Shown here: piece by piece, positions 1-64,000 of the stretch | Layout of the letters: every line of letters begins with the position of its first letter | How positions within the stretch are numbered: the first letter of the stretch is position 1 | NCBI GenBank assembly: GCA_963931185.1 | Contig: OZ006981.1 | Coordinates: 929,626 to 993,625 of the forward strand | DNA from: an uncultured Bacilli bacterium | GTDB taxonomy: Bacteria > Bacillota_I > Bacilli_A > RF39 > UBA660 | Direction: 5' to 3' | Length of the DNA stretch: 64,000 nucleotides | Notes under the pieces: generated by a model | What the model was told of the DNA's origin: nothing | What the model saw: the letters and a program-made list of their open reading frames with translations, nothing else | The model's database searches: none | Position numbers and translations under genes: made by a program

Positions 1-608
1 GTTATAATTTTTAAATCATTTTTTAAATTCTCAAAACCTTCAGTAGTGCTATAAATATCGGCAAAATTAGTAGGTAAAAAAGCATAATCTAACTCTTTTT
101 CATAAAGTGCAGTAATCATAGTTGTATAATTATCAAAGTCAACAATATTGTTATTCTTAGATAAATTTTCACTAGAAATAATTTCTAATGCTAATTCTCT
201 TAATTTATCACCTTCATCATTATTTGATATAATACCGATGTTAGCATCTTTTAAAGTTATTAGATCAATATCATCACGTTCTGATAGAGTAACTAAACTA
301 GTAGAATATATAACATTTTTATTTAAATTAGAAAAATAAGTATATATTTTATTTAAATAAAAACTTGAAATTATATAGGTGATAGTAATTATTATTAAAA
401 AAGTATTATATATCTTTTTTTTCTTTTTATTATTAAAAAATAATTTTATAAAAATAAAAATATCTAATAAAAAAATAATAAATATAACACAATATCTAAG
501 CATTGTTTCAATTTGACTAAATTTGTAAATAGAACGTATTAAATAAATACTCAAAAGAATACATAATAAAGAGATTATTCCCATTATTTTTATCTTTTTT
601 TTCTTCAT
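1..608 (-). CDS. Membrane-anchored extracytoplasmic protein, N-terminal part (gene runs off left edge); possibly LytR-CpsA-Psr-type envelope protein
   Basis: Absent from the ORF track because it has no stop in the window. Manual minus-strand translation starts at ATG (complement of 606-608), preceded by AAGGAGGTT (complement of 612-620). It gives MKKKKIKIMGIISLLCILLSIYLIR..., a second hydrophobic stretch, then ...LSERDDIDLITLKDANIGIISNNDEGDKLRELALEIISSENL...YTTMITALYEKELDYAFLPTNFADIY, open to base 1. The family call is loose resemblance only. Confidence 0.5.
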   Translation of the reverse strand, partial: MKKKKIKIMGIISLLCILLSIYLIRSIYKFSQIETMLRYCVIFIIFLLDIFIFIKLFFNNKKKKKIYNTFLIIITITYIISSFYLNKIYTYFSNLNKNVIYSTSLVTLSERDDIDLITLKDANIGIISNNDEGDKLRELALEIISSENLSKNNNIVDFDNYTTMITALYEKELDYAFLPTNFADIYSTTEGFENLKNDLKII

Positions 609-644
609 AAAACCTCCTTGTAAAAGAATTAAAAAAAGAAGATG

Positions 645-2111
645 TTATTTCTTTTCTTTTTTTCTTTTGTTCTTTTTCTTTTCTAATGAAATATCATCTT
701 CTATTTTATCACTATTTTTATAAAATTGACTACTATCTTCTAATAAATTTGCAACTTCTATATCATTTTCTGTAAACTTATCTTTTTCTTCAAAAAATTT
801 TTGATTGCTTTTTTTCTTTTTTATGGTCTTTTGTTCCTTTTTTAACATTGTTATTAATAAATATGTATAAGTTACTACTAGTATAGTTCCCATTCCAATG
901 ATAATATATTCATAAATTCTATTTTTATCTCTTATATTGTCAGTTTCTTCTTTGTCTTGCTCATTAAATAATTGAATGGTATTTTCTTTTGAATCATATT
1001 GATATAAATTAGTAAATCCATTCTCAATATTTTTTGCGTAAATTAAATAAAAATTTGATGAAGAATCTTTTTGATAAGCAGTTAATTCTTGACCGTTTAT
1101 TTTTATTTTTACTTCTTTATAACCAGAAGGAATAGATGAAATTTTTTCTTCAGTTACAATTATTTTGTTAAAAGAAAATTCCCTATATAAAGTATATGCA
1201 TCATTATTATAAGAATAAAGAGCGATATTGCCTTCAGAATCAGTTAACCCAACTAAAGTAACATTAGTAACTTCATTTATGAAAGCTGGAACTTCTTCTT
1301 CATTTATTTTTATATTTGTTTCTTTATACATTGAATTTGGGGAAGTAATAAGTTCTTTTTTTCTAACTACATTGTATTGCTTTCCATTAACATCTACAAC
1401 AATAGGTGTAAGCTCTTTAACAGTAACACTCAATGTATAAGTTCTAGTACTACCGTTTTGTGCAGTAACAATAACATTTATTTTGTTTATACCTTCATTC
1501 AAAGTATGTGTTCCAAGGCCAGTGACAGAAGCTTTAGAATCATCTTTAGAACCTAAAATATTAATTGAACGAATATCATTTTCTAATGTTAATGAATACT
1601 CTAAAGTATCTTTGTTAAAAGAAGGTGAAATATTATAACCATCAACACTAAGACTAGATAAATAATTATTTTTACTATAACTTGCTTCTAATTCAGCTTG
1701 GGTTATAATGCTGATTGTTTTGGACGTGGTTTTATTCATACTTAAATTATTTCCATCCCAATCTAGAGCTTCATTAATAACGAAAGATACGGTTGCATTT
1801 CCTCTAGCTTTAGCTTTAAATTTAAATGTATAAGTTGCTGATTTTTCCTTACCAGAGAAAACAGGCGCAGCATTTAATGTTCCACTTACTAAAGTCAATT
1901 TTGATGTATCATAATTAAATTTATAAACTAAACTACCAAGTAGTGAAGATGATGATATTTTAACAGTATATGTAACATAATTACCTACGACAGCTTTACT
2001 AGTACTAGAAGTTAAACGAACAGAAGCGCTAGCAGCATCACACTTTGTAGTATTATAAGTAATTGTTATTGTAAATAATAAAATAAAAAATATCTTTTTT
2101 AATAACTTCAT
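645..2111 (-). CDS. Surface protein: signal peptide, cohesin-like module, cadherin-like beta-sandwich module, C-terminal TM anchor
   Basis: 488-aa ORF. Signal peptide MKLLKKIFFILLFTITITYNTTKCDA. Cohesin-like pattern VVGNYVTYTVKISSSSLLGSLVYKFNYDTSKLTLVSG...ARGNATVSFVINEALDWDGN. Cadherin-like module LSSLSVDGYNISPSFNKDTLEYSLTLENDIRSINILG...INVIVTAQNGSTRTYTLSVTV. TM helix IYEYIIIGMGTILVVTYTYLLITML followed by a Lys-rich tail. Confidence 0.75.
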   Translation of the reverse strand: MKLLKKIFFILLFTITITYNTTKCDAASASVRLTSSTSKAVVGNYVTYTVKISSSSLLGSLVYKFNYDTSKLTLVSGTLNAAPVFSGKEKSATYTFKFKAKARGNATVSFVINEALDWDGNNLSMNKTTSKTISIITQAELEASYSKNNYLSSLSVDGYNISPSFNKDTLEYSLTLENDIRSINILGSKDDSKASVTGLGTHTLNEGINKINVIVTAQNGSTRTYTLSVTVKELTPIVVDVNGKQYNVVRKKELITSPNSMYKETNIKINEEEVPAFINEVTNVTLVGLTDSEGNIALYSYNNDAYTLYREFSFNKIIVTEEKISSIPSGYKEVKIKINGQELTAYQKDSSSNFYLIYAKNIENGFTNLYQYDSKENTIQLFNEQDKEETDNIRDKNRIYEYIIIGMGTILVVTYTYLLITMLKKEQKTIKKKKSNQKFFEEKDKFTENDIEVANLLEDSSQFYKNSDKIEDDISLEKKKNKRKKEKK

Positions 2112-2124
2112 GTAACCTCCTTAA

Positions 2125-4179
2125 CTATTGTTGACTAATGTTTATGTATCCTAAGATGTGTTTTTGAACTTGTAATAAATCATATGCTGAAACATTAGAA
2201 TCTTTATTTATATCAGTGGCTCTATAATATGGACCTAATAAAGTAGTATAACCTAAAATATGTTTTTGAATATTAAGTAGATCGATGGCTGAAATATTAC
2301 CATCACCACTATTATCACCAAAAATAACAACTTCTAAAGTTTTTGAATCTCCATTTATAGAAATAGTTACTTTATCACCAGTAACGATAGTTCCTTCATT
2401 TTTTATTTGATTATCACGATTTTGAATATTAATACTTACTGTTTTATAATCTTTTGTTAAAGTGTTAATTAATCCTGAAACATCAGTTGCCAAAGTTATG
2501 TTCCATAAGTAATAATCGTCATACTTTAATCCGCTTGAATTTAAAACATCAGTAACAGTATACTTTAATTCTTCATCTATATTTTCTTCTTCTTCTCTAT
2601 TTATTGTAATATTATAAGTTTTTACATCGCCATTTTGAGCTGTAACTGTTATTGTAAAAGTTGTTTTATCACCTGTTAATTTTTTTTGTCCTATTCCTTC
2701 TATTTTAGCATTGCTATTAACTGTTGAAGCATCGATTGTAACGCTGTCAGAATATGGAACAGTAACAGAATATTCAACAGTTCCACCGCTGAAATTTGTA
2801 ACTAAAGTATTATTTACTTTTAATTCTTTAAGCCAATTATTAGGATTACCTAAATTAGGAAGAGTAGTAGATTCAGGCATATTTTCATAAATAGGTATAG
2901 AAAAAGAAAATTCTTGTTCTAAAATTCCCATACTTCTATATGAAGAAAAAGTAGTAGATGCTGGACTTAATCGAGAAATTATATTTGTATCATATTGGTG
3001 CCAAATACCTTTAGTAGCTGTAGGTGATAGATTAAAACGTTGAAAATAAGAAGTATATTGACCACACATAATATAATTGTAAGCAATAAGATAAGTTCCT
3101 TCAATAATAGAAATTCTTGGGTTATTCCACTTATATTCTTTTGCTGCTTGTAATGATTTTAACTTAGGATCAGGAGAAGAACTAGCACCATGATTAAAAA
3201 AATTGTAGTATCCTGTATAATCAACTCCATCTGATAAAACACCAGCTTTACCATTAGTAACTATATTTGTATCACTAAGACCAACTTCTTGTCTTGATAG
3301 TGATGCAAGAAACATCGGTGACACATTATAAGTTTGAGCAGCTTCTAAAAAATATTGTGAATATTGTTGCATAAACTCAGAAGTCAAAATCTTATTTATT
3401 GTATCTATATTTTGATAACTTGGATCATATAATAAATCCTCAAACATAAAAACATAATTTTCAGTTAAAAAATTTCTTGGATCTATATAATATCCTATCG
3501 TTTGAATATTTGCTTGAAACCAATAAACACCATCATGTGCAAAAAAAGTATCAGTTGCAAAATCATAATCCCCAGGAGCTGTTGATAAATATCCTTCAAG
3601 GCCTTTTTCTTTTGCTGATTGATTTACATTATACAAATTTCTTCCCTGTTCACCTTCTAAAGATAATACCTCATCCCAAGTATATTCAGTTTTAACACCT
3701 TTAAAAATCCAAGTCGGATGGATTTTATGTAATGCTCTCAACTTTACTTTATAACTTTCTGGAAATCCTTGACTATCTAGATAAGCTTCAAATTCTTCTT
3801 CAGTCATATTTGCCATCTCAGAAGAAGCAGGTGGGGTAGGATTTTCAACTATTTCTGTTTCAATATCTTCAATGTAAGTGGAGCAAATATAACCAGTATA
3901 AGATAAGTTTGTATCATCGTAAATTATTTGTGCCCATTCATCTTCACAACCGCTATCATTACCACCATCGACATATGAAAGAATTGTAACTCTTGCATTA
4001 TGTGGAACACCAGCTATTCTGTCATACGATGTTCCTGGTCCACTTCTTAATTTAACCCCAGTAGTAGAAGATATTCTACCTGTTACTTTTTCTTCCGCAA
4101 ACACAGGAAATGTTAATAAAAAGAAAACAAAAATACTAGCAAAAAATATAATTCCAACATTAAAATTGCTTTTTTTCAT
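2125..4179 (-). CDS. Secreted cell-wall hydrolase-like protein: SH3b, GH73-like glucosaminidase region, cadherin-like module, C-terminal dockerin
   Basis: Start moved to MKKSNF (GGAGG 8 nt upstream on the minus strand). SH3b-like GVKLRSGPGTSYDRIAGVPHNARVTILSY. Central region has YIDPRNFL, ASLSRQEVG and YNFFNHGA (GH73-type pattern, from memory). Cadherin-like FTITVTAQNGDVKTYNITI. Two dockerin Ca-binding repeats: GDNSGDGNISAIDLLNIQKHILGY and DINKDSNVSAYDLLQVQKHILGY. Confidence 0.8.
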   Translation of the reverse strand: MKKSNFNVGIIFFASIFVFFLLTFPVFAEEKVTGRISSTTGVKLRSGPGTSYDRIAGVPHNARVTILSYVDGGNDSGCEDEWAQIIYDDTNLSYTGYICSTYIEDIETEIVENPTPPASSEMANMTEEEFEAYLDSQGFPESYKVKLRALHKIHPTWIFKGVKTEYTWDEVLSLEGEQGRNLYNVNQSAKEKGLEGYLSTAPGDYDFATDTFFAHDGVYWFQANIQTIGYYIDPRNFLTENYVFMFEDLLYDPSYQNIDTINKILTSEFMQQYSQYFLEAAQTYNVSPMFLASLSRQEVGLSDTNIVTNGKAGVLSDGVDYTGYYNFFNHGASSSPDPKLKSLQAAKEYKWNNPRISIIEGTYLIAYNYIMCGQYTSYFQRFNLSPTATKGIWHQYDTNIISRLSPASTTFSSYRSMGILEQEFSFSIPIYENMPESTTLPNLGNPNNWLKELKVNNTLVTNFSGGTVEYSVTVPYSDSVTIDASTVNSNAKIEGIGQKKLTGDKTTFTITVTAQNGDVKTYNITINREEEENIDEELKYTVTDVLNSSGLKYDDYYLWNITLATDVSGLINTLTKDYKTVSINIQNRDNQIKNEGTIVTGDKVTISINGDSKTLEVVIFGDNSGDGNISAIDLLNIQKHILGYTTLLGPYYRATDINKDSNVSAYDLLQVQKHILGYINISQQ

Positions 4180-4376
4180 AAACACCTCCAATTATATATT
4201 CTAGTATATATAATTATATAACATAATAAAAAAAGAGTCTACTTTTGGGAAGTACTCTTTTAATTTGATAACAAAACTAGACAAAAATTTACATCTAATA
4301 AAAACTTAATTAAATTGTAACTAATACTTAAAAAAAATTAAATAATTTGGTAAAATATATATATGGAGAAATTATT

Positions 4377-6437
4377 ATGGAAAAAAATAAATATTTAATA
4401 TCATTTATTATTGGTCAAATATTATTAATTATTGCAAGTATAATTGATTTAAAATATTATATAGCAATTAAAAACGTAATCGTAATATTAGAATTAATTT
4501 ACTTTTTTTATATTGACTATAATAAAAAGCAAATATTAACAATAGTATCATTGATATCGTTAATGACCTTATTATCCATAGTACTCAATACTGATTATTT
4601 AGACTTTATGAATTGCATTTATTTTTTATTAACTTTTTTATTTTTAAAAAATATGCATTCTAAAATAAAACTAAAAAGAATTATATTTTATCATTTGTCT
4701 TTAACAGCTACTATTATTTTAGGTTTATTACTTAATTTATCATATTTTTCTGAAAATAGCATTATTTTATATATAATATTTTTATTATTTCCAATTATTT
4801 TTAGTTATTTTGATAAAAAAATAAGTGCTTTTAACATATTAGCAATATTGGTTTCTATAATATCATTATCCTATTCAGCAAACCTTATAATTATTATATT
4901 TCAACTATTAATTTTAATTATATTTTTGCTTTATTATCTATTAAACATTAAAGAAAAAAAACAACATTTGTTCCTTATTTTATTTTATATTTTATTAGTA
5001 GTCATCCTTTTAATTAATAATCAAAATATACTGTATAATCCAATTAATAATTTAAATTTTAACATTTCAAACCTATTAATTAACTTTGTTTGTTTTATAC
5101 CATATTTAATTTCTACAATCAAAGCGTTAAAATCACTTTTTAAAACAAAAAAAATTCTTTCCTTTAATGTAATTTGTCTAATTATATCTATATTAAACGT
5201 CTACATTTTATTAATATTTAATGCAGTTATTTCTTCTTTCATATTAGTTTTAATTACTTGCTATATTTTATTTTATTTAGAAAATTTAATAGATAATTTT
5301 TTAAAAGAGAAAAAAGAAAATTCAATAACAATAATGGCTCTTCACTTAGGATATGGAGGAATTGAGCAATACATTTCATCGCTTTGCAAAATGTTAGATA
5401 TAAAATATCAAATAGAAATAATATCAACATATAAAGTATTAGATAAACCAGCATTTTATTTCGATAATAAAATAGATATAAAATATTTAATAAATACTAA
5501 ACCTAATAAGGAAGAATTAAAAAAATCTTTAAAAGAAAAAAAATATTTTACCACTCTAAAAGAAGGAATAAAATCTTTAATATTGCTGTATAGAAAAAAA
5601 TATTTAAATATTGAATATATTGAAAACATAAAAAGTAAGTATATAATAACTACTAGGGATTTTCATAATCGTCTTGTAGGAGAATATGCTGATCCAACAA
5701 TTATAAAAATAGCAACAGAACATAACTATCATAACAATAATAAAAAATATATTAAAAAAATTGTTAATTCAGTAAAAAAAGTTAATTACTTTGTTTTAGT
5801 TTCTAAAACATTACAAGAATTTTATAAAGATAAAGTAAATACTAAATGTATATATATACCAAATGCATTAGACTACCTTCCTAAGAAAAAAAGTAACTGT
5901 CAATCTCATAATTTAATAAGTATTGGGAGATTATCGAAAGAAAAAGGACAACTTGATTTGTTAAAAGTAGTGACACTATTAAAAAAAGATTATAAAGATA
6001 TAAAACTATATCTAATTGGTGATGGCGAAGAAAAAAATAATCTAAAAAAATATATAAATAGCCACAATTTGAAGAAAAATGTTATTTTAACTGGTTTTCT
6101 TTCTAAAAATGAGATAGAATTAAAAATGTTAGATAGTTCAATATTTGTTACAACTTCTTATACAGAATCTTTTGGATTAGCAGTATTAGAAGCTTGTAGC
6201 TATAAAGTACCAATAGTAGCTTTTGATAGTGCTGAAGGAGTAAAGACACTATTAAAAAATGATTGCGGAATTCTTATTGCGAAAAGGGATAAAATAAAAA
6301 TGAAAAATGCTATTGTTAAATTGTTTGAAGATAAAAAGTATCGAGACAAAATAGCTAAGAACGGCTATGAAAATTCCCTTAATTATTCGCTAGATAATGT
6401 ATCAAAATTATGGTTTGATTTACTTGATAAAAGGTGA
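4377..6437 (+). CDS. Fusion of a polytopic membrane domain (~330 aa) to a GT4-family glycosyltransferase
   Basis: The N-terminal two-fifths is almost entirely hydrophobic helices. The C-terminal part has GT4/GT-B hallmarks: SIGRLSKEKGQLDLL, LIGDGEE and TSYTESFGLAVLEACSYKVPIVAFDS. ATG 4377 preferred (GGAGA upstream). Confidence 0.85.
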   Translation: MEKNKYLISFIIGQILLIIASIIDLKYYIAIKNVIVILELIYFFYIDYNKKQILTIVSLISLMTLLSIVLNTDYLDFMNCIYFLLTFLFLKNMHSKIKLKRIIFYHLSLTATIILGLLLNLSYFSENSIILYIIFLLFPIIFSYFDKKISAFNILAILVSIISLSYSANLIIIIFQLLILIIFLLYYLLNIKEKKQHLFLILFYILLVVILLINNQNILYNPINNLNFNISNLLINFVCFIPYLISTIKALKSLFKTKKILSFNVICLIISILNVYILLIFNAVISSFILVLITCYILFYLENLIDNFLKEKKENSITIMALHLGYGGIEQYISSLCKMLDIKYQIEIISTYKVLDKPAFYFDNKIDIKYLINTKPNKEELKKSLKEKKYFTTLKEGIKSLILLYRKKYLNIEYIENIKSKYIITTRDFHNRLVGEYADPTIIKIATEHNYHNNNKKYIKKIVNSVKKVNYFVLVSKTLQEFYKDKVNTKCIYIPNALDYLPKKKSNCQSHNLISIGRLSKEKGQLDLLKVVTLLKKDYKDIKLYLIGDGEEKNNLKKYINSHNLKKNVILTGFLSKNEIELKMLDSSIFVTTSYTESFGLAVLEACSYKVPIVAFDSAEGVKTLLKNDCGILIAKRDKIKMKNAIVKLFEDKKYRDKIAKNGYENSLNYSLDNVSKLWFDLLDKR

Positions 6438-6441
6438 TGTT

Positions 6442-6921
6442 ATGAAAAAACAAAAAAAAGTATTGTTTATATCTTCAACAGGTGGACACTTATCTGAAAT
6501 GTTAAGATTATCTCCAATGTTCGAAAAATATGATTATCATATTATAACAGAAAAAACTAAATCAAATATGGGATTATTAGAAAAATATCCTAATAGAGTT
6601 AATTTCTTAGTTTATGGAACTAAAAGTCATTTTTTTACTTATCCTTTTAAATTATTATATAATACAATAAAAAGTTTAGTTTTATATTGTAAAATAAAAC
6701 CTAAAGTAATTATTACAACGGGAGCTCATACGGCAGGTCCAATGTGCATAATTGGGAAAATTTTTGGAAGTAAAATAATATATATTGAAACATTAGCTAA
6801 TAGTAACACCAAGACTGTAACTGGCAGAATTATCTATCATTTTGCAGATTTATTTATCGTTCAATGGGAAAGTATGTTAAAACTATATCCTAAAGCTAAA
6901 TATTGGGGGTGGATATATTGA
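6442..6921 (+). CDS. Alg14-like glycosyltransferase membrane/accessory subunit (PssD/Cps14F-type)
   Basis: KKVLFISSTGGHLSEMLRL...IITTGAHTAGPMCIIGKIFGSKIIYIET is typical of the Alg14-like half of a split GT. ATG 6442 follows AAGGTGA. Confidence 0.8.
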   Translation: MKKQKKVLFISSTGGHLSEMLRLSPMFEKYDYHIITEKTKSNMGLLEKYPNRVNFLVYGTKSHFFTYPFKLLYNTIKSLVLYCKIKPKVIITTGAHTAGPMCIIGKIFGSKIIYIETLANSNTKTVTGRIIYHFADLFIVQWESMLKLYPKAKYWGWIY

Positions 6922-7397
6922 TATTAGTAACATTGGGTACTCAAGATAAAGGATTTGAAAGATTACTTGTTGCAATAGATCACGAAATAGATAATAAAAA
7001 GATTAAAGATAAAGTAATAGTGCAAGCTGGTTGTACAAAGTATGAAAGTAAAAATATGGAAATATTTGATTTAATACCAAATGATAAGTTTGAAGAATTA
7101 ATTACAAAATGCGATTTACTTATTACTCATGGTGGTGTAGGATCAATATTATCAGGATTATTGCATGGTAAAGTTGTAATAGCAGCACCAAGACTTGCTA
7201 AATATAATGAGCATGTTAACGATCATCAGTTACAAATCATCGAAAATCTCGGAAAGAAAAAATATATTTTAGTATTAAAAGATTTTACAAAAATAGGCAA
7301 AATATTAGAAAAAGCAAAAGATTTTAAACCAAAAAAGTTTGTTAGCAATACAGAAAATATAATTAAAAACTTAGAAGATTATATCGATAGCATTTAG
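6903..7397 (+). CDS. Alg13-like glycosyltransferase catalytic subunit (GT28 C-terminal type, PssE/Cps14G-type)
   Basis: ILVTLGTQDKGFERLL...LITHGGVGSILSGLLHGKVVIAAPRLAKYNEHVNDHQLQI. Overlaps the Alg14-like stop. The true start is probably GTG 6909 or TTG 6918. Confidence 0.8.
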   Translation: MGVDILILVTLGTQDKGFERLLVAIDHEIDNKKIKDKVIVQAGCTKYESKNMEIFDLIPNDKFEELITKCDLLITHGGVGSILSGLLHGKVVIAAPRLAKYNEHVNDHQLQIIENLGKKKYILVLKDFTKIGKILEKAKDFKPKKFVSNTENIIKNLEDYIDSI

Positions 7398-7405
7398 AGG
7401 TAGTT

Positions 7406-8881
7406 ATGAAAGAGAGAATGGAAGTTTTAGATTTTAAATATAAAATAGTAGTTTTTACTTTTCTTTTTTTCTTTATAATTAGTTCATTAGCTCCGATTAG
7501 TGGTGCCGACTGGACAAGTTATTTAATTGGAAAAGAAGGAATTATTAATTCAATAAACAATATAAGTTTCAATGATGGTAGAATTATAAGTGGATTTTTG
7601 ATAAACTTTTTGACATACAATAAGTTTTTATTTAATTTAATATTTTCTGTCTTAATGAGTTTGTTTGTCTATTATTGCAATAATTTATTAGGTTATGTAA
7701 AAAATAAATATTATTATATATTTCCATTTTTAGGAACTATTTTGGTTTCAACTTTTACATTTTCTTACAATTATTTGTCAGTAACTTCGACAGTTACTTA
7801 TACATTTTCTATATTAATGATATTTATATATTATATGTATTTATTTAATAAAGAAACTCTAGTAATTAATATTAAAGAATTGATTATTTTATTGTTAATA
7901 ACTATATATATATCTCTTTCATCTATTCATCTATCATTTATATTTCTATTTGGCAATATTTTCTTCTTTATTTATTTCTTCAGAAAAATAAAACAATCAT
8001 ATAAAAAATATTTATTAATAATAATTTTGCAAATAATATGTTTTATTTTATCCATGTATTTTGTAGATAAAACATTATTTTATAATAGTATAGAAATATC
8101 GTTAGCAAATTTATCTAATTATATAGATACAATTTTTTCTAAAAATATTATTTTATTTTTGCTAGGAGCTATACCAATTAATTATTATCTTAATGATAAA
8201 TTACAAAGCTGTATTTATAAAAGATTAATTATAACATTGTTTGATGTAATATTAATATTTAGCTTGACATATAACTTTTTTTACTATTCACCAGTGAACT
8301 TAAATTTAATAATTAACAAATATTTTGGTGTATTTGCTGTAGAAAATTGGTATTATATTTTTTATTTTATATTGTATATTTGTTTATTGTTTCTAAGTAT
8401 TCTTCATTTAATAAAGAATGTAAAGATAAAAAAATTTCTTATACTTTTATTTATAATAAGTTTTTTATCTAGTATTACAATTTTTATTTCACCAATTTGG
8501 GATGAAGGTACCAATATTATTATTGTATTTTTTATGATTATATCAATATCTACTCTATTAAAAGAATTGGAAATTAAAATATATCCTAAATTATTAATAT
8601 CTTTTGTAGGAATATTGGTAATTTATTATCTGTCTTTGCTAAGTATCACTAAATATATTGATATTACAAGAGAAGAATATATAGAAGAACAATTAAAATA
8701 CGAAGAAAATACCATAGTTGTTAAAGCTAACCCGATATATTTAATTTGGCGATATAATCCAACAAATGTTTTTCAACAAAAAGAATTTAAAAATTATTAT
8801 AATATTCCACAAAACAAATCATTAGAAGTTAAATACCTTGGGATATTTGAAAAAATTGAAAAGAAAGTAAAGGAAGATTAG
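7406..8881 (+). CDS. Large polytopic membrane protein, candidate GT-C-type glycosyltransferase or polymerase
   Basis: 491 aa, more than 10 predicted hydrophobic helices, soluble C-terminal ~80 aa. RBS AGAGG upstream. Sits directly before the GtrB-like GT2. Function is inferred from context only. Confidence 0.45.
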   Translation: MKERMEVLDFKYKIVVFTFLFFFIISSLAPISGADWTSYLIGKEGIINSINNISFNDGRIISGFLINFLTYNKFLFNLIFSVLMSLFVYYCNNLLGYVKNKYYYIFPFLGTILVSTFTFSYNYLSVTSTVTYTFSILMIFIYYMYLFNKETLVINIKELIILLLITIYISLSSIHLSFIFLFGNIFFFIYFFRKIKQSYKKYLLIIILQIICFILSMYFVDKTLFYNSIEISLANLSNYIDTIFSKNIILFLLGAIPINYYLNDKLQSCIYKRLIITLFDVILIFSLTYNFFYYSPVNLNLIINKYFGVFAVENWYYIFYFILYICLLFLSILHLIKNVKIKKFLILLFIISFLSSITIFISPIWDEGTNIIIVFFMIISISTLLKELEIKIYPKLLISFVGILVIYYLSLLSITKYIDITREEYIEEQLKYEENTIVVKANPIYLIWRYNPTNVFQQKEFKNYYNIPQNKSLEVKYLGIFEKIEKKVKED

Positions 8882-8882
8882 T

Positions 8883-9827
8883 ATGAAAAAGAAGATATCA
8901 ATTATAGTACCATGTTATAACGAAGAGGAGGCTCTGCCATTATTTTACAAAGAAATTAAAAAAATTGAAGAGAAGATGGAATATTTAAATTTTGAATATA
9001 TTTTTGTAAATGATGGATCAAAAGATAAAACATTAGAAATTTTAAGAAAATTTTCTAAAAAAGATGATAAGGCAAGATATATATCATTTTCTAGAAATTT
9101 TGGGAAAGAAGCTGCAATGCTTGCGGGTCTTGAATATTCAAGTGGTGATTATGTTACAATAATGGATGCTGATTTACAGGATCCACCACATTTATTAATT
9201 GAGATGTATAATGCTATTGAAAATGAGGGTTATGATTGTGTTGGTACTCGCCGTGTTACAAGAAAAGGAGAACCACCAATAAGAAGTTTTTTCGCAAGAA
9301 TGTTTTACAAGATTATAAATAAGATGTCTAAAACAGAAATGGTTGATGGTGCCAGAGATTTTAGATTGATGACAAGACAAATGGTTGATTCAATATTAGA
9401 ACTAAAAGAATATAATAGATATTCTAAAGGATTATTTAGTTTTGTTGGATATAAAACTAAATGGTTAGAATACGAAAATGTTGAACGTGTTGCTGGAACA
9501 ACCAAATGGAGCTTTTGGAAACTTTTAATTTATGCATTTGAAGGGATTATTGCCTTTTCAACAGTGCCTCTAGTTATTGCAGCAATTATAGGAATACTGT
9601 TTTTTATAGTATCATTTATTATGATTATTGTTATAATTGCTAAAACTTTAATGTTTGGAGATCCTGTTGGAGGATGGCCAAGTTTAGTATGTATTATTTT
9701 CTTTGTAAGTGGTGTTCAACTTTTCTGTTTAGGTATAATTGGTGCTTATCTTTCAAAAACTTATCTTGAAACAAAAAAAAGACCAATCTATATTGTAAAA
9801 GAAACTGAAAAAGATAAGAAAAAATAA
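8883..9827 (+). CDS. GT2 polyprenyl-phosphate glycosyltransferase (GtrB/CsbB-like)
   Basis: ISIIVPCYNEEEALP, VNDGSKDKT, MDADLQDPP and two C-terminal TM helices, the characteristic GtrB/CsbB architecture. Confidence 0.85.
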   Translation: MKKKISIIVPCYNEEEALPLFYKEIKKIEEKMEYLNFEYIFVNDGSKDKTLEILRKFSKKDDKARYISFSRNFGKEAAMLAGLEYSSGDYVTIMDADLQDPPHLLIEMYNAIENEGYDCVGTRRVTRKGEPPIRSFFARMFYKIINKMSKTEMVDGARDFRLMTRQMVDSILELKEYNRYSKGLFSFVGYKTKWLEYENVERVAGTTKWSFWKLLIYAFEGIIAFSTVPLVIAAIIGILFFIVSFIMIIVIIAKTLMFGDPVGGWPSLVCIIFFVSGVQLFCLGIIGAYLSKTYLETKKRPIYIVKETEKDKKK

Positions 9828-9838
9828 AAATATTATTA

Positions 9839-9876
9839 AAAAGTATTATAAAGTCGATTTTTTAATACTTTTTTTA
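9839..9876 (+). terminator. Rho-independent terminator after the glycan cluster
   Basis: AAAAGTATTA ... TAATACTTTT hairpin followed by a T-run. Confidence 0.6.
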
Positions 9877-9940
9877 ATGAAAAAAAATTAAAGCTATTAT
9901 ATAATAAATATATAATTAGTAATATAAAGAGAGTGATAAC

Positions 9941-12900
9941 ATGTATAAAATTATGGATGGGAATGAAGCTTGTAGTTATGTATCCTACAATTTTTCGGAA
10001 CTTGCTGGAATATATCCAATAACACCAGCCTCACCAATGGCAGAATATATAGATAAATGGGCAAATGAAAAAAAAGAAAACTTTTTTGGCTATCCCGTAA
10101 AAGTGGTTCAAATGGAAAGTGAAGCTGGAGCAATTGGAACAGTTCATGGAGCATTACAAAATGGAATACTTGCAACTACTTATACTGCTTCTCAAGGATT
10201 ATTATTAATGATTCCCAATATGTATAAAATAGCAGGGGAAATGCTTCCTTGTGTAATAAATGTAGCAGCAAGAAGTATTGCTACTCATGCACTATCAATA
10301 CTAGGTGATCATCAAGATATCTATGCAACAAGACAAACTGGCTTTGCTATGCTTGCATTATCGTCTGTTCAGCAGGTAATGGATTTAACTAGTGTATCAT
10401 ATTTATCAGCTTTAAAAGGAAGAATTCCTTTTTTAAACTTTTTTGATGGATTTAGAACAAGCCATGAACTTCAAAAAATTGAACTAATAGATATAAATAA
10501 AGTAAAACAACTAATAGATAAAAAATCATTAATAGATTTTAGAAAAAGAGCCATTAGTATAAACAATGTAACAAGGGGAACTAATGAAAATGATGACATA
10601 TATTTTCAAATAACTGAAGCAAGAAATAAATATTATAATGCACTACCTGATATAGTAGATAATTATATGCAAAAAATAAATGAAATAACTGGCAATGATT
10701 ATAAGCCATTTAATTATTATGGGGATAAATCAGCTACTAAAGTTATTGTTGCAATGGGATCAGTTTGCGAAACCATAAAAGAAACTATAGATATACTAAA
10801 TAAAAATAATAAAAAAGTAGGACTTATTGAAGTCCATTTATATAGACCTTTTAGTAGTAAATATTTTTTCAATGTACTCCCTAAAAGCGTTAAAAGTATC
10901 GCAGTATTAGATAGAACTAAAGAGCCAGGATCAAAAGAACCTTTATATTTAGATGTATCGGATGTTATTAAAGAAAGCAATAGGAAAATTAAAGTAATTG
11001 GTGGACGCTATGGACTATCAAGTAAAAATACAACGCCAGATCATATAAATAGTGTTTTTGAATTTTTAGATTCGAAAGATAACTTTAATGGGTTTACAAT
11101 TGGTATTGATGATGATGTAACAAATTTGAGTTTAAAACCAGTAAAATTAGATTATAAAAATCCAAATTATGAGATATTAATATATGGTTTTGGTTCTGAT
11201 GGTATGGTAAGTGTATCAAAAGATATTTTAAAAATAGTTGGCAATAATACAAAAGCTTTTACTCAAGGATATTTTGAATATGATTCTAAAAAGTCTGGAG
11301 GAGTAACAAAATGCCATATTAGATTAGGTAATAATAAAATAAGATCAACTTATTATGTTGAAAATCCAACGATAATAGTATGTACCAAAGATACTTATTT
11401 AAAGAAATTTAATATGTTAGATAACATAGTAGAAAATGGAATTTTTATTTTAAACACTTCTAAGACAAAAGAACAAATATTAGAATACATGGATAATAAT
11501 GAAAAAGAAATATTGAAAAAAAGACATATAAGATTTTATATAATTAATGCTAATAAAATAGCGATAGAAGAAGGTTTAAATAATAAAATAAATACTATAA
11601 TGGCTACTATAATATTTAAAATTGGTAAACTTATAGATTTTAATTTTGCAATCAATGAAATAAAAAAATCTTTAGAGACATTACTTACTAATAAAGGTAA
11701 AGAAATTATTGAAAAAAATATAAAAGCAATAGATCGAGCATTAGAAACATTAGAAAATGTTGAAATAGAAAATATAATAATTAAGAATGAGAGAATAATT
11801 AAGAATAATAAAAGTGTTTTTGAATTAATCAATGAAAGAAAAGGTAATTCTATACCAATAAGTAAACTAGAACAATATGTTGATGGAACTTTTGAAGGAG
11901 GATATTCAAAAAAGGAAAAGAAAGATATTACAGAATTTCTTCCTTGCTATAACAAAGAAAATTGCATAATGTGTAATCAATGTTCTTTAGTATGTCCACA
12001 TGGAGTTATAAGGCCTTTTTTAGTGGATGACAAAGAAGAAAAAAAAGCTCCTGAATCATTGAAAAAAGATTTAAAAGATTCATTAATTAAAGATAAAAAT
12101 TTAAAATTTGTTATTGGTGTAAACATGGATAATTGTACAGGGTGCGGTTTATGTAGTAATGTGTGCCCTGGAAAAAATAACAAAAAAGCGTTAATAATGA
12201 AACCTACAATGGAAGTAAAAAGTGAAGAGAATATTGAAAAAAACAATTATCTTTTTGAAAAAGTAAAAGAGAAGAAAGTAATGAGCTTAAATACCATAAA
12301 GGGAAGTCAATTTGCTTATCCAAAGTTTGAATTTTCTGGCGCATGTGCTGGATGTGGGGAAACTCCATATTTAAAATTGTTAACTCAATTATTCGGTAGT
12401 GAATTAGTTATTGCTAACGCAACTGGATGTTCATCTATTTATGGCGGAAGTATACCTAGTACTTCATATAGTGTTCCATGGGCTAATTCTCTATTCGAAG
12501 ACAATGCAGAATTTGGCTTTGGAATGGCTCTTGCTGATAAAGTTCATAAAGAGAGAATAAAAAATGCAATATATAATAATTTAAAGAAAATACCAAATGA
12601 ATACAAAGAAATATTTGCTTCATATTATAAAAAATGTGATTATGAATCAAGTTGTTTACTATATGAAGTAATAGAAAAATCCAAGATAAAAGAATTAATT
12701 GAATTGAAACCATTTATAAAAACAAAATCTTTTTGGATAGTTGGTGGAGATGGCTGGGCTTACGATATTGGATATAATGGTTTAGATCATGTATTATCGA
12801 CAAAAGAAAATGTTAACATTTTAGTATTAGATACTGAAGTATATTCTAATACAGGTGGACAGTCATCAAAATCAAGTAAAATCGGTAGTGTTGCAAAATT

Positions 12901-13369
12901 TGCTTCTACTGGCAAAACTGTAGCTAAAAAAGATCTTGCTAAAATTGCTTTATCATATCCCCATGTTTATGTTGCAACAGTATCATTAGGGGCAAATATG
13001 ATGCAAACAATCAAAGCATTTACGGAAGCTAAAAATTATAATGGACCTTCTCTAATAATTGCTTATTCACCTTGTATTGCTCAAGGAATAAAACTTGGAA
13101 TGACTAATAGTATTCAAGAAGAAAAGAAAGCTACAGATTCAGGATATTTCCCAATATTTAGATATAATCCAGAAACAAAAGAATTTTCTTTAGATAGTAA
13201 AGCTGATTTTTCTAAATATAGTGAGTTTTTAGATGGAGAAACAAGATATTCTACTTTAGCAAAAGTAAATCCTGATAAAAAAGATGATTTCTATGAGCAA
13301 AATCAAAAAAATGCTGAAGAAAGATACAAATATTATGAAAGTTTAAGTAAGAAAAATAATAATAATTAA
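9941..13369 (+). CDS. nifJ: Pyruvate:ferredoxin (flavodoxin) oxidoreductase
   Basis: 1142 aa single-chain PFOR. MDGNEA...YPITPASPM, two 4Fe-4S ferredoxin motifs (CIMCNQCSLVCPHG and CTGCGLCSNVCPG), TPP-binding GGDGWAYDIG. Confidence 0.95.
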   Translation: MYKIMDGNEACSYVSYNFSELAGIYPITPASPMAEYIDKWANEKKENFFGYPVKVVQMESEAGAIGTVHGALQNGILATTYTASQGLLLMIPNMYKIAGEMLPCVINVAARSIATHALSILGDHQDIYATRQTGFAMLALSSVQQVMDLTSVSYLSALKGRIPFLNFFDGFRTSHELQKIELIDINKVKQLIDKKSLIDFRKRAISINNVTRGTNENDDIYFQITEARNKYYNALPDIVDNYMQKINEITGNDYKPFNYYGDKSATKVIVAMGSVCETIKETIDILNKNNKKVGLIEVHLYRPFSSKYFFNVLPKSVKSIAVLDRTKEPGSKEPLYLDVSDVIKESNRKIKVIGGRYGLSSKNTTPDHINSVFEFLDSKDNFNGFTIGIDDDVTNLSLKPVKLDYKNPNYEILIYGFGSDGMVSVSKDILKIVGNNTKAFTQGYFEYDSKKSGGVTKCHIRLGNNKIRSTYYVENPTIIVCTKDTYLKKFNMLDNIVENGIFILNTSKTKEQILEYMDNNEKEILKKRHIRFYIINANKIAIEEGLNNKINTIMATIIFKIGKLIDFNFAINEIKKSLETLLTNKGKEIIEKNIKAIDRALETLENVEIENIIIKNERIIKNNKSVFELINERKGNSIPISKLEQYVDGTFEGGYSKKEKKDITEFLPCYNKENCIMCNQCSLVCPHGVIRPFLVDDKEEKKAPESLKKDLKDSLIKDKNLKFVIGVNMDNCTGCGLCSNVCPGKNNKKALIMKPTMEVKSEENIEKNNYLFEKVKEKKVMSLNTIKGSQFAYPKFEFSGACAGCGETPYLKLLTQLFGSELVIANATGCSSIYGGSIPSTSYSVPWANSLFEDNAEFGFGMALADKVHKERIKNAIYNNLKKIPNEYKEIFASYYKKCDYESSCLLYEVIEKSKIKELIELKPFIKTKSFWIVGGDGWAYDIGYNGLDHVLSTKENVNILVLDTEVYSNTGGQSSKSSKIGSVAKFASTGKTVAKKDLAKIALSYPHVYVATVSLGANMMQTIKAFTEAKNYNGPSLIIAYSPCIAQGIKLGMTNSIQEEKKATDSGYFPIFRYNPETKEFSLDSKADFSKYSEFLDGETRYSTLAKVNPDKKDDFYEQNQKNAEERYKYYESLSKKNNNN

Positions 13370-13380
13370 AGATTAAAATA

Positions 13381-13426
13381 AAAAGCACATTATTATTAAA
13401 AGTAAAATAATAATGTGCTTTTTTTC
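13381..13426 (+). terminator. Rho-independent terminator of PFOR gene
   Basis: AAAGCACATTATTATT ... AATAATAATGTGCTTT long hairpin followed by TTTTT. Confidence 0.8.
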
Positions 13427-13530
13427 AAAAAAAAGAAGTACCTCCCCCTGAAGAAGGTACTCCACAAAAGAATAAAAAGGGGTTGGCTAGTGTGATACTA
13501 GCGACCAATTCGCCATTTTCCGAATTGGTG
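13427..13530 (-). ncRNA. Candidate ~100-nt small RNA (unclassified), convergent with PFOR
   Basis: Minus-strand promoter TTGACA (complement 13560-13565), 17 bp spacer, TATTAT (complement 13537-13542). Two internal hairpins (CCAATTCG..CGAATTGG, GCTAGT..ACTAGC) and a C-rich stretch CAACCCCUUUUU. Terminator hairpin (13438-13460) has CUUCAGGGGG in the loop region, followed by U8. No ORF. Confidence 0.4.
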
Positions 13531-13662
13531 ATTTCTATAATAATCGAAAGAAAAAGATTTGTCAAGAAGAATATAATTAAATTTATATTATTTTAAAGTT
13601 AACTTGTTTTTGCTTTTTAATTTTTAACTTTTATGATATAATACACAAGAGGAAGTGGTAGT

Positions 13663-15657
13663 ATGGATAAGTTATCTAAAGTAAAAGGAATTGGCCCTAA
13701 AACAGAGCCTTTATTAAATAAAATAGGTATATTTACAATAGATGATTTAGTTACACATTATCCTTTTCGATATGATGTTTTAAAAAGAACAGATTTAAAA
13801 ACAGTTACAGATTTAGAGCAAAAAATAGTAATAGACGGAAAAGTAGAAAGTATTCCATTAGTAATTAGATTTAGAGGAGGAACCAATAAATTAAACTTTC
13901 GATTATCAACTATTAATGGTATTGTTGGTGTATCAATTTTTGGAAGAGCATTTTTAAAACAAAGTTTACCAATAGGAGAAAAAGTAATTGTTATTGGGAA
14001 ATATGATCCAAATAAAAATATTGTAAATGCTTCAGATATAAAGTTTGGTAATTTAACAAATCAAGAGAGAATTGAATCTGTATATCATACTACAAGTGGT
14101 CTTACTCAAAAAGTTATTTCTAGTGCTATAAATAATGCTTTAGTTAGTTATGGAAATGAAATTGTAGATAGTATACCTAAACATTTAATTGAAAAATATA
14201 ATTTTTTAAATAAAAAGACAGCTTTAAATATTGTTCATAATCCACCTAGTTATGATAAGCTTAAAGAAGCTAGTATGAGGCTTAAATATGAAGAATTATT
14301 TGAATTTATGTTTAAAATAAATTATTTACGTGCAGAAAATAATAAAGATAATGTTGGTATTAAAAGACATACAGAAAAGAAAATAGATACATTTATAAAA
14401 AAATTACCTTTTGAGTTAACAGAAGATCAATTAAAAGCTTTAGAAGAAATTATAAGTGATTTAAATAGTGAAAGAAGAATGAATCGTCTTTTACAAGGTG
14501 ATGTTGGTAGTGGAAAAACAATCGTTGCTATTTTAGCAATGTATTATAATTATCTTTGTGGTTATCAAAGTGCTTTGATGGCACCAACGGAAATATTAGC
14601 AACTCAGCATTATAATAATATTAAACAGTTACTTGAAAAAGAAAAAATAAATATTGAATTATTAACTGGGTCAATTACAAAGAAAGAAAAGCAAAGTATA
14701 TATAATGAATTAAAAGAAGGAAAAGTAAATATAATTATTGGAACACATGCACTTATTCAAGAAGATGTAGAATATAATAATTTAGGACTAGTAGTAACTG
14801 ATGAACAGCATAGATTTGGAGTTAATCAACGCTCTAATTTGAAAAATAAAGGTATAAAACCAGATGTTTTATATATGAGTGCAACACCAATTCCTAGAAC
14901 TTATGCTTTAACCATTTATGGTGATATGGATGTATCGATAATAAAACAAATGCCTAAAGGAAGAATACCAGTTAAGACTAAAGTATTTACTACTAAAGAA
15001 ATGAATGATGTTTACAATTTAATGAAAGAAGAATTAAAAGAAAGTCATCAAGTATATGTTATAGCGCCTTTAATAGAAGAAAATGATGATTTGGATTTAA
15101 CTAATATATATACTTTACGTGATAAAATAAATTTGATTTTTGGTAATAAGTATAAAATTGACATTGTACATGGTAAAATGAAAGCTAAAGAAAAAGAATT
15201 AATAATGGAAGAATTTAAACAAAATATTGTAAATATTTTGATAAGTACGACAGTAATAGAAGTAGGAGTAGATGTTCCTAATGCTACTATGATGGTTATT
15301 TTTGATGCTAATAGGTTTGGACTTTCTACTTTACATCAATTAAGAGGAAGAGTGGGAAGAAATTCTTTAGAATCTAAATGTTTATTAATAAGTGATTCTG
15401 ATACTAAAAGATTAGAAATAATGGAAAATACAACTGATGGTTTTGTTATTAGCGAAGAAGATTTTAAATTACGAGGATCAGGTGATTTATTTGGAACAAA
15501 ACAAAGTGGGGATATGACTTTTAAAATGGCTAATTTGAAAAATGATTATAAGATATTAGTACAAGCAAAAATGGATTCTGATGACTACTTAAAAAATGAA
15601 TGTTATGATAAAGAAGAATTAAAAAAGAGACTTATTGCTACAATAAAAATAGATTAA
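13663..15657 (+). CDS. recG: ATP-dependent DNA helicase RecG
   Basis: 664 aa. Wedge/OB N-terminus, Walker A GDVGSGKT, DEQHRFG box, TPIPRT, QLRGRVGR, TRG-type C-terminus. Confidence 0.95.
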   Translation: MDKLSKVKGIGPKTEPLLNKIGIFTIDDLVTHYPFRYDVLKRTDLKTVTDLEQKIVIDGKVESIPLVIRFRGGTNKLNFRLSTINGIVGVSIFGRAFLKQSLPIGEKVIVIGKYDPNKNIVNASDIKFGNLTNQERIESVYHTTSGLTQKVISSAINNALVSYGNEIVDSIPKHLIEKYNFLNKKTALNIVHNPPSYDKLKEASMRLKYEELFEFMFKINYLRAENNKDNVGIKRHTEKKIDTFIKKLPFELTEDQLKALEEIISDLNSERRMNRLLQGDVGSGKTIVAILAMYYNYLCGYQSALMAPTEILATQHYNNIKQLLEKEKINIELLTGSITKKEKQSIYNELKEGKVNIIIGTHALIQEDVEYNNLGLVVTDEQHRFGVNQRSNLKNKGIKPDVLYMSATPIPRTYALTIYGDMDVSIIKQMPKGRIPVKTKVFTTKEMNDVYNLMKEELKESHQVYVIAPLIEENDDLDLTNIYTLRDKINLIFGNKYKIDIVHGKMKAKEKELIMEEFKQNIVNILISTTVIEVGVDVPNATMMVIFDANRFGLSTLHQLRGRVGRNSLESKCLLISDSDTKRLEIMENTTDGFVISEEDFKLRGSGDLFGTKQSGDMTFKMANLKNDYKILVQAKMDSDDYLKNECYDKEELKKRLIATIKID

Positions 15658-15716
15658 TTTAAAAAATAAAAATAAATTCAATTGACAATTTTTAAATAAC
15701 ATATTATGATTAATAT

Positions 15717-15822
15717 GCATGATGGTAAAACATTATGCACACTCTTACCGTCATATAATGTAAGAGTGTATTCAACCAAACCCCCTGAAGGGCATCGTCG
15801 AGAGACGGTGTCCACTTTTTTT
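15717..15822 (+). ncRNA. Candidate ~105-nt small RNA (unclassified) with C-rich single-stranded motif
   Basis: Promoter TTGACA (15682-15687), 17 bp spacer, TATGAT (15705-15710). Perfect 10-bp hairpin ACACTCTTAC..GTAAGAGTGT, then CCAAACCCCCTGAAG (motif 15781-15790). Terminator hairpin GGGCATCGT..ACGGTGTCC (15790-15813) plus T7. No ORF. Confidence 0.45.
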
Positions 15823-16010
15823 ATGCGTGTTTGAGTTATAACACACAAAAGTACACAACTTTTATAAATGAATAAGTTTGAGGTTATATCAATTTAATTA
15901 GTCAGTTATAAAAACTCAAATATGTTAAACACATATTCTTTTAATTGTAATCTCAATCACGTTATAATTCTAACAAACAGTAAATGTTTGTCAAATTTTC
16001 TTTTTTTAAA

Positions 16011-16189
16011 TTATCTTGAAATAGTAGAACGATGAAATCCTAAGTAATTAGCAATATAAGAATTATTAAATAATTTTTGGCCATTCTTATTTTTTTGACT
16101 AAATAAAGCTTGAATTTTAAAATGGTCAGATTCTTTTAAATGATAATAATGATTTTTTTTCTTTTTAATGTATTATTTGATTTAGACAT
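16011..16189 (-). pseudogene. Remnant of an IS30-type transposase N-terminal HTH (frameshifted, truncated)
   Basis: Minus-strand translation gives ...KKKKNHYYHLKESDHFKIQALFSQKNKNGQKLFNNSYIANYLGFHRSTISR*. The only upstream ATG (MSKSNNTLKRKK) is out of frame across an A8 run. No catalytic domain follows. Confidence 0.4.
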
Positions 16190-16370
16190 ATGAATTTTCA
16201 TTTCTTTTTTAGCGAAGAGTTATTATAGATTATTCATATGTCTTTTTCAATGCATATTTGTTGCACTTCAAATTTAAATTAACATGTTTACAGATTTTTG
16301 ACAAAAATAGGGTTTTATGTTATTATAAACACTATTAAAAGGCAATTATTTGCTATTTGGAGAGGGTTAT

Positions 16371-18161
16371 ATGGAAAGTAAATTTTGGAGAAAAAGTCCT
16401 ATTAAGAAATTTAATACAGAGCAAACGATGTATTCATTAGTTACAGATGAAGCAAAAAATGATTTAGACCTAGATGCAACAGGCTTTATGGGAAACTCTA
16501 TGACATATAAAGAATTATTTGAGTCTGCTGAAGATCTAGCTAAATCTTTTAATGCTATGGGTGTTAAAGAAGGGGATAATGTTGCGATTTTAACTATAAG
16601 TATGCCTTTAGTTCAACAATGTTTACTATCATTAAGCAAAATTGGAGCAACAATGTCTTGGATTGATTTAAGAGTAAAAGAAAAAGACTTAATTAATTAT
16701 ATTAATAATGGTAACTGTAAAGCTGTTGTTGTATTTGAAGATCTATTGCCTTTAATTGAAAAAATATCTGGTTATATTAATGCTGAAAGAGTTATTGTAT
16801 GCTCTCCAAAGGAATATCTTAAACCAGCAATAAAAGTTCTTGCTAGTTTAAAAGATAAAAAAGAAGGTAAAAAAATAGTTATGCCTTCGGATGATAGATT
16901 TGTTAAGTTCTCTGATTTTATTAAAGAGGGAAAACATACTGGTAGTGTAAGTACTGCTGATTTTAAAATAGATAGGCCATCACTTATTGTTCAATCAAGT
17001 GGTAGTACAGGAAAACCAAAACAAATAGTTCATACAGAAAGAAACTTTAATTCAGAAGTTCAAAAAATGGCTTATGTTGATCTACCTTTCTATAAAGGTG
17101 ATACAATGCATGTTTCAGTACCACCATTTATAATATATGGACTTGCTAATTCAATCTATGCTAGTATGGCATTTACAATGAAAGCCGAAATGACTCCGTT
17201 TGTAGATGAAAATACTGTTTATAATGATTTGGGTAAATTTGATATGTCTTTAGCTGCGCCATTACATTATAGATATATATTCGAACAATTAAATAATTTA
17301 AGAAAAGATATTGATCAATTACAAAAGAATAGTGATTTAAAATCTAAAAGTGAATTAAGAAAAAAATTAAAAGAATTAAATAGAGTATTAAATGGATTTA
17401 ATAGAGCAAAAGTATTCGTTTCTGGCGGAGATAAAATAAGTGCTGAAGAATTAATAGAAATGCAACAAGCGTTTGATACAACTATAGTTAATGGTTATGG
17501 AAACAATGAATGTTTAGGTGCAACAATTGTTTCTCCAAGATTTGCAAATAAACCTGGTAGCATTGGTGTTCCAATGCATGGAGTTGATATTAAGTTTGTT
17601 AATCCAGATACAGGGGAAGAAGCAAAAGCTGGTGAATTAGGTGAATTGTATGTTTCATCTGATAACTTATTTGTAGAATACTTAAATAATCCAGAAGAGA
17701 CTTCAAAGATTAAAGTTACCGATGAAAATGGCAAGCAATGGGTTAAAACAGGTGATTTATGTATAATGGACAGTGAAGGTTATATTATTCCAAAAGGTAG
17801 AAATAGAAGATTAATTAGAAAAGATGCCTTTAAAATAGCACCTGATACTATAGAAGAAGTAATAATATCTTTACCTTATGTTAAAGATTGTGTAGTTGTA
17901 GGTGTTGATGATGAAAAATTCATAAGTGTTCCTATGGCATTTATTGAATTAGAAAAAAATATAAATATAAATGATGTTTATGCTGATATTGAAAATAAAT
18001 GTGCTGAAGAATTACCAGATTATGAAGTACCATCATATTTCGAACAAATAGAAGAAATGCCTTATACTTCAAATGGAAAGCACGATTTTAGAAGACTTGA
18101 AGAATTAGGAAATAATTTTGTTAAGGAAAGAAAAGGAATAACTAAAGTTTTAAAAAAATAA
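16371..18161 (+). CDS. AMP-dependent synthetase/ligase (acyl-CoA synthetase family)
   Basis: AMP-binding motifs IVQSSGSTGKPKQIVHT, GYGNNE, TGDL and a C-terminal GK. ATG 16371 follows GGAGAGGG. Confidence 0.85.
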   Translation: MESKFWRKSPIKKFNTEQTMYSLVTDEAKNDLDLDATGFMGNSMTYKELFESAEDLAKSFNAMGVKEGDNVAILTISMPLVQQCLLSLSKIGATMSWIDLRVKEKDLINYINNGNCKAVVVFEDLLPLIEKISGYINAERVIVCSPKEYLKPAIKVLASLKDKKEGKKIVMPSDDRFVKFSDFIKEGKHTGSVSTADFKIDRPSLIVQSSGSTGKPKQIVHTERNFNSEVQKMAYVDLPFYKGDTMHVSVPPFIIYGLANSIYASMAFTMKAEMTPFVDENTVYNDLGKFDMSLAAPLHYRYIFEQLNNLRKDIDQLQKNSDLKSKSELRKKLKELNRVLNGFNRAKVFVSGGDKISAEELIEMQQAFDTTIVNGYGNNECLGATIVSPRFANKPGSIGVPMHGVDIKFVNPDTGEEAKAGELGELYVSSDNLFVEYLNNPEETSKIKVTDENGKQWVKTGDLCIMDSEGYIIPKGRNRRLIRKDAFKIAPDTIEEVIISLPYVKDCVVVGVDDEKFISVPMAFIELEKNININDVYADIENKCAEELPDYEVPSYFEQIEEMPYTSNGKHDFRRLEELGNNFVKERKGITKVLKK

Positions 18162-18233
18162 TAAATTGAAAACTGTAATGCTAAATTATAGTTTTTTTGT
18201 GCTATAATCATATATAATAGGATGTGATGTTAG

Positions 18234-20150
18234 ATGAGCGGAACAATATTTTTAACAGTGTCGGCATTAATTTATACTATTGCAACTACAATTCTTTTCT
18301 TTAGGAAAGATACAATAAACAAATTAGAAAATAGAATATTTAAAAAATTACTATTGGCTTCTATTACTTCTATGCTTGTTGAATTACTAATAATTATAAC
18401 TGTAAATTATGGAATTATAGGAACTATAGTTCAAAAAACATTTTTGGTATGTTTAGTATTATGGCTTTCAATTTTTATGCTCTATACATTTGCTATTACT
18501 GTATTTGATGATAAAGAATCAGAAGAAAAAAACATAGAAAAATTTAAAGTACCGTATATTTTATTCGTTATTGCAAATTTAATTATTTATGGATTTATAT
18601 ATGCATTACCTATAGAATTTGTTTCAATTTCCGATAATGTTAAATATACAAGTGGCCCTTCTGTTAATGTTGTATATGTTGTTTTAGGAGTATATGTAAC
18701 ATTTATGGCTATTCTAGTTTTAAAGAATATTAAAAATATGCATAAGAAAGGTTATATTCCTATAATTGGTTTTATAATATTAATGGTTACTTCTGGTATA
18801 ATTCAAAAAACACATCCAGAAATGCTATTAACAAATGCCGTCTTTGGCTTTATAATTTATTTAATGTATCATACAATTGAAAATCCTGATTTAAAAATGT
18901 TAAGACAGATGGAACTAGCTAAGGGTCAAGCTGAACGAGCAAATCGTGCAAAATCAGATTTTTTATCAAGTATGTCTCATGAAATTAGAACGCCACTTAA
19001 TGCTATCGTTGGCTTTAGCGAAGATATTCAAAGTCGTAAAAGTACAGCTGATTCTGAAATAGTAGAAGATGCAGATTATATCATGGAAGCATCTAAAACA
19101 TTACTTGAAATTGTAGGAAATATTCTTGATATAAATAAAATTGAAAGTAATAAGATGGAAATAACTGAAGTAAAATACAATTACAAAGAAACAATTGAAC
19201 AACTTTCCAAAATAGACGCAATTAGAATTGGAGAAAAAAATATTAATTTTAAGATTAATTTAGCACCAGATATTCCTTATGAATTAGTTGGCGATAAAAC
19301 TCATATAAAGGAGATAGTTAATAACCTACTTACTAATGCAATTAAATATACTGATAAAGGAGAAATTGAATTAAGTACAAGATGCATAAATAAAGGTAAT
19401 GTTTGTAATTTAATTATTAGTGTAAGAGATACTGGTAGAGGAATAAAAGCAGAAAATATTAATAAATTATTTACTAAATTTGAAAGATTAGATGCTGAAA
19501 AGAATTCTACTACAGAAGGGACTGGTTTAGGATTAGCAATAACTAAAGCACTTGTTGATATGATGGGTGGAAAAATTAATGTTCAATCTCAATTTGGAAA
19601 AGGCAGTTTATTTGTAGTTCAAATACCACAAAAAATTAGTCAAATGACTAATCCTAATCAAATAGTAGAAACACCTATTAAAGATCAAATAAAGGTTGGA
19701 CAACAACTAGTTCAAGAAATGTCTAAAGTAGAAAATATTGCAACTAAGTTTAGTGGAAAAAAAATACTAATAGTAGATGATAATAAATTAAATATTAAGG
19801 TCGCTCGTAGAGCATTAGATGGATTCAATTTTGAAATTGATGAATGCTATGATGGGCAAGAATGTTTAAATAAAGTTGTTAAAGGAAATGAATATGATTT
19901 AATTTTAATGGACATTATGATGCCTAATATGAGTGGAGAAACTGCTATAGCAAAATTAAAAGAAAAACCTAACTTTAATATTCCTATAATCGCTTTAACT
20001 GCTGATGCAGTTGTAGGTGCTAGAGAAAAATATTTAAGTGAAGGGTTTGTTGATTATATTGTTAAACCATTTAACAAACAACAAATAAAAGAAAAAATAG
20101 ACATTATATTTGGAAGTAGTAATTCAGCACAAGAAAATAAAATGGAATAA
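18234..20150 (+). CDS. Hybrid sensor histidine kinase/response regulator
   Basis: About 6 N-terminal TM helices. HisKA H-box SHEIRTPLNAI. HATPase_c N/G boxes (NAIKYT, DTGRGI, GTGLGLAI). C-terminal receiver KILIVDDNKLN...DLILMDIMMPNMSG. Confidence 0.9.
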   Translation: MSGTIFLTVSALIYTIATTILFFRKDTINKLENRIFKKLLLASITSMLVELLIIITVNYGIIGTIVQKTFLVCLVLWLSIFMLYTFAITVFDDKESEEKNIEKFKVPYILFVIANLIIYGFIYALPIEFVSISDNVKYTSGPSVNVVYVVLGVYVTFMAILVLKNIKNMHKKGYIPIIGFIILMVTSGIIQKTHPEMLLTNAVFGFIIYLMYHTIENPDLKMLRQMELAKGQAERANRAKSDFLSSMSHEIRTPLNAIVGFSEDIQSRKSTADSEIVEDADYIMEASKTLLEIVGNILDINKIESNKMEITEVKYNYKETIEQLSKIDAIRIGEKNINFKINLAPDIPYELVGDKTHIKEIVNNLLTNAIKYTDKGEIELSTRCINKGNVCNLIISVRDTGRGIKAENINKLFTKFERLDAEKNSTTEGTGLGLAITKALVDMMGGKINVQSQFGKGSLFVVQIPQKISQMTNPNQIVETPIKDQIKVGQQLVQEMSKVENIATKFSGKKILIVDDNKLNIKVARRALDGFNFEIDECYDGQECLNKVVKGNEYDLILMDIMMPNMSGETAIAKLKEKPNFNIPIIALTADAVVGAREKYLSEGFVDYIVKPFNKQQIKEKIDIIFGSSNSAQENKME

Positions 20151-20297
20151 TATGAAGTTGTAAAAGCATTTTCTGATATGTTTAACCCAGTAAGTTAAAT
20201 TGATGTTACGAATGCAGTGCCTGATATAATCCATCAGTAGATAAATTTAAAGATATTGAAGTATATGTTTTTTTTGTGGATAGGTTTATTAAATACT

Positions 20298-20503
20298 AGA
20301 TTAAAAGATTTCTATAATATATATGTATTAATAGATTCAAAAAATGAAGCAATAAACAAAGATAATCTGACTAAAGCCATTAAAAACACTTTCAAAAAAG
20401 AAAAACAAATATTGACATAAATAAATTTAAAGAAGTTATTAATGCTTTAGGTAGTGAAGATAACATGAATCATTTATAGAATTTATATGCAAAAGAAATA
20501 TAA
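20298..20503 (+). pseudogene. C-terminal remnant of an AbiEii/AbiGii-type nucleotidyltransferase toxin
   Basis: RLKDFYNIYVLIDSKNEAINKDNLTKAIKNTFKKEKQ, then a frameshift to IDINKFKEVINALGSEDNMNHL, an in-frame TAG, then NLYAKEI. The R.KD.YDI..L signature is typical of the family. No intact N-terminal part upstream (weak traces back to ~20170). Confidence 0.45.
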
Positions 20504-20653
20504 TTTGACAATACAATTTTTGCTTTAAATGAAATAATAAATATATTAGAATTATAATTAATGGTAGTTAATTGAATATGATAACAATCAAAGTAGAAAA
20601 AAATCCACTTTTTGTGTGATATAATAATATTGAGGTAAAGAGAGGTGAAAGAA

Positions 20654-21049
20654 ATGAAAAAAGTAATGATTTGGATAATTCCATTGATTATTGGATTACT
20701 TCTTATAATTATAAGTTTGTTATTATTTATTAATAGTAAAAAAGAAACTCAATATGCATTAGTAAATGATACTATAAATGGAGGTATTTACATAGACTAT
20801 CCTGTTAGAGATTTCAATGAATATGTTCTTAATGAAGGAGATACCTTCAATTTAACTTTCTCAAATGGATATGAAATAAATAATATCAAATATTATACAG
20901 ATAAAGACGTAATTGATGATAACATATATCTCCTAGGAGATGAAAAGAATAGATATATAAAAATTATATCTAGAAATAATGAAGATTTGTGGAAAAAAGC
21001 TAATTTGGATATAGATTCTACAGTTAGAATAGAAACTGTAAACAAATAA
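20654..21049 (+). CDS. Small membrane-anchored protein, unknown function
   Basis: N-terminal TM helix (MIWIIPLIIGLLLIIISLLLFI), ~100-aa soluble domain. AGAGGTG RBS before ATG 20654. Confidence 0.6.
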   Translation: MKKVMIWIIPLIIGLLLIIISLLLFINSKKETQYALVNDTINGGIYIDYPVRDFNEYVLNEGDTFNLTFSNGYEINNIKYYTDKDVIDDNIYLLGDEKNRYIKIISRNNEDLWKKANLDIDSTVRIETVNK

Positions 21050-21150
21050 ATATACTTTAAACATATTTAAAACACTAATATACATATCTTTATATTAATG
21101 ATAAAATATAAGTGATCAAAGAAAAAATGAATAGACAAAAAGTGATATAC

Positions 21151-21579
21151 ATGAAAATTAATAAGATTTTATTAATAGCATTAGCAATAACAACACTAAC
21201 ATCAGTAAGTAATATTTTTGCATTTTCTCAGTTTACATCTTTTAAATCAATATCAGGTTCAATTCCTGCATTTAACGGAAGCAAATCATGGACAAAACAC
21301 TTAACACTTCAAGAAGGTGGATATGATGGACAAGCGTTAGCAAGCGTAAGTATAAGTCCAAGTTCGGATACTCTTGACGTAATATTATATAGAACAAGCC
21401 CAGGAGCAACAATAAATGGAGGATGGAAAATAATATCAAATAGGCAAGACACTGCACTAGCTTGGACAACTAATTGGGGATTTCCACCAGATGCTGACTA
21501 TAAGTTAACAATTGATTCAAGATGGTATTATACAAATTCAACTTCTGTCTCTGGACAATGGGGATTCTATAACGATTAA
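21151..21579 (+). CDS. Small secreted Trp/Gly-rich protein, unknown function
   Basis: Signal peptide MKINKILLIALAITTLTSVSNIFA. Beta-rich mature part (GGWKIISNRQDTALAWTTNWGFPPDADYKLTIDSRWYY...GQWGFYND). Start uncertain (21112, 21127 or 21151). Confidence 0.6.
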   Translation: MKINKILLIALAITTLTSVSNIFAFSQFTSFKSISGSIPAFNGSKSWTKHLTLQEGGYDGQALASVSISPSSDTLDVILYRTSPGATINGGWKIISNRQDTALAWTTNWGFPPDADYKLTIDSRWYYTNSTSVSGQWGFYND

Positions 21580-21648
21580 TAATTAAAAAATAATAATCGA
21601 TAATTAATAATAATTCATTTTTTATCTTTGATCACTTATGGAGGATGA

Positions 21649-22455
21649 ATGAAAAATAGAACTTTTTTAATTTATATCATATCAATTATTTTTTTATATG
21701 TGTTCAATATTATGTTATTTTTTATCTATACAAGTGATAAATTATATCCATTTAAAAATGATATTAATTGTTACTCGTTTTGGGAATATTCAACACACAA
21801 CGGTTTATTAACAATTTTCATGTTCTTACTTCCTATAGCAATTTCCATTATTACAATTAAGAGTATCAATACGAAAATAAAAGGTTCATACTTTAGGAAT
21901 TATATAATACGAGATAATTATAAAAAACTTATAAAAAAAGAATATTTATTATGTTTGGTAAAAACGATACTTCCTTATGTTTTGATATCAACTACTATTT
22001 TTATATTAGGTTTTTTACTATTTAAGCACGATATTACAAATATTAAATATGCTGATTTATATAGCAATTTTATTTATGATCCTATGTTTAACCCACTTAC
22101 TTGTATTATTTTAGAAACGATCATAAGCATTTTCTTTTTTATACTAATAGTAAATATAGAGTTAATTGTTTACAGATTTGTCAAAAAGCTTGGATTAACT
22201 ATAATTTTCAGCTTCCTTTCATTAAATATTCTAAACTTTATTATTTCATATTTTTTCGAAATTATATCAACAATAATTAAGAATAAATATCTAAATGAGG
22301 CTTTTTATTCATTCAATATTTATCATGGATTTATTGGAAGCAAATATATCATTTTTACTTTTATAATTTTCATTCTTTTATCTACAATCAGTTTTATTTT
22401 TTTAACAAAATTATATAAAAGTAAAGAAAGGATGGTATTGGATTTTGAGCAATAA
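21649..22455 (+). CDS. Polytopic membrane protein (ABC-2-like permease candidate)
   Basis: 268 aa, about 6 hydrophobic helices, in an operon with an ABC ATPase. Confidence 0.6.
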   Translation: MKNRTFLIYIISIIFLYVFNIMLFFIYTSDKLYPFKNDINCYSFWEYSTHNGLLTIFMFLLPIAISIITIKSINTKIKGSYFRNYIIRDNYKKLIKKEYLLCLVKTILPYVLISTTIFILGFLLFKHDITNIKYADLYSNFIYDPMFNPLTCIILETIISIFFFILIVNIELIVYRFVKKLGLTIIFSFLSLNILNFIISYFFEIISTIIKNKYLNEAFYSFNIYHGFIGSKYIIFTFIIFILLSTISFIFLTKLYKSKERMVLDFEQ

Positions 22456-23191
22456 AATAATAAGAATTCTAAGTACTAGAATAGAATATTATGCCCTAAT
22501 TACATATTTGTTTTTTGGAACATTTGCTTTTACAATATCATATGCAGATAATTCATACATAGATATATTATTATCGATGATCAATAATAAAATATTTTTG
22601 GTAGTATTTATGCTACCTTCATTTGTTCTATTTTGGAATATGATTATTAAATATTCAACAAATGATTATCAAACAATAATTAGAATGGGGAAAAGGAAAA
22701 ATTATATTATTTTTTTATCAAAAGAATTAACTAAAGCATCATGTTTATTGTTCTTTCAATATATAGTATTTCAATTGATATGCATCAATCTAACATCGCA
22801 CACAAACATTTTTATATCAAATACTTATAATTATAATGTGAATGATTTTGTTTTATACATTGTTTGTGTTATAAGACTTTTTTTGAATATTATTACAATT
22901 AAATATTTGTTTAGTTTTTTATACTTAAACATCCAAAACAAAGAATATAGCATTTTTCTAATGTTTACTTTATTTATAATTATTTATTTTTGTAATCGAC
23001 TATTCTTTATTAATAGCTTTTTAAATTACATCAACATTGGATATCATTACTATGGAATAGATCTTACTAATAACATTTATGAATTAATAATATCGAACCT
23101 ATTATTTAACTCTATATTATCAATTATTTTAATTATTTTAATGAATAAAAAGATTAAAAAGATAAACTTTTATACTGGAAACAGGAGGTAA
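22445..23191 (+). CDS. Polytopic membrane protein (ABC-2-like permease candidate)
   Basis: 248 aa, about 6 hydrophobic helices. Overlaps the upstream gene by 11 nt. The ATPase gene begins 2 nt after its stop. Confidence 0.6.
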   Translation: MSNKIIRILSTRIEYYALITYLFFGTFAFTISYADNSYIDILLSMINNKIFLVVFMLPSFVLFWNMIIKYSTNDYQTIIRMGKRKNYIIFLSKELTKASCLLFFQYIVFQLICINLTSHTNIFISNTYNYNVNDFVLYIVCVIRLFLNIITIKYLFSFLYLNIQNKEYSIFLMFTLFIIIYFCNRLFFINSFLNYINIGYHYYGIDLTNNIYELIISNLLFNSILSIILIILMNKKIKKINFYTGNRR

Positions 23192-23192
23192 T

Positions 23193-23828
23193 ATGATTAC
23201 AGTTGAAACAAAAAATTTAACAAAAAAAATTGGAAATGAAATAATTTTAAAAGATGTTAATACAAAATTTGAAAACAAGAAGATATATGGTATTGTTGGA
23301 CGAAATGGTTCTGGTAAAACTATGTTTTTAAAAAGTTTATGTGGTTTTTTAACACCAACAAGTGGTACTGTATTAATTAACCAAAAAGATATTTATAAAG
23401 AAGAAATGTTTTCGAATAATGTAGGAATTTCGTTTAGTAATAGTAATTATATAAAAGATCTAACAGGTTTTGAAAATTTAGAATTAATTGCTAACATAAA
23501 AAAACAGATATCTAAAGAAGACATAATTGATGCTTTAAAAAAAGTAAACCTATTAAAAGAAAAAGATAAAAAATATGGTAAATATTCACTTGGAATGAAA
23601 CAAAAACTTGATATAGCACAAGCAATAATGGAAAAACCAGAGATTTTATTACTAGACGAACCATTCAATGGTTTAGATGACGAAAGTGTCAAATTAATTA
23701 AAAAATTAATTATAGACTTAAAAAATAGCGGAAATACAATTATTATTGCAACTCATATAAAAGACGACATTGAAAACTTCTGTGACGAAGTCATTAGATT
23801 CGATATGGGAACTATTGTTAATAAATAA
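23193..23828 (+). CDS. ABC transporter ATP-binding protein
   Basis: Walker A GRNGSGKT, degenerate signature YSLGMKQKL, Walker B ILLLDEP, H-loop ATH. Confidence 0.9.
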   Translation: MITVETKNLTKKIGNEIILKDVNTKFENKKIYGIVGRNGSGKTMFLKSLCGFLTPTSGTVLINQKDIYKEEMFSNNVGISFSNSNYIKDLTGFENLELIANIKKQISKEDIIDALKKVNLLKEKDKKYGKYSLGMKQKLDIAQAIMEKPEILLLDEPFNGLDDESVKLIKKLIIDLKNSGNTIIIATHIKDDIENFCDEVIRFDMGTIVNK

Positions 23829-24090
23829 AAAATTTAAATAAGCTCTTTAATAATTATTATGACATTAAATTTATTGTGGTACTCAAAAAGAAACACCATA
23901 AATATCATTGATAAAAATGATAAAAAAGAATGTAATCTATTGATAGACTACATTCTTTATCCCTGACCATTATTCACCAATTATTTTTTTATAATTTTGA
24001 TATTTTTTTAGTAAATTTTAATAAACTTTAAAATGATAAAAGTCTTATTTTACAGTGTGGGTTAGCCTGTTCAACACTTGGTAAGAACTT

Positions 24091-24129
24091 CCCCCTGAGC
24101 CGTCCCTTAATTGGGACGGTATTTTTTTT
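24091..24129 (+). terminator. Orphan Rho-independent terminator preceded by CCCCCTGAG motif (3' end of an sRNA, or att remnant)
   Basis: CCCCCTGAG (24091-24099), then hairpin CCGTCCC-TTAATT-GGGACGG (24100-24119) plus T8 (24122-24129). The nearest upstream CDS ends ~260 bp away. An upstream hairpin CAGTGT..ACACTT is present, but no convincing promoter was found. Confidence 0.5.
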
Positions 24130-24353
24130 GCCCCAATTTATAAGGGTTTGTAGGGGATCGATATTGCTAAAATAATTTTAGGTACAATTTAGGTACAAAA
24201 AAATATGATTTAAGAATAGTTCATTGAGAAAAAATGCCGAAAGTGGCAAAAATTCTCAATGAATTTTTATATTTTAACAATGATACAGATAAAATATAAA
24301 TGATCCGTATGACTGCAAAATATAACATTATTCCGCAAATGGTATAAAATATA

Positions 24354-24382
24354 TTGACATATTATTCCAGAAACGGTATAAT
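24354..24382 (+). promoter_or_regulatory. Consensus sigma-A promoter of the Fic-kinase operon
   Basis: TTGACA (24354-24359), 17 bp spacer, TATAAT (24377-24382). The spacer/-10 sequence ATTATTCCAGAAACGGTATAAT is a near-duplicate of ATTATTCCGCAAATGGTATAAA immediately upstream. Confidence 0.65.
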
Positions 24383-24403
24383 CTATATATAGAGGTGATA
24401 ACT

Positions 24404-24727
24404 ATGCAAATTAAAGATATGAAAGATGTTATTGATATTGCTAAAGACATTAAAAATCTAACTGAGCAAAAGAAAAATCCAACAAGAGAAGGTATGGAAA
24501 AAGCAATAAAGAGTGTTAGACAACACCTATTATTAGAAACAGAAGTATATGAAGATGCATTATGTGTTGCTAATAAGAGTTCAAAAGTAAATATTGAAAA
24601 TATTGATAATAATGTTCTATACGGAAAACTTGATGATTATAAAACCATATGTTTTGGTTATCTTCTAGATAAGTATGGAAAAGAACAACTTAATGAAATT
24701 ATAAAAGAATATAATTTGGAGGTGTAA
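24404..24727 (+). CDS. Small acidic protein, first gene of Fic-kinase operon, unknown function
   Basis: 107 aa from ATG 24404 (AGAGGTG RBS). No motif recognised. The stop lies 2 nt before the Fic gene start. Confidence 0.6.
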   Translation: MQIKDMKDVIDIAKDIKNLTEQKKNPTREGMEKAIKSVRQHLLLETEVYEDALCVANKSSKVNIENIDNNVLYGKLDDYKTICFGYLLDKYGKEQLNEIIKEYNLEV

Positions 24728-24729
24728 AA

Positions 24730-25665
24730 ATGAAATTTATGTCAATAAAAGAAGCAAGTGAAAAATGGAATATTAGCGAAAGAAGAATTAGACAACTTAT
24801 ACAAGATGGAAGAATTATAGGAGCTGAAAAAATAGGCACTGCATGGAATATTCCTGATGATGCAGGTAAGCCAATTGATAAAAGAGTAAAAGATGAAATT
24901 GAATTTAAAATAGATTTGCCAGAAGATTATTTTAAAAAATTAGATGAAAAACTTGCTAAATTAAATAGTAAAAGACCATTATCTAAAGAAGCAACAGAAT
25001 CATTGCAAAATGCAATTAATCTAGAATGGATTTATAATAGTAATGGAATAGAAGGTAATACATTAACATTAAAAGAAACAAAAGTTGTATTAGAAGGTAT
25101 TACTATAGGAGGTAAGTCTGTAAGAGAACACTTAGAAGTTATAAACCATGAAAATGCTATTGAGTATTTAGAAGAATTAATTGGCTCTAAAAGTGAAATT
25201 TCTGAATGGAATATTAAAGGATTACATCAATTAGTTTTAAAAGGTATTGATGATGAAAATGCAGGAAGATATAGAAATCATGATGTAATTATTAGTGGTG
25301 CACAACATAGACCGCCACAATATATAAAGGTTCCAGAATTAATGGAAAAATTAATAATGAATTATGATGAATGGGACAAATATCATCCAATAGTAAGAGC
25401 AGCATTATTACATGGAGAATTAGTTAAGATCCATCCATTTATTGATGGAAATGGTAGAACATCTAGATTAATAATGAATATGGAGCTAATGAGAAGTGGA
25501 TATGTACCAGTTATTATTAAAAAAGATAATAGATTAAAATATTATGAGGCACTTGATAAGGCACATACAACAGGTGATTACACAGATTTTGTTAAATTGG
25601 TAACAAAAGCAGAAAATGAAATGTTAGATAGATACTTGGAAGTGATTGATAGTGGAAACAAATAG
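24730..25665 (+). CDS. Fic-family protein with N-terminal excisionase/MerR-type HTH (class II, internal inhibitory helix)
   Basis: HTH MSIKEASEKWNISERRIRQLIQDGRIIGAEKIG. Inhibitory motif SNGIEGN (25039-25059, fits [ST]xxxE[GN]). Fic active site HPFIDGNGRTSR (25432-25467). Confidence 0.9.
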   Translation: MKFMSIKEASEKWNISERRIRQLIQDGRIIGAEKIGTAWNIPDDAGKPIDKRVKDEIEFKIDLPEDYFKKLDEKLAKLNSKRPLSKEATESLQNAINLEWIYNSNGIEGNTLTLKETKVVLEGITIGGKSVREHLEVINHENAIEYLEELIGSKSEISEWNIKGLHQLVLKGIDDENAGRYRNHDVIISGAQHRPPQYIKVPELMEKLIMNYDEWDKYHPIVRAALLHGELVKIHPFIDGNGRTSRLIMNMELMRSGYVPVIIKKDNRLKYYEALDKAHTTGDYTDFVKLVTKAENEMLDRYLEVIDSGNK

Positions 25666-26431
25666 TGATAGAATAATTCAGGAATTTTCGTCAGGGCAAA
25701 AAAATGTTGCATTAGTATATAATGAAAAATATGGGAAATGTATTAGAAAAACCAGAAGTGCTAATACATCAACTGCGAGAATAGAAAGAGAAGTAAATAT
25801 TCAAAATGATTTTAATAGTGAATATTATCCTAAAATTTACTATAGTGAAATAAATTCGAATAATATATTAATATATGAAGAATATGTAGAAGGAAACGAT
25901 TTGTTTGAAATATTAGCGGGAAATAATATATATAAAAATAATCAAAAAAAGTGTTTAGAATTATTGCTTGATTTAATAGAAGCGTTAGACTTAATTTGGA
26001 ATAAATCTATTGTTCATAGAGATATAAAACCTAATAATATTAAAATGCGTCCGAATGGGAAACCAGTTATTTTGGATTTAGGAATAGCAAAGTTGCTTGA
26101 CTCTACTGATAATTTAACTACAAGAATGTGGTTTACACCTGGATATGCACCAATTGAACAATTTACTAATAGAATAGATTTAATTGATAAAAGAACAGAT
26201 TTTTTTAGTCTTGGGGTAGTTATTTATGAATTGTTTTTTGGGCAAAGATTATTTTTGTCAAATGAAGAGGTTATCTCCAAAAATCCAAATTTTAATCAAG
26301 CAGGATTTAGTAATACTCAAAAATTTAATTTAATTATATCAAAATTACTGGAAAAACAAATTTACAGACGATACAGAAAATCTATAGATATTGTTAATGA
26401 TGTCAAGAATGCTTTGGAGGAATGTTTATGA
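25646..26431 (+). CDS. Stand-alone Hanks-type Ser/Thr protein kinase domain
   Basis: HRDIKPNN (26015-26038), DLG (26075-26083), GYAPIEQ, DFFSLGVVIYELF. The Gly-rich loop is degenerate (SSGQKNV). Lys candidate in KCIRK. Overlaps the Fic gene by 20 nt (TTG start). Confidence 0.85.
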   Translation: MIVETNSDRIIQEFSSGQKNVALVYNEKYGKCIRKTRSANTSTARIEREVNIQNDFNSEYYPKIYYSEINSNNILIYEEYVEGNDLFEILAGNNIYKNNQKKCLELLLDLIEALDLIWNKSIVHRDIKPNNIKMRPNGKPVILDLGIAKLLDSTDNLTTRMWFTPGYAPIEQFTNRIDLIDKRTDFFSLGVVIYELFFGQRLFLSNEEVISKNPNFNQAGFSNTQKFNLIISKLLEKQIYRRYRKSIDIVNDVKNALEECL

Positions 26432-27660
26432 GTAATAATTTAAAATTATACCATCAATGTGGTTTTAGATCTAAATGGAATTTTGAAGTGTTTCAAGAAG
26501 ATAATATAGGAGATGGTTTTATCTTGTCTCCATATAATATGAAGAAGGAAGAATTATCTAAAATTGAAGATGAAGAATTAGAAAAAAGTTTTTTTGATCC
26601 ACAGTTTTACGCATTAGGTGATTATAGAGAGTCATTTCTTTCTTATAACTTCTTGGATTGCGTCGATACACTAAGTGATTATATAAATGATAGAGATTTC
26701 ATAGCTCAAAAAACAGTGGATTATCAAAATAATCTTTCGGTAGAATACATTACAATACCAACCATAGATTTTGATTTATTAAATACAACAGATGATTTTG
26801 AGTATGTTTACTCTTTAATATCAAGTAATGATTATGAAGGAAATGATAATAATCTAAAAATATTAAATGAAATAATTATAAAACCATTTATAAAAAGAAT
26901 TAAAGAAATAGAAACAAATAAAAAGATTCTACTAACTGTAATTTTTGATGAAAATACTGCAAGAAATAATGATAAGTTTGCAGAACTATTAACTTTAATT
27001 ACAAGTTATGATATTGTTGATGGTATATATATAATTCCAAAATGTTCTAAGTCTTACAAGAGAGTGTCAAATATTCAATTCTTACAAAAAATGATGGAGT
27101 TTATAGATATATTAAAATCAATAAATATGGAAGTAATAGTAGGCAATAGTGATATTGAATCGTTATTATATATAGTAGCAGGAGCAGATGCAGTTACTAT
27201 GGGAAGTTATGAAAATCTAAGACATTACGACGGTACAAGATTTATAAAAAATGAAGGAACTCCTAGATCTCCTGTACCAAGACTATTTAGTTATAAATTA
27301 TTACAATGGATTGACTATACTTATTTATATCCAATTAGTCAAAACATTGATATGAATGATTTATTTGAATGTAATAAGTATTATGAAATGACTGTACCTG
27401 AAGGGTATAAATGGCACTTTAGCAAATCAGAACCTTATAAACACTATATGATGAGCTATTCAAATTTAATAAAGAAATTACCACAAGAACAACATGAAAA
27501 AATAGAATATGTAAACCAATTGTTTGAAGAAGCAAAAAAAGCTGGTTCAGAGTTATTAAATTGTGGTATAATATTAGATGATAATAGTGGTGGTGCACAT
27601 ATATCACAATGGCAAACTGCATTACTACAATTTGCCAATAAAAAGAAAAAAGGTGATTAG
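26428..27660 (+). CDS. Hypothetical 410-aa protein, unknown function
   Basis: ATGA overlap with the kinase stop, GGAGG 8 nt upstream. No motif I can name (N-terminus LYHQCGFRSKWNFEVF...GDGFILSP...FFDPQFY). Confidence 0.7.
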   Translation: MSNNLKLYHQCGFRSKWNFEVFQEDNIGDGFILSPYNMKKEELSKIEDEELEKSFFDPQFYALGDYRESFLSYNFLDCVDTLSDYINDRDFIAQKTVDYQNNLSVEYITIPTIDFDLLNTTDDFEYVYSLISSNDYEGNDNNLKILNEIIIKPFIKRIKEIETNKKILLTVIFDENTARNNDKFAELLTLITSYDIVDGIYIIPKCSKSYKRVSNIQFLQKMMEFIDILKSINMEVIVGNSDIESLLYIVAGADAVTMGSYENLRHYDGTRFIKNEGTPRSPVPRLFSYKLLQWIDYTYLYPISQNIDMNDLFECNKYYEMTVPEGYKWHFSKSEPYKHYMMSYSNLIKKLPQEQHEKIEYVNQLFEEAKKAGSELLNCGIILDDNSGGAHISQWQTALLQFANKKKKGD

Positions 27661-27661
27661 T

Positions 27662-28126
27662 ATGTTTCAAACTGAGAGAGATTTAGTTATTTCTTTGATT
27701 GATATGCTTGAAAATAATAAAGTTAAAATAAAAAATATAAAAGATTTCTTTATTTTACAAGAAGTTGATGGCATGATAGGAAGACCAGATATTCTCTTAA
27801 AAAGTAAAACTAACACTAAGATAATTACAATAGAAGTTAAATTAAAAAATTGGAAAAGAGCCTTACAACAAGCCTATAAGTATAGAAGTTTTTCTGATAT
27901 AGCTTATATATGCATGGATGAAAAAAATGTAAAACCGGCATTAGAAAATCTAGATTTGTTTAAAAAATGTAATATTGGATTACTAACCATAAATAGCAAG
28001 AATAAAATTAAAATTTATTATGAGCCTACTATGGATCGTGCATTTGTTGAAAACTTACGTGATGTTGCAGAATCTAAATTTAATACTAAATATGGTAGTG
28101 ATATAATGACAACAAAAATAGCTTAG
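27662..28126 (+). CDS. Small PD-(D/E)xK (restriction-endonuclease-fold) protein
   Basis: 154 aa from ATG 27662 (2 nt after the upstream stop). GRPDILL (Asp 27788-27790) and ITIEVKLK (E-x-K 27833-27841) followed by ALQQAYKY fit the D...ExK..Q pattern. The longer track ORF (27578) overlaps the previous gene and is rejected. Confidence 0.6.
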   Translation: MFQTERDLVISLIDMLENNKVKIKNIKDFFILQEVDGMIGRPDILLKSKTNTKIITIEVKLKNWKRALQQAYKYRSFSDIAYICMDEKNVKPALENLDLFKKCNIGLLTINSKNKIKIYYEPTMDRAFVENLRDVAESKFNTKYGSDIMTTKIA

Positions 28127-28926
28127 TCATCTTCTAAGCTATCTATGACAGAAACTACAGAGTCGAGGGCAGTACTAAACATATGTGAATATGTATTTAG
28201 TGTTTCCTCGATTTTTGTATGTCCTAAATATTTTGCAACTAATGTAACATTAGCACCATTGTTAATAAGTAATGATGCACATGAATGTCTAAAATCATGA
28301 ATCCTAATGACTTTCAAACCAGCAAGATTTGCTAGTTTAGTTCTTCTAAGATATACATTAGAATCAGCTATAGGTTTAGCATCGGATACTACAAAGAAAT
28401 CATCATTGAATCCATAATATTCTTTTTTATCCTGCTCATAGAGCATTTTAAGATCATTTAACAAGACTTTAGTAATAGGTACTATTCTTCTGCTATCTCT
28501 TGTCTTAGTATCCGAAAATTCAAACTTAACACGGTTATTTCTTTGGGTTATCTGTTTATTAACAGATAATACTTTTTTATCAAAATAAATATCTTTCCAA
28601 GTAAGTCCTTTTAATTCTCCTTTACGTAGTCCACAGTAATATAATATTTCAAATACGCATTTCCATCTTAGATCTTCTTCATAAGAAATAAACTTTTTGA
28701 ACTCATCATAAGTATAATAAGCCATTTCCTTTCTACGCTCATTTGGATCTTGAAACTTTGTCATTTTATTATATACTGCTTGAAAGTTTAAGTTATGCCA
28801 TTTAACACCAAAATTTAAAATAGATTTAAGAAATTTATAAATATCATTTTTATATCTAAGAGATATATTAAGTTTATTTATCTCTCGTTTCCATTGTTCA
28901 AATTGCATAATATTAAAATTTTTCAC
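28123..28926 (-). CDS. Tyrosine recombinase/phage integrase, short form (N-terminal arm-binding region apparently missing)
   Basis: Catalytic-domain motifs GLRKGELKGLTWKDI, RIHDFRHSCASLLI, GHTKIEETLNTYSHM (R..HxxR..Y). Only 267 aa, and no further coding sequence upstream. Confidence 0.8.
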   Translation of the reverse strand: MKNFNIMQFEQWKREINKLNISLRYKNDIYKFLKSILNFGVKWHNLNFQAVYNKMTKFQDPNERRKEMAYYTYDEFKKFISYEEDLRWKCVFEILYYCGLRKGELKGLTWKDIYFDKKVLSVNKQITQRNNRVKFEFSDTKTRDSRRIVPITKVLLNDLKMLYEQDKKEYYGFNDDFFVVSDAKPIADSNVYLRRTKLANLAGLKVIRIHDFRHSCASLLINNGANVTLVAKYLGHTKIEETLNTYSHMFSTALDSVVSVIDSLEDD

Positions 28927-29035
28927 TTTAACAGGAAAGAAGCATTCGATATATTTTTTTATAATTTTAAATTACGAAAATATCGTAATTGAAGAGTCTG
29001 GTAAACTTTAATAAGAAAATAGAAGGAGATTGAAA

Positions 29036-29299
29036 TTGAAAAGTAAAACAATAATAAAAGCAGATGAGATGTTAGAAATTCTAAATAAGCAGTGGGCTAC
29101 AATACAAGATATAATGAAAATAGGTGCGTGAGGTAGAAATAAAGCAAGAAACATAAAAAACGAAATAGAAAGAAATATAATAGATCAAGGATTAAAACTT
29201 CCTAATAATTTAGTTCCGATGGAAAAGGTAATTGAATACTTTAAAATTAATCTAGATTTTTTAGTAACAATTAATAAATCAAAAAATGGCGAAATATAA
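29036..29299 (+). pseudogene. Xis/AlpA-like small DNA-binding protein interrupted by in-frame TGA
   Basis: GAAGGAG RBS, TTG 29036. Translation is LKSKTIIKADEMLEILNKQWATIQDIMKIGA-TGA(29129-29131)-GRNKARNIKNEIERNIIDQGLKLPNNLVPMEKVIEYFKI... A Cys or Trp codon is expected at the stop position. Confidence 0.45.
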
Positions 29300-30098
29300 T
29301 AAAGAAAAATATTATTACTTTATGTTAAAATCTAATTTCTTTGATAGTGATGTAATAAGATATCTACAACAAAAACAAAATGGATATGAAATTATCATCT
29401 TATATTTTAAATTAATATTTAAAGCTATAAATAAGTATGGTAAATTAATTAAAAAAATAGGTAAGAAAAATATACCATATACAATAGAAGAATTGTCAAT
29501 TGAAACAGGACATTCTATAGATTTAGTAAAAGAAAGTATTGATTACTTTTTAGATACTGAAATGATAGAAAAAAGTGGTAATACATATTACATAGAAGAT
29601 GCATTAGTATTAACAAATCAAACTACTGTAGGTGCAATGGAAATGAGAGAATATCGAGCTAAAAATAGTAGGGATAAATGTAAGAAAAATTGTAAGCCAA
29701 AAGGTAAGACAAATATAGATATAAATAATAATAAATTAGAACTTATAACTAATAAAAAAGAATTAATAAAAATAGATGATAGTAAATATCAAGAAATAAT
29801 AGATTATTTTAATTTTAAAACAAACTCAAAATATGTATTAATAGATGAATATAAAAAATTAATTAATAATATCTTAAATAAATATAAAATTGAAGATATA
29901 AAAATAGTAATTGATAAAAAAACTTCAGAATGGATTAATAATCCTAAAATGAGTTCATATCTTAGACCAGAAACATTATTAGGTTCTAAATTTGAAAGAT
30001 ATTTATATCAAAAAAATGAACCAAAAACAATAAAAGATATAACATTAGCAGATATCCAAAAAGCAAAAGCAATAAAGGATAATAAGGAAAATGGATAA
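29286..30098 (+). CDS. Phage replisome organizer (N-terminal organizer domain plus conserved phage C-terminal domain)
   Basis: YYYFMLKSNFFDSDVIRYL...GYEIIILYFKL...YTIEELSIETGHSIDLVKESIDYF. C-terminus YQEIIDYFNFKTNSKY...YLRPETLLGSKFERYL. Confidence 0.8.
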   Translation: MAKYNKEKYYYFMLKSNFFDSDVIRYLQQKQNGYEIIILYFKLIFKAINKYGKLIKKIGKKNIPYTIEELSIETGHSIDLVKESIDYFLDTEMIEKSGNTYYIEDALVLTNQTTVGAMEMREYRAKNSRDKCKKNCKPKGKTNIDINNNKLELITNKKELIKIDDSKYQEIIDYFNFKTNSKYVLIDEYKKLINNILNKYKIEDIKIVIDKKTSEWINNPKMSSYLRPETLLGSKFERYLYQKNEPKTIKDITLADIQKAKAIKDNKENG

Positions 30099-30522
30099 AT
30101 TAGATTTTGCAGAAGGAATGAAAATACTTTATTCTTGTTATCATAAAGATTTAAACAATGATGATTTTATTATATGGTATGAAATGTTAAAAGATATCAA
30201 ACCAGATGTATTTAAAAAGACAATGATAGAAATATGTAAAGAAAAATCATTTATGCCTACAGTACACGATATATTAGATAAATCAAAGAATGTTAGTAAT
30301 AGTTATTATTTATCTATAATCGATAAAATGTATGATGATGGTTATTTTAAAAAGGGATATCAGGAATTAACAGATGAACATGCTAATAGAAATTATGATA
30401 AAGCAATAAGATGGATAGAAAAAGGAATAATACCACAATTTTTATTAGATGACATGAATGAATATATAAAATCTAAAACTCAAATTATTAATAAAGAAAC
30501 TTTAAGGATAGATTCATGTTAA
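30091..30522 (+). CDS. Phage helicase-loader-like protein (G39P-type), tentative
   Basis: Position after the replisome organizer. N-terminal pattern FAEGMKILYSCYHKDLNNDDFIIWYEMLKDIKPDVFKKTMIEICKEKSFMPTVHDIL resembles G39P-type loaders (from memory). Confidence 0.45.
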   Translation: MDKLDFAEGMKILYSCYHKDLNNDDFIIWYEMLKDIKPDVFKKTMIEICKEKSFMPTVHDILDKSKNVSNSYYLSIIDKMYDDGYFKKGYQELTDEHANRNYDKAIRWIEKGIIPQFLLDDMNEYIKSKTQIINKETLRIDSC

Positions 30523-30875
30523 GAACTTGTAACGTATGTGGGGGAATCCATCAAGAAGATAAAATGTGTAAAAGAAAATATACAAGCAAAAAGAATAGTA
30601 AAGCTAATTCATTTAGAAATACTAATGCTTGGATAACAAAAAGAGAACAAATAAAAAGAAGAGATAAGTATCTCTGCCAAGTATGTTTAATGAATAATAT
30701 ATATACATATAACAATTTACAAGTTCATCATATAATTCCAATAAATATTGACTACTCAAAAAAATTAGATAGTGATAATTTAATAACATTATGCACATAT
30801 CATCATAATCAAGTTGAAAAAGGATTAATAACTAGAGAACAATTATTAGAAACAATAGATCCCTCCGGGGAGTAA
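30516..30875 (+). CDS. HNH endonuclease
   Basis: CxxC...C pairs (CNVCGG, CQVC), HHIIPI and CTYHHNQVE. 119 aa. Confidence 0.85.
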   Translation: MLRTCNVCGGIHQEDKMCKRKYTSKKNSKANSFRNTNAWITKREQIKRRDKYLCQVCLMNNIYTYNNLQVHHIIPINIDYSKKLDSDNLITLCTYHHNQVEKGLITREQLLETIDPSGE

Positions 30876-30991
30876 ACAATTAAAAATAATATTTTTTTCT
30901 ACACCCACAGCCCACCTTAATTCACACAATTATAAGTTTTCCGTGAGTTTTTTGGAAAATATACCAAACAAAAGAGTATTAGAATAAATAA

Positions 30992-31315
30992 CTAATACTC
31001 AATTTTTTTAATTTCTAAAGGATTTTCATTAGTGATACTTAAAGCATATTTAATTCGTAATAATTTAAAAACCTCAGTTTTTACTTTTTCTTCGTTTTCA
31101 CCAAACATATTAATTAAATCCTTAGCAGAATTATAATGTTGTAAAAAAGAACCTTCATACATGGCATTTCTATAATATGAATTAGCAATATAATAAGCAA
31201 TAACTTCAGGCATTACATAACTTTCGATATACTCATCATAATTATCAAGGAAAGGTTTTAATATTGCATTAAATTCTTCATCACTAATATCACCATTAGT
31301 AGTCTTTCTAATCAT
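30992..31315 (-). CDS. Hypothetical protein
   Basis: 107 aa from MIRKTT (GGAGG on the minus strand 6 nt upstream). No motif recognised. Confidence 0.55.
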   Translation of the reverse strand: MIRKTTNGDISDEEFNAILKPFLDNYDEYIESYVMPEVIAYYIANSYYRNAMYEGSFLQHYNSAKDLINMFGENEEKVKTEVFKLLRIKYALSITNENPLEIKKIEY

Positions 31316-31479
31316 AGACACCTCCAATTTGTTGTATTAATCACTTAAATATTAAAAAAATACAAGTTTTATTTAACAAATTTTAAATTTTGTTGGCTTA
31401 ATTAGGTGTCAAAAGTCAAATTTTGTCAATTTTTATGTTATAATTGTAATTGATAGGAAATGCTTTGGAGGTAGTAGAT

Positions 31480-34400
31480 ATGTCAATAAGTGAATTGTTA
31501 GAAGAATTTAGAAAAATTTTCGGTAATGAAAGAGATAAAGGGACTGCATTTGAAAAGTTAATAAAAATGTATTTAGAAAACGAACCAAAATATATGGCTC
31601 TTTTAACAAATGTTTGGATGTGGAATGAATTTCCTTATAGAGGAAATATTGGTGATACGGGAATAGATTTAGTTGCAAAAACAATTGAGGGAGAATATTG
31701 GGCTATTCAATGTAAATTTTATGCTGAAGAACATGAAATAACAAAAGGTGATGTAGATACATTTTTGGCAACATCATCAAAATATTTTTATGTAGATGAT
31801 AAGCAAGAAAAATTTTCCTATAGATTAATTGCTTCTACTACAGATCATTATAATCATGTAGCAGAAGATACATTAGCAAATCAAAATCCGCATGTTGGAA
31901 GAATAGGATTGAATGATTTGTTAGAGTCTCAAATTGATTGGAAAAAATACTCTTTAATGAGCGAAAAAGTTTATTTAATTGATAAAAAGAAACCTAGGGA
32001 ACACCAAAAAACAGCAATATCTAAAGTTGTGGAAGGATTTAAAAGTAACGATAGAGGAAAGCTTATAATGGCTTGTGGTACAGGGAAAACTTATACAAGT
32101 TTAAGAATTGCAGAAGAACAATTAAATGGAAAAGGGAATGTTTTATTTTTAGTTCCATCAATTGCATTAGCAAGTCAAACATTAACAGAATGGTCTGCGC
32201 AATGTAGATATACATTTAATGCTTGTGTTGTTTGTAGTGATAATAAAGCATCAAAAGGTGATAATTCAGTTGATCTAGGAATACCATCTACTACTGATGT
32301 AGAAAGATTAAATGAATGGTATATTGATGCTGTTAATAATAACCGTGAAATGAATTTTATTTTTTCTACTTATCAATCCATTGATGTCGTATCAAAATTT
32401 TCAAAAAAATCAAATGTTGAATTTGATTTGATTATATGTGATGAAGCACATAGGACTACGGGAGTTACATTAAGTGATGAAGATGAAAGTTCATTTGTAA
32501 AGGTTCATGATAATGATTTTATAAAAGCAAAGAAAAGATTATATATGACGGCAACTCCAAAAATTTATGGTGATGCTGCTAAAGGAAAAGCAACAGAAGT
32601 AAATGCTGAATTGTGTTCTATGGATGATGAACAAAAATTTGGTAAGGAGTTTTATAAGTTATCATTTAGTGATGCTGTAAAACAAGATTTATTAACTGAC
32701 TATAAAGTTCTTGTATTAGCTATCGATGAAGAATATGTAAAAATGGAATTACAAGATTTACTTAAAGATGAAAATCATGAATTAAGACTTGATGACTCTG
32801 TTAAAATAATGGGATGTTGGAATGGATTGTCAAAAATATCTATGTTTGATGAACAACAAAACTTTTTGTCAGATCCTAATCCTATGAAGAGAGCAGTAGC
32901 ATTTTGTAATAGAATTATTGATTCACAAAAACTTGTAGAGATGTTTAAAATTATTCAAGATCATGTTAAAGGAGAATATAGAACAGATAAAGATAAATTA
33001 GTGAATGTTGATATTAAGCATGTTGATGGTTCATTTAATTCTTTAGAAAAAAAAGATAGAATAAATTGGCTAAAAGATGATATAGAAGATGGGAAATGTA
33101 GAATATTAACCAATGCAAGATGCTTATCAGAGGGAGTTGATGTTCCAGCTCTAGATGCAGTAATGTTTTTGAATCCTAGAAGTAGTATGACTGATATTAT
33201 ACAATCAGTAGGTAGAGTAATGAGAAAATCTGAAGGAAAAAAATATGGATATGTTATTTTGCCAATAGGAGTATCAGCTTCAGAAGATCCAGATGAGGCG
33301 TTAAATAACAATGAAAAATATAAATTAGTTTGGGAAGTTCTTCAAGCATTGAGAGCGCATGATGATAGATTTAACAATACAATTAATAAAATTGATTTGA
33401 ACAAAAAGAAACCTGATCAAATTGAAATAATTGGAATCGGATATGATCATAAAGAAGATCAAGATACAGGAACTAAGACGGTAAAAGTAAAAGATGATAT
33501 TAAGAAAAAAGTTCAATTAACATTGGATTTAAAAACTTTTGATGAGTGGAAAGATTCAATATATGCGAAGATGGTAAAACGCGTTGGTTCAAGAATGTAT
33601 TGGGAAATGTGGGCAAAAGATGTCGCTGAAATTGCAACATCTCATATGAAAAAAATAAGAAAATTAATTGATACAGAAGCTCCAGAGATTAAGAAAGCTA
33701 TCGATGAATTTTTATTAGGATTGAGAAAAAACTTAAATAATTCAATTACTCAAGAAGATGCAATTGAAATGTTAGCACAACATATGATTACTAAACCTGT
33801 GTTTAATGCATTATTTGAAGATTATGAGTTTGTAAATAATAACCCAGTTTCGAAAACAATGCAAAAAATGATAGATATTCTTGATAAACAAGTACCAGAA
33901 GAAGAAAAAGAAAAATTAAACAGTTTTTATGAATCTGTTAAAGAGAGAGCTAACGGAATAGACAATGCAGCTGGTAAACAAAAAATAATTCTTGAATTAT
34001 ATGAAAAATTCTTTAAAACAGCTTTACCAAAAGAAGTTGAAAAATTAGGTATAGTTTATACACCAACAGAATGCGTTGATTTTATTATAAACAGTGTTGA
34101 ATATCTTATGAAAAAAGAATTTGGTAAGAGTTTATCGGATCATGGTGTTCATATTATAGATGGTTTTACAGGAACAGGAACTTTTATTGTAAGACTACTT
34201 CAAAGCGGAGTAATCAAACCAGAAGATTTATTATATAAATATACGAATGATATTCATGCAAATGAAATAGTTTTATTAGCATATTATATTGCAGCAATTA
34301 ATATTGAAGAAACTTTCCATGAATTAAATGGAAATAAAGAATATATTCCATTTGATGGTATAGTATTAACTGATACTTTTCAATTATATGAAGATACGGA

Positions 34401-36228
34401 TGAAAATGAATGGACAAAAAATATTAATGAATTAACACTACCACAAAATAGTGAAAGAGCATTAAAACAAAGAGAATTACCAATAACAGTATGTATAGGA
34501 AATCCTCCATATTCTGTTGGACAAAAAAGTCAAAATGATAATGCACAAAACTTGACTTATCCTAAATTGGAGAGTCGAATCGCTGAAACATATGTTGAAA
34601 ATTCAAAAACAAACATGAATAAGGCATTATATGATGCATATATCAAAGCATTTAGATGGGCTTCTGATAGAATAAAAAATGATGGAATAGTTAGTTTTAT
34701 TACAAACGGTTCGTTTATAGATGGTGTTGCAACAGCAGGATTTAGAAAAAGTTTAGTAGATGAATTTACATCTATATACATATTTGATCTACGAGGAAAT
34801 GCTAGAACATCAGGTGAGCAACGCAAAAAAGAGGGTGGAGGTATATTCAATAGTGGAAGTAGAACTCCAGTTGCAATTACGTGTCTAATAAAAAATGAAA
34901 AAAGACAAAAAGATAATTATATTCATTATTATGATATTGGTGATTATTTAAATAGAGAACAAAAATTAAATATTATAAATAAGTATAATAGTATTGAAAA
35001 TATTAAATGGAAAATCATAAAACCAGATGCTAATAATGATTGGATAAATAAAACTAATAATCAATATAAAAATTTTATAGCCTTGTCAGATGAAAAAAAT
35101 AGTATTTTTGAATTGAGAACAAGTGGTGTGGTTTCATCTAGAGATTCTTGGGTTTTTAATTATAATAGAGATAAGTTGTTAAAAAACATATTTATTATGA
35201 CACAAACATATAATGAAGAATTAAAAAGAATAATAGATAAAAAATCCTCTGATTTTAAGAATATAATAAATTATGATTCCACAAAAATAAGTTGGTCTCG
35301 AGCATTAATTAATTCCCTTAAAAATAATATTGAAAAAGTGGTAGAAGAAAAAAATGTTTTACAAGCTTTATATAGGCCTTTTCAAGCAATGAATTTTTAT
35401 TATTCAAGAGATTTTAATGAGTGTGTTTATAAAAATGATAAAATAATAAAAGGTGAAAATATCTCTATTGTTACCTTAGGTGTGGGATCTAAAAAAGAGT
35501 TTTCGTGCATTATTACCGATAAAATTACCAGTTTTGATACAATGGAAAAAGGAAATGTATTTTCAAGATATATTTATGATTTAGAAGAAGAAAATACTTT
35601 ATTCATAAATGAAAACATAAAAAAAGATTCTATTTCAGATAATATTCAAAAATTATTTATTTCAAAATATGAAAAACAAATTAATAAAGATGAAATATTT
35701 TATTATGTGTATGGTATTTTACATTCAAAAGATTATAAATACACTTTTGAATCTGATTTGAAAAAATCATTACCTAGAATACCCTTGGTTGATTCTTATA
35801 CAGACTTTTTGGCATTTAGTAAGGGTGGGAAAAAACTTGCTGATTTACATTTAAACTATGAAAAAATAGAACCATATACTAAGTGTAGAATTATGGTATA
35901 TCCGAATGCTAATTATAATGTTATAAAGATGAAGTTTGGGCAAAATAAAAACAAAAATATTATTGAATATAATGATAAAATTACTATTTCAAATATTCCA
36001 GAAAAAGCATATGAATATGTGGTTAATGGAAAGTCAGCGATTGAATGGATTATGGAAAGATATGCAATTACTACAGACAGTAAAAGTGGAATAGTTAATA
36101 ATCCAAATGATTGGTGTAAAGAAATAAATGATGATATGTATATTTATAATTTATTATTAAGAATTATTAATGTTTCTGTAAAAACTGTCGATATAGTAAA
36201 CTCATTACCAAAAATAAATTTTGAATAG
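31480..36228 (+). CDS. Type ISP restriction-modification enzyme (Mrr-like nuclease, SF2 ATPase/translocase, N6-adenine methyltransferase, TRD)
   Basis: N-terminal PD-(D/E)xK GDTGIDLVAK...YWAIQCKFY. Walker A ACGTGKTY. DEAH (32440-32451). Helicase motif VI QSVGRVMR. MTase motifs DGFTGTGTF and NPPY (34501-34512). Long C-terminal target-recognition region. Size and order match LlaGI/LlaBIII-type enzymes. Confidence 0.9.
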   Translation: MSISELLEEFRKIFGNERDKGTAFEKLIKMYLENEPKYMALLTNVWMWNEFPYRGNIGDTGIDLVAKTIEGEYWAIQCKFYAEEHEITKGDVDTFLATSSKYFYVDDKQEKFSYRLIASTTDHYNHVAEDTLANQNPHVGRIGLNDLLESQIDWKKYSLMSEKVYLIDKKKPREHQKTAISKVVEGFKSNDRGKLIMACGTGKTYTSLRIAEEQLNGKGNVLFLVPSIALASQTLTEWSAQCRYTFNACVVCSDNKASKGDNSVDLGIPSTTDVERLNEWYIDAVNNNREMNFIFSTYQSIDVVSKFSKKSNVEFDLIICDEAHRTTGVTLSDEDESSFVKVHDNDFIKAKKRLYMTATPKIYGDAAKGKATEVNAELCSMDDEQKFGKEFYKLSFSDAVKQDLLTDYKVLVLAIDEEYVKMELQDLLKDENHELRLDDSVKIMGCWNGLSKISMFDEQQNFLSDPNPMKRAVAFCNRIIDSQKLVEMFKIIQDHVKGEYRTDKDKLVNVDIKHVDGSFNSLEKKDRINWLKDDIEDGKCRILTNARCLSEGVDVPALDAVMFLNPRSSMTDIIQSVGRVMRKSEGKKYGYVILPIGVSASEDPDEALNNNEKYKLVWEVLQALRAHDDRFNNTINKIDLNKKKPDQIEIIGIGYDHKEDQDTGTKTVKVKDDIKKKVQLTLDLKTFDEWKDSIYAKMVKRVGSRMYWEMWAKDVAEIATSHMKKIRKLIDTEAPEIKKAIDEFLLGLRKNLNNSITQEDAIEMLAQHMITKPVFNALFEDYEFVNNNPVSKTMQKMIDILDKQVPEEEKEKLNSFYESVKERANGIDNAAGKQKIILELYEKFFKTALPKEVEKLGIVYTPTECVDFIINSVEYLMKKEFGKSLSDHGVHIIDGFTGTGTFIVRLLQSGVIKPEDLLYKYTNDIHANEIVLLAYYIAAINIEETFHELNGNKEYIPFDGIVLTDTFQLYEDTDENEWTKNINELTLPQNSERALKQRELPITVCIGNPPYSVGQKSQNDNAQNLTYPKLESRIAETYVENSKTNMNKALYDAYIKAFRWASDRIKNDGIVSFITNGSFIDGVATAGFRKSLVDEFTSIYIFDLRGNARTSGEQRKKEGGGIFNSGSRTPVAITCLIKNEKRQKDNYIHYYDIGDYLNREQKLNIINKYNSIENIKWKIIKPDANNDWINKTNNQYKNFIALSDEKNSIFELRTSGVVSSRDSWVFNYNRDKLLKNIFIMTQTYNEELKRIIDKKSSDFKNIINYDSTKISWSRALINSLKNNIEKVVEEKNVLQALYRPFQAMNFYYSRDFNECVYKNDKIIKGENISIVTLGVGSKKEFSCIITDKITSFDTMEKGNVFSRYIYDLEEENTLFINENIKKDSISDNIQKLFISKYEKQINKDEIFYYVYGILHSKDYKYTFESDLKKSLPRIPLVDSYTDFLAFSKGGKKLADLHLNYEKIEPYTKCRIMVYPNANYNVIKMKFGQNKNKNIIEYNDKITISNIPEKAYEYVVNGKSAIEWIMERYAITTDSKSGIVNNPNDWCKEINDDMYIYNLLLRIINVSVKTVDIVNSLPKINFE

Positions 36229-36235
36229 GTGAGAT

Positions 36236-37839
36236 ATGATTTATGTATTAATTGGAGTTATAGGTATTTTGTTAATTATTATTTATGAAGAAAAACAAAA
36301 TAATAAAGATCTGTTAAAAAAATATGAAGAAAAGTTAAAAGCTTTAGAAAAACAAAACGAAATTTTAAATAACAATAAAATAGAAATTGTTTCTTTGAAA
36401 AACGAGATACAAGCATCTGAAAATAAAATTAAAGAATTAAACGAAGAACTTAGTAATTATACGCAAATAAAAAATGATTCATTAATTTTAAATGTTACAG
36501 ATGAAGATGAAATAGCTAGATATTCTGAAGATAAGGTTACAGCTGAACAAAAAATATCTGAAACTAAATCTTCAGAATTGAATGCTGAAAAACAAGAAAT
36601 ATATGAATTAATTGAAAAAACTAACTCTAATATTTTTATAACAGGTAAGGCTGGAACTGGTAAGAGTTATTTGCTTAAATATTTTAGAAAAAATACAATA
36701 AAAAAGTTTTATATTGTGCTCCAACTGGTATAGCTGCATTAAACATTGATGGTGTAACATTGCATTCTGCTTTTGGATGGAATAATTTGATTGATGAACA
36801 CGAAATAAAACTATCTTCAAATAAACTTTCCTTATTAAGAAGTATAGATACTTTGATTATAGATGAAATATCAATGGTTAGAGTAGATGTATTTAATCAA
36901 ATAGATAAAATATTGAAAAAAGCTAATAATAATTCAAAACCATTTGGTGGAAAACAAGTAATTGTATTTGGTGATTTATTTCAATTGCCTCCGGTTGCAA
37001 CAAGAGAAGAAAATGAGTTCTTTACAGATAAGTATGGAGGAATATTTTTCTTTAATGCCCCTGCATATAAAGATGGTCATTTTGAATTTAGAGAGATAAC
37101 AGAAATATTTAGACAAACGGATAAAGAATTTATTGATATATTAAATGATATTAGAGTTGGGAAAATAAATGAAGAACAAATAAAATCATTGAATCAACAT
37201 TATGTTACAGAAGTTCCGCGAAGAGTTGTGCAAGTTGTTCCTATGAAAAATGAGGCTAATAATATTAATAGTGAAAATTTAAATAAAATTAATGGTCAAG
37301 AATTTGAATATCGAGCTAATGTACTTGTTGGTAAAGATATCATAAAGGAAACTGATTTTCCATGCGATTTTGATTTGAAATTAAAAGTTGGATCTTTGGT
37401 AATGATGATAACTAATGACCAAGAACACAAGAGATGGGTTAATGGAACTTTGGGAATTATATCAGGATTATCTCCGACAATGGTTAAAGTAACAATAAAT
37501 GGTACTGATTTTGAAATATCTCCAACAACATTTAATAAATATAAATGTGAATATGATAGAGAAAACAAAACTCTCAAATATATTGTAGAAGCAAGCGTAA
37601 GTCAGTTTCCGTTGATATTGGCTTATGCAATTACTATTCATAAGTCTCAGGGAATGACATATCAACAAATAGCATGTAATTTAGAAAGCTGCTTTGCACC
37701 TGGGCAAGCATATGTAGCATTGTCTAGATGTGCAAATTATGATAAATTGTATTTAACTCAAAAAATAGATGCTAGTTCAATAATTACAGATAATGTAGTA
37801 GTTAATTTTTATAAGGATATAACTAAGAAAGGAAAATAA
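36236..37839 (+). pseudogene. Membrane-anchored PIF1/RecD-like (AAA_30) helicase, split by a frameshift in an A6 tract
   Basis: TM helix MIYVLIGVIGILLIIIY, coiled coil, Walker A GKAGTGKS (36644-36667). The frame then breaks at A6 (36700-36705). One extra A would read TIKKVLYCAPTGIAALNIDGVTLHSAFGW and join the 36760-37839 ORF (IIDEISMV, GDLFQLPPV, ITIHKSQGMTY, YVALSR). Confidence 0.8.
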
Positions 37840-37840
37840 T

Positions 37841-39679
37841 ATGATAAGAGAAACAAAACAGAAACAAATCTCTGAAGTATTTTCAAATGATAGAGATTTA
37901 ATATATGAAATACCTAAGTATCAAAGAAAATATACTTGGGGTATAAATGAATGGGAATTATTATTTAATGATGTAATTGATAATGATAACGGATATTTTT
38001 TGGGTTCTACAATATGTGTAGCTAAACCAGGTAGTATATATGATGCAATTGTATCTGAAGTAATTGATGGCCAACAAAGAATGACAACTTTATCAATTTT
38101 ATTAACAGTATTGTATGCAAAAATAGCAGAACACAGAAATGAATTAGATGAAGATGAATTTATAAATTTAAATATAATTAAGAAACAATTGGCTTATAAA
38201 AAAGATGGAAAATATTATCCTAAATTAAGATTACAAATTCAAGATAATAATCAAGCTGATTTTAATAGTTTATTATATCGTCATGGCATAATAGACGAGG
38301 GAACTACACCATTAAATGCTGGAAATAGAAGAATATATAAAGCTTATAAGCACTTTGAAAAATTAGTAGATGGTTTTTTATCTTCTGATTATGCTGAAAG
38401 TAATGGCTTAAAATCAGATACAGAAGTAAAAACATTATTTAATTTGGTAAAAAGATTTAATAGTGCAGTATTAGTGGTCATCGAAGTTGATACGCATAAA
38501 GATGCATATATGTTATTTGAATCCTTAAATAATAGAGGAGTTCCTCTTACAGCTATCGATTTAATTAAAAATCTTATTATTTCAGTATCAGAAAAAGATA
38601 ATAAGTCAAATGAATGTTACGAAGTTTGGAGAGAAATCCAGAATAATTTGCAAGAAGAATATGTGGTGCAAGAAAGATTTTTTAGACAATATTATAATGC
38701 TTTTAGAGAAGAATTAAATGAACCTTTTATCTTGCCGGAATCAACCAAAAAATATCCATTAGCGTATTTAGCAACAAAAACTACATTAATGGATATATAT
38801 GAAAAATTAATAAAAAAAGATTATCAAAAATATTTGAACGATATATATTTAGCTTCTAAAAAATATGCAATTATTATAAATAATAGTGAAGAAGAAACAG
38901 CTTATGCTCCAGAATTAAAAGATTTAGAAAGAATTCAAGGAGCTCCGGGATATTTATTATTGTTGTATTTAGAGTTAAATAAAGAACAATTAAATATATC
39001 TGATAGTTTAATGAAAGATATTATAGTATTATTAATTAAATTCTTTGCCAGAAGAAATTTAACAGATATGCCTAATACAAGAGATTTAACCAAAATATTT
39101 ATGGATATAATTTCAGACATAAAATCAAATCGAGAATATATTTATGAAATTATCAAAAACAAATTGATAAGTGTGTCTGCTTTTGATGAACTTTTTGCAA
39201 CAAAACTTAAAGGACCGATTTATGATGATAATGACATGGCAACAAGATTTATTTTATGCTATATGGAATCTAAACATCAAACAAAAGAAATTTATACTGA
39301 TTTATGGTCTAGAGATAAGAGTAATAAATATATTTGGACAATTGAGCATATCTTTCCAGAAGGACAGAATATTCCTCAAGGATGGATTGACATGATTGCT
39401 AATGGTAATAAAGATTTAGCATATGAATATTTGAATAACTATGTTCATACAATTGGAAATTTAACTATTACAGGTTACAATTCAACATTAAGTAATTTAG
39501 ATTTTGATAAAAAGAAAAATAGAAAAAATTCTGAAGGTAAAGATGTTGGCTATAGAAATGGTTTGTATCTTAATGAAGATGTAGTAGCAGCAGAAAAATG
39601 GACAATTGATAGAATTAAGACTAGAACTGAAAAATTAGTTAAAGAAGTTATTGATGAATTAGATATGAATAAAAGATAA
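37841..39679 (+). CDS. GmrSD-family Type IV restriction enzyme-like protein (DUF262 plus DUF1524), copy 1
   Basis: IPKYQRKYTW, DGQQR (38066-38080), C-terminal HNH-like EHIFPE...HTIGNLTITGYNSTLSN. Starts 2 nt after the helicase stop. Confidence 0.85.
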   Translation: MIRETKQKQISEVFSNDRDLIYEIPKYQRKYTWGINEWELLFNDVIDNDNGYFLGSTICVAKPGSIYDAIVSEVIDGQQRMTTLSILLTVLYAKIAEHRNELDEDEFINLNIIKKQLAYKKDGKYYPKLRLQIQDNNQADFNSLLYRHGIIDEGTTPLNAGNRRIYKAYKHFEKLVDGFLSSDYAESNGLKSDTEVKTLFNLVKRFNSAVLVVIEVDTHKDAYMLFESLNNRGVPLTAIDLIKNLIISVSEKDNKSNECYEVWREIQNNLQEEYVVQERFFRQYYNAFREELNEPFILPESTKKYPLAYLATKTTLMDIYEKLIKKDYQKYLNDIYLASKKYAIIINNSEEETAYAPELKDLERIQGAPGYLLLLYLELNKEQLNISDSLMKDIIVLLIKFFARRNLTDMPNTRDLTKIFMDIISDIKSNREYIYEIIKNKLISVSAFDELFATKLKGPIYDDNDMATRFILCYMESKHQTKEIYTDLWSRDKSNKYIWTIEHIFPEGQNIPQGWIDMIANGNKDLAYEYLNNYVHTIGNLTITGYNSTLSNLDFDKKKNRKNSEGKDVGYRNGLYLNEDVVAAEKWTIDRIKTRTEKLVKEVIDELDMNKR

Positions 39680-39704
39680 GTCTGGAGAAAATTCAGACTT
39701 TTTT
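39678..39704 (+). terminator. Rho-independent terminator
   Basis: AAGTCTG-loop-CAGACTT followed by T-run. Confidence 0.7.
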
Positions 39705-39738
39705 CATGATATAATATAAACTATTCAGGAGGTTTAAT

Positions 39739-40455
39739 ATGTATAAAAAAATAGAAGAGTTATATAAAAAGCAAAGCCCATACAATAAAATAAAAATAAA
39801 AATGTTTTGGGCATATATTGGAATAGTTTTCTTTTTGCTATTATTCAATATAATTGATTCAAGTTTTATGATGTTATTAACAGTAATTATAACAACGATT
39901 ATAATGAAAAAAATATGTGAAAAGGAATTGAATACAAAATTGCATTTTAAATTTGATAAGAAGGACACAGAAGGTAAATTTTTAGATGAAATAATTTGTG
40001 ATAAAGAAAACGAAATGTTTAAAAACTTTTTGAGAAAAAATAAAATGGATAATTTACAAACTGTAAAATGCATTATGGAACATTATAGAAATTTAGTAAA
40101 ACCAAAAATTGTAAGTGATAATTTTTGGTCAATAATAGCAATAACAATTTCAATTTTACTTGCATTTGTAACAAAAGATGGATTTGATTTTAAAAGTTTT
40201 GAAAAAGCATTGCCATATTTAATTAGTTTTACTTTTATTATTTTAACAATTTTATTTTCTATCAAGCAATTTAGTGAAATAAGAACATTCTTAAAAGGGG
40301 AAGAAGGAATGTATGAAAGGCTAGAAGTTGTTTTTAGTGAATTATATGCTGAGAGTCTAAAAGAAAAAGATACCCCTAAGAAAAAAACTATAAAGATAAG
40401 AAATAAAAAAAGTAAAAATACTCTACCTGAAGGTACACCAAAACATCAAAAATAA
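39739..40455 (+). CDS. Membrane protein, unknown function
   Basis: 238 aa, CAGGAGG RBS, 4 hydrophobic helices, Lys-rich C-terminal tail. Confidence 0.6.
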   Translation: MYKKIEELYKKQSPYNKIKIKMFWAYIGIVFFLLLFNIIDSSFMMLLTVIITTIIMKKICEKELNTKLHFKFDKKDTEGKFLDEIICDKENEMFKNFLRKNKMDNLQTVKCIMEHYRNLVKPKIVSDNFWSIIAITISILLAFVTKDGFDFKSFEKALPYLISFTFIILTILFSIKQFSEIRTFLKGEEGMYERLEVVFSELYAESLKEKDTPKKKTIKIRNKKSKNTLPEGTPKHQK

Positions 40456-40631
40456 ATCCAAAATTCCTATTATAATTATCTTTGGGAACGAATTGGCGTT
40501 TTGATAAATTCCTCAGGAACAAATTGGGAACACTGGCATAGAACAAGATAGGTAAAATAGGGCGTTTTGCGACAAATTTGGCAAATGACAAAACAATAAT
40601 AATGCAAAATATGCTAGAAAATTAACACACG

Positions 40632-40648
40632 CCAAATCCCCCTGAAGG
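40632..40648 (+). repeat. Copy of CCAAA(T)CCCCCTGAAGG motif, no hairpin or terminator attached
   Basis: CCAAATCCCCCTGAAGG matches 15776-15791 (CCAAACCCCCTGAAGG) except for one inserted T. Confidence 0.6.
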
Positions 40649-40792
40649 ATCCATAATGCTCATTTTTCACATTTATTTTTTTAGACTATTATTAACTGAT
40701 GAATTTCTTTTTTCTAGAAAAAAAGAGTGTATGATATAAAATTTATAAAATGTGATGTATAATATTATAAAAAGATTTGGTGATGTCAATAA

Positions 40793-41443
40793 ATGAAGAA
40801 TATAAAAAGAAATATTGTATATGTTGGTTATGATTCATATTACAAAGATACTCTTAAATTACGTGATACAAAAATAAATAATATTAAACCAAATTTAATT
40901 AATATTGATACATTAGAAGAACTTGATAGAAAACAAGGATTCTTGTTGTTACTTACAATGGATGAATTATATGATTATTTTCCTAATATAGTAGATATAT
41001 TTGAACCAGATGTTTATGAAATTGATAGATATTTGAGAAAAAAGTTTAAAAATTTTGAATATGTAATTGTAATTTCAATTGAAGAGTTTGATTATGGTCA
41101 TATACCTTTTTCTAATATGTATGTAGTATTTGCAAATAACTATTTCAATACAGATGAAGGTATTAATGTCTTAATAGATAAAATATCTAAAGAATTTATA
41201 TTTAAGAAAGAAAGTAAACTATCAAAAATAAAATGTAATAATGTAGAAAAATTAATAACTTTTATTAAAAAGTCTAAGAAAGATTTTTTTTCAACAGAAG
41301 AAATAAAACAAAAATTAAATGTAAATGAAAAATGGATTCAAAGATATATGAAAGAAATGAATAATATTTATAATAATATAGGCTATAATAAAAGAAAAAG
41401 GTTATGGTATGTTGTAAAAAAAACAACACGAAAAAATAAATAA
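40793..41443 (+). CDS. Hypothetical protein with probable C-terminal winged-HTH
   Basis: 216 aa. C-terminal FSTEEIKQKLNVNEKWIQRYMKEMNNIYNNIGYNKRKRLWYV looks HTH-like. Has its own terminator. Confidence 0.55.
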   Translation: MKNIKRNIVYVGYDSYYKDTLKLRDTKINNIKPNLINIDTLEELDRKQGFLLLLTMDELYDYFPNIVDIFEPDVYEIDRYLRKKFKNFEYVIVISIEEFDYGHIPFSNMYVVFANNYFNTDEGINVLIDKISKEFIFKKESKLSKIKCNNVEKLITFIKKSKKDFFSTEEIKQKLNVNEKWIQRYMKEMNNIYNNIGYNKRKRLWYVVKKTTRKNK

Positions 41444-41451
41444 AAGCAATG

Positions 41452-41480
41452 AAAAACGTAGAAATACGTTTTATTTTTTT
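41452..41480 (+). terminator. Rho-independent terminator
   Basis: AACGTA-GAAA-TACGTT followed by TTATTTTTTT. Confidence 0.65.
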
Positions 41481-41556
41481 GTCCATCACAAAACACTAGT
41501 CCAGCAAAAATTTTAATTAAGAGTTATAGTTATATCAAGAAAAGGAGGAATAGCAT

Positions 41557-42261
41557 ATGTTAGAGTTTGTTGAAAACCTATTAAGTTCACAAGATAACAT
41601 TATAGATCAGCTAAAATTATTAAGAGAAAATAAAAATAATAAGGAGGTTAAGAAATATATGCGAGCTCTTGTTAAAGACAATAACTCGCCATATTTCAAA
41701 TATTGTATTGACAAATATTATTTTAATAAAGATGTAAAGGAGGTAAAACCATCAATAAGACCATTAAGACCACTGTATCATTTGAAAGAAACACAAAAAA
41801 TACAGAGTCTTTTAGAATCTAGAAATAATATTATTGATCAACTTAAGTTACTAAAAGAATATAAAAGTACTAAATATGTTGATACTTATATTAAAGAATA
41901 CTTAGAACTTTGGTCAAATGAGTACGAAGCTTACTGCATTCAAAAATATTACTATGATATGGATGTTAAAGAAGTAGAACCTAATGCCAAAAGTCTTAAT
42001 ATTACTTTATATAGAATTTCTTTTAAAGAAACAGAAAGTAAACAAGAAAAAGACAAACAAAATGGTTATGCAAAATCAGTCAAGAAAAACGATAAAATAA
42101 AAATACTAGATGGTCCTTTTAAAAATCAAATCGGAATAGTAAATTCCTTTGATAGAGATAATTCTAAAATATTTGTTACAATTTCTCTTTTTGAAGAAAA
42201 ATTTAATATAGAATATGATGGTAAGTTTGAAAAAATTAAGGAGGCTAAAAGTGAAAAATAG
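41557..42261 (+). CDS. Protein with two tandem ~75-aa repeats and a C-terminal KOW (NusG-CTD-like) domain
   Basis: AAGGAGG RBS. Repeat 1 is SSQDNIIDQLKLLRENKNNKEVKKYMRAL...YCIDKYYFNKDVKEVKP. Repeat 2 is ESRNNIIDQLKLLKEYKSTKYVDTYIKEY...YCIQKYYYDMDVKEVEP. KOW is KIKILDGPFKNQIGIVNSFDRDNSKIFVTISLFEEKFNIEYDGKFEKI. Confidence 0.75.
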   Translation: MLEFVENLLSSQDNIIDQLKLLRENKNNKEVKKYMRALVKDNNSPYFKYCIDKYYFNKDVKEVKPSIRPLRPLYHLKETQKIQSLLESRNNIIDQLKLLKEYKSTKYVDTYIKEYLELWSNEYEAYCIQKYYYDMDVKEVEPNAKSLNITLYRISFKETESKQEKDKQNGYAKSVKKNDKIKILDGPFKNQIGIVNSFDRDNSKIFVTISLFEEKFNIEYDGKFEKIKEAKSEK

Positions 42262-44926
42262 AATAGAGTTACATGCTAAAACAAAATATAGCATAGACCA
42301 TGAAAGTACAATCGATATTAAAGAATTAATATTAAAGTGTGCCAGTAATGGTGAAAAAGGTGTAGCTATTGTTGATAAAGATAGCGTCCTTAGTTTTTTA
42401 AAAGCAGAGAAAATACTAAAAGAATTAAATATAAAAAATTTTAAATTAGTATATGGAATAGAGGTAAATGTTTTTATTGAAAAACTAACTTATAAAGCTG
42501 TAATTCTATTAAAGAAAAGAAATGGACTTTCCACACTATATAGAATGTTATCCCCTTACTTCACTAATAATAAATTACTATTAGAAGATTTAATGCTTAG
42601 TAAAAAGAATTTTATAATTGGTTTAATATATGAACAAGACAATTATAATTCTAATATATTACAATATTTTAATTATGTAGAAGTAGATGATAAAGTATCT
42701 GAAGAAGTAATTGCCAATTTAAAAAGAAAGACTTTAGTAGTTTACTCAAATAGAATTAATGCCTTATCAAAAGATGAAGAATTAAGTAAAAAAGTTCTTT
42801 ATAACAAATTACATATAAAAGAAAAAATTGATACTAGAATCTATAAAAGTACACAAGAAATTTTAAAACAGGTAAAAGATATTGAAATTGTTATTGATAA
42901 CCCTAATAAAATATTTAATATGATAGAGAATTTCAACTTGTTAGAAAATAACATTTATTTACCTGTAGATGATAATTCATATATTGATTTGTTAGTGAAT
43001 ACTAAACTGAATGAAAAATATAATAATGATATTCCGTTGAAAGTAAAAAAACGTATTGAAGAAGAATTGAAACTTATTAAAGAACATAATTATGAAGGAT
43101 TCATTAATTTATATAAAAAAATAATTGATAAGTGCAAAGAAGAACAGGAAGAATATGTTATTTGTGATTACATTAATTATTTATATATTGCTTATTTACT
43201 AGGAATAACACATTTTAATCCAATAAAGCATAATCTAAATTACGAACTTTTTTTTATCAATCATCCCAAAATCACCATTAAAATATCACCAGAATTTGTT
43301 AAAAAATTAAATATTTTTATTAAAGAAGAACTAAATGTTAATATGATTAGATGTAAAGGATTGATGAGATTAAATAGTAGTAATGTTAAAAATATAATTA
43401 GTGATTATAAGAAAAAATATAATATTAAAATCTCTACTTCGGATAAGTTACTTATAAATAAATATTTAATGAATTATCCAATTAATAATTGGGCATTAAC
43501 TCCAAAGAATTTTATATTACCTGCTGGTGTTAATATATTTGACTTATCACCCCGTGAACTTATAAAAGAAGATGATTCATATCATAGAGTTACAAATATA
43601 GATTATAAGGATATTGAAGAAAACTTTATAACATTAGAATTAATAGCAACTGATAAATTAATGCATTTAATGGAATTGAAAGACATTACTAAAGATAAGA
43701 TAATTAATTGTAATTATAAAGATAGTAATATTATAAAAAATGAAGCTTTTCAAGATTATTTAGAAGCTTATCAAAAAGATATATTATTGGATGATTTATA
43801 TGAAGACTGTTTAAATAGTAAAATTGATTTAATTGAAATATTTAATATAATTAATGAAATAAAGCATGAAAAAAATATTTCTAATAAAACTAAGAAAATA
43901 TTGACTAAAAACAATATAGTAATAAACGACAAGAATGCTAATTTTATTTGTAGAGGCATATTAAATGAAAGAACTAGATTAGAATATGAACTATTGTATT
44001 TTAAAAAATATTATCCATTAGAGTACTATTATGTTTTATTAAAAGATTGTCCTTTTAATGATATTATAGACATTATAAAAAATGGTTATGAAGAGGTTAA
44101 AAATAGAATTAAAGATTATTCAAAATATAGATATGAATATAAATATTTAAAGTTAGTAGCAAAGTTATATGAATCAAATATTAATTTTTCTATTGAAGAA
44201 AGAGAAATAGTAGAAGATTATTGTTTTGAATTAGATAAGGAAAATAAAAAAATAATTTTAATAACTAATAAGACAAATAATGAAATTTATAAATATTTAT
44301 CTAATAATTTATCTGTAATAGGAACAAGACCAATAAATGGAAAAATGCCATATATGAGTAAAATAATCGCTAAATTAATAAGAATTAATAAAGATGTAAT
44401 ATTGTTTGGATTAGATGGAAAAACTAATTTTTATTTAGAATATCTATTATCGGAAATAACTAGAATAGATAGAAAAGCAATTAGGCAATATTTAAATCCA
44501 TGCTCTTGCTATAAGGATAGTATTTTAACAATCGATGAAGAACGTTATATTAATGGAATAAGATATTTGTTATATCATAATTTAACAATAAAAGATTACC
44601 ATAATGTTAAAGATATTATTATTGATGATTCTAACATGATGATAGATAAATTAATTTATATGATTGAAGAGAGTGAAAGTAAAGTAATAATCATTGATAG
44701 AGTTGAATCTATAGAAGGTAATATTAGTAATACTTTAGAAAGAATAAAAGAAATTGCTAAATTAAAAAAACTTAATGTCATACTTTTTACAAATCTAAAA
44801 AAAGAATATGAAGAATCTAACAAAAAGGATATATCTTCGTTTGAAAATAATGAATTGTTGGATAAATATGTTGATTATATAAATATTTTAGATGGTAAAG
44901 AGTTATATCATATAAAGGAAAAATAA
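42251..44926 (+). CDS. Pol III alpha (DnaE/PolC)-like protein with substituted catalytic residues, fused to a DnaB-C-terminal-like RecA domain
   Basis: GTG 42251 follows AAGGAGG. PHP-like N-terminus has ELHAKT instead of HxH and IVDK instead of (I/V)TDH. Conserved scaffold motifs are retained (PLKVKKRIEEELKLIKEHNYEGF, LLGITHFNP at 43196-43222, LYFKKYYPLEYY). The palm motif reads HPKITIKI (43262-43285) where the family has PDIDxDF. The C-terminal ~230 aa follow the DnaB RecA-domain pattern (GTRPINGKM 44321-44347, VILFGLDG, VIIIDRVESIEG). Confidence 0.65.
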   Translation: MKNRIELHAKTKYSIDHESTIDIKELILKCASNGEKGVAIVDKDSVLSFLKAEKILKELNIKNFKLVYGIEVNVFIEKLTYKAVILLKKRNGLSTLYRMLSPYFTNNKLLLEDLMLSKKNFIIGLIYEQDNYNSNILQYFNYVEVDDKVSEEVIANLKRKTLVVYSNRINALSKDEELSKKVLYNKLHIKEKIDTRIYKSTQEILKQVKDIEIVIDNPNKIFNMIENFNLLENNIYLPVDDNSYIDLLVNTKLNEKYNNDIPLKVKKRIEEELKLIKEHNYEGFINLYKKIIDKCKEEQEEYVICDYINYLYIAYLLGITHFNPIKHNLNYELFFINHPKITIKISPEFVKKLNIFIKEELNVNMIRCKGLMRLNSSNVKNIISDYKKKYNIKISTSDKLLINKYLMNYPINNWALTPKNFILPAGVNIFDLSPRELIKEDDSYHRVTNIDYKDIEENFITLELIATDKLMHLMELKDITKDKIINCNYKDSNIIKNEAFQDYLEAYQKDILLDDLYEDCLNSKIDLIEIFNIINEIKHEKNISNKTKKILTKNNIVINDKNANFICRGILNERTRLEYELLYFKKYYPLEYYYVLLKDCPFNDIIDIIKNGYEEVKNRIKDYSKYRYEYKYLKLVAKLYESNINFSIEEREIVEDYCFELDKENKKIILITNKTNNEIYKYLSNNLSVIGTRPINGKMPYMSKIIAKLIRINKDVILFGLDGKTNFYLEYLLSEITRIDRKAIRQYLNPCSCYKDSILTIDEERYINGIRYLLYHNLTIKDYHNVKDIIIDDSNMMIDKLIYMIEESESKVIIIDRVESIEGNISNTLERIKEIAKLKKLNVILFTNLKKEYEESNKKDISSFENNELLDKYVDYINILDGKELYHIKEK

Positions 44927-44927
44927 G

Positions 44928-45599
44928 ATGGACAAGGTTAAAGAATATATTTTAAACAATAAGATTACACTTGTTATTACTTCACCAAACTCAAAAATTT
45001 TATCTATTATTAATTTACTAAATGAATTATCAATTAAAGGAAAATATAAGACTGTTTTATTCAGTTTTAACATTAGCTGTAATTATTATTTACAAAAGTT
45101 AATATCATTTCTATCAGGTATTAACAATAGTATAATCACAAAGTATTTTTATCCATATGTAATAAATAGTAAAAAGAATAGAGATAAGATTAATCGTAAT
45201 AAATTTATTGATTCAATAGGAGAAATACAGAGTAGCAATATTTTAATGAATAGTGAAAAATATGCTGTTGATAAAGATTATTTAGATTATATTCTAGATT
45301 ACTCAGAAAGCAATGTGTTAATAATTGATGATTTTTATGCATTACTAGATAAGACAAAGTATAGTCTAGATGAAATACTAATAAAAGTAAAAGAGAAACA
45401 AGATATTCATTTAGTTTTATTTATAAAGACAAAATATAAAGAAAAAGTAGTAAGACAATTTGCCGAAGTAATAAGAAATTATATTTTTATAGATGGATTT
45501 AATTATGAGGAATATAAAGAGATAAATATTAATATTTTAAATAAAACATTCAAATTGCAATTAAATAAAATGAATCAAATAATGAAGACAAACGATTAA
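44928..45599 (+). CDS. DnaB-C-terminal-like (RecA-fold) protein with degenerate Walker A
   Basis: TLVITSPNSKILSIINLLNELSIKGKYKTVLFSFNISCNYYLQKLISFLSGINNSII parallels DnaB ...ARPxMGKT...V..FSLEM...L..R......i. Walker B-like VLIIDDF. Starts 2 nt after the upstream stop. Confidence 0.55.
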   Translation: MDKVKEYILNNKITLVITSPNSKILSIINLLNELSIKGKYKTVLFSFNISCNYYLQKLISFLSGINNSIITKYFYPYVINSKKNRDKINRNKFIDSIGEIQSSNILMNSEKYAVDKDYLDYILDYSESNVLIIDDFYALLDKTKYSLDEILIKVKEKQDIHLVLFIKTKYKEKVVRQFAEVIRNYIFIDGFNYEEYKEININILNKTFKLQLNKMNQIMKTND

Positions 45600-45718
45600 G
45601 AAAATTGATAAATTTGAAAATATATTGTAAGAGTTTATATTATTAAAGAGCATTGGAGTTTTTAAGAAAAGTAAGGGCTGATACGCTATACTAAGATTAG
45701 TAAGTTAGAGGTGAGTAT

Positions 45719-46954
45719 GTGAAATTAAAAATATTAAAAGGTACTAGTGAAATAGGTGGATGCATAACAGAAATAGTAAGTAATAAAGGAACAAGGATTA
45801 TTATTGATCTAGGCGAAGATTTACCAGATGATAATGTATCAAAATGTGAAAATCCAAATATTGATGGCTTAACCATAGGTGATAAAAAGTATGATGCAGT
45901 TTTTATTACACATAGCCATGGTGATCATATTGGTCTAATAAATTATGTGTTAGATGGTATCGATGTTTATGTTGAACCTACTTCCAAAATAATATATAGT
46001 TTATTATCTACTTTTACACATAAGAAAATAAGATTTAAAACTAAAGATATGTTTTTTAAAAAAAAGATAATAATTAATGATGATATAATTGTGACACCAT
46101 ATATAGTTGATCATTCATCATATAATTCATCAATGTTATTAATTGAGGCTGATGGCAAGAAGGTACTGCACACAGGAGATTTCAGAAATCATGGAGTTAA
46201 AGGTAAATTGTTTGTACCAACACTAAAAGAAATTGGAAATGTTGATATAATTGTAACTGAAGGAACTTCTTTAAGTAGAGGTAATGTTAAATATAAAACA
46301 GAGGAAGATATAGTTAAAGAAGCCAAAAGGGTATTTTATAACTATGACCAAGTTTTTATTTTACAATCATCAACAAATATTGATCGTATTAGAGGTTTTT
46401 ATAAAGCAGCAAAAGAAACTGACAAAAATTTTATAGAAGATCTTTTTACTTCAAATATAACAGTTTCTTTAAAAAATGATTCTATTCCTAATCCTAAAAC
46501 ATTTAATGATGTTTATACATGGATACCAAGAAGATATCTAGACAAATCATTTCGGTTTAAGAAAAAGTATTTGTTTCCTTTTTTGAAATATAGTAAGCAA
46601 AAATCTTATGTTAATAATAAATATGCATTAATGGTAAAGACATCGATGATTGAAGACATAAAAAAACTATATAATAAAAATCATATTACTAATGCGTGTT
46701 TAGTATATTCAATGTGGGAAGGATACAAAGAAAAAGTAGAAATGAAAACCTTTTTTGAAGAGGTGAAGAAATATGGAATTTCTGATATAATAGACATACA
46801 TACCTCAGGTCACGCTGATAAAGAAACTCTTGGTTTATTAAGTTTTCTTAAAGCAAAAAAGATAATTCCTATACATACAATCAAAAAAGAGGAATTATCC
46901 AATATTTTAGATAATGTTTATTTATTAGATGATAATGAAATATTAGATGTATAG
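45719..46954 (+). CDS. Metallo-beta-lactamase / beta-CASP-type nuclease (RNase J/CPSF-like fold)
   Basis: GTG start follows AGAGGTGA. HSHGDH (45911-45928), HTGDFRNHG, TEGTSL, and C-terminal HTSGHADKETL...IPIHT (beta-CASP motif C-like). The catalytic set looks intact. Confidence 0.75.
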   Translation: MKLKILKGTSEIGGCITEIVSNKGTRIIIDLGEDLPDDNVSKCENPNIDGLTIGDKKYDAVFITHSHGDHIGLINYVLDGIDVYVEPTSKIIYSLLSTFTHKKIRFKTKDMFFKKKIIINDDIIVTPYIVDHSSYNSSMLLIEADGKKVLHTGDFRNHGVKGKLFVPTLKEIGNVDIIVTEGTSLSRGNVKYKTEEDIVKEAKRVFYNYDQVFILQSSTNIDRIRGFYKAAKETDKNFIEDLFTSNITVSLKNDSIPNPKTFNDVYTWIPRRYLDKSFRFKKKYLFPFLKYSKQKSYVNNKYALMVKTSMIEDIKKLYNKNHITNACLVYSMWEGYKEKVEMKTFFEEVKKYGISDIIDIHTSGHADKETLGLLSFLKAKKIIPIHTIKKEELSNILDNVYLLDDNEILDV

Positions 46955-46966
46955 AAGGAGATATTT

Positions 46967-48406
46967 ATGGATAACATAAGTAATTTAAATATTAGTGATA
47001 TTGCTAAACAAGTTATTAAAAGATATGTTGGTAAAAAAGATTATGTTGTAAGAATTAGAGTAAATAAAAAAAATAAAAAACACAAAGTAGAAATTGTTGT
47101 ATATTATGAAGGAAGAAAATCATTTGAAGTTAAAGACAATAAGTTATTGTTAGATGGAGCTTATTTCTTTACTAAAGGAAATAAAAAAATTACACATTCT
47201 ATGGAGACGGAAATTGCTTGTTTAACTAAATTAGGTTTTTCATTTAAAATTGGTACCAAGATTGATTCTACTAATCAATATTATAAAGATGGATATAGAT
47301 ATCGTATTTTTGTAGAACCTTCTAGTGCTAAAAAAGGATCTAAAGAATGTTATGACAATTATAAAGAAGAAATAAAAGAAAGAATGGAAGTTATTTTAGA
47401 AGCTTTAAAAAGATATGATAATGATTTTATATATCATTATGATAATGAAACAAATATAAATAGTTTTTATACTAAAAAAGTTGATAATACTATTAATTAT
47501 TTTAAATTAAATGAATTATTAAAAATAGGTATAGATAACACTGTTAAACAAAAAGGCATTAAGAAAATCAAATTTAATGAAAAATTGGTTGGTTCCCAAA
47601 CGACCTATACTGAAGAAGAATATAGAATAATAGATTCTATTATGGAAAATAGAATTAAGACATATAATTTTGGAGTTCTTTTAGAAGAAAATAAAGAAGA
47701 ATATATCGATAACAATGAAAAAATATATCAACAATTACTTATGAACAAGATGTTTGATAAAAACGAAAGAGAACAACTTTTCAAAGTGGATAATTGTCCT
47801 TTTAAAGATAGCAATGCATATGAAATGGAATATAACTTATATGCTGCAAATAGAACTAATCGTAAACAGAAAACAAAAAAAGGAAGAGTAGATAATATAT
47901 TTATCAGTGGTAATAAGATTTTATTTACTGAATTAAAATATGACGAAAAAGTTATTGGCGGTACAAATGGAATTCATAAGCATTTAATTGATTTAATTAA
48001 TGGATTTGAAAAAAATGATGAAGCTTTATCTGAAATATATGACTATGTATGTGATTACAATGATGTGTTAACTTACATTAATGATAAAGAAGAATATATT
48101 ATTAAAAATGTGAAGAGATTTAATGACAAAGAAGTAGAAAAAGAATTTATAATTATATGTGGATATTCAAACAGTAAAAGGGATGTTGTTTATAATGAAT
48201 TAGAAAGAGTTTATCCTCTAACAGGAAAAAATGCTGGAGTAGAAAAATCATATGAGATATTTTTAGATAACAAAAAAATTAATTTAGAGGATATGACTAC
48301 TGAATGGTTGATTTCTTTACTTAAAAATAGATATCATTGTGAAACTAAGATTTTCATAGTAGATAACAATTATACTAAATTTGAAATATATCAAAAAAAA
48401 GTATAG
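46967..48406 (+). CDS. Hypothetical 479-aa protein with a putative PD-(D/E)xK nuclease core in the C-terminal half
   Basis: AAGGAG RBS. YEMEYNLY...GRVDNIFISGNKILFTELKYDEK (about 47882-47946) fits E...D...ExK. Nothing else recognised. Confidence 0.5.
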   Translation: MDNISNLNISDIAKQVIKRYVGKKDYVVRIRVNKKNKKHKVEIVVYYEGRKSFEVKDNKLLLDGAYFFTKGNKKITHSMETEIACLTKLGFSFKIGTKIDSTNQYYKDGYRYRIFVEPSSAKKGSKECYDNYKEEIKERMEVILEALKRYDNDFIYHYDNETNINSFYTKKVDNTINYFKLNELLKIGIDNTVKQKGIKKIKFNEKLVGSQTTYTEEEYRIIDSIMENRIKTYNFGVLLEENKEEYIDNNEKIYQQLLMNKMFDKNEREQLFKVDNCPFKDSNAYEMEYNLYAANRTNRKQKTKKGRVDNIFISGNKILFTELKYDEKVIGGTNGIHKHLIDLINGFEKNDEALSEIYDYVCDYNDVLTYINDKEEYIIKNVKRFNDKEVEKEFIIICGYSNSKRDVVYNELERVYPLTGKNAGVEKSYEIFLDNKKINLEDMTTEWLISLLKNRYHCETKIFIVDNNYTKFEIYQKKV

Positions 48407-48494
48407 AGTATGTAAATATGAAATCCTTTCATGATAACAAAATAATCTTTGATAGAAAGTGTATAAGATACAAATAAGTGATGATTATTTGAAC

Positions 48495-48525
48495 GGTCAA
48501 TGCGTTAAGCATTGGCTATTTTTTT
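48495..48525 (+). terminator. Rho-independent terminator of the 41557-48406 operon
   Basis: GGTCAATGC-GTTAA-GCATTGGC followed by TATTTTTTT. Confidence 0.7.
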
Positions 48526-48946
48526 AATTACTTTAATAAAATATTACTTTTTTCAATAAAGATGTTATGATAATTATTACCAAGAGTATTTTTAATAAAA
48601 GGTAAAAAAATTAGTAATGTTTTAATTTGAAGTTTTCATATAAGAATAAATATTTGATTTATAATTATTCAATTAATTTTTCAGCAAACTATAATTTTTA
48701 TGATTTAAAGTATATAATAAGTCTTGATAAATTATATAAAATTCTTATAATTCATTATCTAAATTAATTGATAAATAAACAATGTTTCTTCCTATAATTA
48801 TCTGTTTTATTTAAATTTCCTATAATGACATTTTCAATAAACGTTTCAAATCAATAGTAATGATGCATTTTAAGTTTAAATTAGAATTTATAATATCTTT
48901 ACTTAATTTAATCATAATGATAAAATTACTATGGTGATGATTAGTT

Positions 48947-49534
48947 ATGAAAAAATATTGGAAAATAATAATTATTATAGTTGGTATAATTGCTGTTTTT
49001 GCTTTGTTTTTATTAATTTATTTTAAAGTTACTTTTATTGGAAAAGATGCTGTAAAAAAAATAGTTATTGATAATATGAATGTTTCAAGTAGTGAAGTTT
49101 ATTTTGAAAGCATTGAATTAGAACTTGATAAGAATTATTATGAGGTTGAAGTTTACTATAAAAATAGAGATTATGAATATAAAATACATGCCAAAGAAGG
49201 AAAAGTAATATATACTGACTTTTTAAGTTACGATAACAATAACAATACTAATAATAATGGTAATAATATCAACGGTAATGGTAATTCAAATGGTAATGGA
49301 AATAGTAATTCTAATAATGCAAAAATTAGCTTACAAGAAGCTAGAAATATTGCTTTAGCTCATGCTAATTTAGATGTTAGTGTTGTTAACATGGTAAAAT
49401 GTGAAAGTGAATATGATAATGGTATTTTAATTTATGAAGTAGAATTTACTTATAACAATTATGAATATGATTATAAAATAGATGCTAGGACAGGAGAAAT
49501 TGTTAGCTTTGATAAAGATAATATTTATAATTAA
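48947..49534 (+). CDS. Membrane-anchored protein with two PepSY domains and an Asn/Gly linker
   Basis: TM helix IIIIVGIIAVFALFLLIYF. PepSY-like YYEVEVYYKNRDYEYKIHAKEGKVIY and ILIYEVEFTYNNYEYDYKIDARTGEIVSF. Confidence 0.75.
   Translation: MKKYWKIIIIIVGIIAVFALFLLIYFKVTFIGKDAVKKIVIDNMNVSSSEVYFESIELELDKNYYEVEVYYKNRDYEYKIHAKEGKVIYTDFLSYDNNNNTNNNGNNINGNGNSNGNGNSNSNNAKISLQEARNIALAHANLDVSVVNMVKCESEYDNGILIYEVEFTYNNYEYDYKIDARTGEIVSFDKDNIYN
49232..49318 (+). repeat. Coding low-complexity AAT/GGT-rich tract (Asn/Gly linker)
   Basis: Encodes DNNNNTNNNGNNINGNGNSNGNGNSNSNN. Imperfect trinucleotide repeats. Confidence 0.7.
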
Positions 49535-49648
49535 TTTTAGAAAACCATCTATATAAATGTATTGCAGAAGATTTGAAAAAAGGAATTTTAGAAGTTATTT
49601 ACAAATGATTAATCTTTTAAAAGATTTAATAATTGAAGGAGAAAATTT

Positions 49649-50539
49649 ATGAAATCATATAAAAAAATATTAATAGCTTTTATTTTAAATATTTCGTTTT
49701 CAATTTTTGAATTTATTGGTGGATTGTTTACAAATAGTATATCAATTATGTCAGATGCAGTACATGATTTTGGCGATGCATTAAGTATTGGCACATCACT
49801 AGTATTAGAAAAGATAAGTAAAAGAAAACCTGATTCATCATATACCTATGGTTATGCAAGATATTCTATACTAGGAGCATTGATTACAACTATCGTTTTA
49901 ACAATTGGTTCAATTTTTGTTATAACAAATGGAATAAGTAGAATATTAAATCCAGAAGTTATAAATTATAATGGAATGATATTGTTTGCTATATTTGGTG
50001 TATTAATTAATTTTACAGCAGCTTACTTTACAAGAGATGGAGAATCAATTAACCAAAAAGCTGTCAATTTACATATGTTAGAAGACGTTTTAGGTTGGGT
50101 AATAGTTTTAATTGGTTCTATATTAATAAAATATACAAACATTTCAATATTAGATTCAATTATGTCTATTTGTATCGCAATATTTATATTAATAAATGCA
50201 TTTAAAAATATGAAAGAAATATTGGATTTGTTTTTAGAAAAAACTCCAAAAAATATATCTATTGAAAAAATTAAGTATCATATAATGAAAATAAAAGGAA
50301 TTGCTGATGTTCATCATATTCATGTCTGGAGTATGGATGGAATAGCTAATTATTCTACTATGCATATAGTTACAAAAGAAAAAAACATTAAAGAAATAAA
50401 AAATAAAGTTAAAGAAGAAATGAAAAAACATAATATTATCCATACAACTATTGAAGTTGAAGAAACCAATGATGACTGTAATGAAAAAGATTGTATTGTA
50501 AAAATAGATAATGAGCATTCGACTCACCATCATCATTAA
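49649..50539 (+). CDS. Cation diffusion facilitator transporter (CzcD/ZitB-like)
   Basis: Six TM helices, SDAVHDFGDALS motif, HMLEDVLGW, C-terminal His-rich tail EHSTHHHH. Confidence 0.85.
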   Translation: MKSYKKILIAFILNISFSIFEFIGGLFTNSISIMSDAVHDFGDALSIGTSLVLEKISKRKPDSSYTYGYARYSILGALITTIVLTIGSIFVITNGISRILNPEVINYNGMILFAIFGVLINFTAAYFTRDGESINQKAVNLHMLEDVLGWVIVLIGSILIKYTNISILDSIMSICIAIFILINAFKNMKEILDLFLEKTPKNISIEKIKYHIMKIKGIADVHHIHVWSMDGIANYSTMHIVTKEKNIKEIKNKVKEEMKKHNIIHTTIEVEETNDDCNEKDCIVKIDNEHSTHHHH

Positions 50540-50741
50540 TAAAAAATATTTAATATCTAAAATAAAAAAGATTAGAAAATTAAAAAAATTATTGTTATAA
50601 TTTTTAGACTATTGACAAATAAATGTTAATTGTTTTTTTATTTATAAATAAAAAATTAAATATAAATAACAATACTATACTATTAAATAATAAAAATAAA
50701 CGATAAAATATGCTATAATTTCATTAAGAGGTGATTAGTTG

Positions 50742-52442
50742 ATGGGGACTATTAGAGAATTTATGGATCAAGCTGAAGGCGGAAAATTAATATTACCATC
50801 TATACAAAGAGAATATGTATGGAACGAAGAACAAATCTGTAGACTATTTGATTCAATAATGAGTGAATATCCAATTGGTCATATGATGTTGTGGAAATTA
50901 GATGGAAGTAAAATAAATGAAAAAGGGATAACATTTTATAAATTATTAAATAATTATAATGAAATGATTCCAGAAAACAATGAGAAACTTGAAAACCCAT
51001 CACCTGATAAAACTTATTTTGCTATATTAGATGGACAACAAAGAACACAATCATTATATATTGGTTTAAAAGGTTATTTAAAATTAAAAATATATAGAGC
51101 ACGAAAAAATAATGTAGAATCCTATAAAAATAAATATTTATATATTAACTTAATAGGAGAAGAAAGTGAACTTGATGAATATAAATATGAATTTAAATTT
51201 TTTGCCGATGAAGAATTAAAAAACAAAGAAAATGAAAATAAATTTTTCTTTAGAGTAGGCAAAATATTGCAATATGATAGATTACCTAATATAAATGATA
51301 TCGAAAATATTAAAAATATACAACTTAATGATGAACAAAAAAGAATAGCTCAAGATATTTTATTTAATTTATATCAAAAAATAAATGTTAATGACAGTAT
51401 ACTTCATTGGGATATTATTTCAAGTGATAAGTCATTGGATAATGTATTAAATATTTTTATAAGAACTAATAGTGGCGGAACTGTATTAAGTAAAACAGAT
51501 TTATTATTTTCTACTGTTGTAGCTAATTGGGAAGATGCAAGAAAAAATATTGAAGAGTTACTTGACAGAATTAATAATAAAGGTGGGCAAGGAGTAAGAT
51601 TTAATTTTACAAAAGATTTTATTATGAGAACTCTTATGTATCTATTGGATGAACCTGTAACATTAAAACTTAATGACATAAAAGATAATATACAAAGCAT
51701 GAGAGAAAACTGGGAATTATTAAGTAGTGCTATTTCAAAAGCTCCATCAGTATTAAAATATGCTGGATATAATGGAGAAAATTTAATTTCATATAATGCA
51801 GTTATGCCTATAATATATTATATATATAAAGGAGGATTTTTAAAGAAAACTGACACAATAGATTATAATCCTATGGAAGAACTAAAAAAATATTTAGTAA
51901 TTGCTCAAATGAAAAAATTATTTGGAGTTGCAAGCAATAATACTTTAACTAATGTTAGAAATGCCCTTATTGACAAAAATAAAAAATTGCGTAATAAATA
52001 TTTTAAACTCAATGATTTAAATAATGTTAATATTGTAGGAAACAGAGATTTCAGTGTAAACGATGAAATAATTGAATCGTGGTTTGAAGAAAATAAAAAT
52101 GACTATACTTTTATGATTTTAACATTGCTATATCCATGTGCTGATATTGAAAAAGTTAAATATCATCAGGATCACATGCATCCGGAGTCTAAATTAAAAA
52201 ACAATCCAAAATTTTACAATCTAAGAAATCGTTTAGCAAATCTTCAATTGCTTCCCGGAGATGAAAATGAAAGTAAAAACGACACAGACTTGGAAGAATG
52301 GTTAAACTTAGATAATGATAGATTAAAAAATACAAGGTATCTACCAGAGTGTTCTAAAAAAATTGAAGATTATGAAATTTTTTTGGAAGAACGAAAAAAG
52401 TTAATGAAAGAAGAATTATTAAAAATTTTAAAAATTAATTAA
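50742..52442 (+). CDS. GmrSD-family protein (DUF262 plus DUF1524), copy 2
   Basis: LPSIQREYVW, DGQQR (51030-51044), C-terminal HQDHMHPES...LANLQLLPGDENESKND. Confidence 0.8.
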   Translation: MGTIREFMDQAEGGKLILPSIQREYVWNEEQICRLFDSIMSEYPIGHMMLWKLDGSKINEKGITFYKLLNNYNEMIPENNEKLENPSPDKTYFAILDGQQRTQSLYIGLKGYLKLKIYRARKNNVESYKNKYLYINLIGEESELDEYKYEFKFFADEELKNKENENKFFFRVGKILQYDRLPNINDIENIKNIQLNDEQKRIAQDILFNLYQKINVNDSILHWDIISSDKSLDNVLNIFIRTNSGGTVLSKTDLLFSTVVANWEDARKNIEELLDRINNKGGQGVRFNFTKDFIMRTLMYLLDEPVTLKLNDIKDNIQSMRENWELLSSAISKAPSVLKYAGYNGENLISYNAVMPIIYYIYKGGFLKKTDTIDYNPMEELKKYLVIAQMKKLFGVASNNTLTNVRNALIDKNKKLRNKYFKLNDLNNVNIVGNRDFSVNDEIIESWFEENKNDYTFMILTLLYPCADIEKVKYHQDHMHPESKLKNNPKFYNLRNRLANLQLLPGDENESKNDTDLEEWLNLDNDRLKNTRYLPECSKKIEDYEIFLEERKKLMKEELLKILKIN

Positions 52443-52541
52443 ATTTTTAAAAAATATTATTTTAAATTTGAAAAGAATTAAAAGTTTATAACAATAAAAA
52501 TGATATAATTTTTTTGTTTATAAAAAGAAAGTAGGATATAA

Positions 52542-53438
52542 ATGAATCGCTTTAGAGAAGTAAAAATAGCAAGTATTGTTGGAATTTTAGGAAATTTATT
52601 TTTGCTTATCATTAAATCAATTATTGGAATTATATCAAATAGTCAAGCAATGATAGCTGATGCTTTTAATAGTGCAGGAGATATATTTTCTTCGTTTATG
52701 ACTTTTATTGGAAATAAAATAGCTAGTACACCATCTGATGATGACCATAATTTAGGTCATGGAAAGGCAGAATATATATATTCATTATTAATTAGTATTG
52801 TAATGATTTTAATGACATTTACAATTTTTAAAAATTCTTTTTCTTCAATTTTAAATGGAGGAAAATATACATTTTCAATTTGGTTAATTATTGTTTGCCT
52901 AATTACAATGATAATTAAAGCATCACTTTACATATACACTAACTCAATATCTAAAAAGTATAATAATTTATTAATAAAAGCTAACTCAAAAGATCATCGA
53001 AATGACTTCTTTATTACTACTTTAAATTTAATTTCAGTTATTTTTGCTGAAAATAACTTTTATTTGCTGGATGGAATAGTAGGAATTGGTATAGCCATTT
53101 GGATATTTATAACAGCTGTTAATATCTTTAAAGAAAGTTACGATGTATTGATGGACAAATCAATTGATAGTGTTACAAAACAAAAAGTATTTGAAATAAT
53201 AAAAAGACATAAAGAAGTGAAGAAAATTATTCATTTTAATTCCACACCAGTTGGGTATCGCTATCAAATATCTTTTACTATTTATGTTAACGGTAATCTA
53301 TCAACTTTCAAAAGTCATGATATTGCTAATAAATTGGAAAAAGAAATAATAAGAGAACTGGACGAAATATATTTAGCAGTAATTCATGTAAATCCAATGA
53401 AGATAACTGTAAAAAAATGTAATAATAAAAAAAAATAA
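52542..53438 (+). CDS. Cation diffusion facilitator transporter (FieF-like)
   Basis: ADAFNSAGDIFSS, about 6 TM helices, C-terminal cytoplasmic domain. Confidence 0.8.
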   Translation: MNRFREVKIASIVGILGNLFLLIIKSIIGIISNSQAMIADAFNSAGDIFSSFMTFIGNKIASTPSDDDHNLGHGKAEYIYSLLISIVMILMTFTIFKNSFSSILNGGKYTFSIWLIIVCLITMIIKASLYIYTNSISKKYNNLLIKANSKDHRNDFFITTLNLISVIFAENNFYLLDGIVGIGIAIWIFITAVNIFKESYDVLMDKSIDSVTKQKVFEIIKRHKEVKKIIHFNSTPVGYRYQISFTIYVNGNLSTFKSHDIANKLEKEIIRELDEIYLAVIHVNPMKITVKKCNNKKK

Positions 53439-53494
53439 AGAAAATAAAATTGATTGATTTTAAATAACTATATAAAATAAAAATAGGAGGATAT

Positions 53495-54283
53495 ATGAAA
53501 AAGTTAGATAATAAAGTAGCTATAATAACAGGTGGAGCTATGGGAAATGGTTTAGGGATAGCTAAAGTGTTCTTAAATTATGGAGCCAAGATAATTATAT
53601 TAGATTATGATAAGTCACTAGAAAGCACAGTGCTATCATTAAAAAATGATAATAATGCAGTTGAAGGATATTGTGTTGATATTCGTGATGCTAGTAAAGT
53701 AGCTGAAATTATTGATGAAGTTGGAAAAAAATATGAAGGAATAGATATTTTAGTTAACAATGCAGGAATATGCCGATTAGAAAAATTTGAAAGTATGAGT
53801 GATGAATTACGAGATATGCATTTTGATATTAATATAAAGGGAACTTGGAATGTTACAAAGTCTGCAATTAAATATATGAAAAAAAGAAATGCATCAATTA
53901 TTAATTTGTCTAGCGTAACAGGACCGATGGTAGCTGATAGCGGAGAAGTGGCCTATGCAACGACAAAAGCAGCAATTTTAGGATTTACTAAAGCACTAGC
54001 AAGAGAAGTAATAGATGATGATATTCGAGTTAATGCTATTATGCCAGGATACATAAGAACGCCAATGGTTGATAAAATGGCTATTGAAAGTAGTCCTAAT
54101 AATCCTGATAGTGTTATAGAAGGAATATCATCAGCAATTCCAATGAAAAGATTAGGAACAATTGAAGAGTTAGGAGAATTGGCAGCATTTTTAGCTTGCG
54201 ATGAATCATCATATATAACAGGACAAGGAATTGTAATAGATGGTGGAAGCACATTGCCTGAAACTTTAACAATGGGAGTATAG
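53495..54283 (+). CDS. Short-chain dehydrogenase/reductase (FabG-like)
   Basis: TGGAMGNGLG, NNAG, S...YATTKAA catalytic triad pattern. Confidence 0.9.
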   Translation: MKKLDNKVAIITGGAMGNGLGIAKVFLNYGAKIIILDYDKSLESTVLSLKNDNNAVEGYCVDIRDASKVAEIIDEVGKKYEGIDILVNNAGICRLEKFESMSDELRDMHFDINIKGTWNVTKSAIKYMKKRNASIINLSSVTGPMVADSGEVAYATTKAAILGFTKALAREVIDDDIRVNAIMPGYIRTPMVDKMAIESSPNNPDSVIEGISSAIPMKRLGTIEELGELAAFLACDESSYITGQGIVIDGGSTLPETLTMGV

Positions 54284-54355
54284 AACTACACTCCTATTTT
54301 TTTATTGACAAATTTTAACTATTATATACAATAATACATACATTGGGAGATGCCT

Positions 54356-55558
54356 ATGAAAAAAAAATATAGTAATGAAATTATTTTTAATTATATTTCT
54401 GGAAATGACTTAGACAGATACAGTATAGACGAATTAGAAGATGATCCGAAATTTATGATTGATGTTATGAGAGTTACTCATGATAAAAGAATGTATAATC
54501 TATGTTCTAGCTCAGTAAAATTAAATAGTTCGTTTGTTGCAGCAATAATTGAAATTTTCAAAGATGATATTGATTTTGTAACTAAAATTGTTAATCCATA
54601 TTTTGAAAATAGCGATGTAGAAGTCATAGAAAAGATTAAAATTAGCATTATGCTAGAAAGATTGTTTAATAATGAAATTCAATTTGATACTGAAAAATAT
54701 CGATTAAAAAATTTATCATTTTATTTTTTTACTATGCAAAATGTAGCAAAATTTTATAAAACAGAGGATAAAGACATCGTTGAAAATTGTACACCATTTC
54801 AACTTGTAGAAGTATTGTTTCCTGAACAAAAAATATTAAAAGATTATATTGCTCAACAAATGATAGATGAGATATTTTTTGAAAGATTAGATTGTAGCTT
54901 TAGTGGATTATTACATATTTCTTTTAAAAGCAGCGAAGAATTAGAAAAATATGGGGAGAGAACGTTTCTTTTAGATTATTTAAGAAAAATAGATCCAATA
55001 TTAAGTGATTATATTTCATGTTCACCGGAATTGCTATCTGACATTGTAAAAAGTATGAAGTATATAAAGAAAAATTGGAATATATATAATGATTATTTAA
55101 ATGAAGAAAAAATAGAAAAAGTATTAGATGCAGCAGAAGAATATTTAAACGAAAGAAAATTAAGCTTTTTAGCTAGTATTGAAGATATAGTAAGAGAAGC
55201 AATAGAACCTTTAGGATTACAAGAATTATTTGCCGAATATATAAAAGGATTAAAAGATATAGATTGTGAAAATATTGATATTAATGATGAACCCTTCGAA
55301 TTATTAGACGAATATGAGAGTGCAGATTTTTCTGACAACATTTATAAGGAATGTATGAAAGAAGAAAAATCAAGTTTAGGATATTTAGGATTTGTTAAAT
55401 ATATTAGAGAATATGCTAAAAAAATATTTTTTCCAGAAAAAACTCATAATATTGGCGATAAAACAGAATTAGATAGTGATTATGGTAAAGATTCTAGTAA
55501 TGAGCAATATAAAAAAATAATAAAATATGATTTTAAAAATAGGCATCCAATTAAATAA
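54356..55558 (+). CDS. Hypothetical acidic cytoplasmic protein
   Basis: About 400 aa, no motif recognised. ATG 54356 preferred over 54350 (GGGAGA spacing). Confidence 0.6.
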   Translation: MKKKYSNEIIFNYISGNDLDRYSIDELEDDPKFMIDVMRVTHDKRMYNLCSSSVKLNSSFVAAIIEIFKDDIDFVTKIVNPYFENSDVEVIEKIKISIMLERLFNNEIQFDTEKYRLKNLSFYFFTMQNVAKFYKTEDKDIVENCTPFQLVEVLFPEQKILKDYIAQQMIDEIFFERLDCSFSGLLHISFKSSEELEKYGERTFLLDYLRKIDPILSDYISCSPELLSDIVKSMKYIKKNWNIYNDYLNEEKIEKVLDAAEEYLNERKLSFLASIEDIVREAIEPLGLQELFAEYIKGLKDIDCENIDINDEPFELLDEYESADFSDNIYKECMKEEKSSLGYLGFVKYIREYAKKIFFPEKTHNIGDKTELDSDYGKDSSNEQYKKIIKYDFKNRHPIK

Positions 55559-55686
55559 AAATAGTCAGATTAATAAAAATAAAAGTTCTATGAAAATATA
55601 GAGCTTTTTATTTACTATAATTTACACAAAAAATATATAAGATTTTTTTTATATATGGTATAATTTTTCAGTAAAGGAAGAATATT

Positions 55687-56625
55687 ATGAAAAAAATAAT
55701 TGAAGTTAAACATTTGACTAAGAAATATAGGAAAATAAAAGCTATAGACAATTTGTCTTTTTATGTTTTTGAAAATGAAATTTTAGGACTTCTAGGACCT
55801 AATGGAAGTGGCAAGACAACTACTATAAATGCAATGCTTTCACTTTTAAGTTATGACAAAGGAAATATTTATTATTTAGGAAAAGAAATAACTCCAGATT
55901 CATATGACATAAAAAAAGAAATTGGCGTTGTATTTCAAGAAATTGCTGTATTTGATGAGTTAACAGTATATGAAAATATTGATTATTTTTGTGGATTATA
56001 TATTGAAGATAAAAAAATAAGGGAAAAGTATGTTGATGATGCAATTAAATTAGTAAAACTAGAACAATTTGTTAATTATAAACCAAAAGCATTGTCTGGA
56101 GGATTAAAAAGGCGTTTAAATATTGCTTGCGGAATTGCTCATAAACCTAAAATTATCTTTCTTGATGAACCAACAGTAGCTGTTGATCCGCAAAGTAGAA
56201 ATAATATTCTGGAAGGAATTAAAAAACTTAGAGAAAATGGGGCAACAGTCATATACACAACCCATTATATGGAAGAAGTTGAAAAAATTTGTGACAGAAT
56301 AATTATATTAGACAAAGGAAAAATAATTTGCCAAGGAACAAAAGAAGAATTAAAACAATTGACAGGAATTGAGGAGAAAGTAACAATTGAAATAAATAAT
56401 CTAGATAGAAATCATATTGAAAAATTTAAAAAATTACAAAATGTAAAAAATGTTGAATATAGATTTGAAAATTTAGAAATAACTTTTATAAAAGGGAAAA
56501 ATAATTTTACCAAATTAATTGATTATTTAAAGAAAGAAAAAATTAGTTATAATAAAATTTATTCTGAAATGCCTACGTTAAATGACGTCTTCCTTGAGTT
56601 AACAGGAAAGGATTTGAAAGACTAA
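55687..56625 (+). CDS. ABC transporter ATP-binding protein (ABC-2 type)
   Basis: GPNGSGKTT, LSGGLKRRL, IIFLDEPT, TTH. Confidence 0.9.
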   Translation: MKKIIEVKHLTKKYRKIKAIDNLSFYVFENEILGLLGPNGSGKTTTINAMLSLLSYDKGNIYYLGKEITPDSYDIKKEIGVVFQEIAVFDELTVYENIDYFCGLYIEDKKIREKYVDDAIKLVKLEQFVNYKPKALSGGLKRRLNIACGIAHKPKIIFLDEPTVAVDPQSRNNILEGIKKLRENGATVIYTTHYMEEVEKICDRIIILDKGKIICQGTKEELKQLTGIEEKVTIEINNLDRNHIEKFKKLQNVKNVEYRFENLEITFIKGKNNFTKLIDYLKKEKISYNKIYSEMPTLNDVFLELTGKDLKD

Positions 56626-57764
56626 TGTTTTTACATAATTTTAAATATAGTTTTCTTTTTTTGTTAAAGAATAAAAGTTTAGTTTTTTGGACTTTCTTTT
56701 TTCCTATAATTCTTGGAACATTTTTTTATATGACATTTTCTAATATTGAAAACAACGAGAAGTTAAAAAAGATTAATATTGCTATAATTAATAATGAGGA
56801 ATTAAAAAATGATAAATTATTATTATCGGTTTTAGGTTATTTATCAGAAGATAATAATAATGAAATTTTTTCAACAATTTATACTGATTTAGAAAAAGCA
56901 AAAGAATTGCTAGAAAATAAAGAAATAATAGGTTATTTAGAAATAAAAAATAGTAAATATTTAATAACAATAAAAGAAAATGGAATTGAACAGACAATAT
57001 TTAAATATATTATAGACGAAATTATTGAAACAAAAATAATAATTAAAGATATAAGTAGTACTGAAAAAAATATTAATTTAGAAGAGTTATATAATAAAAT
57101 TAATAATAACATTACTAAAGTTGTTGATATGTCATCTGATAATTTGAGTTATACAATGATTGAATATTATACTCTTATCGCTATGAGTTGTTTATATGGT
57201 GGAGTATTTGGAATGTATGCAATAAATAACATTTTAGCAAATATGAGTAAGCAAGGGGCAAGAGTAGCAATTTCAAGTATCAAAAAACGTACCCTTTTGT
57301 TAAGTAGTTTATTAGCAGCATTTTTAATTCAATTAATAGGTTCTCTTTTGCTTTTAAGCTATACTATTTTTATTTTAAATGTTGATTATGGTAACAATAT
57401 TGTTAATACTTTAATTATGACAGTAACAGGTAGTATAGCAGGACTAACGTTAGGAGTGGCAATAGCAGCGTTATTTAAAACAAATGAAAATATAAAAATA
57501 GGAATAATATTGTCAATTACTATGTTAGGTAGTTTTTTATCAGGTATGATGGGAATAACAATGAAATATATAGTTGATAAGAATATGCCCTTATTAAATA
57601 TAATAAATCCAGCTAATATGATAACAGATGGTTTCTATTCTATTTATTATTATCAGTCAATGGATAGATTTTATTTTAATATTATAAGCCTGTTAATATT
57701 TTCTTCTATAATGGTAATGATATCTATTGTTAGATTAAGGAGTCAAAAATATGATAGTATTTAA
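56625..57764 (+). CDS. ABC-2 family permease
   Basis: N-terminal TM helix, large extracytoplasmic loop, about 5 C-terminal TM helices. ATGA-type junction with the ATPase gene. Confidence 0.75.
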   Translation: MFLHNFKYSFLFLLKNKSLVFWTFFFPIILGTFFYMTFSNIENNEKLKKINIAIINNEELKNDKLLLSVLGYLSEDNNNEIFSTIYTDLEKAKELLENKEIIGYLEIKNSKYLITIKENGIEQTIFKYIIDEIIETKIIIKDISSTEKNINLEELYNKINNNITKVVDMSSDNLSYTMIEYYTLIAMSCLYGGVFGMYAINNILANMSKQGARVAISSIKKRTLLLSSLLAAFLIQLIGSLLLLSYTIFILNVDYGNNIVNTLIMTVTGSIAGLTLGVAIAALFKTNENIKIGIILSITMLGSFLSGMMGITMKYIVDKNMPLLNIINPANMITDGFYSIYYYQSMDRFYFNIISLLIFSSIMVMISIVRLRSQKYDSI

Positions 57765-58899
57765 GACATTTTTTAAAGTAGTTAAAGAGTATAAATATAC
57801 AATACTATTGTATACATTAATTTTGTTTTTTTTCGCAATATTTAATTTAGAAGTAAATAACAATAATATAGGGTTTACTGCTGAAAAACCAAATATATTG
57901 ATAGTTAATAATGACTATGAAAGTAAAATAATTGATAATTTATATAATTATCTAGAACAAAATTCAAATATAAAAAACATAGAAAACGATAAAGATAAAA
58001 TAAATGATGCGCTTTTTTATAGGGATATTAATTATTTAATAATAATACCAAAAAATTTTACTGATTATATTTTAAATAATAAAGAAACAAAGATTTATGT
58101 TAAAACAACAAAGGATGCTAATTCTAAATATATGGATATGCTTTTGAATAGATATTTAAAATTAATTAATATATATAAAAATGATTATGACAATGTAGAT
58201 AATTTAATTAGCAAAATTAATTCTATTCTAAAAGAAGAAAGCCATATAGAAGTTTCTTCAAATATAAAAGTTAACAATTTATTAAAAACTACAATTTATT
58301 ACAATTTTGCCAATTATAGTTTATTAGCAAGTTGCCTTTTCGTAATAAGTACAGTATTAAATAGTTTTAAGCAAGAGATGATTAATAAGAGAATAATTGT
58401 AAGCAGTTGTAATTATAAAAAGCACAATAAAAATTTATTTTTAGCAGCTTTAAGTTTTTCGGTAATAATTTGGATAATATATGTGTTTATTAGTTTAATT
58501 TTAATTAAAGAAGCTATGTTTAGTTGGTATGGACTTTTATACATGTTCAATTCATTTGTTTTTATGGTGTGTGCCTTAGCATTATCTTTTTTATTAGGAA
58601 CAATTATAAATTTAAAAGAAGCCATTAATGGTATAGTAAATGTAATTGCATTGGGGAGTAGCTTTCTATGTGGTGCTTTTGTACCAAGTAAATATTTACC
58701 GGAATTTGTAATTAATATTTCTAAATTATTGCCATCGTATTATTTTATAAATAATAATGAATTTATAAGCCAAATAGAAACTTTTAATTTTAATAGTTTA
58801 ACAAAGTATTTTATAAATATTTTTGTTATTATAATATTTATAATATTATTTATAATTTTAAATAATTTAGTTTCTAAAAATAAAAGGAAAACAAACTAA
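57751..58899 (+). CDS. ABC-2 family permease (second subunit)
   Basis: Same topology as the preceding gene, overlapping it by 14 nt. Confidence 0.75.
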   Translation: MIVFKTFFKVVKEYKYTILLYTLILFFFAIFNLEVNNNNIGFTAEKPNILIVNNDYESKIIDNLYNYLEQNSNIKNIENDKDKINDALFYRDINYLIIIPKNFTDYILNNKETKIYVKTTKDANSKYMDMLLNRYLKLINIYKNDYDNVDNLISKINSILKEESHIEVSSNIKVNNLLKTTIYYNFANYSLLASCLFVISTVLNSFKQEMINKRIIVSSCNYKKHNKNLFLAALSFSVIIWIIYVFISLILIKEAMFSWYGLLYMFNSFVFMVCALALSFLLGTIINLKEAINGIVNVIALGSSFLCGAFVPSKYLPEFVINISKLLPSYYFINNNEFISQIETFNFNSLTKYFINIFVIIIFIILFIILNNLVSKNKRKTN

Positions 58900-58973
58900 T
58901 AGTAGTTTTAGGCAATTAAAATATCTCTATTTTTAAATATTTCATATTATAGACTAGATAGGAGGAATAATAA

Positions 58974-59186
58974 ATGTTTAATACATTAGGGTGCCCAAGA
59001 CAAAATACTTTTAATCAAAATTTTTCTGGTGATAATGAAATTAGTATGAATATTGATGTAAATATGAATAATAATCAGCAGATGGGAACACAATCAATAA
59101 TGGGTGGAACACAACAACCTATTATTGAACCAATGCAAGAAAGAGTTATCAATAGAACAATTATGCATGAAGTACCACAAGATTGA
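58974..59186 (+). CDS. Small Asn/Gln-rich protein, weakly CotD-like
   Basis: GGAGG RBS. C-terminal PIIEPMQERVINRTIMHEVPQ resembles the repeat of CotD-type spore-coat proteins (from memory, weak). Confidence 0.35.
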   Translation: MFNTLGCPRQNTFNQNFSGDNEISMNIDVNMNNNQQMGTQSIMGGTQQPIIEPMQERVINRTIMHEVPQD

Positions 59187-59234
59187 TAATTTATGATAGA
59201 CCAAATAAAATGAGATAAAATAAGCACGAAATAG

Positions 59235-59262
59235 AAGGCATTTTGATGAAGAATGCCTTTTT
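59235..59262 (+). terminator. Rho-independent terminator
   Basis: AAGGCATT-loop-AATGCCTT followed by TTTT. Confidence 0.6.
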
Positions 59263-59318
59263 GTGTGGTATAATAATTACTATAATTTAATCATTATATA
59301 ATTTTTAGGGGAGGTAGT

Positions 59319-61040
59319 ATGAATTTAACAGCAGTATCCAAAACAGTGAATGAAATTTTATCTCGTAATTCATTTTATGATATTCCAAGAAATCAAAGAA
59401 AATATGTTTGGGAAAAAGAGCAATTATCTCAATTGTATGAAGATATATTTATTAACGAAGATGGTGTAAATCACTTCATGGGATGTATCGTATTAGAGGA
59501 AAACAGCACTGATAATAGGAATTACTATAACATTATTGACGGACAACAACGTTTGACTACTTTTAATTTATTATTATTAAGTATCTCAAAAATTATGTTT
59601 GAGTGTAATGATGATAAAAAAGCTATGTCTAATAAAAAATATATTGTTGGAGATATAGATGGGGAAGAAATTAATAAAGTTCGCATTGAAGATTCTTATT
59701 TATCTATTATTATTGATGGTGTTTTTCTTAAATTGAGCAATGATGGAATTCAAGAAAAAATCAAGTATAGTGGGCTAAAAAATGATAAATATAATAAAAA
59801 AGTTTTAGATGCCTATTTATTTTTTTACAATAGATTAATGCAAGATTTAGAAAATTTATCGCCTACTAATAAAATGAAAAAATTATTGGAATTAAAAAAT
59901 AAAATTTTAAGTGTAAATGTTGTAGAAATAATTGCACCATATGATGATAATGCAACAGTAGGTTATAGAATATTTGAAGTGTTAAATGCAAGGGGGATAC
60001 CATTAGAACAACATGAATTGATTAAGAACTATATATTTAAATATAAGAAAAAAAAGAAAAATTCAAAAAATGATGGAGCTAAAAAGCAATGGGAAAATAT
60101 AGTAAACAATTTAGTAAATGAATATAATGATAATATGAGTAACTTTTTTTCACATTATATAATTCATAAGTATGGTATTAAATCATCAAAAAAAGGAGAA
60201 TTTGAAGCAATAAAAGAAAATTGTCATAAAGGAGAAGTTGATGACCTATTATTAGATTTAGTAAAAAAATCGAATTATTACTCTGTTATTTGTGATCCAT
60301 CTAAGAATTCCGCTTTGCCATTTCTTAGTAAAACTGTAATTAATGCATTAATTTTTTTTAAAGATATGAATATTAGACAGATTAGACCAGTTCTTCTTTC
60401 TTTGTTTAATTGTGCTGATTCTGGGTTGATTAGTCAAACCGTATTAGACGATATTATAAAATATTTAGAATCATTTTATTTTATTTATGTTGTTCTTGCT
60501 AAAAATAAAACTAATAATTTAGAAAATATAATATGTAATTATGCCCATAAATTGGAAAATGAATTTAATTCTAAAGTTATTGAAGAATTTATGAATTCGT
60601 TATCTAAATATAAAATATCATATGACAGTTTTGAAAATTATTTTTGTGATATTGGGTATTCTAAAAAAAATGTCAAATTTAAAAATAGTTCAAATAAAAA
60701 AGTCGTTTTCTACGTTTTAAAAAAAATTGAGATATATTACAACACAGAAAATGACTATGATTTAAATAAATTTTCTATTGAACATATAAAATGTGATGAT
60801 GAAGAGAATGATGAAATAGCAAAAATTGGGAACTTATTACCATTGTCAGAAAAGAGAAATAATAAAATTTCAAATGCTGATTTTGATACAAAGGTTGAGC
60901 AATATAAAAAATCTAATCTGTTAACTGTGAAAAGATTTTTAACAAATTATTCAACAAAAAAGGTTTGGGATGAATCAGATATAATTAGTAGAACAAAAAA
61001 AATTGCAAATATGTGTTATAAGAATGTTTGGCCCTTATAA
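59319..61040 (+). CDS. GmrSD-family protein (DUF262 plus DUF1524), copy 3
   Basis: IPRNQRKYVW, DGQQR (59538-59552), C-terminal IEHIKCDD...IGNLLPLSEKRNNKISN. Confidence 0.8.
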   Translation: MNLTAVSKTVNEILSRNSFYDIPRNQRKYVWEKEQLSQLYEDIFINEDGVNHFMGCIVLEENSTDNRNYYNIIDGQQRLTTFNLLLLSISKIMFECNDDKKAMSNKKYIVGDIDGEEINKVRIEDSYLSIIIDGVFLKLSNDGIQEKIKYSGLKNDKYNKKVLDAYLFFYNRLMQDLENLSPTNKMKKLLELKNKILSVNVVEIIAPYDDNATVGYRIFEVLNARGIPLEQHELIKNYIFKYKKKKKNSKNDGAKKQWENIVNNLVNEYNDNMSNFFSHYIIHKYGIKSSKKGEFEAIKENCHKGEVDDLLLDLVKKSNYYSVICDPSKNSALPFLSKTVINALIFFKDMNIRQIRPVLLSLFNCADSGLISQTVLDDIIKYLESFYFIYVVLAKNKTNNLENIICNYAHKLENEFNSKVIEEFMNSLSKYKISYDSFENYFCDIGYSKKNVKFKNSSNKKVVFYVLKKIEIYYNTENDYDLNKFSIEHIKCDDEENDEIAKIGNLLPLSEKRNNKISNADFDTKVEQYKKSNLLTVKRFLTNYSTKKVWDESDIISRTKKIANMCYKNVWPL

Positions 61041-61082
61041 ATAAAAAAACGTATTTTAAATATAATATAAATGGTGAGATGA

Positions 61083-61280
61083 ATGTTCAAAGTTATAGTT
61101 ATTTATAAAAAGAATAAATATGAGATTAAAGTATATGATTATCAGTTTAATAGATGGTGTGCATCACATAATGGAACATTGTTTAGAACTATTGAAGATG
61201 CCAAATTTATGAAAAGCATATTAATAAAATTAAATAATAAAAATATAAAAGATGTTATTATAGAAGATATTAGGAGGTAG
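61083..61280 (+). CDS. Small hypothetical protein immediately upstream of dpnM
   Basis: 65 aa, GGTGAG RBS, ends 4 nt before dpnM. No HTH recognised. Confidence 0.4.
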   Translation: MFKVIVIYKKNKYEIKVYDYQFNRWCASHNGTLFRTIEDAKFMKSILIKLNNKNIKDVIIEDIRR

Positions 61281-61284
61281 CAAA

Positions 61285-62136
61285 ATGATTAAAGGAAAAC
61301 CATTTGTAAAATGGGCTGGTGGGAAAAGACAAATTATTGATAAATTAAAACAATATGTTCCTGATGATTTTAATACTTATTATGAACCATTTGTTGGTGG
61401 AGGTGCTTTATTATTTGAATTATCTCCTAAAAATGCGGTTATTAATGATTATAATAAAGAACTTATGAATGTTTATGAATGTATTAAAGATGCTAAAAAA
61501 TTTGAATCTATGTGTAAAGAATTAAATCATCATGAAACTATGCATTCTGAAGAATATTATTATGAAATTAGAAATCTAGATAGAGACAAAAAGAAGTTTA
61601 ATAAATTAGCTGATTATAAAAGAGCTGCTAGAACAATTTATCTTAATAAGGCTTGCTTTAATGGATTATATAGAGTAAATAGTAAAAATGAATTTAATGT
61701 TCCATTTGGAAAGAAAAATAAAGTTAATACTTATGAAGGGCAAAATCTAGGAATTATATGTGGATTTTTAAATTACAACAATATTAGATTATTATCAGTT
61801 GATTTTGAAGAAGCTGTAAAAGGCGCAAAAAAAGGGGACTTTGTATATTTTGATCCCCCATATGATTCTGATACAACTACCTTTAATAGTTATACTGAAG
61901 ATGGCTTTGATAAAGAAGAACAAAAAAGACTTGCAAAAGTATTTAAGGATTTGGATAAAAGAGGATGTTATGTAATGCTATCTAATCATAATACAACTTT
62001 AGTTAATGAATTATATAAAGATTATAATATTCACATTATAGAGGCTAAAAGAAATATTAACGCTAATGGAAAAAAAAGAGGAAAAGTTGAAGAAGTTATA
62101 ATAACAAATTTTGAAAATAAAAGAGGATTTGAATAG
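61285..62136 (+). CDS. dpnM: Dam-type N6-adenine DNA methyltransferase (DpnII methylase 1, GATC)
   Basis: FVKWAGGKRQI, EPFVGGGA, DPPY (61852-61863). Context with dpnA and dpnB. Confidence 0.9.
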   Translation: MIKGKPFVKWAGGKRQIIDKLKQYVPDDFNTYYEPFVGGGALLFELSPKNAVINDYNKELMNVYECIKDAKKFESMCKELNHHETMHSEEYYYEIRNLDRDKKKFNKLADYKRAARTIYLNKACFNGLYRVNSKNEFNVPFGKKNKVNTYEGQNLGIICGFLNYNNIRLLSVDFEEAVKGAKKGDFVYFDPPYDSDTTTFNSYTEDGFDKEEQKRLAKVFKDLDKRGCYVMLSNHNTTLVNELYKDYNIHIIEAKRNINANGKKRGKVEEVIITNFENKRGFE

Positions 62137-62171
62137 TAATTTTACTATATTTAATATAAGGAGGTATTGAT

Positions 62172-62942
62172 ATGAATAGGTTAAAATATTATTATGAGAA
62201 TAACAATTTTAAACTTATTCAAGGTGATTCATTATCAATATTAAAAAAAATAGAGCCAAAAAGTGTTGATATGATTTTTGCTGATCCTCCTTATTTTTTG
62301 TCTGGTGATGGTATTTCGTGCAGTGCAGGTAAAATGGTTAGTGTAAAAAAAGGTGTATGGGATGAAAAAATAGACATTAAAGAAAAGCATAAATTTAACA
62401 AAAAATGGATTAGATTATGCAAAGAAATTTTAAAAGATGATGGTACTATTTGGATAAGTGGAACTATGCATAACATCTATTCAATAGGTATGGCTCTTGA
62501 AGAAGAAGGATTTAAAATCATTAATAATATTACTTGGAGAAAACTAAATCCTCCTCCAAATATTAGTTGTAGAGCTTTTGTTCATTCAACTGAAACAATA
62601 TTATGGGCAAAGAAAGATATAAAGAATACTAAACATAAATTTAACTATAAATTAATGAGAGAAATGAATAACAATAAACAGATGAAAGATGTTTGGGAAA
62701 CATCTTTAACTAAGCCCAGTGAAAAAAGGTGTGGTAAACATCCAACACAAAAACCAATTGCTTTATTAGAAAAAATTATTTTATCATCAACTGATGAAGG
62801 AGATTTAATTTTAGATCCATTTAATGGTAGTGGTACTACGGGGATTGTCGCTAATAAATTAAATAGAAAATATATTGGAATTGAAAAAGAAAAAGAATAT
62901 TTAGATTTGACTATAAGAAGAAAGGACAGTGATAAAAGTTGA
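62172..62942 (+). CDS. dpnA: N6/N4 DNA methyltransferase (DpnII methylase 2)
   Basis: DPPY (62283-62294) near the N-terminus, HPTQKP, LDPFNGSGTTG near the C-terminus (beta-class order). Confidence 0.9.
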   Translation: MNRLKYYYENNNFKLIQGDSLSILKKIEPKSVDMIFADPPYFLSGDGISCSAGKMVSVKKGVWDEKIDIKEKHKFNKKWIRLCKEILKDDGTIWISGTMHNIYSIGMALEEEGFKIINNITWRKLNPPPNISCRAFVHSTETILWAKKDIKNTKHKFNYKLMREMNNNKQMKDVWETSLTKPSEKRCGKHPTQKPIALLEKIILSSTDEGDLILDPFNGSGTTGIVANKLNRKYIGIEKEKEYLDLTIRRKDSDKS

Positions 62943-63310
62943 AAAATGAAGATGTTGAATTAGCAAGAGAAACGTTAAATAAACTTATTTCAAATTTTTT
63001 AGATGATGATATCAATTATGGTAAAAAATTATTAGCTAGTTGTAATGAATCTTTAGGTAATTGTTCAATAAAAGGTTTAGCAAATGATTATATGAATAAA
63101 ATGGAAAATAAATATGGTATTTTTAATAGGTTATATAATTTTATTAATGGATATATACTACATACTAATAATATACCAATTATGAAATGTCAAAATTTAA
63201 AAAAACAAATTCAGATAATAGAAAAAGTAAAAGAAGCTAAAGAATTAAATGATGATTTAGATAAAGTTGATACATTATTAAAAAAATTAAAGGAGCAGAG
63301 CAATGTCTAG
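62939..63310 (+). CDS. Hypothetical protein inserted between dpnA and dpnB
   Basis: 123 aa. TTG start overlaps the dpnA stop, and its stop overlaps the dpnB ATG. No motif recognised. Confidence 0.5.
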   Translation: MKNEDVELARETLNKLISNFLDDDINYGKKLLASCNESLGNCSIKGLANDYMNKMENKYGIFNRLYNFINGYILHTNNIPIMKCQNLKKQIQIIEKVKEAKELNDDLDKVDTLLKKLKEQSNV

Positions 63311-64000
63311 AAATTTTAATGAATGGTTAAGTAAATTTAAAACCAGTATATCAGATTATACATATTATGTTGACTTTAAAAAAATATATAAAAATATTGA
63401 TAAAGTAAAAGTAGAACTTAATATTTTGAATTCTTTAATAGGTAGCAAAAATATTGAAGAAGAATTTCAAAATATTCTGATTAAATATCCTGAAACTTTA
63501 GAATGTATTCCTCTTTTATTAGCTGTTCGCTCAAGAGAAATATTTGTTAAAGATGAAATAAATGAATATTTATTTAAGTTCGATAAAATGGTTTATTCTA
63601 TAAATGATTATATTAAATTTATGCGAGAGAGTGGACTATTTGATTTATTACAAAATCATATTATAAATAATTTATATGATTATGTTTTAGGTGTTGAAGT
63701 AGGATTAGATTCAAATGGGAGAAAAAATCGTGGTGGCCATTTAATGGAAAACTTAGTTGAAGATTATATAAAAAAAGCAGGATACATAAAAGATAAAAAT
63801 TATTATAAAGAAATGTATACAAAAGATATTAAAGCGAAATGGAATATAGATTTAATGTCAATATCAGGAAAGCAACAAGCTAGTAAACGATGGGATTATG
63901 TCATAAAAACTGATGAGCAACTTTATGTTATTGAAACAAATTTTTATGCTAGTCAAGGTTCTAAATTAAATGAAACTGCAAGAAGTTATGAATTGATTGC
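63303..64000 (+). CDS. dpnB: Type II restriction endonuclease DpnII/MboI family (GATC), N-terminal ~232 aa; runs off right edge
   Basis: Not in the track (no stop in the window). Manual translation gives MSRNFNEWLSKFKTSISDYTYYVDFKKIYKNIDKVKVELNILNSLIGSKNIEEEF...GVEVGLDSNGRKNRGGHLMENLVEDYI...YVIETNFYASQGSKLNETARSYELI. This closely parallels pneumococcal DpnII as I recall it. Confidence 0.85.
   Translation, partial: MSRNFNEWLSKFKTSISDYTYYVDFKKIYKNIDKVKVELNILNSLIGSKNIEEEFQNILIKYPETLECIPLLLAVRSREIFVKDEINEYLFKFDKMVYSINDYIKFMRESGLFDLLQNHIINNLYDYVLGVEVGLDSNGRKNRGGHLMENLVEDYIKKAGYIKDKNYYKEMYTKDIKAKWNIDLMSISGKQQASKRWDYVIKTDEQLYVIETNFYASQGSKLNETARSYELI

Follow-up and report, generated by a model that had tools for sequence, protein, structure and literature searches.

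Stk2 of Staphylococcus and PD-T4-6 of E. coli are stand-alone, single-gene defence kinases, often with extra sensor domains. TerY-P reportedly consists of TerY/vWA, a PP2C phosphatase and a Ser/Thr kinase. PrrC, in the prr locus, is an accessory defence gene embedded in a Type I restriction-modification (R-M) operon, and P2/P4-like elements are said to carry defence hotspots close to the integrase gene. In the window (the whole stretch of 64,000 nucleotides that was analysed), an operon of five genes, named A to E, was investigated, in which an HTH-Fic gene (B), a Ser/Thr kinase gene (C) and a small PD-(D/E)xK nuclease-fold gene (E) stand together with genes A and D. Searches of PADLOC-DB v2 (2023), Pfam, NCBIfam and PHROGs, and a non-exhaustive one of the literature, gave no named system composed in this way. 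Within these searches the original statement, that no described system is so composed, held for the five genes together and also applied to the kinase-D-E triad. The Fic protein by itself matches the named families SoFic and PDC-S04.

The five tightly packed genes that had been predicted were all found on the forward strand (24404-28126), with their junctions as described. They are gene A (24404-24727, 107 aa), gene B (24730-25665, 311 aa), gene C (25646 or 25652 to 26431, 261 aa from TTG or 259 aa from GTG), gene D (26428-27660, 410 aa) and gene E (27662-28126, 154 aa), and the distances between them, in this order, were +2, -14/-20, -4 and +1 nt. Since conserved homologues exist for every one of these ORFs, they are not chance reading frames. 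The overlap of B and C is 20 nt with the TTG start at 25646 and 14 nt with the GTG start at 25652; GTG is more likely to be the true start, to judge from its better-spaced ribosome-binding site GGAAGTGA and from agreement with the 259-aa gene call in the related locus L077. Genes C and D share an ATGA overlap (26428-26431), and a Shine-Dalgarno-like sequence preceded all five starts.

The sole 12/12 sigma-70 match in a scan of 23800-29300 was TTGACA-17-TATAAT at 24354-24382, a promoter that is kept in L007. Two 28-nt direct repeats (24327-24354 and 24361-24388, forward strand; family D1 of the repeat finder) flank and overlap it within the region 24327-24388. The repeats are operator-like and may be binding sites for the HTH of the Fic protein, which probably autoregulates the operon promoter through them. 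The terminator scan revealed no terminator-like site inside the operon, while a hairpin (28116-28144) that covers the stop codons of gene E and of the convergent integrase gene is probably a bidirectional terminator. With one promoter, no internal terminator and overlaps or short gaps throughout, the predicted co-transcription and translational coupling of the five genes were borne out in this genome.

In this low-GC uncultured Bacilli genome, a degraded prophage-like integrative element has a cargo slot close to its integrase gene. The locus is this slot, and its five genes are two separate modules brought into one operon by recombination. A terminator-like hairpin (24099-24120, forward strand) closes the upstream host region, and DNA common to the related elements L007 and L081-L084 begins right after it, at 24121-24124 (blastn). 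The non-coding left arm that follows (24121-24353, forward strand) was 86-90% identical in L007 and L080-L084. It contains two tandem copies of the 11-mer TTTAGGTACAA (24177-24198) and a stem-loop (24215-24268), both located with the repeat finder, and in L007 the two sides of the stem differ in a compensatory way (GAGAA/TTCTC to GAAGA/TCTTC). This arm may be the attL/arm-site region. On the other side, the conserved right arm of the slot is the integrase gene (blastn). It is a tyrosine integrase remnant (28123-28926, reverse strand; Pfam Phage_integrase, 1.1e-28) of 267 aa, compared with 348 aa for the homologue in L077.

Comparison with L077 and L007 by blastn, together with the gene list of L077, placed a deletion or recombination breakpoint at 28946-28958. 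About 1.5 kb present in L077 is gone there, comprising the integrase N-terminus, a cI-like S24 repressor and a cro-like gene, and identity drops from 99% to 76% across it. In L077 the gene order is Fic-kinase-D-E, followed by integrase, S24 repressor, cro and replisome organiser. The window had been described as a defence-rich, mobile-element-scarred region, and its contents agree with that: besides the truncated integrase, it contains a phage replisome-organiser remnant, a Type ISP R-M enzyme, a split PIF1 helicase and GmrSD, with the Type ISP enzyme and GmrSD lying closely downstream of the operon.

The segment that is swapped extends from about 25638 to 28113 (forward strand) and holds the kinase-D-E triad, while other genes occupy it in related elements. 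L080-L085 keep the promoter-A-Fic arm (24121 to 25637/25661, 86-90% identity) and the integrase arm (28104/28114 to 28958, 91-97% identity), and between these arms they carry either an OLD-like ATPase-Toprim nuclease (PADLOC PtuA, 8e-30; Toprim, 4e-19) or three small ORFs. In L080-L084 the homology to the left arm stops at 25637-25661 and that to the right arm restarts at 28104-28114 (blastn), which are the 3' end of the Fic gene and a point just beyond the integrase stop codon. Module 1, the promoter with gene A and the HTH-Fic gene, is the anchor of the slot and occurs in all related elements; module 2 is exchangeable cargo, here a self-contained kinase-D-E cassette.

The five genes had been proposed as a single unit, and in one integrated system Fic (by AMPylation) and the kinase (by phosphorylation) would jointly control the nuclease. 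The single promoter without internal terminator and the overlapping frames at B/C and C/D are consistent with this, as is the retention of Fic-kinase-D-E at 95-99% identity in L007, L077 and L078. However, the five-gene set is confined to these three relatives, all with at least 95% DNA identity, and in L007 gene A has been lost through an in-frame deletion and is dispensable. Of the 66 GTDB species loci that carry D, only the near-identical L007 has the Fic gene next to the triad; the other 65 and seven metagenomic contexts have no Fic nearby, whereas A and Fic accompany unrelated cargo with sharp homology breakpoints. Such a five-gene system is therefore very unlikely, though the tight B/C overlap leaves room for some functional cross-talk between Fic and triad in this lineage.

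Gene A belongs to a narrow family restricted to Bacilli (45 homologue clusters at no less than 65% identity) and had no match in Pfam, PADLOC, NCBIfam or PDB. In the contexts L080-L085, the HTH-Fic gene always begins 2 nt after it. The product of gene B starts with an excisionase/MerR-type HTH (residues 3-40; Pfam HTH_17, 9e-5), residues 2-58 matching a PHROG excisionase (9e-11), and continues with a class II, FICD-like Fic domain (Pfam Fic, 3.4e-23; PDB FICD, 1.4e-40; PADLOC PDC-S04, 1.2e-37, and SoFic, 6.5e-36). Its Fic motif HPFIDGNGRTSR and auto-inhibitory SNGIEGN motif were intact, as predicted, and so were HRDIKPNN and DLG of the kinase.

The triad was found in Bacillota, Bacteroidota, Chloroflexota, Ignavibacteria, Proteobacteria and two archaea. 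Across the 66 species-level GTDB loci with D, the kinase adjoined D in 55/56 and E in 65/65, mostly at intergenic distances of -4 to +8 nt, and the same arrangement occurred in four further metagenomic contexts. Variants were also observed: a wHTH-nuclease form of the cassette, a PP2C phosphatase in operon with the nuclease in all four loci of a divergent branch, and the permuted order E-kinase-D in Polaromonas pPNAP03 (hhalign, 98.8%). In Priestia p6_CACC119, with an E-like gene beside it, a 677-aa kinase has a C-terminal half that aligns to D; this one protein, with an hhalign probability of 88.8% (E 2.5e-6) over D residues 73-392 only, is likely a kinase-D fusion. The triad is an ancient unit that moves as one among phyla.

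The surroundings of the triad point to a defence role. In 15/67 loci it lies between hsdR and hsdS, inside Type I R-M operons, at other loci it adjoins integrases or serine recombinases, and in the window Type ISP R-M and GmrSD follow downstream. For these reasons the kinase-D-E cassette, placed in a two-module cargo slot, is rather likely to act in defence against phages (or MGEs), as a system not described so far and with a phospho-gated nuclease. Against this reading, just one IMG/VR contig contained the triad, and a few triads, such as those of L004 and L076, have housekeeping genes around them. The suggested sensor/modifier plus nuclease effector module remains reasonable for the triad, but not for the five-gene set.

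Plasmids also carry the triad, including those of Polaromonas, Priestia, Arthrobacter and Kineococcus, and this, with the adjoining integrases or recombinases and a small nuclease tightly coupled to its partners, would suit an addiction or toxin-antitoxin-like module stabilising mobile elements, E being the toxin restrained by D and/or the kinase. Three conserved enzymes exceed the needs of a simple toxin-antitoxin pair, however, and insertion between hsdR and hsdS and replacement by an OLD-family nuclease in the slot are typical of defence cargo, which makes this function unlikely. Toxin-antitoxin-like and anti-phage roles of one triad can coexist.

The product of gene C is a minimal Hanks-type Ser/Thr protein kinase (Pfam Pkinase, 6.9e-29; PADLOC PD-T4-6 models, 4.2e-31; PHROG serine-threonine kinase family, 8.8e-33). 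K35, E49, HRD124-126, K128, N131, D144, G146, E171, D185 and R242 were conserved in 61-62 of 62 triad kinases. Gene E encodes a stand-alone PD-(D/E)xK (restriction-endonuclease-like) protein with the motif GRPD...IEVK, and alignment, AlphaFold2 (pLDDT 89) and Foldseek confirmed the earlier assignment to this fold. Its residues E5, E34, D43, E58, K60 and Q70 were invariant in 70-73 of 73 sequences. The best Foldseek match was 3dnx (6.6e-6, TM 0.64), followed by Can2, BamHI, HindIII and Hjc; no sequence-level family membership was found, the match to NCBIfam sce7726 being weak (23 bits, cut-off 70). 3dnx has been placed with Hjc and RLE nucleases (PMC4838377). Given their invariant catalytic residues, the kinase and E are both predicted to be active enzymes.

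In a housekeeping signalling or repair module, the kinase would regulate a metabolic TIM barrel and E would be a repair nuclease, with no role in conflict. The top structural match of E is indeed a small protein of unknown function, the triads of L004 and L076 sit among housekeeping genes, and core metabolic genes flank some loci (L004, L016-L019, L076). But carriage by prophages, plasmids and R-M operons, the degraded copy in L068, and a patchy spread over scattered lineages, archaea included, with one locus per species representative, make this extremely unlikely.

The 410-aa protein of gene D had been left with no motif that could be named. Its fold can now be modelled with confidence as a (beta/alpha)8 TIM barrel with C-terminal helices (AlphaFold2, pLDDT 91, pTM 0.92), while it still belongs to no family of Pfam, NCBIfam, PADLOC or PHROG. 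The family comprises 975 clusters (50% identity, E<=1e-3). Some 30 positions of D are invariant, and most of these lie where the barrel strands end on the C-terminal side. Foldseek searches of PDB and BFVD gave no close structure but only generic TIM barrels at 1e-3 or worse, the nearest being sugar-phosphate barrels (RPE, TIM, HpcH aldolase; TM 0.3-0.5). With no recognisable catalytic signature and only such distant neighbours, D may be either an enzyme or a regulatory scaffold.

The invariant positions, polar or aromatic and enzyme-like in placement, could fit a restriction-like system, in which D, for instance a glycosidase-type enzyme or one that modifies bases or sugar-phosphates, acts on DNA or nucleotides, E cuts marked or unmarked DNA and the kinase merely tunes the process. 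Phosphate-binding barrels and weak viral tRNA-guanine transglycosylase matches among the Foldseek neighbours of D would agree with this, as would embedding in Type I R-M operons. D showed no significant similarity to any DNA-modifying barrel (TGT/DpdA, Endo IV, TatD), however (best Foldseek E about 1e-3), and the kinase is conserved and linked as strictly as D and E; together with the PP2C of some variants, this argues that phosphorylation is a core step instead of an accessory one. Restriction of this kind is quite unlikely.

For the favoured defence system, the presence of PP2C in the nuclease operon of all four divergent-branch loci suggests a phospho-switch. We infer the defence role, the direction of phosphorylation and the nuclease substrate as follows. 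The kinase would be the switch, turned on by a signal of infection as Stk2-type kinases are, and would phosphorylate D, with which it is obligately paired, or the complex of D and E. Phosphorylation would free or activate E, which would cut nucleic acid and halt the replication of the phage, perhaps with the loss of the cell, and PP2C would reset the switch in some lineages.

Compared with known systems, gene C resembles Stk2 and PD-T4-6 in being a Hanks-type kinase with defence or mobile surroundings, but it consists of the catalytic domain alone, has a reduced glycine loop (G-Q-K) and, unlike them, is obligately linked to D and E. TerY-P is likewise a three-gene cassette around a kinase, and its phosphatase logic is matched by PP2C in the divergent branch; the present cassette has no TerY/vWA, its kinase is joined by a PD-(D/E)xK nuclease and a TIM barrel of a new kind, and PP2C is absent from the window and most triad loci. 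The position between hsdR and hsdS resembles that of PrrC-type accessory genes, although the triad components are unrelated to PrrC/RloC and most triad loci have no R-M link. Gene E has the fold and the E...PD...ExK...Q motif of small stand-alone nucleases (SPO1766/3dnx DUF, archaeal Hjc, R2 RLE domain). Gene B shares the Fic motif and N-terminal inhibitory (S/T)xxxE(G/N) helix with SoFic, PDC-S04 and FICD-like class II Fic proteins. It differs from SoFic by an added N-terminal excisionase-type HTH, a missing C-terminal part (profile positions 29-272 of 361 matched) and a score of 34.8 bits against the NCBIfam cut-off of 550, and from single-gene SoFic/PDC-S04 candidates by the small partner A that always precedes it in relatives. 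Conserved flanks by int with interchangeable defence cargo are likewise found in P2/P4-like hotspots, but here the host clade and the element are different, HTH-Fic is the anchor gene, and what is exchanged is the kinase triad, an OLD-like nuclease or a set of unknown ORFs, the P4 cargo gop/beta being unrelated to E/D (hhalign probability 0.1%). The kinase-D-E cassette, as yet unnamed, may well be a new system of defence against phages.

Five co-directional ORFs were found on the forward strand, with the ORF listing and the translation agreeing on the coordinates that the original prediction had given. They encode the 107-aa small protein A (24404-24727), the HTH-Fic protein B (24730-25665), the Hanks-type Ser/Thr kinase C (25646 or 25652 to 26431), the 410-aa protein D (26428-27660) and the 154-aa PD-(D/E)xK protein E (27662-28126). 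The tight junctions were likewise recovered, with a 2-nt gap between A and B, an overlap of 20 nt or, more likely, 14 nt between B and C, an ATGA overlap between C and D, and a 1-nt gap between D and E. A Shine-Dalgarno-like sequence lies at every start from A to E; for C, the spacing from GGAAGTGA favours the GTG at 25652 over the TTG at 25646, as does the 259-aa gene call of a 99%-identical contig. The sole perfect sigma-70 match in a scan of 23800-29300 was TTGACA-17-TATAAT (24354-24382). The terminator scan of the same region revealed no internal terminator-like site in the operon, and placed one hairpin before the degraded prophage-like element that carries these genes (24099-24120) and another across the stop codons at which E and the integrase gene converge (28116-28144). 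The operon is co-transcribed. Two 28-nt direct repeats (ATTATTCCnnAAAnGGTATAA..., 24327-24354 and 24361-24388, 34 nt spacing) flank the -35 box and overlie the -10 box of its promoter, and are likely an operator, possibly bound by the HTH of the Fic protein.

The five genes had been proposed as a single unit, but they are two modules, A-Fic and a kinase-D-E triad. A D-homologue profile was scanned against one genome per GTDB species, which gave 67 loci, and the ORFs of these loci were searched with the five window proteins. The kinase was immediately upstream of D in 55 of the 56 loci with enough sequence, and E was immediately downstream in 65/65 (co-directional in 61, convergent in 4), with intergenic distances mostly from -4 to +8 nt. 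The sole exception (L068, 3157-8009), in which hsdR is followed by the C-terminal third of D, E and hsdS, is a degraded copy with the kinase and most of D deleted. The three-way linkage of kinase, D and E is obligate. Fic adjoins the triad only in the near relatives L007 (95% DNA identity), L077 and L078 (both 99%). In seven metagenomic contexts with D homologues of 35-61% identity, a kinase-D-small-protein triad was present without Fic, and elsewhere A-Fic carries other cargo. The survey of co-occurrence that had been suggested for the five families therefore gave a conserved kinase-D-E unit and not a conserved five-gene set. Pattern-based locus scans favour relatives keeping two or three peptide motifs, therefore the counts are lower bounds. 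For annotation, the lesson is that genes coupled tightly in one operon may be independent modules brought together by recombination.

The border between the modules could be located by blastn. The left breakpoint (25637-25661) falls in the last Fic codons and the right one (28104-28114) just past the integrase stop, while the left arm (24121-25637) and the right arm (28114-28958) share 86-90% and 91-97% identity, respectively, with related elements; the shared DNA begins at 24121 in all relatives. Because homology breaks at the Fic 3' end and at the integrase stop, 25638-28113 is exchangeable cargo, which is here the triad. In three related elements the gene after Fic encodes an ATPase-Toprim protein of 653-667 aa (L080 7272-9275, L081 7278-9239, L082 1587-3548), which is OLD-like (PADLOC PtuA 8e-30; Toprim region 4e-19). 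Three others (L083-L085) carry three small ORFs of 255, 70 and 143 aa without PADLOC match, which are more candidate cargo. In low-GC Bacilli from metagenomes, of the gut and elsewhere, the Fic-to-integrase slot can serve as a hotspot in which to discover more cargo.

In the window, the genes upstream of the element are housekeeping; in several relatives, the element comes directly after recG. In L077, E is followed in order by a 348-aa integrase, an S24 (cI-like) repressor, a cro-like gene, a replisome organiser and an HNH gene. The window integrase has 267 aa (28123-28958) against the 348 aa of L077 (region 3428-5718); about 1.5 kb is missing relative to L077, comprising the integrase N-terminus, the S24 cI-like repressor and the cro-like gene, and at a breakpoint (28946-28958) the identity to L077 falls from 99% on one side to 76% on the other. 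The element is what remains of a prophage, decayed or recombinant. Further downstream is a single-polypeptide Type ISP R-M enzyme of 1592 aa (31450-36228; PADLOC REase_MTase_IIG, E-value 0) with Mrr_cat_2, a helicase domain, an ISP coupler and Type_ISP_C. It is followed by a PIF1/RecD-like helicase split into ORFs of 165 and 359 aa (36236-36733 and 36760-37839), probably a frameshifted or interrupted gene, and right after it by a GmrSD Type IV restriction enzyme (37841-39679). With the integrase truncated, the repressor and cro lost and defence genes as neighbours, the locus is therefore an integrase-proximal cargo slot of a decayed prophage-like element in a defence island. The truncated integrase, the Type ISP R-M enzyme, the split helicase and GmrSD bear out the description of this region as defence-rich and mobile-element-scarred.

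Rfam and tRNA scans of the window explained nothing of the integration target, and a search of the window for a copy of the left-end sequence as attR gave AT-rich chance matches only. The left arm contains a perfect tandem 11-mer (TTTAGGTACAA x2, 24177-24198) and a hairpin with a 16-bp stem (24215-24268), in which a compensatory change from GAGAA/TTCTC to GAAGA/TCTTC was observed in L007. Neither repeat nor hairpin had an Rfam match, and they may be arm sites for the integrase, or else a terminator or a small structured RNA. The element is immediately preceded (21649-23828) by genes for two membrane proteins of low complexity and high hydrophobicity (268 and 248 aa) and for a 211-aa ABC ATPase, where relatives have recG instead; the arrangement looks like an ABC-2-type exporter or immunity transporter. 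Two further proteins were noticed in the window, one of 903 aa (42215-44926) with a region like the PolC-type DNA polymerase III exonuclease/PHP (E 4e-10), and a 411-aa metallo-beta-lactamase-fold protein (45719-46954), which is RNase J-like (E 3e-11).

The A-Fic pair is a separate, clade-restricted module. Protein B is composed of HTH_17 and Fic (Pfam Fic 3.4e-23; 82.7 bits against a cut-off of 24), and belongs to class II (FICD-like) of the Fic/Fido AMP-transferases, in which the HxFx(D/E)GNGRxxR active-site motif and the N-terminal inhibitory helix (S/T)xxxE(G/N) are in one chain. Its translation holds the active-site motif HPFIDGNGRTSR with SNGIEGN upstream of it, and the nearest solved relative is human FICD, a class II Fic (1.4e-40, inhibitory motif aligned); the intact active site and own inhibitory helix were thus read correctly at the outset. 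When B is taken alone, PADLOC calls it SoFic or PDC-S04. SoFic membership would need a full-length match at the equivalog cut-off, C-terminal domain included, and the call was rejected on a score of 34.8 bits against 550 for NCBIfam NF046030, coverage of the PADLOC SoFic model only at positions 29-272 of 361, and a PDB SoFic match of E 4e-5 over 40 residues. The HTH of B matches a PHROG excisionase (9e-11), and this excisionase-type HTH together with the promoter repeats suggests autoregulation of A-Fic, a pair that may also serve the biology of the element itself.

The family of A is narrow (45 homologue clusters at >=65% identity), and when three homologues were looked up, A was followed after 2 nt by an HTH-Fic of 306-307 aa in 6/6 loci. 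Protein A had no match in Pfam, PADLOC, NCBIfam or PHROGs, and single-sequence and profile searches against PDB gave nothing useful. An antitoxin of the FicA/VbhA type was considered for A and rejected, as A has no (S/T)xxxE(G/N) motif, the Fic protein has its own inhibitory helix, and Fic is found without A in L007. There (4300-4330, compared with window 24404-24750) A was lost by an in-frame deletion joining its first three codons (MQI) to Fic codon 7, with the promoter and ribosome-binding site retained. L007 keeps Fic without A, therefore A is not required to tolerate the Fic gene.

In the triad, C is a bare Pkinase domain (Pfam 6.9e-29; 101.5 bits against a cut-off of 31.7), and it carries the features that define a Hanks-type Ser/Thr kinase, namely the VAIK lysine, the alpha-C glutamate, the HRDxKxxN loop, the DFG-type Mg loop, and the APE glutamate with its arginine partner. 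K35, E49, H124-R125-D126-x-K128-x-x-N131, D144-L-G146, E171, D185 and R242 are invariant in 61-62 of the 62 triad kinases, and the glycine loop is reduced to a conserved G17-Q18-K19. The stand-alone Hanks kinase with an intact core that had been recognized is supported by the Pkinase score and by the invariance of HRD124-126 and D144-L-G146. The resemblance of C to PD-T4-6 and to Mad6 of the methylation-associated defence system (MADS) is at the kinase-domain level only. PD-T4-6 implies a kinase acting as a stand-alone gene; the HMM similarity (4.2e-31) is that of a generic kinase domain, and C is flanked by D and E (55/56 and 65/65 loci). Mad6 was judged by the NCBIfam equivalog cut-off and by other mad genes alongside, and was rejected with 71.7 bits against 460 for NF047741 and no other mad component in the operon, where the HTH matched mad1 at E 0.02.

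Protein D had been left without a recognizable motif, and the AlphaFold/Foldseek check of 26428-27660 gave a confident TIM barrel with generic barrel matches only. In the AlphaFold2 model (pLDDT 91, pTM 0.92) eight main strands alternate with helices and C-terminal helices follow, so that the eight alternating beta-alpha units and closed barrel of the (beta/alpha)8 fold are all present. The top Foldseek matches are all TIM barrels (ribulose-phosphate epimerase, triosephosphate isomerase, HpcH aldolase and GH10 xylanases), none better than E 1e-3, with TM of 0.3-0.5; the viral library BFVD offered nothing better than the PDB barrels, and matches to tRNA-guanine transglycosylase were weak and not significant. 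The active sites of TIM barrels sit at or just after barrel strands. In D, the residues H9, Q10, G12, S34, P35, D57, Q59, I110, P111, G199, Y201, K211, G239, E244, G259, Y261, E262, N263 and R265 are invariant at such positions, with R285, W329, H339, H391 and W395 invariant in the C-terminal part, and this conservation pattern is enzyme-like. A HMMER profile run on 1.84 billion cluster representatives collected 975 proteins at E<=1e-3, of which 645 reached E<=1e-10; almost all have a length of about 390-410 aa. No match for D existed in Pfam, PADLOC, NCBIfam (E<=0.1) or PHROGs, 51 distant relatives compared with Pfam and NCBIfam gave neither a family nor a bridge, and single-sequence and profile searches against PDB yielded nothing useful. 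With about 1000 clusters at 50% identity, the family of D is a new one among TIM barrels and has no Pfam or NCBIfam model.

Protein E belongs to the PD-(D/E)xK superfamily, which is marked by an alpha-beta-beta-beta-alpha-beta core whose second strand bears an Asp and whose third bears (D/E)xK. D43 (in GRPD) and E58-V-K60 are invariant in 73/73 sequences, and E5, E34, G40, P42-D43, E58-x-K60 and Q70 in 70-73 of the 73. The AlphaFold2 model (pLDDT 89) has a strand order that fits this core, and the best Foldseek match was 3dnx (SPO1766; 6.6e-6, TM 0.64), followed by the restriction-endonuclease-like folds of Can2, BamHI, HindIII and Hjc. 3dnx has been treated as a PD-(D/E)xK DUF near Hjc and RLE nucleases (PMC4838377). 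The small PD-(D/E)xK protein of the original prediction is thus upheld by residues and fold. Searches of PDB by sequence, single or profile, gave nothing useful for E, and its domain matches were all sub-threshold (sce7726, 23.2 bits against a cut-off of 70; PDDEXK_9, E 0.07). The NCBIfam family sce7726, which is the partner of sce7725, would require a score above the cut-off and a neighbouring sce7725-family gene. D has no NCBIfam match at E<=0.1, nor do its 51 distant relatives, and both E as sce7726 and D-E as an sce7725/sce7726 pair were rejected.

The triad measures 2.5 kb. At 15 of the 67 genome loci hsdR is directly upstream and/or hsdS directly downstream, the Chloroflexota locus L063 has hsdS upstream and hsdR downstream, and other triad loci adjoin integrases or large serine recombinases. 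D had no tblastn match among 50,697 phage and 72,556 plasmid records, and in IMG/VR the triad was found on a single contig. Culturable strains with the triad are Parabacteroides gordonii DSM 23371, Bacteroides timonensis AP1, Flavobacterium potami and F. fluviatile, together with Polaromonas naphthalenivorans CJ2, which has it on plasmid pPNAP03.

Several variants were revealed. Loci L069-L072 form a divergent branch with a nuclease of about 220 aa that has an insertion between strands, is convergent to kinase-D and is co-transcribed with a PP2C phosphatase (e.g. L070 4265-5587, minus strand). More distant plasmid relatives could be reached only through E, and hhalign then confirmed them. On pPNAP03 the genes are arranged as E-kinase-D (D by hhalign 98.8%). 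Priestia megaterium p6_CACC119 (L088 4277-6310, minus strand) encodes a 677-aa annotated serine/threonine kinase, convergent to an E-like gene, whose residues 357-668 align with D positions 73-392 (hhalign 88.8%, E 2.5e-6); judged from this alignment, it is a probable kinase-D fusion. Arthrobacter and Kineococcus plasmids carry a kinase, a 457-465-aa protein and a convergent wHTH-E' confirmed by hhalign at 97.3%, and the Arthrobacter D-like protein compared with D gave a non-significant 7%. Actinobacterial plasmid versions of the nuclease are annotated as 'BadM/Rrf2 family transcriptional regulator', which fits a wHTH insertion. These natural variants (PP2C, kinase-D fusion and wHTH-nuclease) supply ready-made mechanistic hypotheses.

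The triad appears to be a defence (or anti-MGE) cassette, judging from its context: embedding in R-M operons, carriage by prophages or plasmids, and a slot that an OLD-like nuclease occupies in sister elements. The active sites of kinase and nuclease are under purifying selection. The kinase would be an infection-responsive switch, D its direct partner or substrate or a small-molecule enzyme, and E an effector cleaving nucleic acid, with PP2C resetting the switch where present. A fuller reading, tentative and a little short of even likelihood, is an unnamed and widespread prokaryotic immune system, in which a minimal Hanks kinase, PP2C-opposed in some lineages, gates the PD-(D/E)xK effector through the D family, which makes or senses a phosphorylated small molecule or is a phospho-regulated nuclease inhibitor. 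Should the triad prove to be a defence system, the known immune repertoire of prokaryotes would gain a nuclease module controlled by phosphorylation.

The genes belong to none of the named systems with which they were compared. The view that no described system has this composition agrees with the literature searched (sce7725/7726, kinase plus TIM barrel defence, PD-T4-6, Hanks-type phage defence, and hsdR/hsdS plus kinase), in which a description of the triad was not found, and with PADLOC-DB v2 (2023), where no model matched D or E. Gene by gene, PADLOC calls B SoFic/PDC-S04, matches C to PD-T4-6 at the level of the kinase domain, and has no model for D or E. The TerY-P triad consists of a TerY (vWA) protein, a PP2C phosphatase and a Ser/Thr kinase; it was rejected with no vWA/TerY domain in A-E (Pfam) and PP2C only in the divergent loci L069-L072. 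The gop/beta pair of the P4 gop-beta-cII hotspot has a size pattern similar to that of D/E and is also next to int, and was rejected with hhalign at 0.1% each for D against Beta and E against Gop, and no PADLOC match for D/E. Of the kinds already known, the nearest are defence genes based on kinases, the TerY-P kinase/phosphatase triad, the int-proximal hotspots of P2/P4-type elements and R-M-embedded abortive-infection genes. Beside these, the triad would be a multigene defence cassette in which a kinase is the switch and a nuclease the effector, with a member of a new TIM-barrel family as a further component.

Follow-up and report, generated by a model that had tools for sequence, protein, structure and literature searches.

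A putative defence-type operon that combines catalytically dead replisome-like proteins with candidate nucleases

An operon of six co-oriented genes on the + strand, lying at 40793-48406 of the window (the whole stretch of 64,000 nucleotides analysed here, from an uncultured Bacilli bacterium), joins replication-protein folds that have lost their active sites to two nuclease candidates. The operon is accessory, moves horizontally and is maintained by selection. We give about even chances to the reading that it is a new defence-type system in which the pseudo-replisome, itself without catalysis, would act as sensor or scaffold for the nucleases; of the explanations weighed, a previously undescribed defence system (anti-phage or anti-plasmid) is the most likely. 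A core consisting of a wHTH protein, a dead PolC, a β-CASP nuclease and a KOW protein is conserved in two subfamilies, named here for the length of the dead polymerase (891 aa and 683 aa), and a minimal cassette of just these four genes exists (L041). The gene set is retained in at least 12 distinct, unrelated flanking contexts, which supports the original prediction.

All six predicted ORFs are present at their coordinates (Table 1), except that the likeliest start codon of the fusion gene is GTG 42251 rather than ATG 42215, since GGAGG lies 6 nt 5' of this GTG and the homologues, all 886-900 aa long, begin with MKxRIELHAK. The genes are tightly linked: g2 and g3 overlap by 11 nt, and gaps of 1, 119 and 12 nt separate g3/g4, g4/g5 and g5/g6. 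The "junction motif" formerly placed at 40638 is real and occupies 40636-40652. In an upstream alignment of the window with two relatives (L017 and L019), homology starts exactly at this motif, and the DNA to its left differs from strain to strain; shorter look-alikes with two mismatches occur at 13442 and 15779. The element GATGTATAAT, a possible g1 promoter judging by its match to the consensus, is kept in the window, L017 and L002, and L019 carries AGTGTATAAT, in which the TG-TATAAT core is retained. The single strong terminator expected at the operon end is a 9-bp stem with four G-C pairs followed by a T-run (z = -4.4), the hairpin and T-run being mapped to 48495-48517. The separate termination proposed for g1 holds in part: a hairpin and T-run are present, but the structure is weaker (z = -2.6) and escaped the terminator scan, for which three G-C pairs are required.

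Table 1. Features of the cassette (window coordinates)
Feature	Position	Strand	Description	Basis or detail
Left boundary	40636..40652	+	"junction motif", ATCCCCCTGAAGGATCC	unique 23-mer in window
Promoter-like element	40756..40763	+	TG + TATAAT (-10), putatively for g1	GATGTATAAT, 30 nt 5' of ATG
g1	40793..41443	+	216 aa; N-terminal domain of unknown fold, C-terminal (w)HTH	HTH_11
Hairpin 3' of g1	41455..41480	+	weak, terminator-like, with T-run	-7.9 kcal/mol, z = -2.6
g2	41557..42261	+	234 aa; two ~75-aa helical repeats, NusG-CTD-type KOW domain	Pfam KOW
g3	42251..44926	+	891 aa; dead PolC-type polymerase, DnaB-type RecA domain	Pfam, PDB, Foldseek
g4	44928..45599	+	223 aa; paralogue of g3 C-terminal DnaB-like domain	blastp, alignment
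gX scar	45600..45718	+	deletion scar of dead DnaQ/PolC-exonuclease-like gene of relatives	alignment to L002
g5	45719..46954	+	411 aa; MBL/β-CASP nuclease (RNase J/CPSF type), all seven motifs intact	Pfam, NCBIfam, PDB
g6	46967..48406	+	479 aa; N-terminal α/β domains, putative C-terminal PD-(D/E)xK-type core	motifs, weak Foldseek
Terminator 3' of g6	48495..48527	+	intrinsic, closing the operon	-12.7 kcal/mol, z = -4.4

The product of g3 is indeed a catalytically dead Pol III alpha-like/DnaB-like fusion, with PHP, palm, thumb and fingers in residues 1-~650 and a DnaB-type RecA domain in residues ~680-891. It matches Pfam PHP (E 1.1e-8) and DNA_pol3_alpha (E 1.1e-10) as well as PolC in the PDB (E 3.8e-10), and its structural model (pLDDT 87.7) matches PolC 3f2c in Foldseek (E 3e-35, TMq 0.65) and DnaB-family helicases (E 3e-9; 218 columns of the G40P ATPase domain, rmsd 4.7). 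The palm aspartate triad is substituted (PDIDLNFS of PolC to PKITIKIS, LDILGHDD to LELIATD), as are the PHP ligands (HxH to HAK, TDH to VDK), in every member of the family, and the family also conserves the replacing residues (PKITIKIS-type motifs, HAK). The RecA domain has two conserved motifs, a degenerate Walker A-like GTRPxNGK-M and a Walker B-like IIID. Two proteins, P0107 and P0193, are fusions of the dead polymerase with a g4-type domain.

The second DnaB-like protein, g4, is 24% identical to residues 683-855 of g3 (blastp) and lacks the Walker A motif, with ITSPNSK opposite GTRPxNGK and no lysine in register; IIDD is retained. A joint profile finds DnaB helicases in the PDB (E 0.0067-0.25), and g4 is missing from L007 and L019. 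The 119-nt gap that follows was measured correctly, but it is the scar of a deleted seventh gene, gX, and not mere spacing: window positions 45400-45606 align with L002 over the end of g4 and the start of gX, alignment resumes from 45615 with the last ~90 nt of gX, ~940 bp are missing, and the remnant reads ..IIKEHWSF* where gX reads ..IVKEPWSFW. The gene is present in L002-L010, L007, L011-13 and L020, and its product lacks the DEDDh residues: the motif I aspartate is replaced by N in four of five copies, that of motif II by E, T or N in four of five, and motif III is absent. The window copy, without gX, could be a weakened variant.

Catalytic residues are gone from every replisome-derived part, gX is deleted in the window, and g3 is truncated in L018/L022, all of which might be expected of decaying prophage or plasmid replication remnants, pseudogenes with no current function. 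This explanation is scarcely credible: intact long ORFs persist at 50-99% identity over many lineages, the substituted positions are conserved and the nuclease motifs are invariant. The selection analysis effectively refutes it, as dN/dS is 0.13-0.33 for every gene, pseudoenzymes and gX-less lineages included (g1, 0.22-0.33; g3, 0.24-0.27; g5, 0.13-0.21), which indicates purifying selection on all of them.

Both nuclease candidates bear intact motifs. Besides the HSHGDH site originally noted, g5 retains every other MBL and β-CASP motif, and D, HxHxDH, H, D, E (A), H (B) and H (C) are invariant across eight cassettes. It matches Pfam Lactamase_B (E 6.8e-9), Lactamase_B_2 and, weakly, RMMBL, the NCBIfam RNase J family (E 4e-17), and in the PDB EF2904 (E 3.7e-14) and RNase J1 (E 3e-11). 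The protein belongs to the RNase J/CPSF type and has a histidine at β-CASP motif C; its substrate is no less likely to be RNA than DNA. For g6, a PD-(D/E)xK-like core is suggested by residues invariant in 22 homologues (E288, G306-R-x-D309-N, E322-x-K324, GIHxHLxD, IxCGY) and by weak Foldseek matches of its model (pLDDT 89.9) to Can2 (E 7e-3), McrC (E 0.03-0.06) and the hantavirus L endonuclease, all PD-(D/E)xK nucleases. Pairs of MBL and g6-like genes also occur by themselves.

The two genes that open the cassette proved more integral to it than had been supposed. The wHTH gene, g1, had been thought merely to precede the operon; in fact no other gene is co-conserved with the dead polymerase as consistently, a homologue lying directly 5' of the polymerase gene in both subfamilies. 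Its HTH_11 match falls just under the Pfam cut-off (E 4.4e-5, 23.7 bits), and a profile search recovers 197 clusters, all of 187-261 aa. The KOW protein, g2, is the first of the tightly linked genes, as described, and beyond leading the operon it is a core component: in the minimal cassette a 149-aa single-repeat homologue (36% identity, E 5e-17) comes after the MBL gene, and some relatives have a KOW domain at the N-terminus of their g6-family protein. The gene carries an internal repeat with 231-nt spacing. Its KOW match scores 24.4 bits against a Pfam cut-off of 22.3, similarity to NusG/LoaP is weak and confined to the KOW part, and a PHROG antiterminator family is matched at E 4.7e-5.

On another reading the operon would serve RNA or DNA metabolism as an accessory of the housekeeping kind and not conflict, for instance as a KOW/β-CASP "torpedo" that clears stalled transcription or replication-transcription collisions, the 3' ends at R-loops or primers being recognised by the dead polymerase. 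The closest relatives of g5 are RNase J and aCPSF1, KOW/β-CASP partnerships work at transcription complexes (PMC11616081), and stalled RNAP is removed by RNase J1 (PMC8501993). The genomic contexts of the 683-aa subfamily, which are not obviously defensive, would also suit such a role: they hold sigma factor, ABC transporter, heavy-metal ATPase, DMP19 and AAA_28 genes, and no recognisable defence genes apart from a Lar-like ORF and a weak RE-like match. We nevertheless consider a housekeeping role improbable, as the family is rare and its distribution extremely patchy (6 of 185,579 species representatives, with members found only in gut metagenome assemblies), the cassette sits in swapped variable regions beside R-M and GmrSD genes, its composition is modular and rapidly reshuffled, and domain and family profile searches recognise no NGN domain for RNA polymerase binding in g2.

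The surroundings of the 891-aa type are those of a defence island, in agreement with the original prediction. Restriction-modification, GmrSD, OLD-like or toxin genes lie within 10 kb in five of eight contexts, an association counted by eye over about a dozen contexts without a background model. In the window, GmrSD lies upstream and GmrSD_N with other genes downstream, in a context that includes Type ISP and a split Pif1; relatives have AlwI R-M and GmrSD (L001), HsdR and YgjP (L017), PemK, NERD and MamI R-M (L007), or HsdR, AAA_21/OLD-TOPRIM and MamI R-M (L008). Near-identical strains have different defence genes swapped in to the left of the cassette. In L002 the cassette occupies a mini-island with only an integrase.

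A small integrative mobile element or phage-satellite module, with the wHTH protein as regulator or initiator, would account for that last island: in L002-L006 a tyrosine integrase lies ~670 nt upstream, and integrase, cassette and IS form an island inserted after secA. The pseudo-replisome would then recruit host replication proteins to the element or hinder a helper phage, and the nucleases would act in excision, processing or helper interference. A serine recombinase abuts a g6-like gene in L039, and in the window an integrase fragment and a gene for a phage replisome organiser lie 12 kb upstream. The layout of PICI-type satellites (integrase, HTH, "replication-like" genes) is similar. We rate such an element as rather unlikely, and a replication role in one as unlikely, for of at least 12 contexts only one has an integrase next to the cassette; packaging, capsid, relaxase and partition genes are absent; the surroundings of the L002 island yielded no att repeats and no iteron-like array adjoins the cassette; and a polymerase and helicase without catalytic residues could not replicate DNA themselves. 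Phage (50,697) and plasmid (72,556) records and IMG/VR (2.9 M contigs) contained only true PolC and no member of the family, which favours the earlier view that this is not an ordinary plasmid or phage replication module. We note that the integrase found immediately upstream in one context would also suit a small mobile element that has a biology of its own, and that the 683-aa contexts lack obvious defence genes; both are counterpoints to a defence function.

The original prediction had further proposed that replisome decoys sense or trap replication factors of an invader and so license the nucleases. In the form weighed here, the dead PolC, the dead exonuclease and the DnaB-like proteins would mimic the host replisome, and phage proteins which normally hijack or inhibit PolC, the DnaB-family helicase or the clamp loader would bind the mimics and release the nucleases. 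This decoy or guard model is one version of the defence reading, in which the trigger is a protein and not a nucleic acid. Replisome-derived parts that are free of catalysis yet under purifying selection are what binding-only proteins would look like, mimics of polymerase, proofreader and helicase are co-conserved as a set, and the setting is one of defence genes. We think it unlikely all the same. Identity of g3 to PolC is ~13-16% in structural alignments and about 20% in sequence alignment, a poor fit to a faithful mimic. Unlike PolC, g3 has no N-terminal, OB, inserted Exo or C-terminal β/τ-binding regions, so that many host surfaces are not reproduced, and unlike DnaB, the DnaB-like domains have no N-terminal domain. 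In addition, the minimal cassette lacks both the helicase and the exonuclease mimic, and we know of no candidate phage trigger.

We favour instead a pseudo-replisome whose proteins would assemble into a sensor or scaffold without catalytic activity. Its ligand would be either a replication protein or an intermediate (primed template or fork) that typifies the replication of invading replicons. Binding would position or license the β-CASP nuclease, for which the KOW domain would be the adaptor, and likewise the PD-(D/E)xK nuclease where present; the nucleases would cut RNA or DNA of the invader or the cell, and the wHTH protein may be the operon regulator or a DNA-binding specificity subunit. 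No named defence system accounts for the cassette: with PADLOC (2023 database, E<=1), five of the six proteins have no match and g1 has only an IetA tail match (13.8 bits). The docking of a β-CASP nuclease by a KOW domain has precedents in Spt5-KOW with FttA and in INTS11 with KOW4 (PMC11616081).

All six plus-strand ORFs of the original prediction were found in the window. They encode, in order, a wHTH protein (g1), a KOW protein (g2), a dead PolC/DnaB-like fusion (g3), a second DnaB-like protein (g4), an MBL/β-CASP protein (g5) and a PD-(D/E)xK-like protein (g6), and we refer to this operon and its relatives as the cassette. The ORF of the fusion gene is real, but the start first assigned to it is better replaced by a GTG that has GGAGG ahead of it; its homologues are all 886-900 aa long and begin MKxRIELHAK. 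The terminator expected to close the operon after g6 is present and is a good one, and the terminator of g1 is weak. The window is very AT-rich (G+C about 24%) and chromosomal: its first 20 kb encode PFOR, RecG, glycosyltransferases and a sensor kinase, and a mosaic island occupies it from about 24 kb onward. Island genes upstream of the operon are those of the island start (see the table), a Type ISP restriction enzyme, a split Pif1-like helicase and GmrSD. Downstream of it lie PepSY, two cation-efflux genes, a GmrSD_N protein, SDR, an ABC transporter, another GmrSD and two DNA methyltransferases. The Type ISP and GmrSD genes lie on either side of the split helicase, which is a pseudogene broken by a frameshift or else a gene in two parts. 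One of the three GmrSD-type genes comprises the N-terminal domain only, and the two cation-efflux genes, which are paralogous, are interleaved with these genes. Among other loci with relatives of the cassette or its genes (L-numbers), cation or heavy-metal transporters also adjoin the cassette or g6-like genes in L001, L014, L017, L021 and L028, and L019, too, has a Fic gene, located downstream of its cassette.

Coordinates of features in the window and at related loci
Locus	Coordinates	Strand	Feature
Window	13442-13455		C-rich motif CCCCCTGAAGG
Window	15779-15792		C-rich motif CCCCCTGAAGG
Window	24730-30522		Island start: Fic, Ser/Thr kinase and 412-aa partner, 267-aa tyrosine-integrase fragment (minus strand), phage replisome-organiser gene
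Window	36236-36733		Pif1-like helicase, first ORF (165 aa, P-loop start)
Window	36760-37839		Pif1-like helicase, second ORF (359 aa, remainder)
Window	37841-39679		GmrSD-type gene
Window	40460-40630		G+C-richer non-coding stretch
Window	40636-40649		C-rich motif CCCCCTGAAGG (junction motif)
Window	40793-48406	+	Cassette, g1-g6
Window	42251	+	GTG start of g3
Window	49649-50539		Cation-efflux gene
Window	50739-52442		GmrSD-type gene
Window	52542-53438		Cation-efflux gene
Window	59319-61040		GmrSD-type gene
L002	8060-8119		Integrase-g1 intergenic region: two 23-nt direct repeats, 37 nt apart
L011	16185-16706		173-aa ORF after MBL gene of a 683-aa-type cassette
L015	173-9986		DUF2779 (PD-(D/E)xK), WYL regulator, FtsZ/tubulin-like protein, 731-aa PolC-like protein, split DnaB, AAA+ ATPase, 328-aa ORF
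L018 (same as L022)	3713-11476		Two cassettes in tandem, or a hybrid
L028	4265-6426		246-aa protein, g6-like protein
L031	7661-11197		357-aa protein, MBL protein (47% identical to g5), g6-like protein
L039	8254-11706		g6-like gene beside large serine recombinase, with recurring 115-aa downstream ORF

The largest protein of the operon is a C-family polymerase in fold that has lost its catalytic residues. It matches the Pfam PHP and DNA_pol3_alpha models, PolC is also detected by sequence, and in its AlphaFold model (pLDDT 87.7) residues 1 to about 650 form the PHP-palm-thumb-fingers fold by which C-family polymerases are recognized (Foldseek against PolC 3f2c, E 3e-35, TMq 0.65; against DnaE, E 1e-25). 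Upon alignment with PolC, all three catalytic palm carboxylates are replaced (K, T and E); in E. coli these are D401, D403 and D555, and in PolC they lie in the PDxD...LD motifs. Thus PDIDLNFS of PolC reads PKITIKIS in g3 and the second palm motif, KLDILGHDD, reads TLELIATD. Relatives fall into two subfamilies named by the length of the dead polymerase: in the 891-aa type, to which the window belongs, KLDILG is changed to TLELIA, and in the 683-aa type the acidic residue at the LD motif is gone altogether. In the PHP domain, HxH has become H-A-K and (T)DH has become (V)D-K/T/N in all members (VDK in g3); at least two metal ligands are lost in g3, with the Glu of YGxE retained. These palm and PHP losses are found in every relative. 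The alignment stops after the fingers helix (YPxEYY), the clamp- and τ-binding C-terminal regions are absent, and the QLxLF region of PolC has no counterpart, a DnaB-like domain standing in its place.

This domain, the last ~210 residues of g3, is of the RecA type and resembles DnaB-family helicases (Foldseek E 3e-9 to 1e-6), superimposing on the G40P ATPase domain with an rmsd of 4.7 over 218 columns. A profile search of the PDB also retrieved DnaB helicases (E 0.0067), and a weak, precomputed Pfam DnaB_C match is present in homologues of g3. Its Walker A motif reads GTRPxNGK followed by Met in place of Thr/Ser, and a Walker B-like IIID is kept. The product of g4 is a paralogue of this domain that has no Walker A lysine in register (TSPNSK/R is out of register). 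Of DnaB, the RecA-type C-terminal domain is therefore represented; its N-terminal domain is absent, and so is an intact GK[TS] Walker A. A helicase function for g3 and g4 is doubtful because Walker A is degenerate and the N-terminal domain and linker are missing. In the 683-aa-type cassette of L011, a 173-aa ORF resembles by eye the C-terminal half of the DnaB domain, without Walker A (motifs IIIIDSLQLL and LKNRYG), so that subfamily would have the helicase-like pseudo-ATPase in the form of a small protein of its own as well.

A third replisome-derived component is encoded by relatives of the operon. A gene for a 332-346-aa protein, gX, lies upstream of the MBL gene, either between g4 and the MBL gene (L002-L010) or directly after the dead polymerase gene (L007 and the 683-aa cassettes, which have no g4). 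In sequence, the N-terminal half of this protein most resembles the exonuclease domain of PolC (2p1j, E 6e-10) and DnaQ. The motifs of a DEDDh (DnaQ-like) 3'-5' exonuclease are not intact: the Asp of motif I (DxE) is replaced by Asn in four of five copies (NIE or NIK; L012 keeps D-I-E), that of motif II by E, T or N in four of five (L020 retains Asp), and the motif III (Hx4D) region is deleted in all five. Together, g3 and the gX of relatives look like a split PolC. In the window the 119-nt gap between g4 and g5 aligns to both ends of gX and still encodes its last residues, indicating that a clean deletion of ~940 bp removed gX; L001/L016, L017 and L019 share this deletion. With catalytic residues lost from the palm, the PHP domain, the proofreader and the helicase-like ATPase, every replisome-derived component of the family is catalytically degenerate.

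In contrast, the predicted nuclease sites of g5 and g6 are intact. MBL motifs 1-4 (D, HxHxDH, H, D) and β-CASP motifs A (D/E), B (H) and C (H or V), the full set expected of a β-CASP nuclease, are all present in g5 and invariant in eight cassettes (IDxG, THSHxDH, DHSxYNS, HTGDFR, TEGT, HTSGHxD and HT). Its nearest relatives are EF2904, RNase J and aCPSF1. A His at β-CASP motif C was reportedly described by Callebaut and colleagues in 2002 as a sign of the RNA-acting branch. The g6 protein is probably a PD-(D/E)xK nuclease, a class recognized by an E...D...(D/E)xK motif on an αβββαβ fold: an E...D...ExK core (E288, D309, E322, K324) is shared without change by 22 homologues, confidence in the model is high (pLDDT 89.9), and Foldseek gave weak matches only, to the PD-(D/E)xK nucleases Can2, McrC and the bunyaviral endonuclease (E 7e-3 to 0.13), with none at E<=0.001 in PDB and BFVD. 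A sequence comparison of g6 with the PDB gave no match. Proteins similar to g6 also occur in smaller modules (L031, L028) and, in L039, beside a large serine recombinase. The 246-, 308- and 357-aa proteins that partner MBL or g6-like proteins in such modules form one family, with no match in Pfam or NCBIfam.

Of the remaining proteins, g1 has an N-terminal domain and, at its C-terminus, an HTH; a PDB search with the g1 profile returned nothing but an insignificant HTH match to RacA. The C-terminus of g2 is a KOW domain of the NusG-CTD type, above the Pfam cut-off, preceded by a duplicated helical repeat. Against the NusG and LoaP models, g2 scores 24-29 bits, far under their cut-offs of 125-136; the NusG match is limited to the KOW part, and the LoaP alignment, spanning residues 26-219, is equally weak. 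That g2 is a bona fide NusG paralogue is unsupported, since it has no NGN domain and so does not show the NGN plus KOW arrangement of the NusG/Spt5 family (LoaP, RfaH, UpxY). The KOW gene directly follows the g5-type gene in the minimal cassette.

The cassette recurs in many flanking contexts. Both subfamilies, the 683-aa type being without the fused DnaB-like domain, have in common g1, the dead polymerase, the MBL nuclease and the KOW protein, and exactly these four genes are present in L041-L044. The gX gene, DnaB-like proteins, g6 and the 246-357-aa family are accessory and shuffled, fusions link some parts (KOW-g6; dead polymerase-g4-type domain), and MBL plus g6-like modules are also found on their own. 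Loss of catalytic residues could reflect pseudogene decay; this reading was rejected because dN/dS is 0.13-0.33 across all genes, including the comparison of the window with L019, both without gX. The 891-aa type is represented by 25 clusters in 5.8 billion proteins and by six loci among 185,579 species representatives, all six in gut-type MAGs labelled Bacilli, Clostridium, Clostridia or Muribaculaceae; the g1 family comprises 197 clusters. From a metagenome scan, a single further locus (L022) was informative, the rest being real PolC/DnaE genes. In this locus, also recovered as L018, a 683-type set (g6-like, g1, dead polymerase, MBL) comes first, and after it lie a g2 gene and an 891-type g3 ending after residue ~486.

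An exhaustive HMMER search revealed a wider population of PolC-like proteins of 650-830 aa without the Exo domain, some with intact catalytic Asp residues. These proteins (P0069-P0205) have neither the exonuclease insertion nor the C-terminal domains and are apparently undescribed. The catalytic Asp residues are kept in P0070, P0073, P0078, P0120 and P0149, and one or all are gone in P0069, P0071, P0075, P0086, P0088 and P0097. The cluster at L015 is a different one. Its PolC-like protein, of 731 aa, has no Exo domain and retains the catalytic motifs PDFD and LD, and its DnaB is split into N-domain and DnaB_C ORFs; this cluster may represent a related system whose polymerase is active.

In five of the eight distinct contexts of the 891-aa type there are known defence genes no more than 10 kb away; the surroundings of the 683-aa type do not clearly point to defence. 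Among three near-identical strains, different restriction systems have taken the place of the DNA to the left of the junction motif at 40636, and the right flank is unchanged. The sequence CCCCCTGAAGG occurs three times in the window against 0.05 expected, and is unusual for a genome of 24% G+C; recG lies between two of the copies, the left cassette edge is marked by the third, and the likeness among them ends at ~17 nt. The G+C-richer stretch just left of the junction contains repeats of GGGAAC, TTGGC and GCGTTTTG and has no Rfam match at gathering score. No Rfam family reached gathering score in the 24-64 kb part of the window, and the window contains no tRNAs.

One of the contexts, beside secA, is a mini-island made up of an integrase, the cassette and an IS. 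A PICI-like phage satellite or integrative island would combine an integrase, regulators, a replicon and packaging or interference genes within att repeats. An integrase adjoins the cassette only in L002-L006, no convincing att repeats surround the integrase-linked island, and no packaging genes were found in any locus looked at. The direct repeats between integrase and g1 in L002 may be an operator or a recombinase-binding site. An ordinary plasmid or phage replication module, which would occur on plasmids or phages beside an origin and encode catalytically competent replication proteins, was argued against in the original prediction. Our searches bear out that argument. With g3 as query, tblastn against phages and plasmids returned true PolC genes or one 23%-identity fragment and nothing else; an IMG/VR scan with the family alignment found no relatives, a scan with the truncated PolC-like relatives found full-length PolC-like genes only, and no iteron-like array was found. 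Judged from their active-site residues, the cassette enzymes cannot polymerise or proofread, and ATP hydrolysis is probably also out. The replication-module reading fails on these losses and on the avoidance of phages and plasmids by the family.

On the most economical reading, the cassette serves in conflict: its pseudo-replisome proteins would bind something, and its nucleases would execute. The trigger would be a nucleic acid, such as a primed template or a fork, or the pseudo-replisome would act as a scaffold. We prefer either to faithful protein mimicry because g3 is very divergent from PolC and is without its partner-binding regions, and because neither a helicase mimic nor an exonuclease mimic is present in the minimal cassette. 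A more specific proposal is an immune system in which a complete set of replisome pseudoenzymes (dead PolC core, dead proofreading exonuclease and DnaB-like pseudo-ATPases) forms an integrated decoy of the host replisome, with phage hijackers or inhibitors binding the decoy and thereby licensing KOW-tethered β-CASP and PD-(D/E)xK nucleases. We consider this unlikely; if true, it would be the first bacterial defence by replisome mimicry and would give an inactivated C-family polymerase a function for the first time.

Should the cassette be a defence system of any kind, it would exemplify a new sensing principle, in which pseudoenzymes of the replication machinery are reused as detector or scaffold for nucleases. 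Whole enzyme assemblies, not single domains alone, would have been "fossilised" into immune sensors, a parallel to the integrated decoys of plant NLRs. It would also provide the first biological role of a C-family polymerase without catalytic activity. Inactive members of the Y, X and B families, and none of the C family, are described in a 2026 survey of bacterial polymerases (PMC12926913). Members of the cassette family point to variable defence hot spots in low-GC gut Firmicutes, a poorly studied group, and the compact four-gene version suits experiments.

As originally predicted, no named defence system was recovered: in PADLOC-DB 2.0 (2023), five of the proteins had no match at E<=1 and g1 gave a 13.8-bit tail match to IetA. 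Identity with a known defence system was rejected for this lack of a meaningful match. Searches of the literature turned up nothing relevant on defence systems combining Pol III α, PHP, DnaB, KOW or MBL, and we know of no defence system that uses a polymerase III α, DnaQ or DnaB pseudoenzyme. Compared with the PADLOC 2023 models and this literature, the cassette is provisionally new as a defence-type system. Nuclease-based systems with non-catalytic or helicase sensors, such as Hachiman/HamMAB with its MBL-like subunit, AVAST with its MBL effectors, Gabija and Lamassu, are likewise multi-gene, reside in defence islands and have a nucleic-acid or protein sensor tied to nuclease effectors, and HamMAB and AVAST carry MBL-like accessory proteins (PMC13069673); however, no cassette protein matches any PADLOC model at meaningful E-values.

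Several of the proteins can be set against known counterparts. PolC, the replicative C-family polymerase of Firmicutes (PDB 3f2b/3f2c, 9qpc), shares its fold and detectable sequence similarity with g3, but g3 is without the N-terminal domain, OB domain, inserted Exo domain and C-terminal clamp/τ-binding region. DnaB-family helicases (SPP1 G40P, 3bh0; H. pylori DnaB, 4a1f/4zc0) share with g3 the RecA-type fold, the GxRPxxGK spacing and the IIID Walker B, whereas g3 and g4 have a degenerate Walker A and no N-terminal helical domain or linker. The closest parallel for the nuclease side is the association of β-CASP ribonucleases with KOW partners (FttA/aCPSF1-Spt5; INTS11-Spt5 KOW4; RNase J), since g5 has the full motif set and the KOW protein is co-conserved. 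In the FttA complex the Spt5 KOW domain touches both FttA protomers (PMC11616081), and the KOW/β-CASP pairing also recalls the RNase J torpedo (PMC8501993); by analogy with these two precedents, RNA may be a substrate. Unlike those systems, g5 is shorter (411 aa) and has no KH or C-terminal dimerisation domains, and g2, unlike Spt5/NusG, has no NGN domain, so a link to RNA polymerase is not evident. The conserved pairing of a bacterial NusG-type KOW domain with a β-CASP nuclease echoes archaeal/eukaryotic Spt5-FttA/INTS11 and could reveal how such nucleases are targeted. Finally, the ImuA-ImuB-DnaE2 mutasome operon combines a C-family polymerase with the inactive Y-family polymerase ImuB and the RecA-like ImuA (PMC12926913). 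No sequence relationship to the cassette was found except the common C-family fold. Like the cassette, the mutasome unites a C-family polymerase and pseudoenzymes in one operon, and it indicates that dead polymerase folds can act as scaffolds; yet its C-family enzyme is active, serves SOS mutagenesis and has no nucleases beside it, whereas the C-family protein of the cassette is dead and nuclease-partnered.

Follow-up and report, generated by a model that had tools for sequence, protein, structure and literature searches.

A PolC-type polymerase with inactivated catalytic sites and a degenerate DnaB-like domain, encoded in a candidate defence operon of a low-GC bacterium

Our analysis supports the view that the 891 aa protein encoded at 42251..44926 on the forward strand of the window (the whole stretch of 64,000 nucleotides analysed here) is a pseudoenzyme, in which the polymerase and PHP active sites are both dead. 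We propose, with a probability of roughly 0.5, that it is a non-catalytic, replisome-derived scaffold or sensor and the central subunit of a mobile anti-phage or anti-plasmid operon that carries a live nuclease. The observed fold, catalytic loss, purifying selection, operon conservation, island context and evolutionary series lead us to this scaffold/defence reading, in which the defence role of the operon is suggested by guilt by association.

Results

A PolC-type body without its catalytic residues

The gene starts with GTG at 42251. The first ATG, at 42215, would give an ORF of 903 aa, but because GGAGG lies at a distance of 6 nt from the GTG and the gene calls in all database homologues are of 891 aa, we take GTG 42251 as the true start. 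This agrees with an earlier sequence-only reading of this DNA, which had also placed the motifs ELHAKT (42266-42283), IVDK (42368-42379) and PKITIKI (43265-43285) correctly. The features of the gene are as follows.

42240..42244, forward strand: Shine-Dalgarno sequence GGAGG, 6 nt spacer to the GTG start of the dead polymerase gene
42251..42970, forward strand: dead PHP domain (aa 1-240) that lacks PolC's DnaQ insertion and retains 3 of 9 metal ligands
42971..43690, forward strand: palm/thumb (aa 241-480), Asp triad changed to K340 and T342 (43268-43276) and to E (ITLELI, ~43640)
43691..44230, forward strand: reduced fingers and linker (aa 481-660), ~65-residue deletion in the dNTP-binding region
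44231..44926, forward strand: degenerate DnaB-type RecA domain (aa 661-891) with GTRPINGKM, FGLDG, VIIIDRVE and TNLKK

Profiles, an AF2 model and Foldseek identified the first ~660 residues as a compact PolC-type Pol III alpha. Both Pfam profiles scored above cut-off (PHP, PF02811, 36 bits against 26.4; DNA_pol3_alpha, PF07733, 42 bits against 23.9, with the alignment ending just ahead of the palm motif PKITIKI), the NCBIfam PolC profile gave 65.6 bits, and phmmer against PolC structures gave an E-value of 3.8e-10. The confident AF2 model (pLDDT 88.5, pTM 0.74) matched Geobacillus kaustophilus PolC (3f2c) best in Foldseek, with an E-value of 1.5e-35 and a TM of 0.66 over 838 columns, and also matched DnaE (E 1e-24). 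The similarity to Pol III alpha, which had been recognised from motifs in the letters, is thus far beyond chance; the identity to cellular PolC is only 13-16%.

The PHP-palm-thumb-fingers fold and its order are the same as in PolC, and the two have in common an ERLxxEL-like helix, LGITxxNP, the LxLDILG register and the YFKxxYP helix; alignment with PolC confirmed that these motifs are kept in order, and the last fingers helix LYFKKYYPLEYY is still present. Unlike PolC, the protein has no DnaQ insertion, no N-terminal OB and no HhH/clamp-binding domain, and it carries a RecA domain at its C-terminus; Pfam searches detected neither the fingers profile PF17657 nor the HhH duplex/clamp-binding domain PF14579, an OB fold or a clamp-binding motif. 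The fingers deletion takes out GIPEF...SGLSHGT (alignment columns ~1220-1290), a gap that is confined to the long family and absent in the alignment from PolC, P0022 and even the short family.

The catalytic columns were scored against three real PolC sequences. The palm aspartates D1, D2 and D3 are changed to K, T and E, respectively, and D was found at palm position 1 or 2 in 0 of 16 long and 0 of 7 short family members. An active PHP metal site consists of nine residues, HHDHEH[C/H]DH (PMC12926913); the site in the window reads H K D K E K - R N, in which H1, D3 and E5 (H8, D42 and the E at GxE) are kept and the other six are lost, H2, H4 and H6 to K, D8 to R, H9 to N and C7 by deletion. 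The sequence-only reading, that every catalytic residue had given way to Lys or Thr, went too far, as three PHP ligands survive and D3 is Glu. In addition, only the second His of HxH is always replaced by Lys; elsewhere the substitutes differ (K/T/N/S/R/Q/E/Y), indicating relaxed constraint and not a specific replacement by Lys. The pseudoenzyme reading itself was upheld by profile, alignment, structure and selection tests.

At least 15 full-length homologues (886-900 aa, 50-99% identity) have uninterrupted ORFs, and dN/dS was 0.17-0.36 in each of the four domains (three pairs and one homologue pair, full-length homologues). With these values, and with dN/dS near 1 and frame disruptions as the expectation, pseudogene status was rejected. 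A truncated, decaying copy occurs in one genome (locus L010), and the family also includes cluster members of 485-774 aa.

A DnaB-type RecA domain and its paralogue

The C-terminal ~230 residues matched DnaB/G40P structures in Foldseek (4zc0, 5e-8; 3bh0, 1.4e-6; 4a1f, 3.7e-6; 9oa1 was also among the matches, which ranged in E-value from 5e-8 to 8e-6), precomputed PF03796 matches, though weak, exist for homologues, and the motif register agrees with that of DnaB 6kza, all bearing out the DnaB-type C-terminus proposed earlier. The RecA fold and the register RPxxGK-, FxL-, hhhhD and -NL-- are shared with DnaB/G40P at about 15% identity to DnaB. In contrast to DnaB/G40P, there is no DnaB N-terminal domain (the primase-binding PF00772 was absent in the Pfam search, the polymerase body filling the N-terminus), and the Ser/Thr of Walker A is Met or Ile in the family. 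In the window Walker A reads GKM, not GK[ST], the catalytic Glu of DnaB (SLEM) has become LDG (D/N/G/S across the family), and SQLNR has become TNLKK. Since Walker A is GKM and the catalytic Glu is lost, NTPase activity appears doubtful. The fusion, noted earlier as not seen described, is absent from the literature searched and from the source annotations, and neither gives a name for the polymerase-like family. A stand-alone protein of 223 aa, encoded immediately downstream, is related to the C-terminus of the polymerase-like protein (E 1e-7 to 7e-8, BLAST/phmmer).

The operon

The genes of the operon overlap or abut, and two terminator-like sites, the only ones found in 39600-49000 (0.8 expected), bracket the block. 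Besides the polymerase-like gene, it comprises the following.

39678..39700, forward strand: intrinsic-terminator-like hairpin with T-run that ends the upstream GmrSD gene, left boundary of the block
39739..40455, forward strand: 238 aa predicted membrane protein within the terminator-bracketed block, matching no family
40793..41443, forward strand: 216 aa regulator-like protein, N-terminal REC/flavodoxin-like alpha/beta domain and C-terminal winged helix, universal member
41557..42261, forward strand: 234 aa NusG/LoaP-like KOW protein, 11 nt overlap with the polymerase start
44928..45599, forward strand: 223 aa stand-alone DnaB-like paralogue, P-loop lost, start 1 nt past the polymerase stop
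45719..46954, forward strand: 411 aa RNase J-like beta-CASP metallo-beta-lactamase (MBL) nuclease, HxHxDH and HTSGHAD intact
46967..48406, forward strand: 479 aa PD-(D/E)xK-like protein, so assigned at the level of motifs (conserved E...GRxD...ExK...TNGIHKHxxD)
48495..48517, forward strand: intrinsic-terminator-like hairpin, right boundary of the block

The cassette is found conserved at independent sites. The constant partners in the cassettes are the REC/winged-helix regulator, the NusG-like KOW factor and the intact beta-CASP nuclease, and frequent ones are the second DnaB-like paralogue, a dead DnaQ (epsilon)-like protein and the PD-(D/E)xK-like protein. The epsilon-like partner, found in other cassettes, is dead, its Exo III being deleted. 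Because the window copy has no epsilon-like gene and L090 additionally lacks the 223 aa paralogue, both are dispensable. The 238 aa membrane protein is missing upstream of the cassette in L001, L005, L090 and L092, and is probably outside the system since it is not conserved in other cassettes.

The 216 aa regulator (AF2 pLDDT 89.6) has a weak Pfam HTH_11 match and 63 unannotated homologues, which occur in long, short, L098 and L101 cassettes; its winged helix resembles BrxR/CapW over ~75 aa (probability 0.96), and no whole-chain structural match was significant. The 234 aa protein matched KOW (PF00467, 24.4 bits) and, weakly, the NCBIfam nusG/LoaP profiles, and contains an internal N-terminal duplication (45% identity, E 5e-20); KOW homologues of 145-158 aa sit after the MBL gene in L011, L015 and L094. 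The MBL matched 2az4 (3.7e-14) and RNase J (3e-11), HxHxDH and beta-CASP motif C are invariant in its family, and these motifs mark it as the only universal member that is clearly predicted to be a live enzyme. Its RNase J likeness would also be compatible with RNA as the target, or with a housekeeping or repair system. For the 479 aa protein, profile and PDB searches returned no family or PDB match, and homologues are present in L001, L005, L090, L092, L107 and L118.

Genomic setting and evolutionary series

The phage setting implied by the sequence-only reading was not borne out: the window copy is part of a defence island on the chromosome of a low-GC bacterium, and no member of the polymerase-like family was present among 50,697 phage and 72,556 plasmid records. 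Its distribution is very patchy (3 of 185,579 species representatives). The window copy is surrounded by a Type ISP R-M system, three GmrSD genes and Fic, and the cassettes of L005, L090 and L092 by PemK, NERD and MTase+RE_MamI, by MTase/Eco57I, McrB and McrC, and by HsdR, OLD-TOPRIM and MTase+RE, respectively; R-M, McrBC, OLD or GmrSD genes are within 10 kb of the cassette at all four, which belong to unrelated genomes. Flanking defence genes are absent at L006 and at L101, which adjoins the host polC. PADLOC-DB v2 gave no match at E<=0.01 for the polymerase-like, 223 aa, MBL, 479 aa and KOW proteins, and one marginal match (IetA, E 0.0073, 13.8 bits) for the 216 aa regulator. A few MBL homologues were seen on IMG/VR contigs.

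The relatives form a series. At L009 a live polymerase is paired with a canonical DnaB, whose N-terminal domain is present in that separate gene, and the pair sits with tubulin/FtsZ-like and AAA+ genes; L101 combines a live DnaE-like polymerase, a degenerate DnaB-like protein and the MBL; L098 has a dead polymerase, a DnaB-like protein and the MBL; and the series ends in the protein studied here, a dead polymerase fused to the DnaB-like domain. The DDD palm is intact in relatives at L101, L106 and L116, and close MBL homologues recur adjoining Pol III alpha homologues, both live and dead. The live polymerases and canonical DnaB of some relatives suggest that the family arose from a mobile-element replication module, and the lineage is one of mobile-element polymerases, not of the host's own. 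Outside the target clade, about 40% of the compact representatives among the matches listed are palm-dead.

This ancestry could also be taken to mean that the cassette still serves to replicate or maintain an integrative mobile element or satellite, with the dead polymerase-helicase as an initiator or adaptor that binds the origin of the element and recruits the host replisome or blocks that of a helper phage. Non-catalytic polymerase subunits play such parts in other replisomes, and the L009 gene pair, the intact DDD palms, the MBL homologues on IMG/VR contigs, an integrase directly upstream and a transposase downstream of the L001 cassette, and, ~12 kb upstream in the window, another integrase and a replisome organiser of phage type would all suit this idea. 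However, we found no iterons or origin-like repeats beside the cassette and no primase, SSB, clamp or packaging genes in it, the family is not in phage or plasmid collections, and an adjacent integrase is missing at most copies. Two nucleases would be odd cargo for a replicon, and the cassette lies among R-M and Type IV systems as defence genes do. We thus regard the replicon explanation as unlikely.

Discussion

In the scaffold/defence reading that we favour, the replication unit of a mobile element, a polymerase gene followed by dnaB, would have been exapted as a module. The DnaB-like domains and the 223 aa paralogue may oligomerise into a ring or scaffold, and the dead polymerase body, with its shape kept, would bind either some nucleic-acid structure or one of the replication proteins of the invading element. 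The epsilon-like subunit may sit on the PHP face, as epsilon does on alpha; PHP as a structural, epsilon-binding module has precedent in excerpts of PMC3666897 and PMC3664792. The assembly would then recruit or license the MBL nuclease, possibly with the PD-(D/E)xK protein, which would destroy invader nucleic acid and make the operon a defence system against phages or plasmids. Points that weigh against this reading are the lack of a PADLOC match, the cassettes that have no defence genes beside them, the likeness of the nuclease to RNase J, the dispensability of the epsilon-like and 223 aa parts, and the low identity to cellular PolC.

The dead alpha-, epsilon- and DnaB-like proteins might instead be an integrated decoy or guard, imitating the host targets of phage takeover proteins, such that a phage inhibitor sitting on the decoy frees or activates the nuclease in abortive or targeted immunity. 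In favour of such a device, one operon in a defence island combines a live nuclease with non-catalytic copies of three replisome components, which purifying selection maintains. Yet identities of 13-16% to cellular PolC and about 15% to DnaB make close mimicry of host surfaces unlikely, the common interaction hubs (the clamp-binding/HhH domain, OB and DnaB N-terminal domain) are gone, and the ancestry is in mobile-element polymerases, not the host's own, so we consider the decoy distinctly unlikely.

Very unlikely, in our view, is a repair or damage-tolerance cassette like ImuA'-ImuB-DnaE2, in which RecA-fold and polymerase proteins, both inactive, would hold together a complex where the beta-CASP nuclease, like SNM1/Artemis-type enzymes, acts on damaged DNA ends or stalled forks. 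DNA-repair nucleases are found among beta-CASP enzymes, and a live DnaE-like polymerase occurs in the same cassette type at L101, beside the host polC. The mutasome logic is alike as well, with an inactive RecA-like protein, an inactive polymerase and a C-family polymerase (PMC12926913). Against this, the closest solved relatives of the MBL are RNase J-type enzymes, only 3 of 185,579 species representatives carry the family, and the island and integrase association, the fast turnover of parts and the decaying L010 copy suit accessory conflict genes better.

A functionless, pseudogene-like relic or a still-active polymerase with non-canonical residues is scarcely credible: the canonical palm Asp triad is gone, one copy is truncated and shorter cluster members exist, but selection acts in all domains of uninterrupted ~890 aa ORFs with a strong RBS, translational coupling and a confident, compact predicted fold, and activity is disfavoured by variable, non-acidic residues in place of the first two carboxylates and by the missing dNTP-binding fingers segment.

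Polymerase folds without catalysis are known in other settings. ImuB, an inactive Y-family protein acting with ImuA' and DnaE2, ties such a fold to a RecA-like partner (PMC12926913); UL8 of herpesvirus is, in an excerpt of PMC4889955, an inactivated B-family polymerase in the helicase-primase complex; and the C-terminal half of Pol epsilon bound to CMG is, in an excerpt of PMC6265327, a non-catalytic polymerase module. In all of these, as in the protein described here, catalysis is lost, the fold is under selection and it is coupled to a helicase or RecA-like partner. They belong to the Y and B families, whereas our protein is of the C family, its helicase-like partner is fused and itself degenerate, and it resides in a defence island and not in a replisome. 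Prokaryotic PolX proteins also carry a PHP domain beside an inactivated polymerase site (PMC9226535, PMC12926913), but there the PHP exonuclease stays active, which explains retention, whereas here the PHP is dead too. Two surveys of C-family polymerases describe inactivation of PHP only and no palm-dead members.

As in BrxR/CapW-type defence operons, a winged-helix regulator heads the cassette and the cassette resides in defence islands. Gabija (GajA/GajB) and Hachiman (HamA/HamB), defence systems that pair a helicase or ATPase with a nuclease, follow a similar operon logic, in which a sensor with an NTPase fold that handles nucleic acid is combined with a nuclease effector; in contrast to these, the candidate sensor of the cassette is a polymerase that has lost catalysis, joined to a RecA domain that probably does not hydrolyse NTP, and the effector would be a beta-CASP MBL.

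We put forward a broader reading tentatively: the protein may be the first recognised non-catalytic C-family polymerase and form the core of a new, "ghost replisome" class of immunity (dead alpha, dead epsilon and two degenerate DnaB proteins). On a wider scale, compact PolC-like proteins of mobile elements would have died repeatedly and been exapted as sensors or scaffolds. Such a ghost replisome would sense replication intermediates or replication-takeover proteins of the invader and then unleash the beta-CASP nuclease.

The polymerase-like family would be an example of a replicase fold retained for binding alone. Inactivated polymerases with scaffold roles have been described in the B, Y and X families, and the gap at the C family, that of the bacterial replicase, would be filled here, with help from the other palm-dead compact lineages seen in passing. 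The design, several replisome parts as non-enzymes beside one live nuclease, is unusual, and the operon is a testable candidate for a new system against mobile elements. If the proposal is true, the exaptation of a replication module would be linked to immunity and would offer a handle on how the replication of invaders is sensed.

Homology of the gene to Pol III alpha

The plus strand carries a single long ORF at 42215..44926, and the true start of the gene within it (hereafter POL) is the GTG at 42251, which lies 6 nt downstream of GGAGG (42240-42244) and is equivalent to the codon from which all database homologues are called, at 891 aa. Re-reading of the ORF, the start and the motifs gave the same coordinates as the sequence-only reading had for the gene and three of its motifs. 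The G+C content at POL (~21-24%) is that of the remainder of the window.

The proposed homology to Pol III alpha was borne out by four independent routes, namely Pfam/NCBIfam profiles, phmmer, AlphaFold2 and Foldseek. Pfam PHP scored 36 bits (cut-off 26.4) and DNA_pol3_alpha 42 bits (cut-off 23.9), the latter over profile positions 2-94 only, and POL also matched PHROG 405 "DNA polymerase" and NCBIfam PolC (65.6 bits). Among PDB sequences phmmer matched PolC only (9qpc, E 3.8e-10; 3f2b, E 1.9e-8), with collinear sub-alignments at the PHP start, the palm N-terminus, the strand of the third Asp and the last fingers helix. An AlphaFold2 model built from 20 family sequences was confident (mean pLDDT 88.5, pTM 0.74), and Foldseek matched it to G. 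kaustophilus PolC (3f2c, E 1.5e-35, TM 0.66, 838 columns), with further PolC and DnaE structures next (E 1e-30 to 1e-22). A search of viral models matched the two halves of POL to different proteins, phage Pol III alpha and phage DnaB, and no viral protein spanned both halves.

Loss of the catalytic residues

We aligned POL with 11 fused homologues of about 890 aa (the long family), four related shorter dead polymerases (the short family), the compact live polymerase P0022 and three genuine PolC, and read the catalytic columns by script. In the palm, PDIDLNF has become PKITIKI in POL (D to K and D to T), and KLDILG, which holds the third Asp, has become TLELIA (D to E). Across the family the first position is variable (K/R/N/S/Y/E/Q), as is the second (T/N/S/E/C/M). 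At the third, every long-family member has Glu, and the short family has K/N/A/Q. The nine-ligand metal site of the PHP domain is defined as HHDHEH[C/H]DH in PMC12926913; the corresponding residues of POL are H K D K E K - R N, so that six of the nine are lost, and only H2 to K and H9 to N are invariant substitutions. In the fingers a gap of ~65 columns in the long family removes the GIPEF...SGLSHGT segment, which is retained in PolC, P0022 and even the short family. Neither profile search nor alignment detected PF17657, PF14579 (HhH) or the OB fold in POL. Because the catalytic columns are replaced in the alignment, the earlier observation was right in substance; it overstated the loss in extending it to every catalytic residue, as three of the nine PHP ligands are kept, and in naming Lys/Thr as the replacements, as the third palm Asp is Glu.

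The C-terminus was said to be replaced by a DnaB-type RecA domain, and both Foldseek and the register against DnaB 6kza agree. The last ~230 residues matched 4zc0 (E 5e-8), G40P (3bh0, 1.4e-6) and the H. pylori DnaB CTD (4a1f, 3.7e-6), and RPINGKM, FGLDG and TNLKK of POL align with RPSMGKT, FSLEM and SQLNR of DnaB. POL retains the P-loop Lys, and its VIIIDRVE retains the Walker B Asp, whereas the Mg-binding Ser/Thr of the DnaB P-loop is Met in the POL family (Ile in one member), the position of the catalytic Glu is D/N/G/S, and the Gln/Arg sensors are altered. Judging from these residues, the domain would bind nucleotide at most, and hydrolysis is not expected.

Selection on the gene

Nei-Gojobori dN/dS was calculated for four pairs: the window gene with each of three homologues, at 85%, 72% and 71% protein identity, and two of those homologues with each other. 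It was 0.22-0.27 overall and 0.17-0.36 when the four domains were taken singly, even in the dead PHP and palm. An uninterrupted frame of 886-900 aa is found in at least 15 clusters at 50-99% identity. Loss does occur, since the reference-genome copy at locus L010 is cut down to 491 aa. This locus (5179-14468), the sole long-family locus among reference genomes, has a rearranged order (HTH-like gene, 692 aa ORF, MBL-like gene, KOW gene, 491 aa polymerase gene) and may represent two tandem or decaying cassettes. The catalytic columns, the fold and dN/dS thus support, with the corrections made here, the interpretation of POL as a pseudoenzyme, and we put the probability that it is a maintained one at about 0.9.

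Setting in the window

The first 20 kb of the window are ordinary chromosome, with PFOR, RecG, an acyl-CoA ligase-type enzyme, a hybrid histidine kinase, glycosyltransferases and a dockerin protein. Two proteins encoded at 645-4191 (-), one with a cadherin-like domain and one with SH3 and dockerin type I, suggest a cellulosome-type or fibre-associated Clostridia host. A candidate second intact polymerase, the 1142 aa ORF at 9941, is PFOR and not DnaE. No RNA elements or tRNAs were found in the window. An island begins at ~24 kb.

Genes of the island
24730-26431: overlapping genes for Fic/DOC (with HTH_17) and a Ser/Thr protein kinase, on the left side of the island
28123-30875: short tyrosine integrase (266 aa, minus strand), then a phage replisome organiser (Phage_rep_org_N + Phg_2220_C) and an HNH endonuclease
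31450-36228: intact Type ISP R-M enzyme, 1592 aa (Mrr_cat_2, ResIII/helicase, ISP coupler, Type_ISP_C E 2.6e-92)
36236-36733 and 36760-37839: PIF1-like helicase, frameshifted into two ORFs
37841-39679, 50739-52442 and 59319-61040: three GmrSD-family Type IV restriction genes within 22 kb

The Fic/DOC-kinase pair may be another conflict module, and 28123-30875 looks like a prophage or integrative-element remnant at the island edge. The PIF1 motif PTGIAALNIDGVTLHSAFG is continuous over 36721-36777 in the frame of the second ORF, and the A-run at 36700-36705 is a plausible slip site; the split gene is either a pseudogene or a sequencing error. After PIF1 the order is GmrSD, the block containing POL, PepSY, two CDF (cation-efflux) transporter genes around GmrSD_N, and GmrSD at 59 kb; the middle GmrSD gene encodes the N-terminal domain only and lies between the CDF paralogues (49649-50539 and 52542-53438).

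The block (216 aa regulator, KOW protein, POL, 223 aa paralogue, MBL, 479 aa protein) looks like an operon with translational coupling because of its gene overlaps, short gaps and bracketing terminators: KOW and POL overlap by 11 nt, POL is 1 nt from the 223 aa gene and MBL 12 nt from the 479 aa gene, and the only two terminator-like sites in 39.6-49.0 kb (39678-39700 and 48495-48517) lie on either side. A phage origin was rejected, as the left 20 kb is chromosomal and the only match in the phage collection is at 23%, to a 5 kb fragment; the plasmid collection held no match to the POL family.

A conserved cassette

Homologue contexts and reciprocal BLAST/phmmer, by which we defined cassette membership, make it very probable that POL is one member of a conserved cassette of several genes, among them that of a live beta-CASP nuclease. 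Three proteins are in all cassettes. The ~215 aa protein of the window was modelled confidently (216 aa, pLDDT 89.6) as a REC/flavodoxin-like domain followed by a BrxR/CapW-like winged helix (prob 0.96); the fold search gave no significant whole-chain match, only this winged-helix resemblance. The NusG-like KOW protein has 234 aa and lies upstream of POL in most long-family loci, and its homologues in the short family and at L094 have 145-158 aa and lie downstream of MBL. In the window protein (41557-42261, NusG/LoaP-like) a tandem duplication (aa 5-76 vs 84-156, 45% identity, E 5e-20) takes the place of a recognisable NGN domain; the 145-158 aa homologues are without it. The ~410 aa MBL, an RNase J-like metallo-beta-lactamase (46-85% identity), retains HxHxDH and the beta-CASP HTSGHAD in all members, with EF2904 (2az4) and RNase J as its nearest relatives.

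The ~225 aa protein, absent from L090, is a paralogue of the C-terminal domain of POL (E ~1e-7). An RNase_T/DnaQ-like protein of ~340 aa is present at L001, L005, L092/93, L094 and L006/7 and absent from the window and L090; it is a homologue of the exonuclease domain that genuine PolC contains (E 1e-10 to 1e-16). By its motifs it is dead: Exo III (H-x4-D) is deleted in all copies, Exo I of the long family is NIE, NIK or KAK, and in Exo II the Asp has given way to E, N or T. Its gene (13345-14385 in L001) lies between the 225 aa gene and MBL in L001, L005 and L092; in the window, which is without it, a 119 nt spacer 5' of MBL (45600-45718) is conserved with L090 and holds a promoter-like TTGAAA-16-TATATT at 45614-45641. 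The ~480 aa protein is a frequent member, and had no Pfam, NCBIfam, PADLOC or PDB sequence match; it shares with divergent homologues an E...GRxD...ExK...TNGIHKHxxD pattern, a motif that would make it PD-(D/E)xK-like. Two short-family cassettes carry an extra gene of 322-333 aa (L006 13994-14962; L015 12049-13050), a second, PHP-less Pol III alpha fragment that comprises the palm N-terminus and fingers in which the segment missing from the long family is still present.

Relatives and origin

No source annotation names the POL-family proteins. Among 185,579 species representatives the family occurs at three loci only, in one uncultured gut Clostridium sp., which holds the nearest reference locus, and two uncultured Bacilli. 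An exhaustive HMM search of 1.84 billion cluster representatives returned one long (1346 bits) and one short (636 bits) member and fragments, after which scores drop to 338 bits, where a large number of compact PolC-like proteins of 700-900 aa begins. An NJ tree groups P0154, which is dead (NFALNT) and fused to an FtsK-gamma winged helix, with the long and short families in a single clade. The midpoint-rooted tree did not show what encloses this dead clade; its nesting within live compact polymerases is therefore inferred from scores and context.

Palm aspartates are also lost in many other compact representatives, in a register checked by eye (P0039 KISLNF, P0097 NISINY, P0153 TMVIVV). Above 950 aa the hit list holds 66 proteins with DDD vs 2 without, and at or below 950 aa 42 vs 53, 24 of the 53 being from the POL clade; the profile was built from dead proteins and the list is biased, so these counts are a lead and not a frequency. 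Other palm-dead compact lineages lie at L096 (8001-10124 and 15670-16326) and L095 (3243-5672), and P0039 belongs to an operon of ~14 small genes that is headed by WYL and includes a DnaB_C protein, short but canonical. Loci L012-L089 (~20% identity) were examined as another possible dead branch and proved to be ordinary PolC genes of the chromosome, 1150-1500 aa in length.

P0022 (731 aa) has DDD intact and a partly degenerate PHP, and its locus, L009, reads WYL, tubulin/FtsZ-like, polymerase, DnaB-N, DnaB-C and AAA+, with canonical DnaB motifs. Two cassettes were reached via MBL homologues. L101 has DUF1016, a 968 aa full-architecture polymerase (DDD), a homologue of the 216 aa HTH protein, a 255 aa DnaB-like protein (GKV/FDG) and MBL; in L098 the polymerase is palm-dead (D-N-G) and 690 aa long, and its companions are a protein homologous to the 223 aa one (E 7e-21), Macro, NUDIX, DUF1016 and MBL. 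The polymerase of L101 (3247-16061) is DnaE-like with a dead PHP, and the cassette directly precedes the host polC, an unusually long one at 1672 aa. In a further 85 MBL loci the partner varies with identity: at >=40% it is often a Pol III alpha homologue, live (L106, L116) or dead (L110, L111, L128), and at <=38% it is a ~330 aa protein whose homologue is encoded by the last gene of the L009 module. Pairing with a polymerase is thus confined to the close sub-branch. In L122-L185 (e.g. L184 6994-9407) the ~330 aa protein is regularly 5' of the distant MBL, several on IMG/VR contigs, and the two may form a two-gene system of their own. The simplest history starts from a polymerase-helicase module of a mobile element, which gained MBL, then lost helicase hydrolysis and then polymerase catalysis, with the polymerase finally fused to one DnaB-like copy in the window's lineage.

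Possible functions

Sites of the cassette in other genomes
L001: between secA and chromosomal genes, with a 435 aa integrase directly upstream and a DDE transposase downstream
L005: downstream of PemK, NERD and MTase+RE_MamI
L090: downstream of an MTase/Eco57I gene, McrB and McrC
L092: downstream of HsdR, an OLD-TOPRIM protein and MTase+RE_MamI
L093: downstream of T5orf172 and an AAA+/S8 peptidase pair

No obvious defence neighbours were seen at L101 or at L006, which is of the short family. No cassette protein matched a PADLOC model at a meaningful score, and a known defence system was rejected on that search. Owing to the island context, the patchy and mobile distribution, the modular turnover and the nuclease cargo, we consider it an evenly balanced proposition that the cassette is an anti-mobile-element defence system. 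In such a system the RecA domains would form an oligomer, the polymerase body would act as a binding module, the PHP face might hold the epsilon-like protein, and the nuclease would be the effector. Three rivals are to be weighed. The cassette may serve as a replicon or adaptor for an integrative element; integrases accompany it at L001 and in the island, and no origin-like iterons were found around it above the chance repeats of AT-rich DNA. It may be a repair cassette analogous to ImuA'-ImuB-DnaE2, ImuB being a known non-catalytic polymerase. Lastly, POL may be a decoy of host replisome proteins.

The 2014 and 2026 surveys of bacterial polymerases describe PHP inactivation in the C-family and inactive members in the Y, X and B families. 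Other known analogies are herpesviral UL8, an inactivated PolB in the helicase-primase complex (PMC4889955), and the non-catalytic half of Pol epsilon on CMG. The sequence-only reading knew of no such fusion, and full-text literature searches likewise returned no description of a palm-dead C-family polymerase or a polymerase-DnaB fusion. Non-catalytic polymerase scaffolds are thus already known elsewhere, and POL would be, as far as these searches show, the first for the C-family, fused to a DnaB-like domain and lying in a candidate defence operon.
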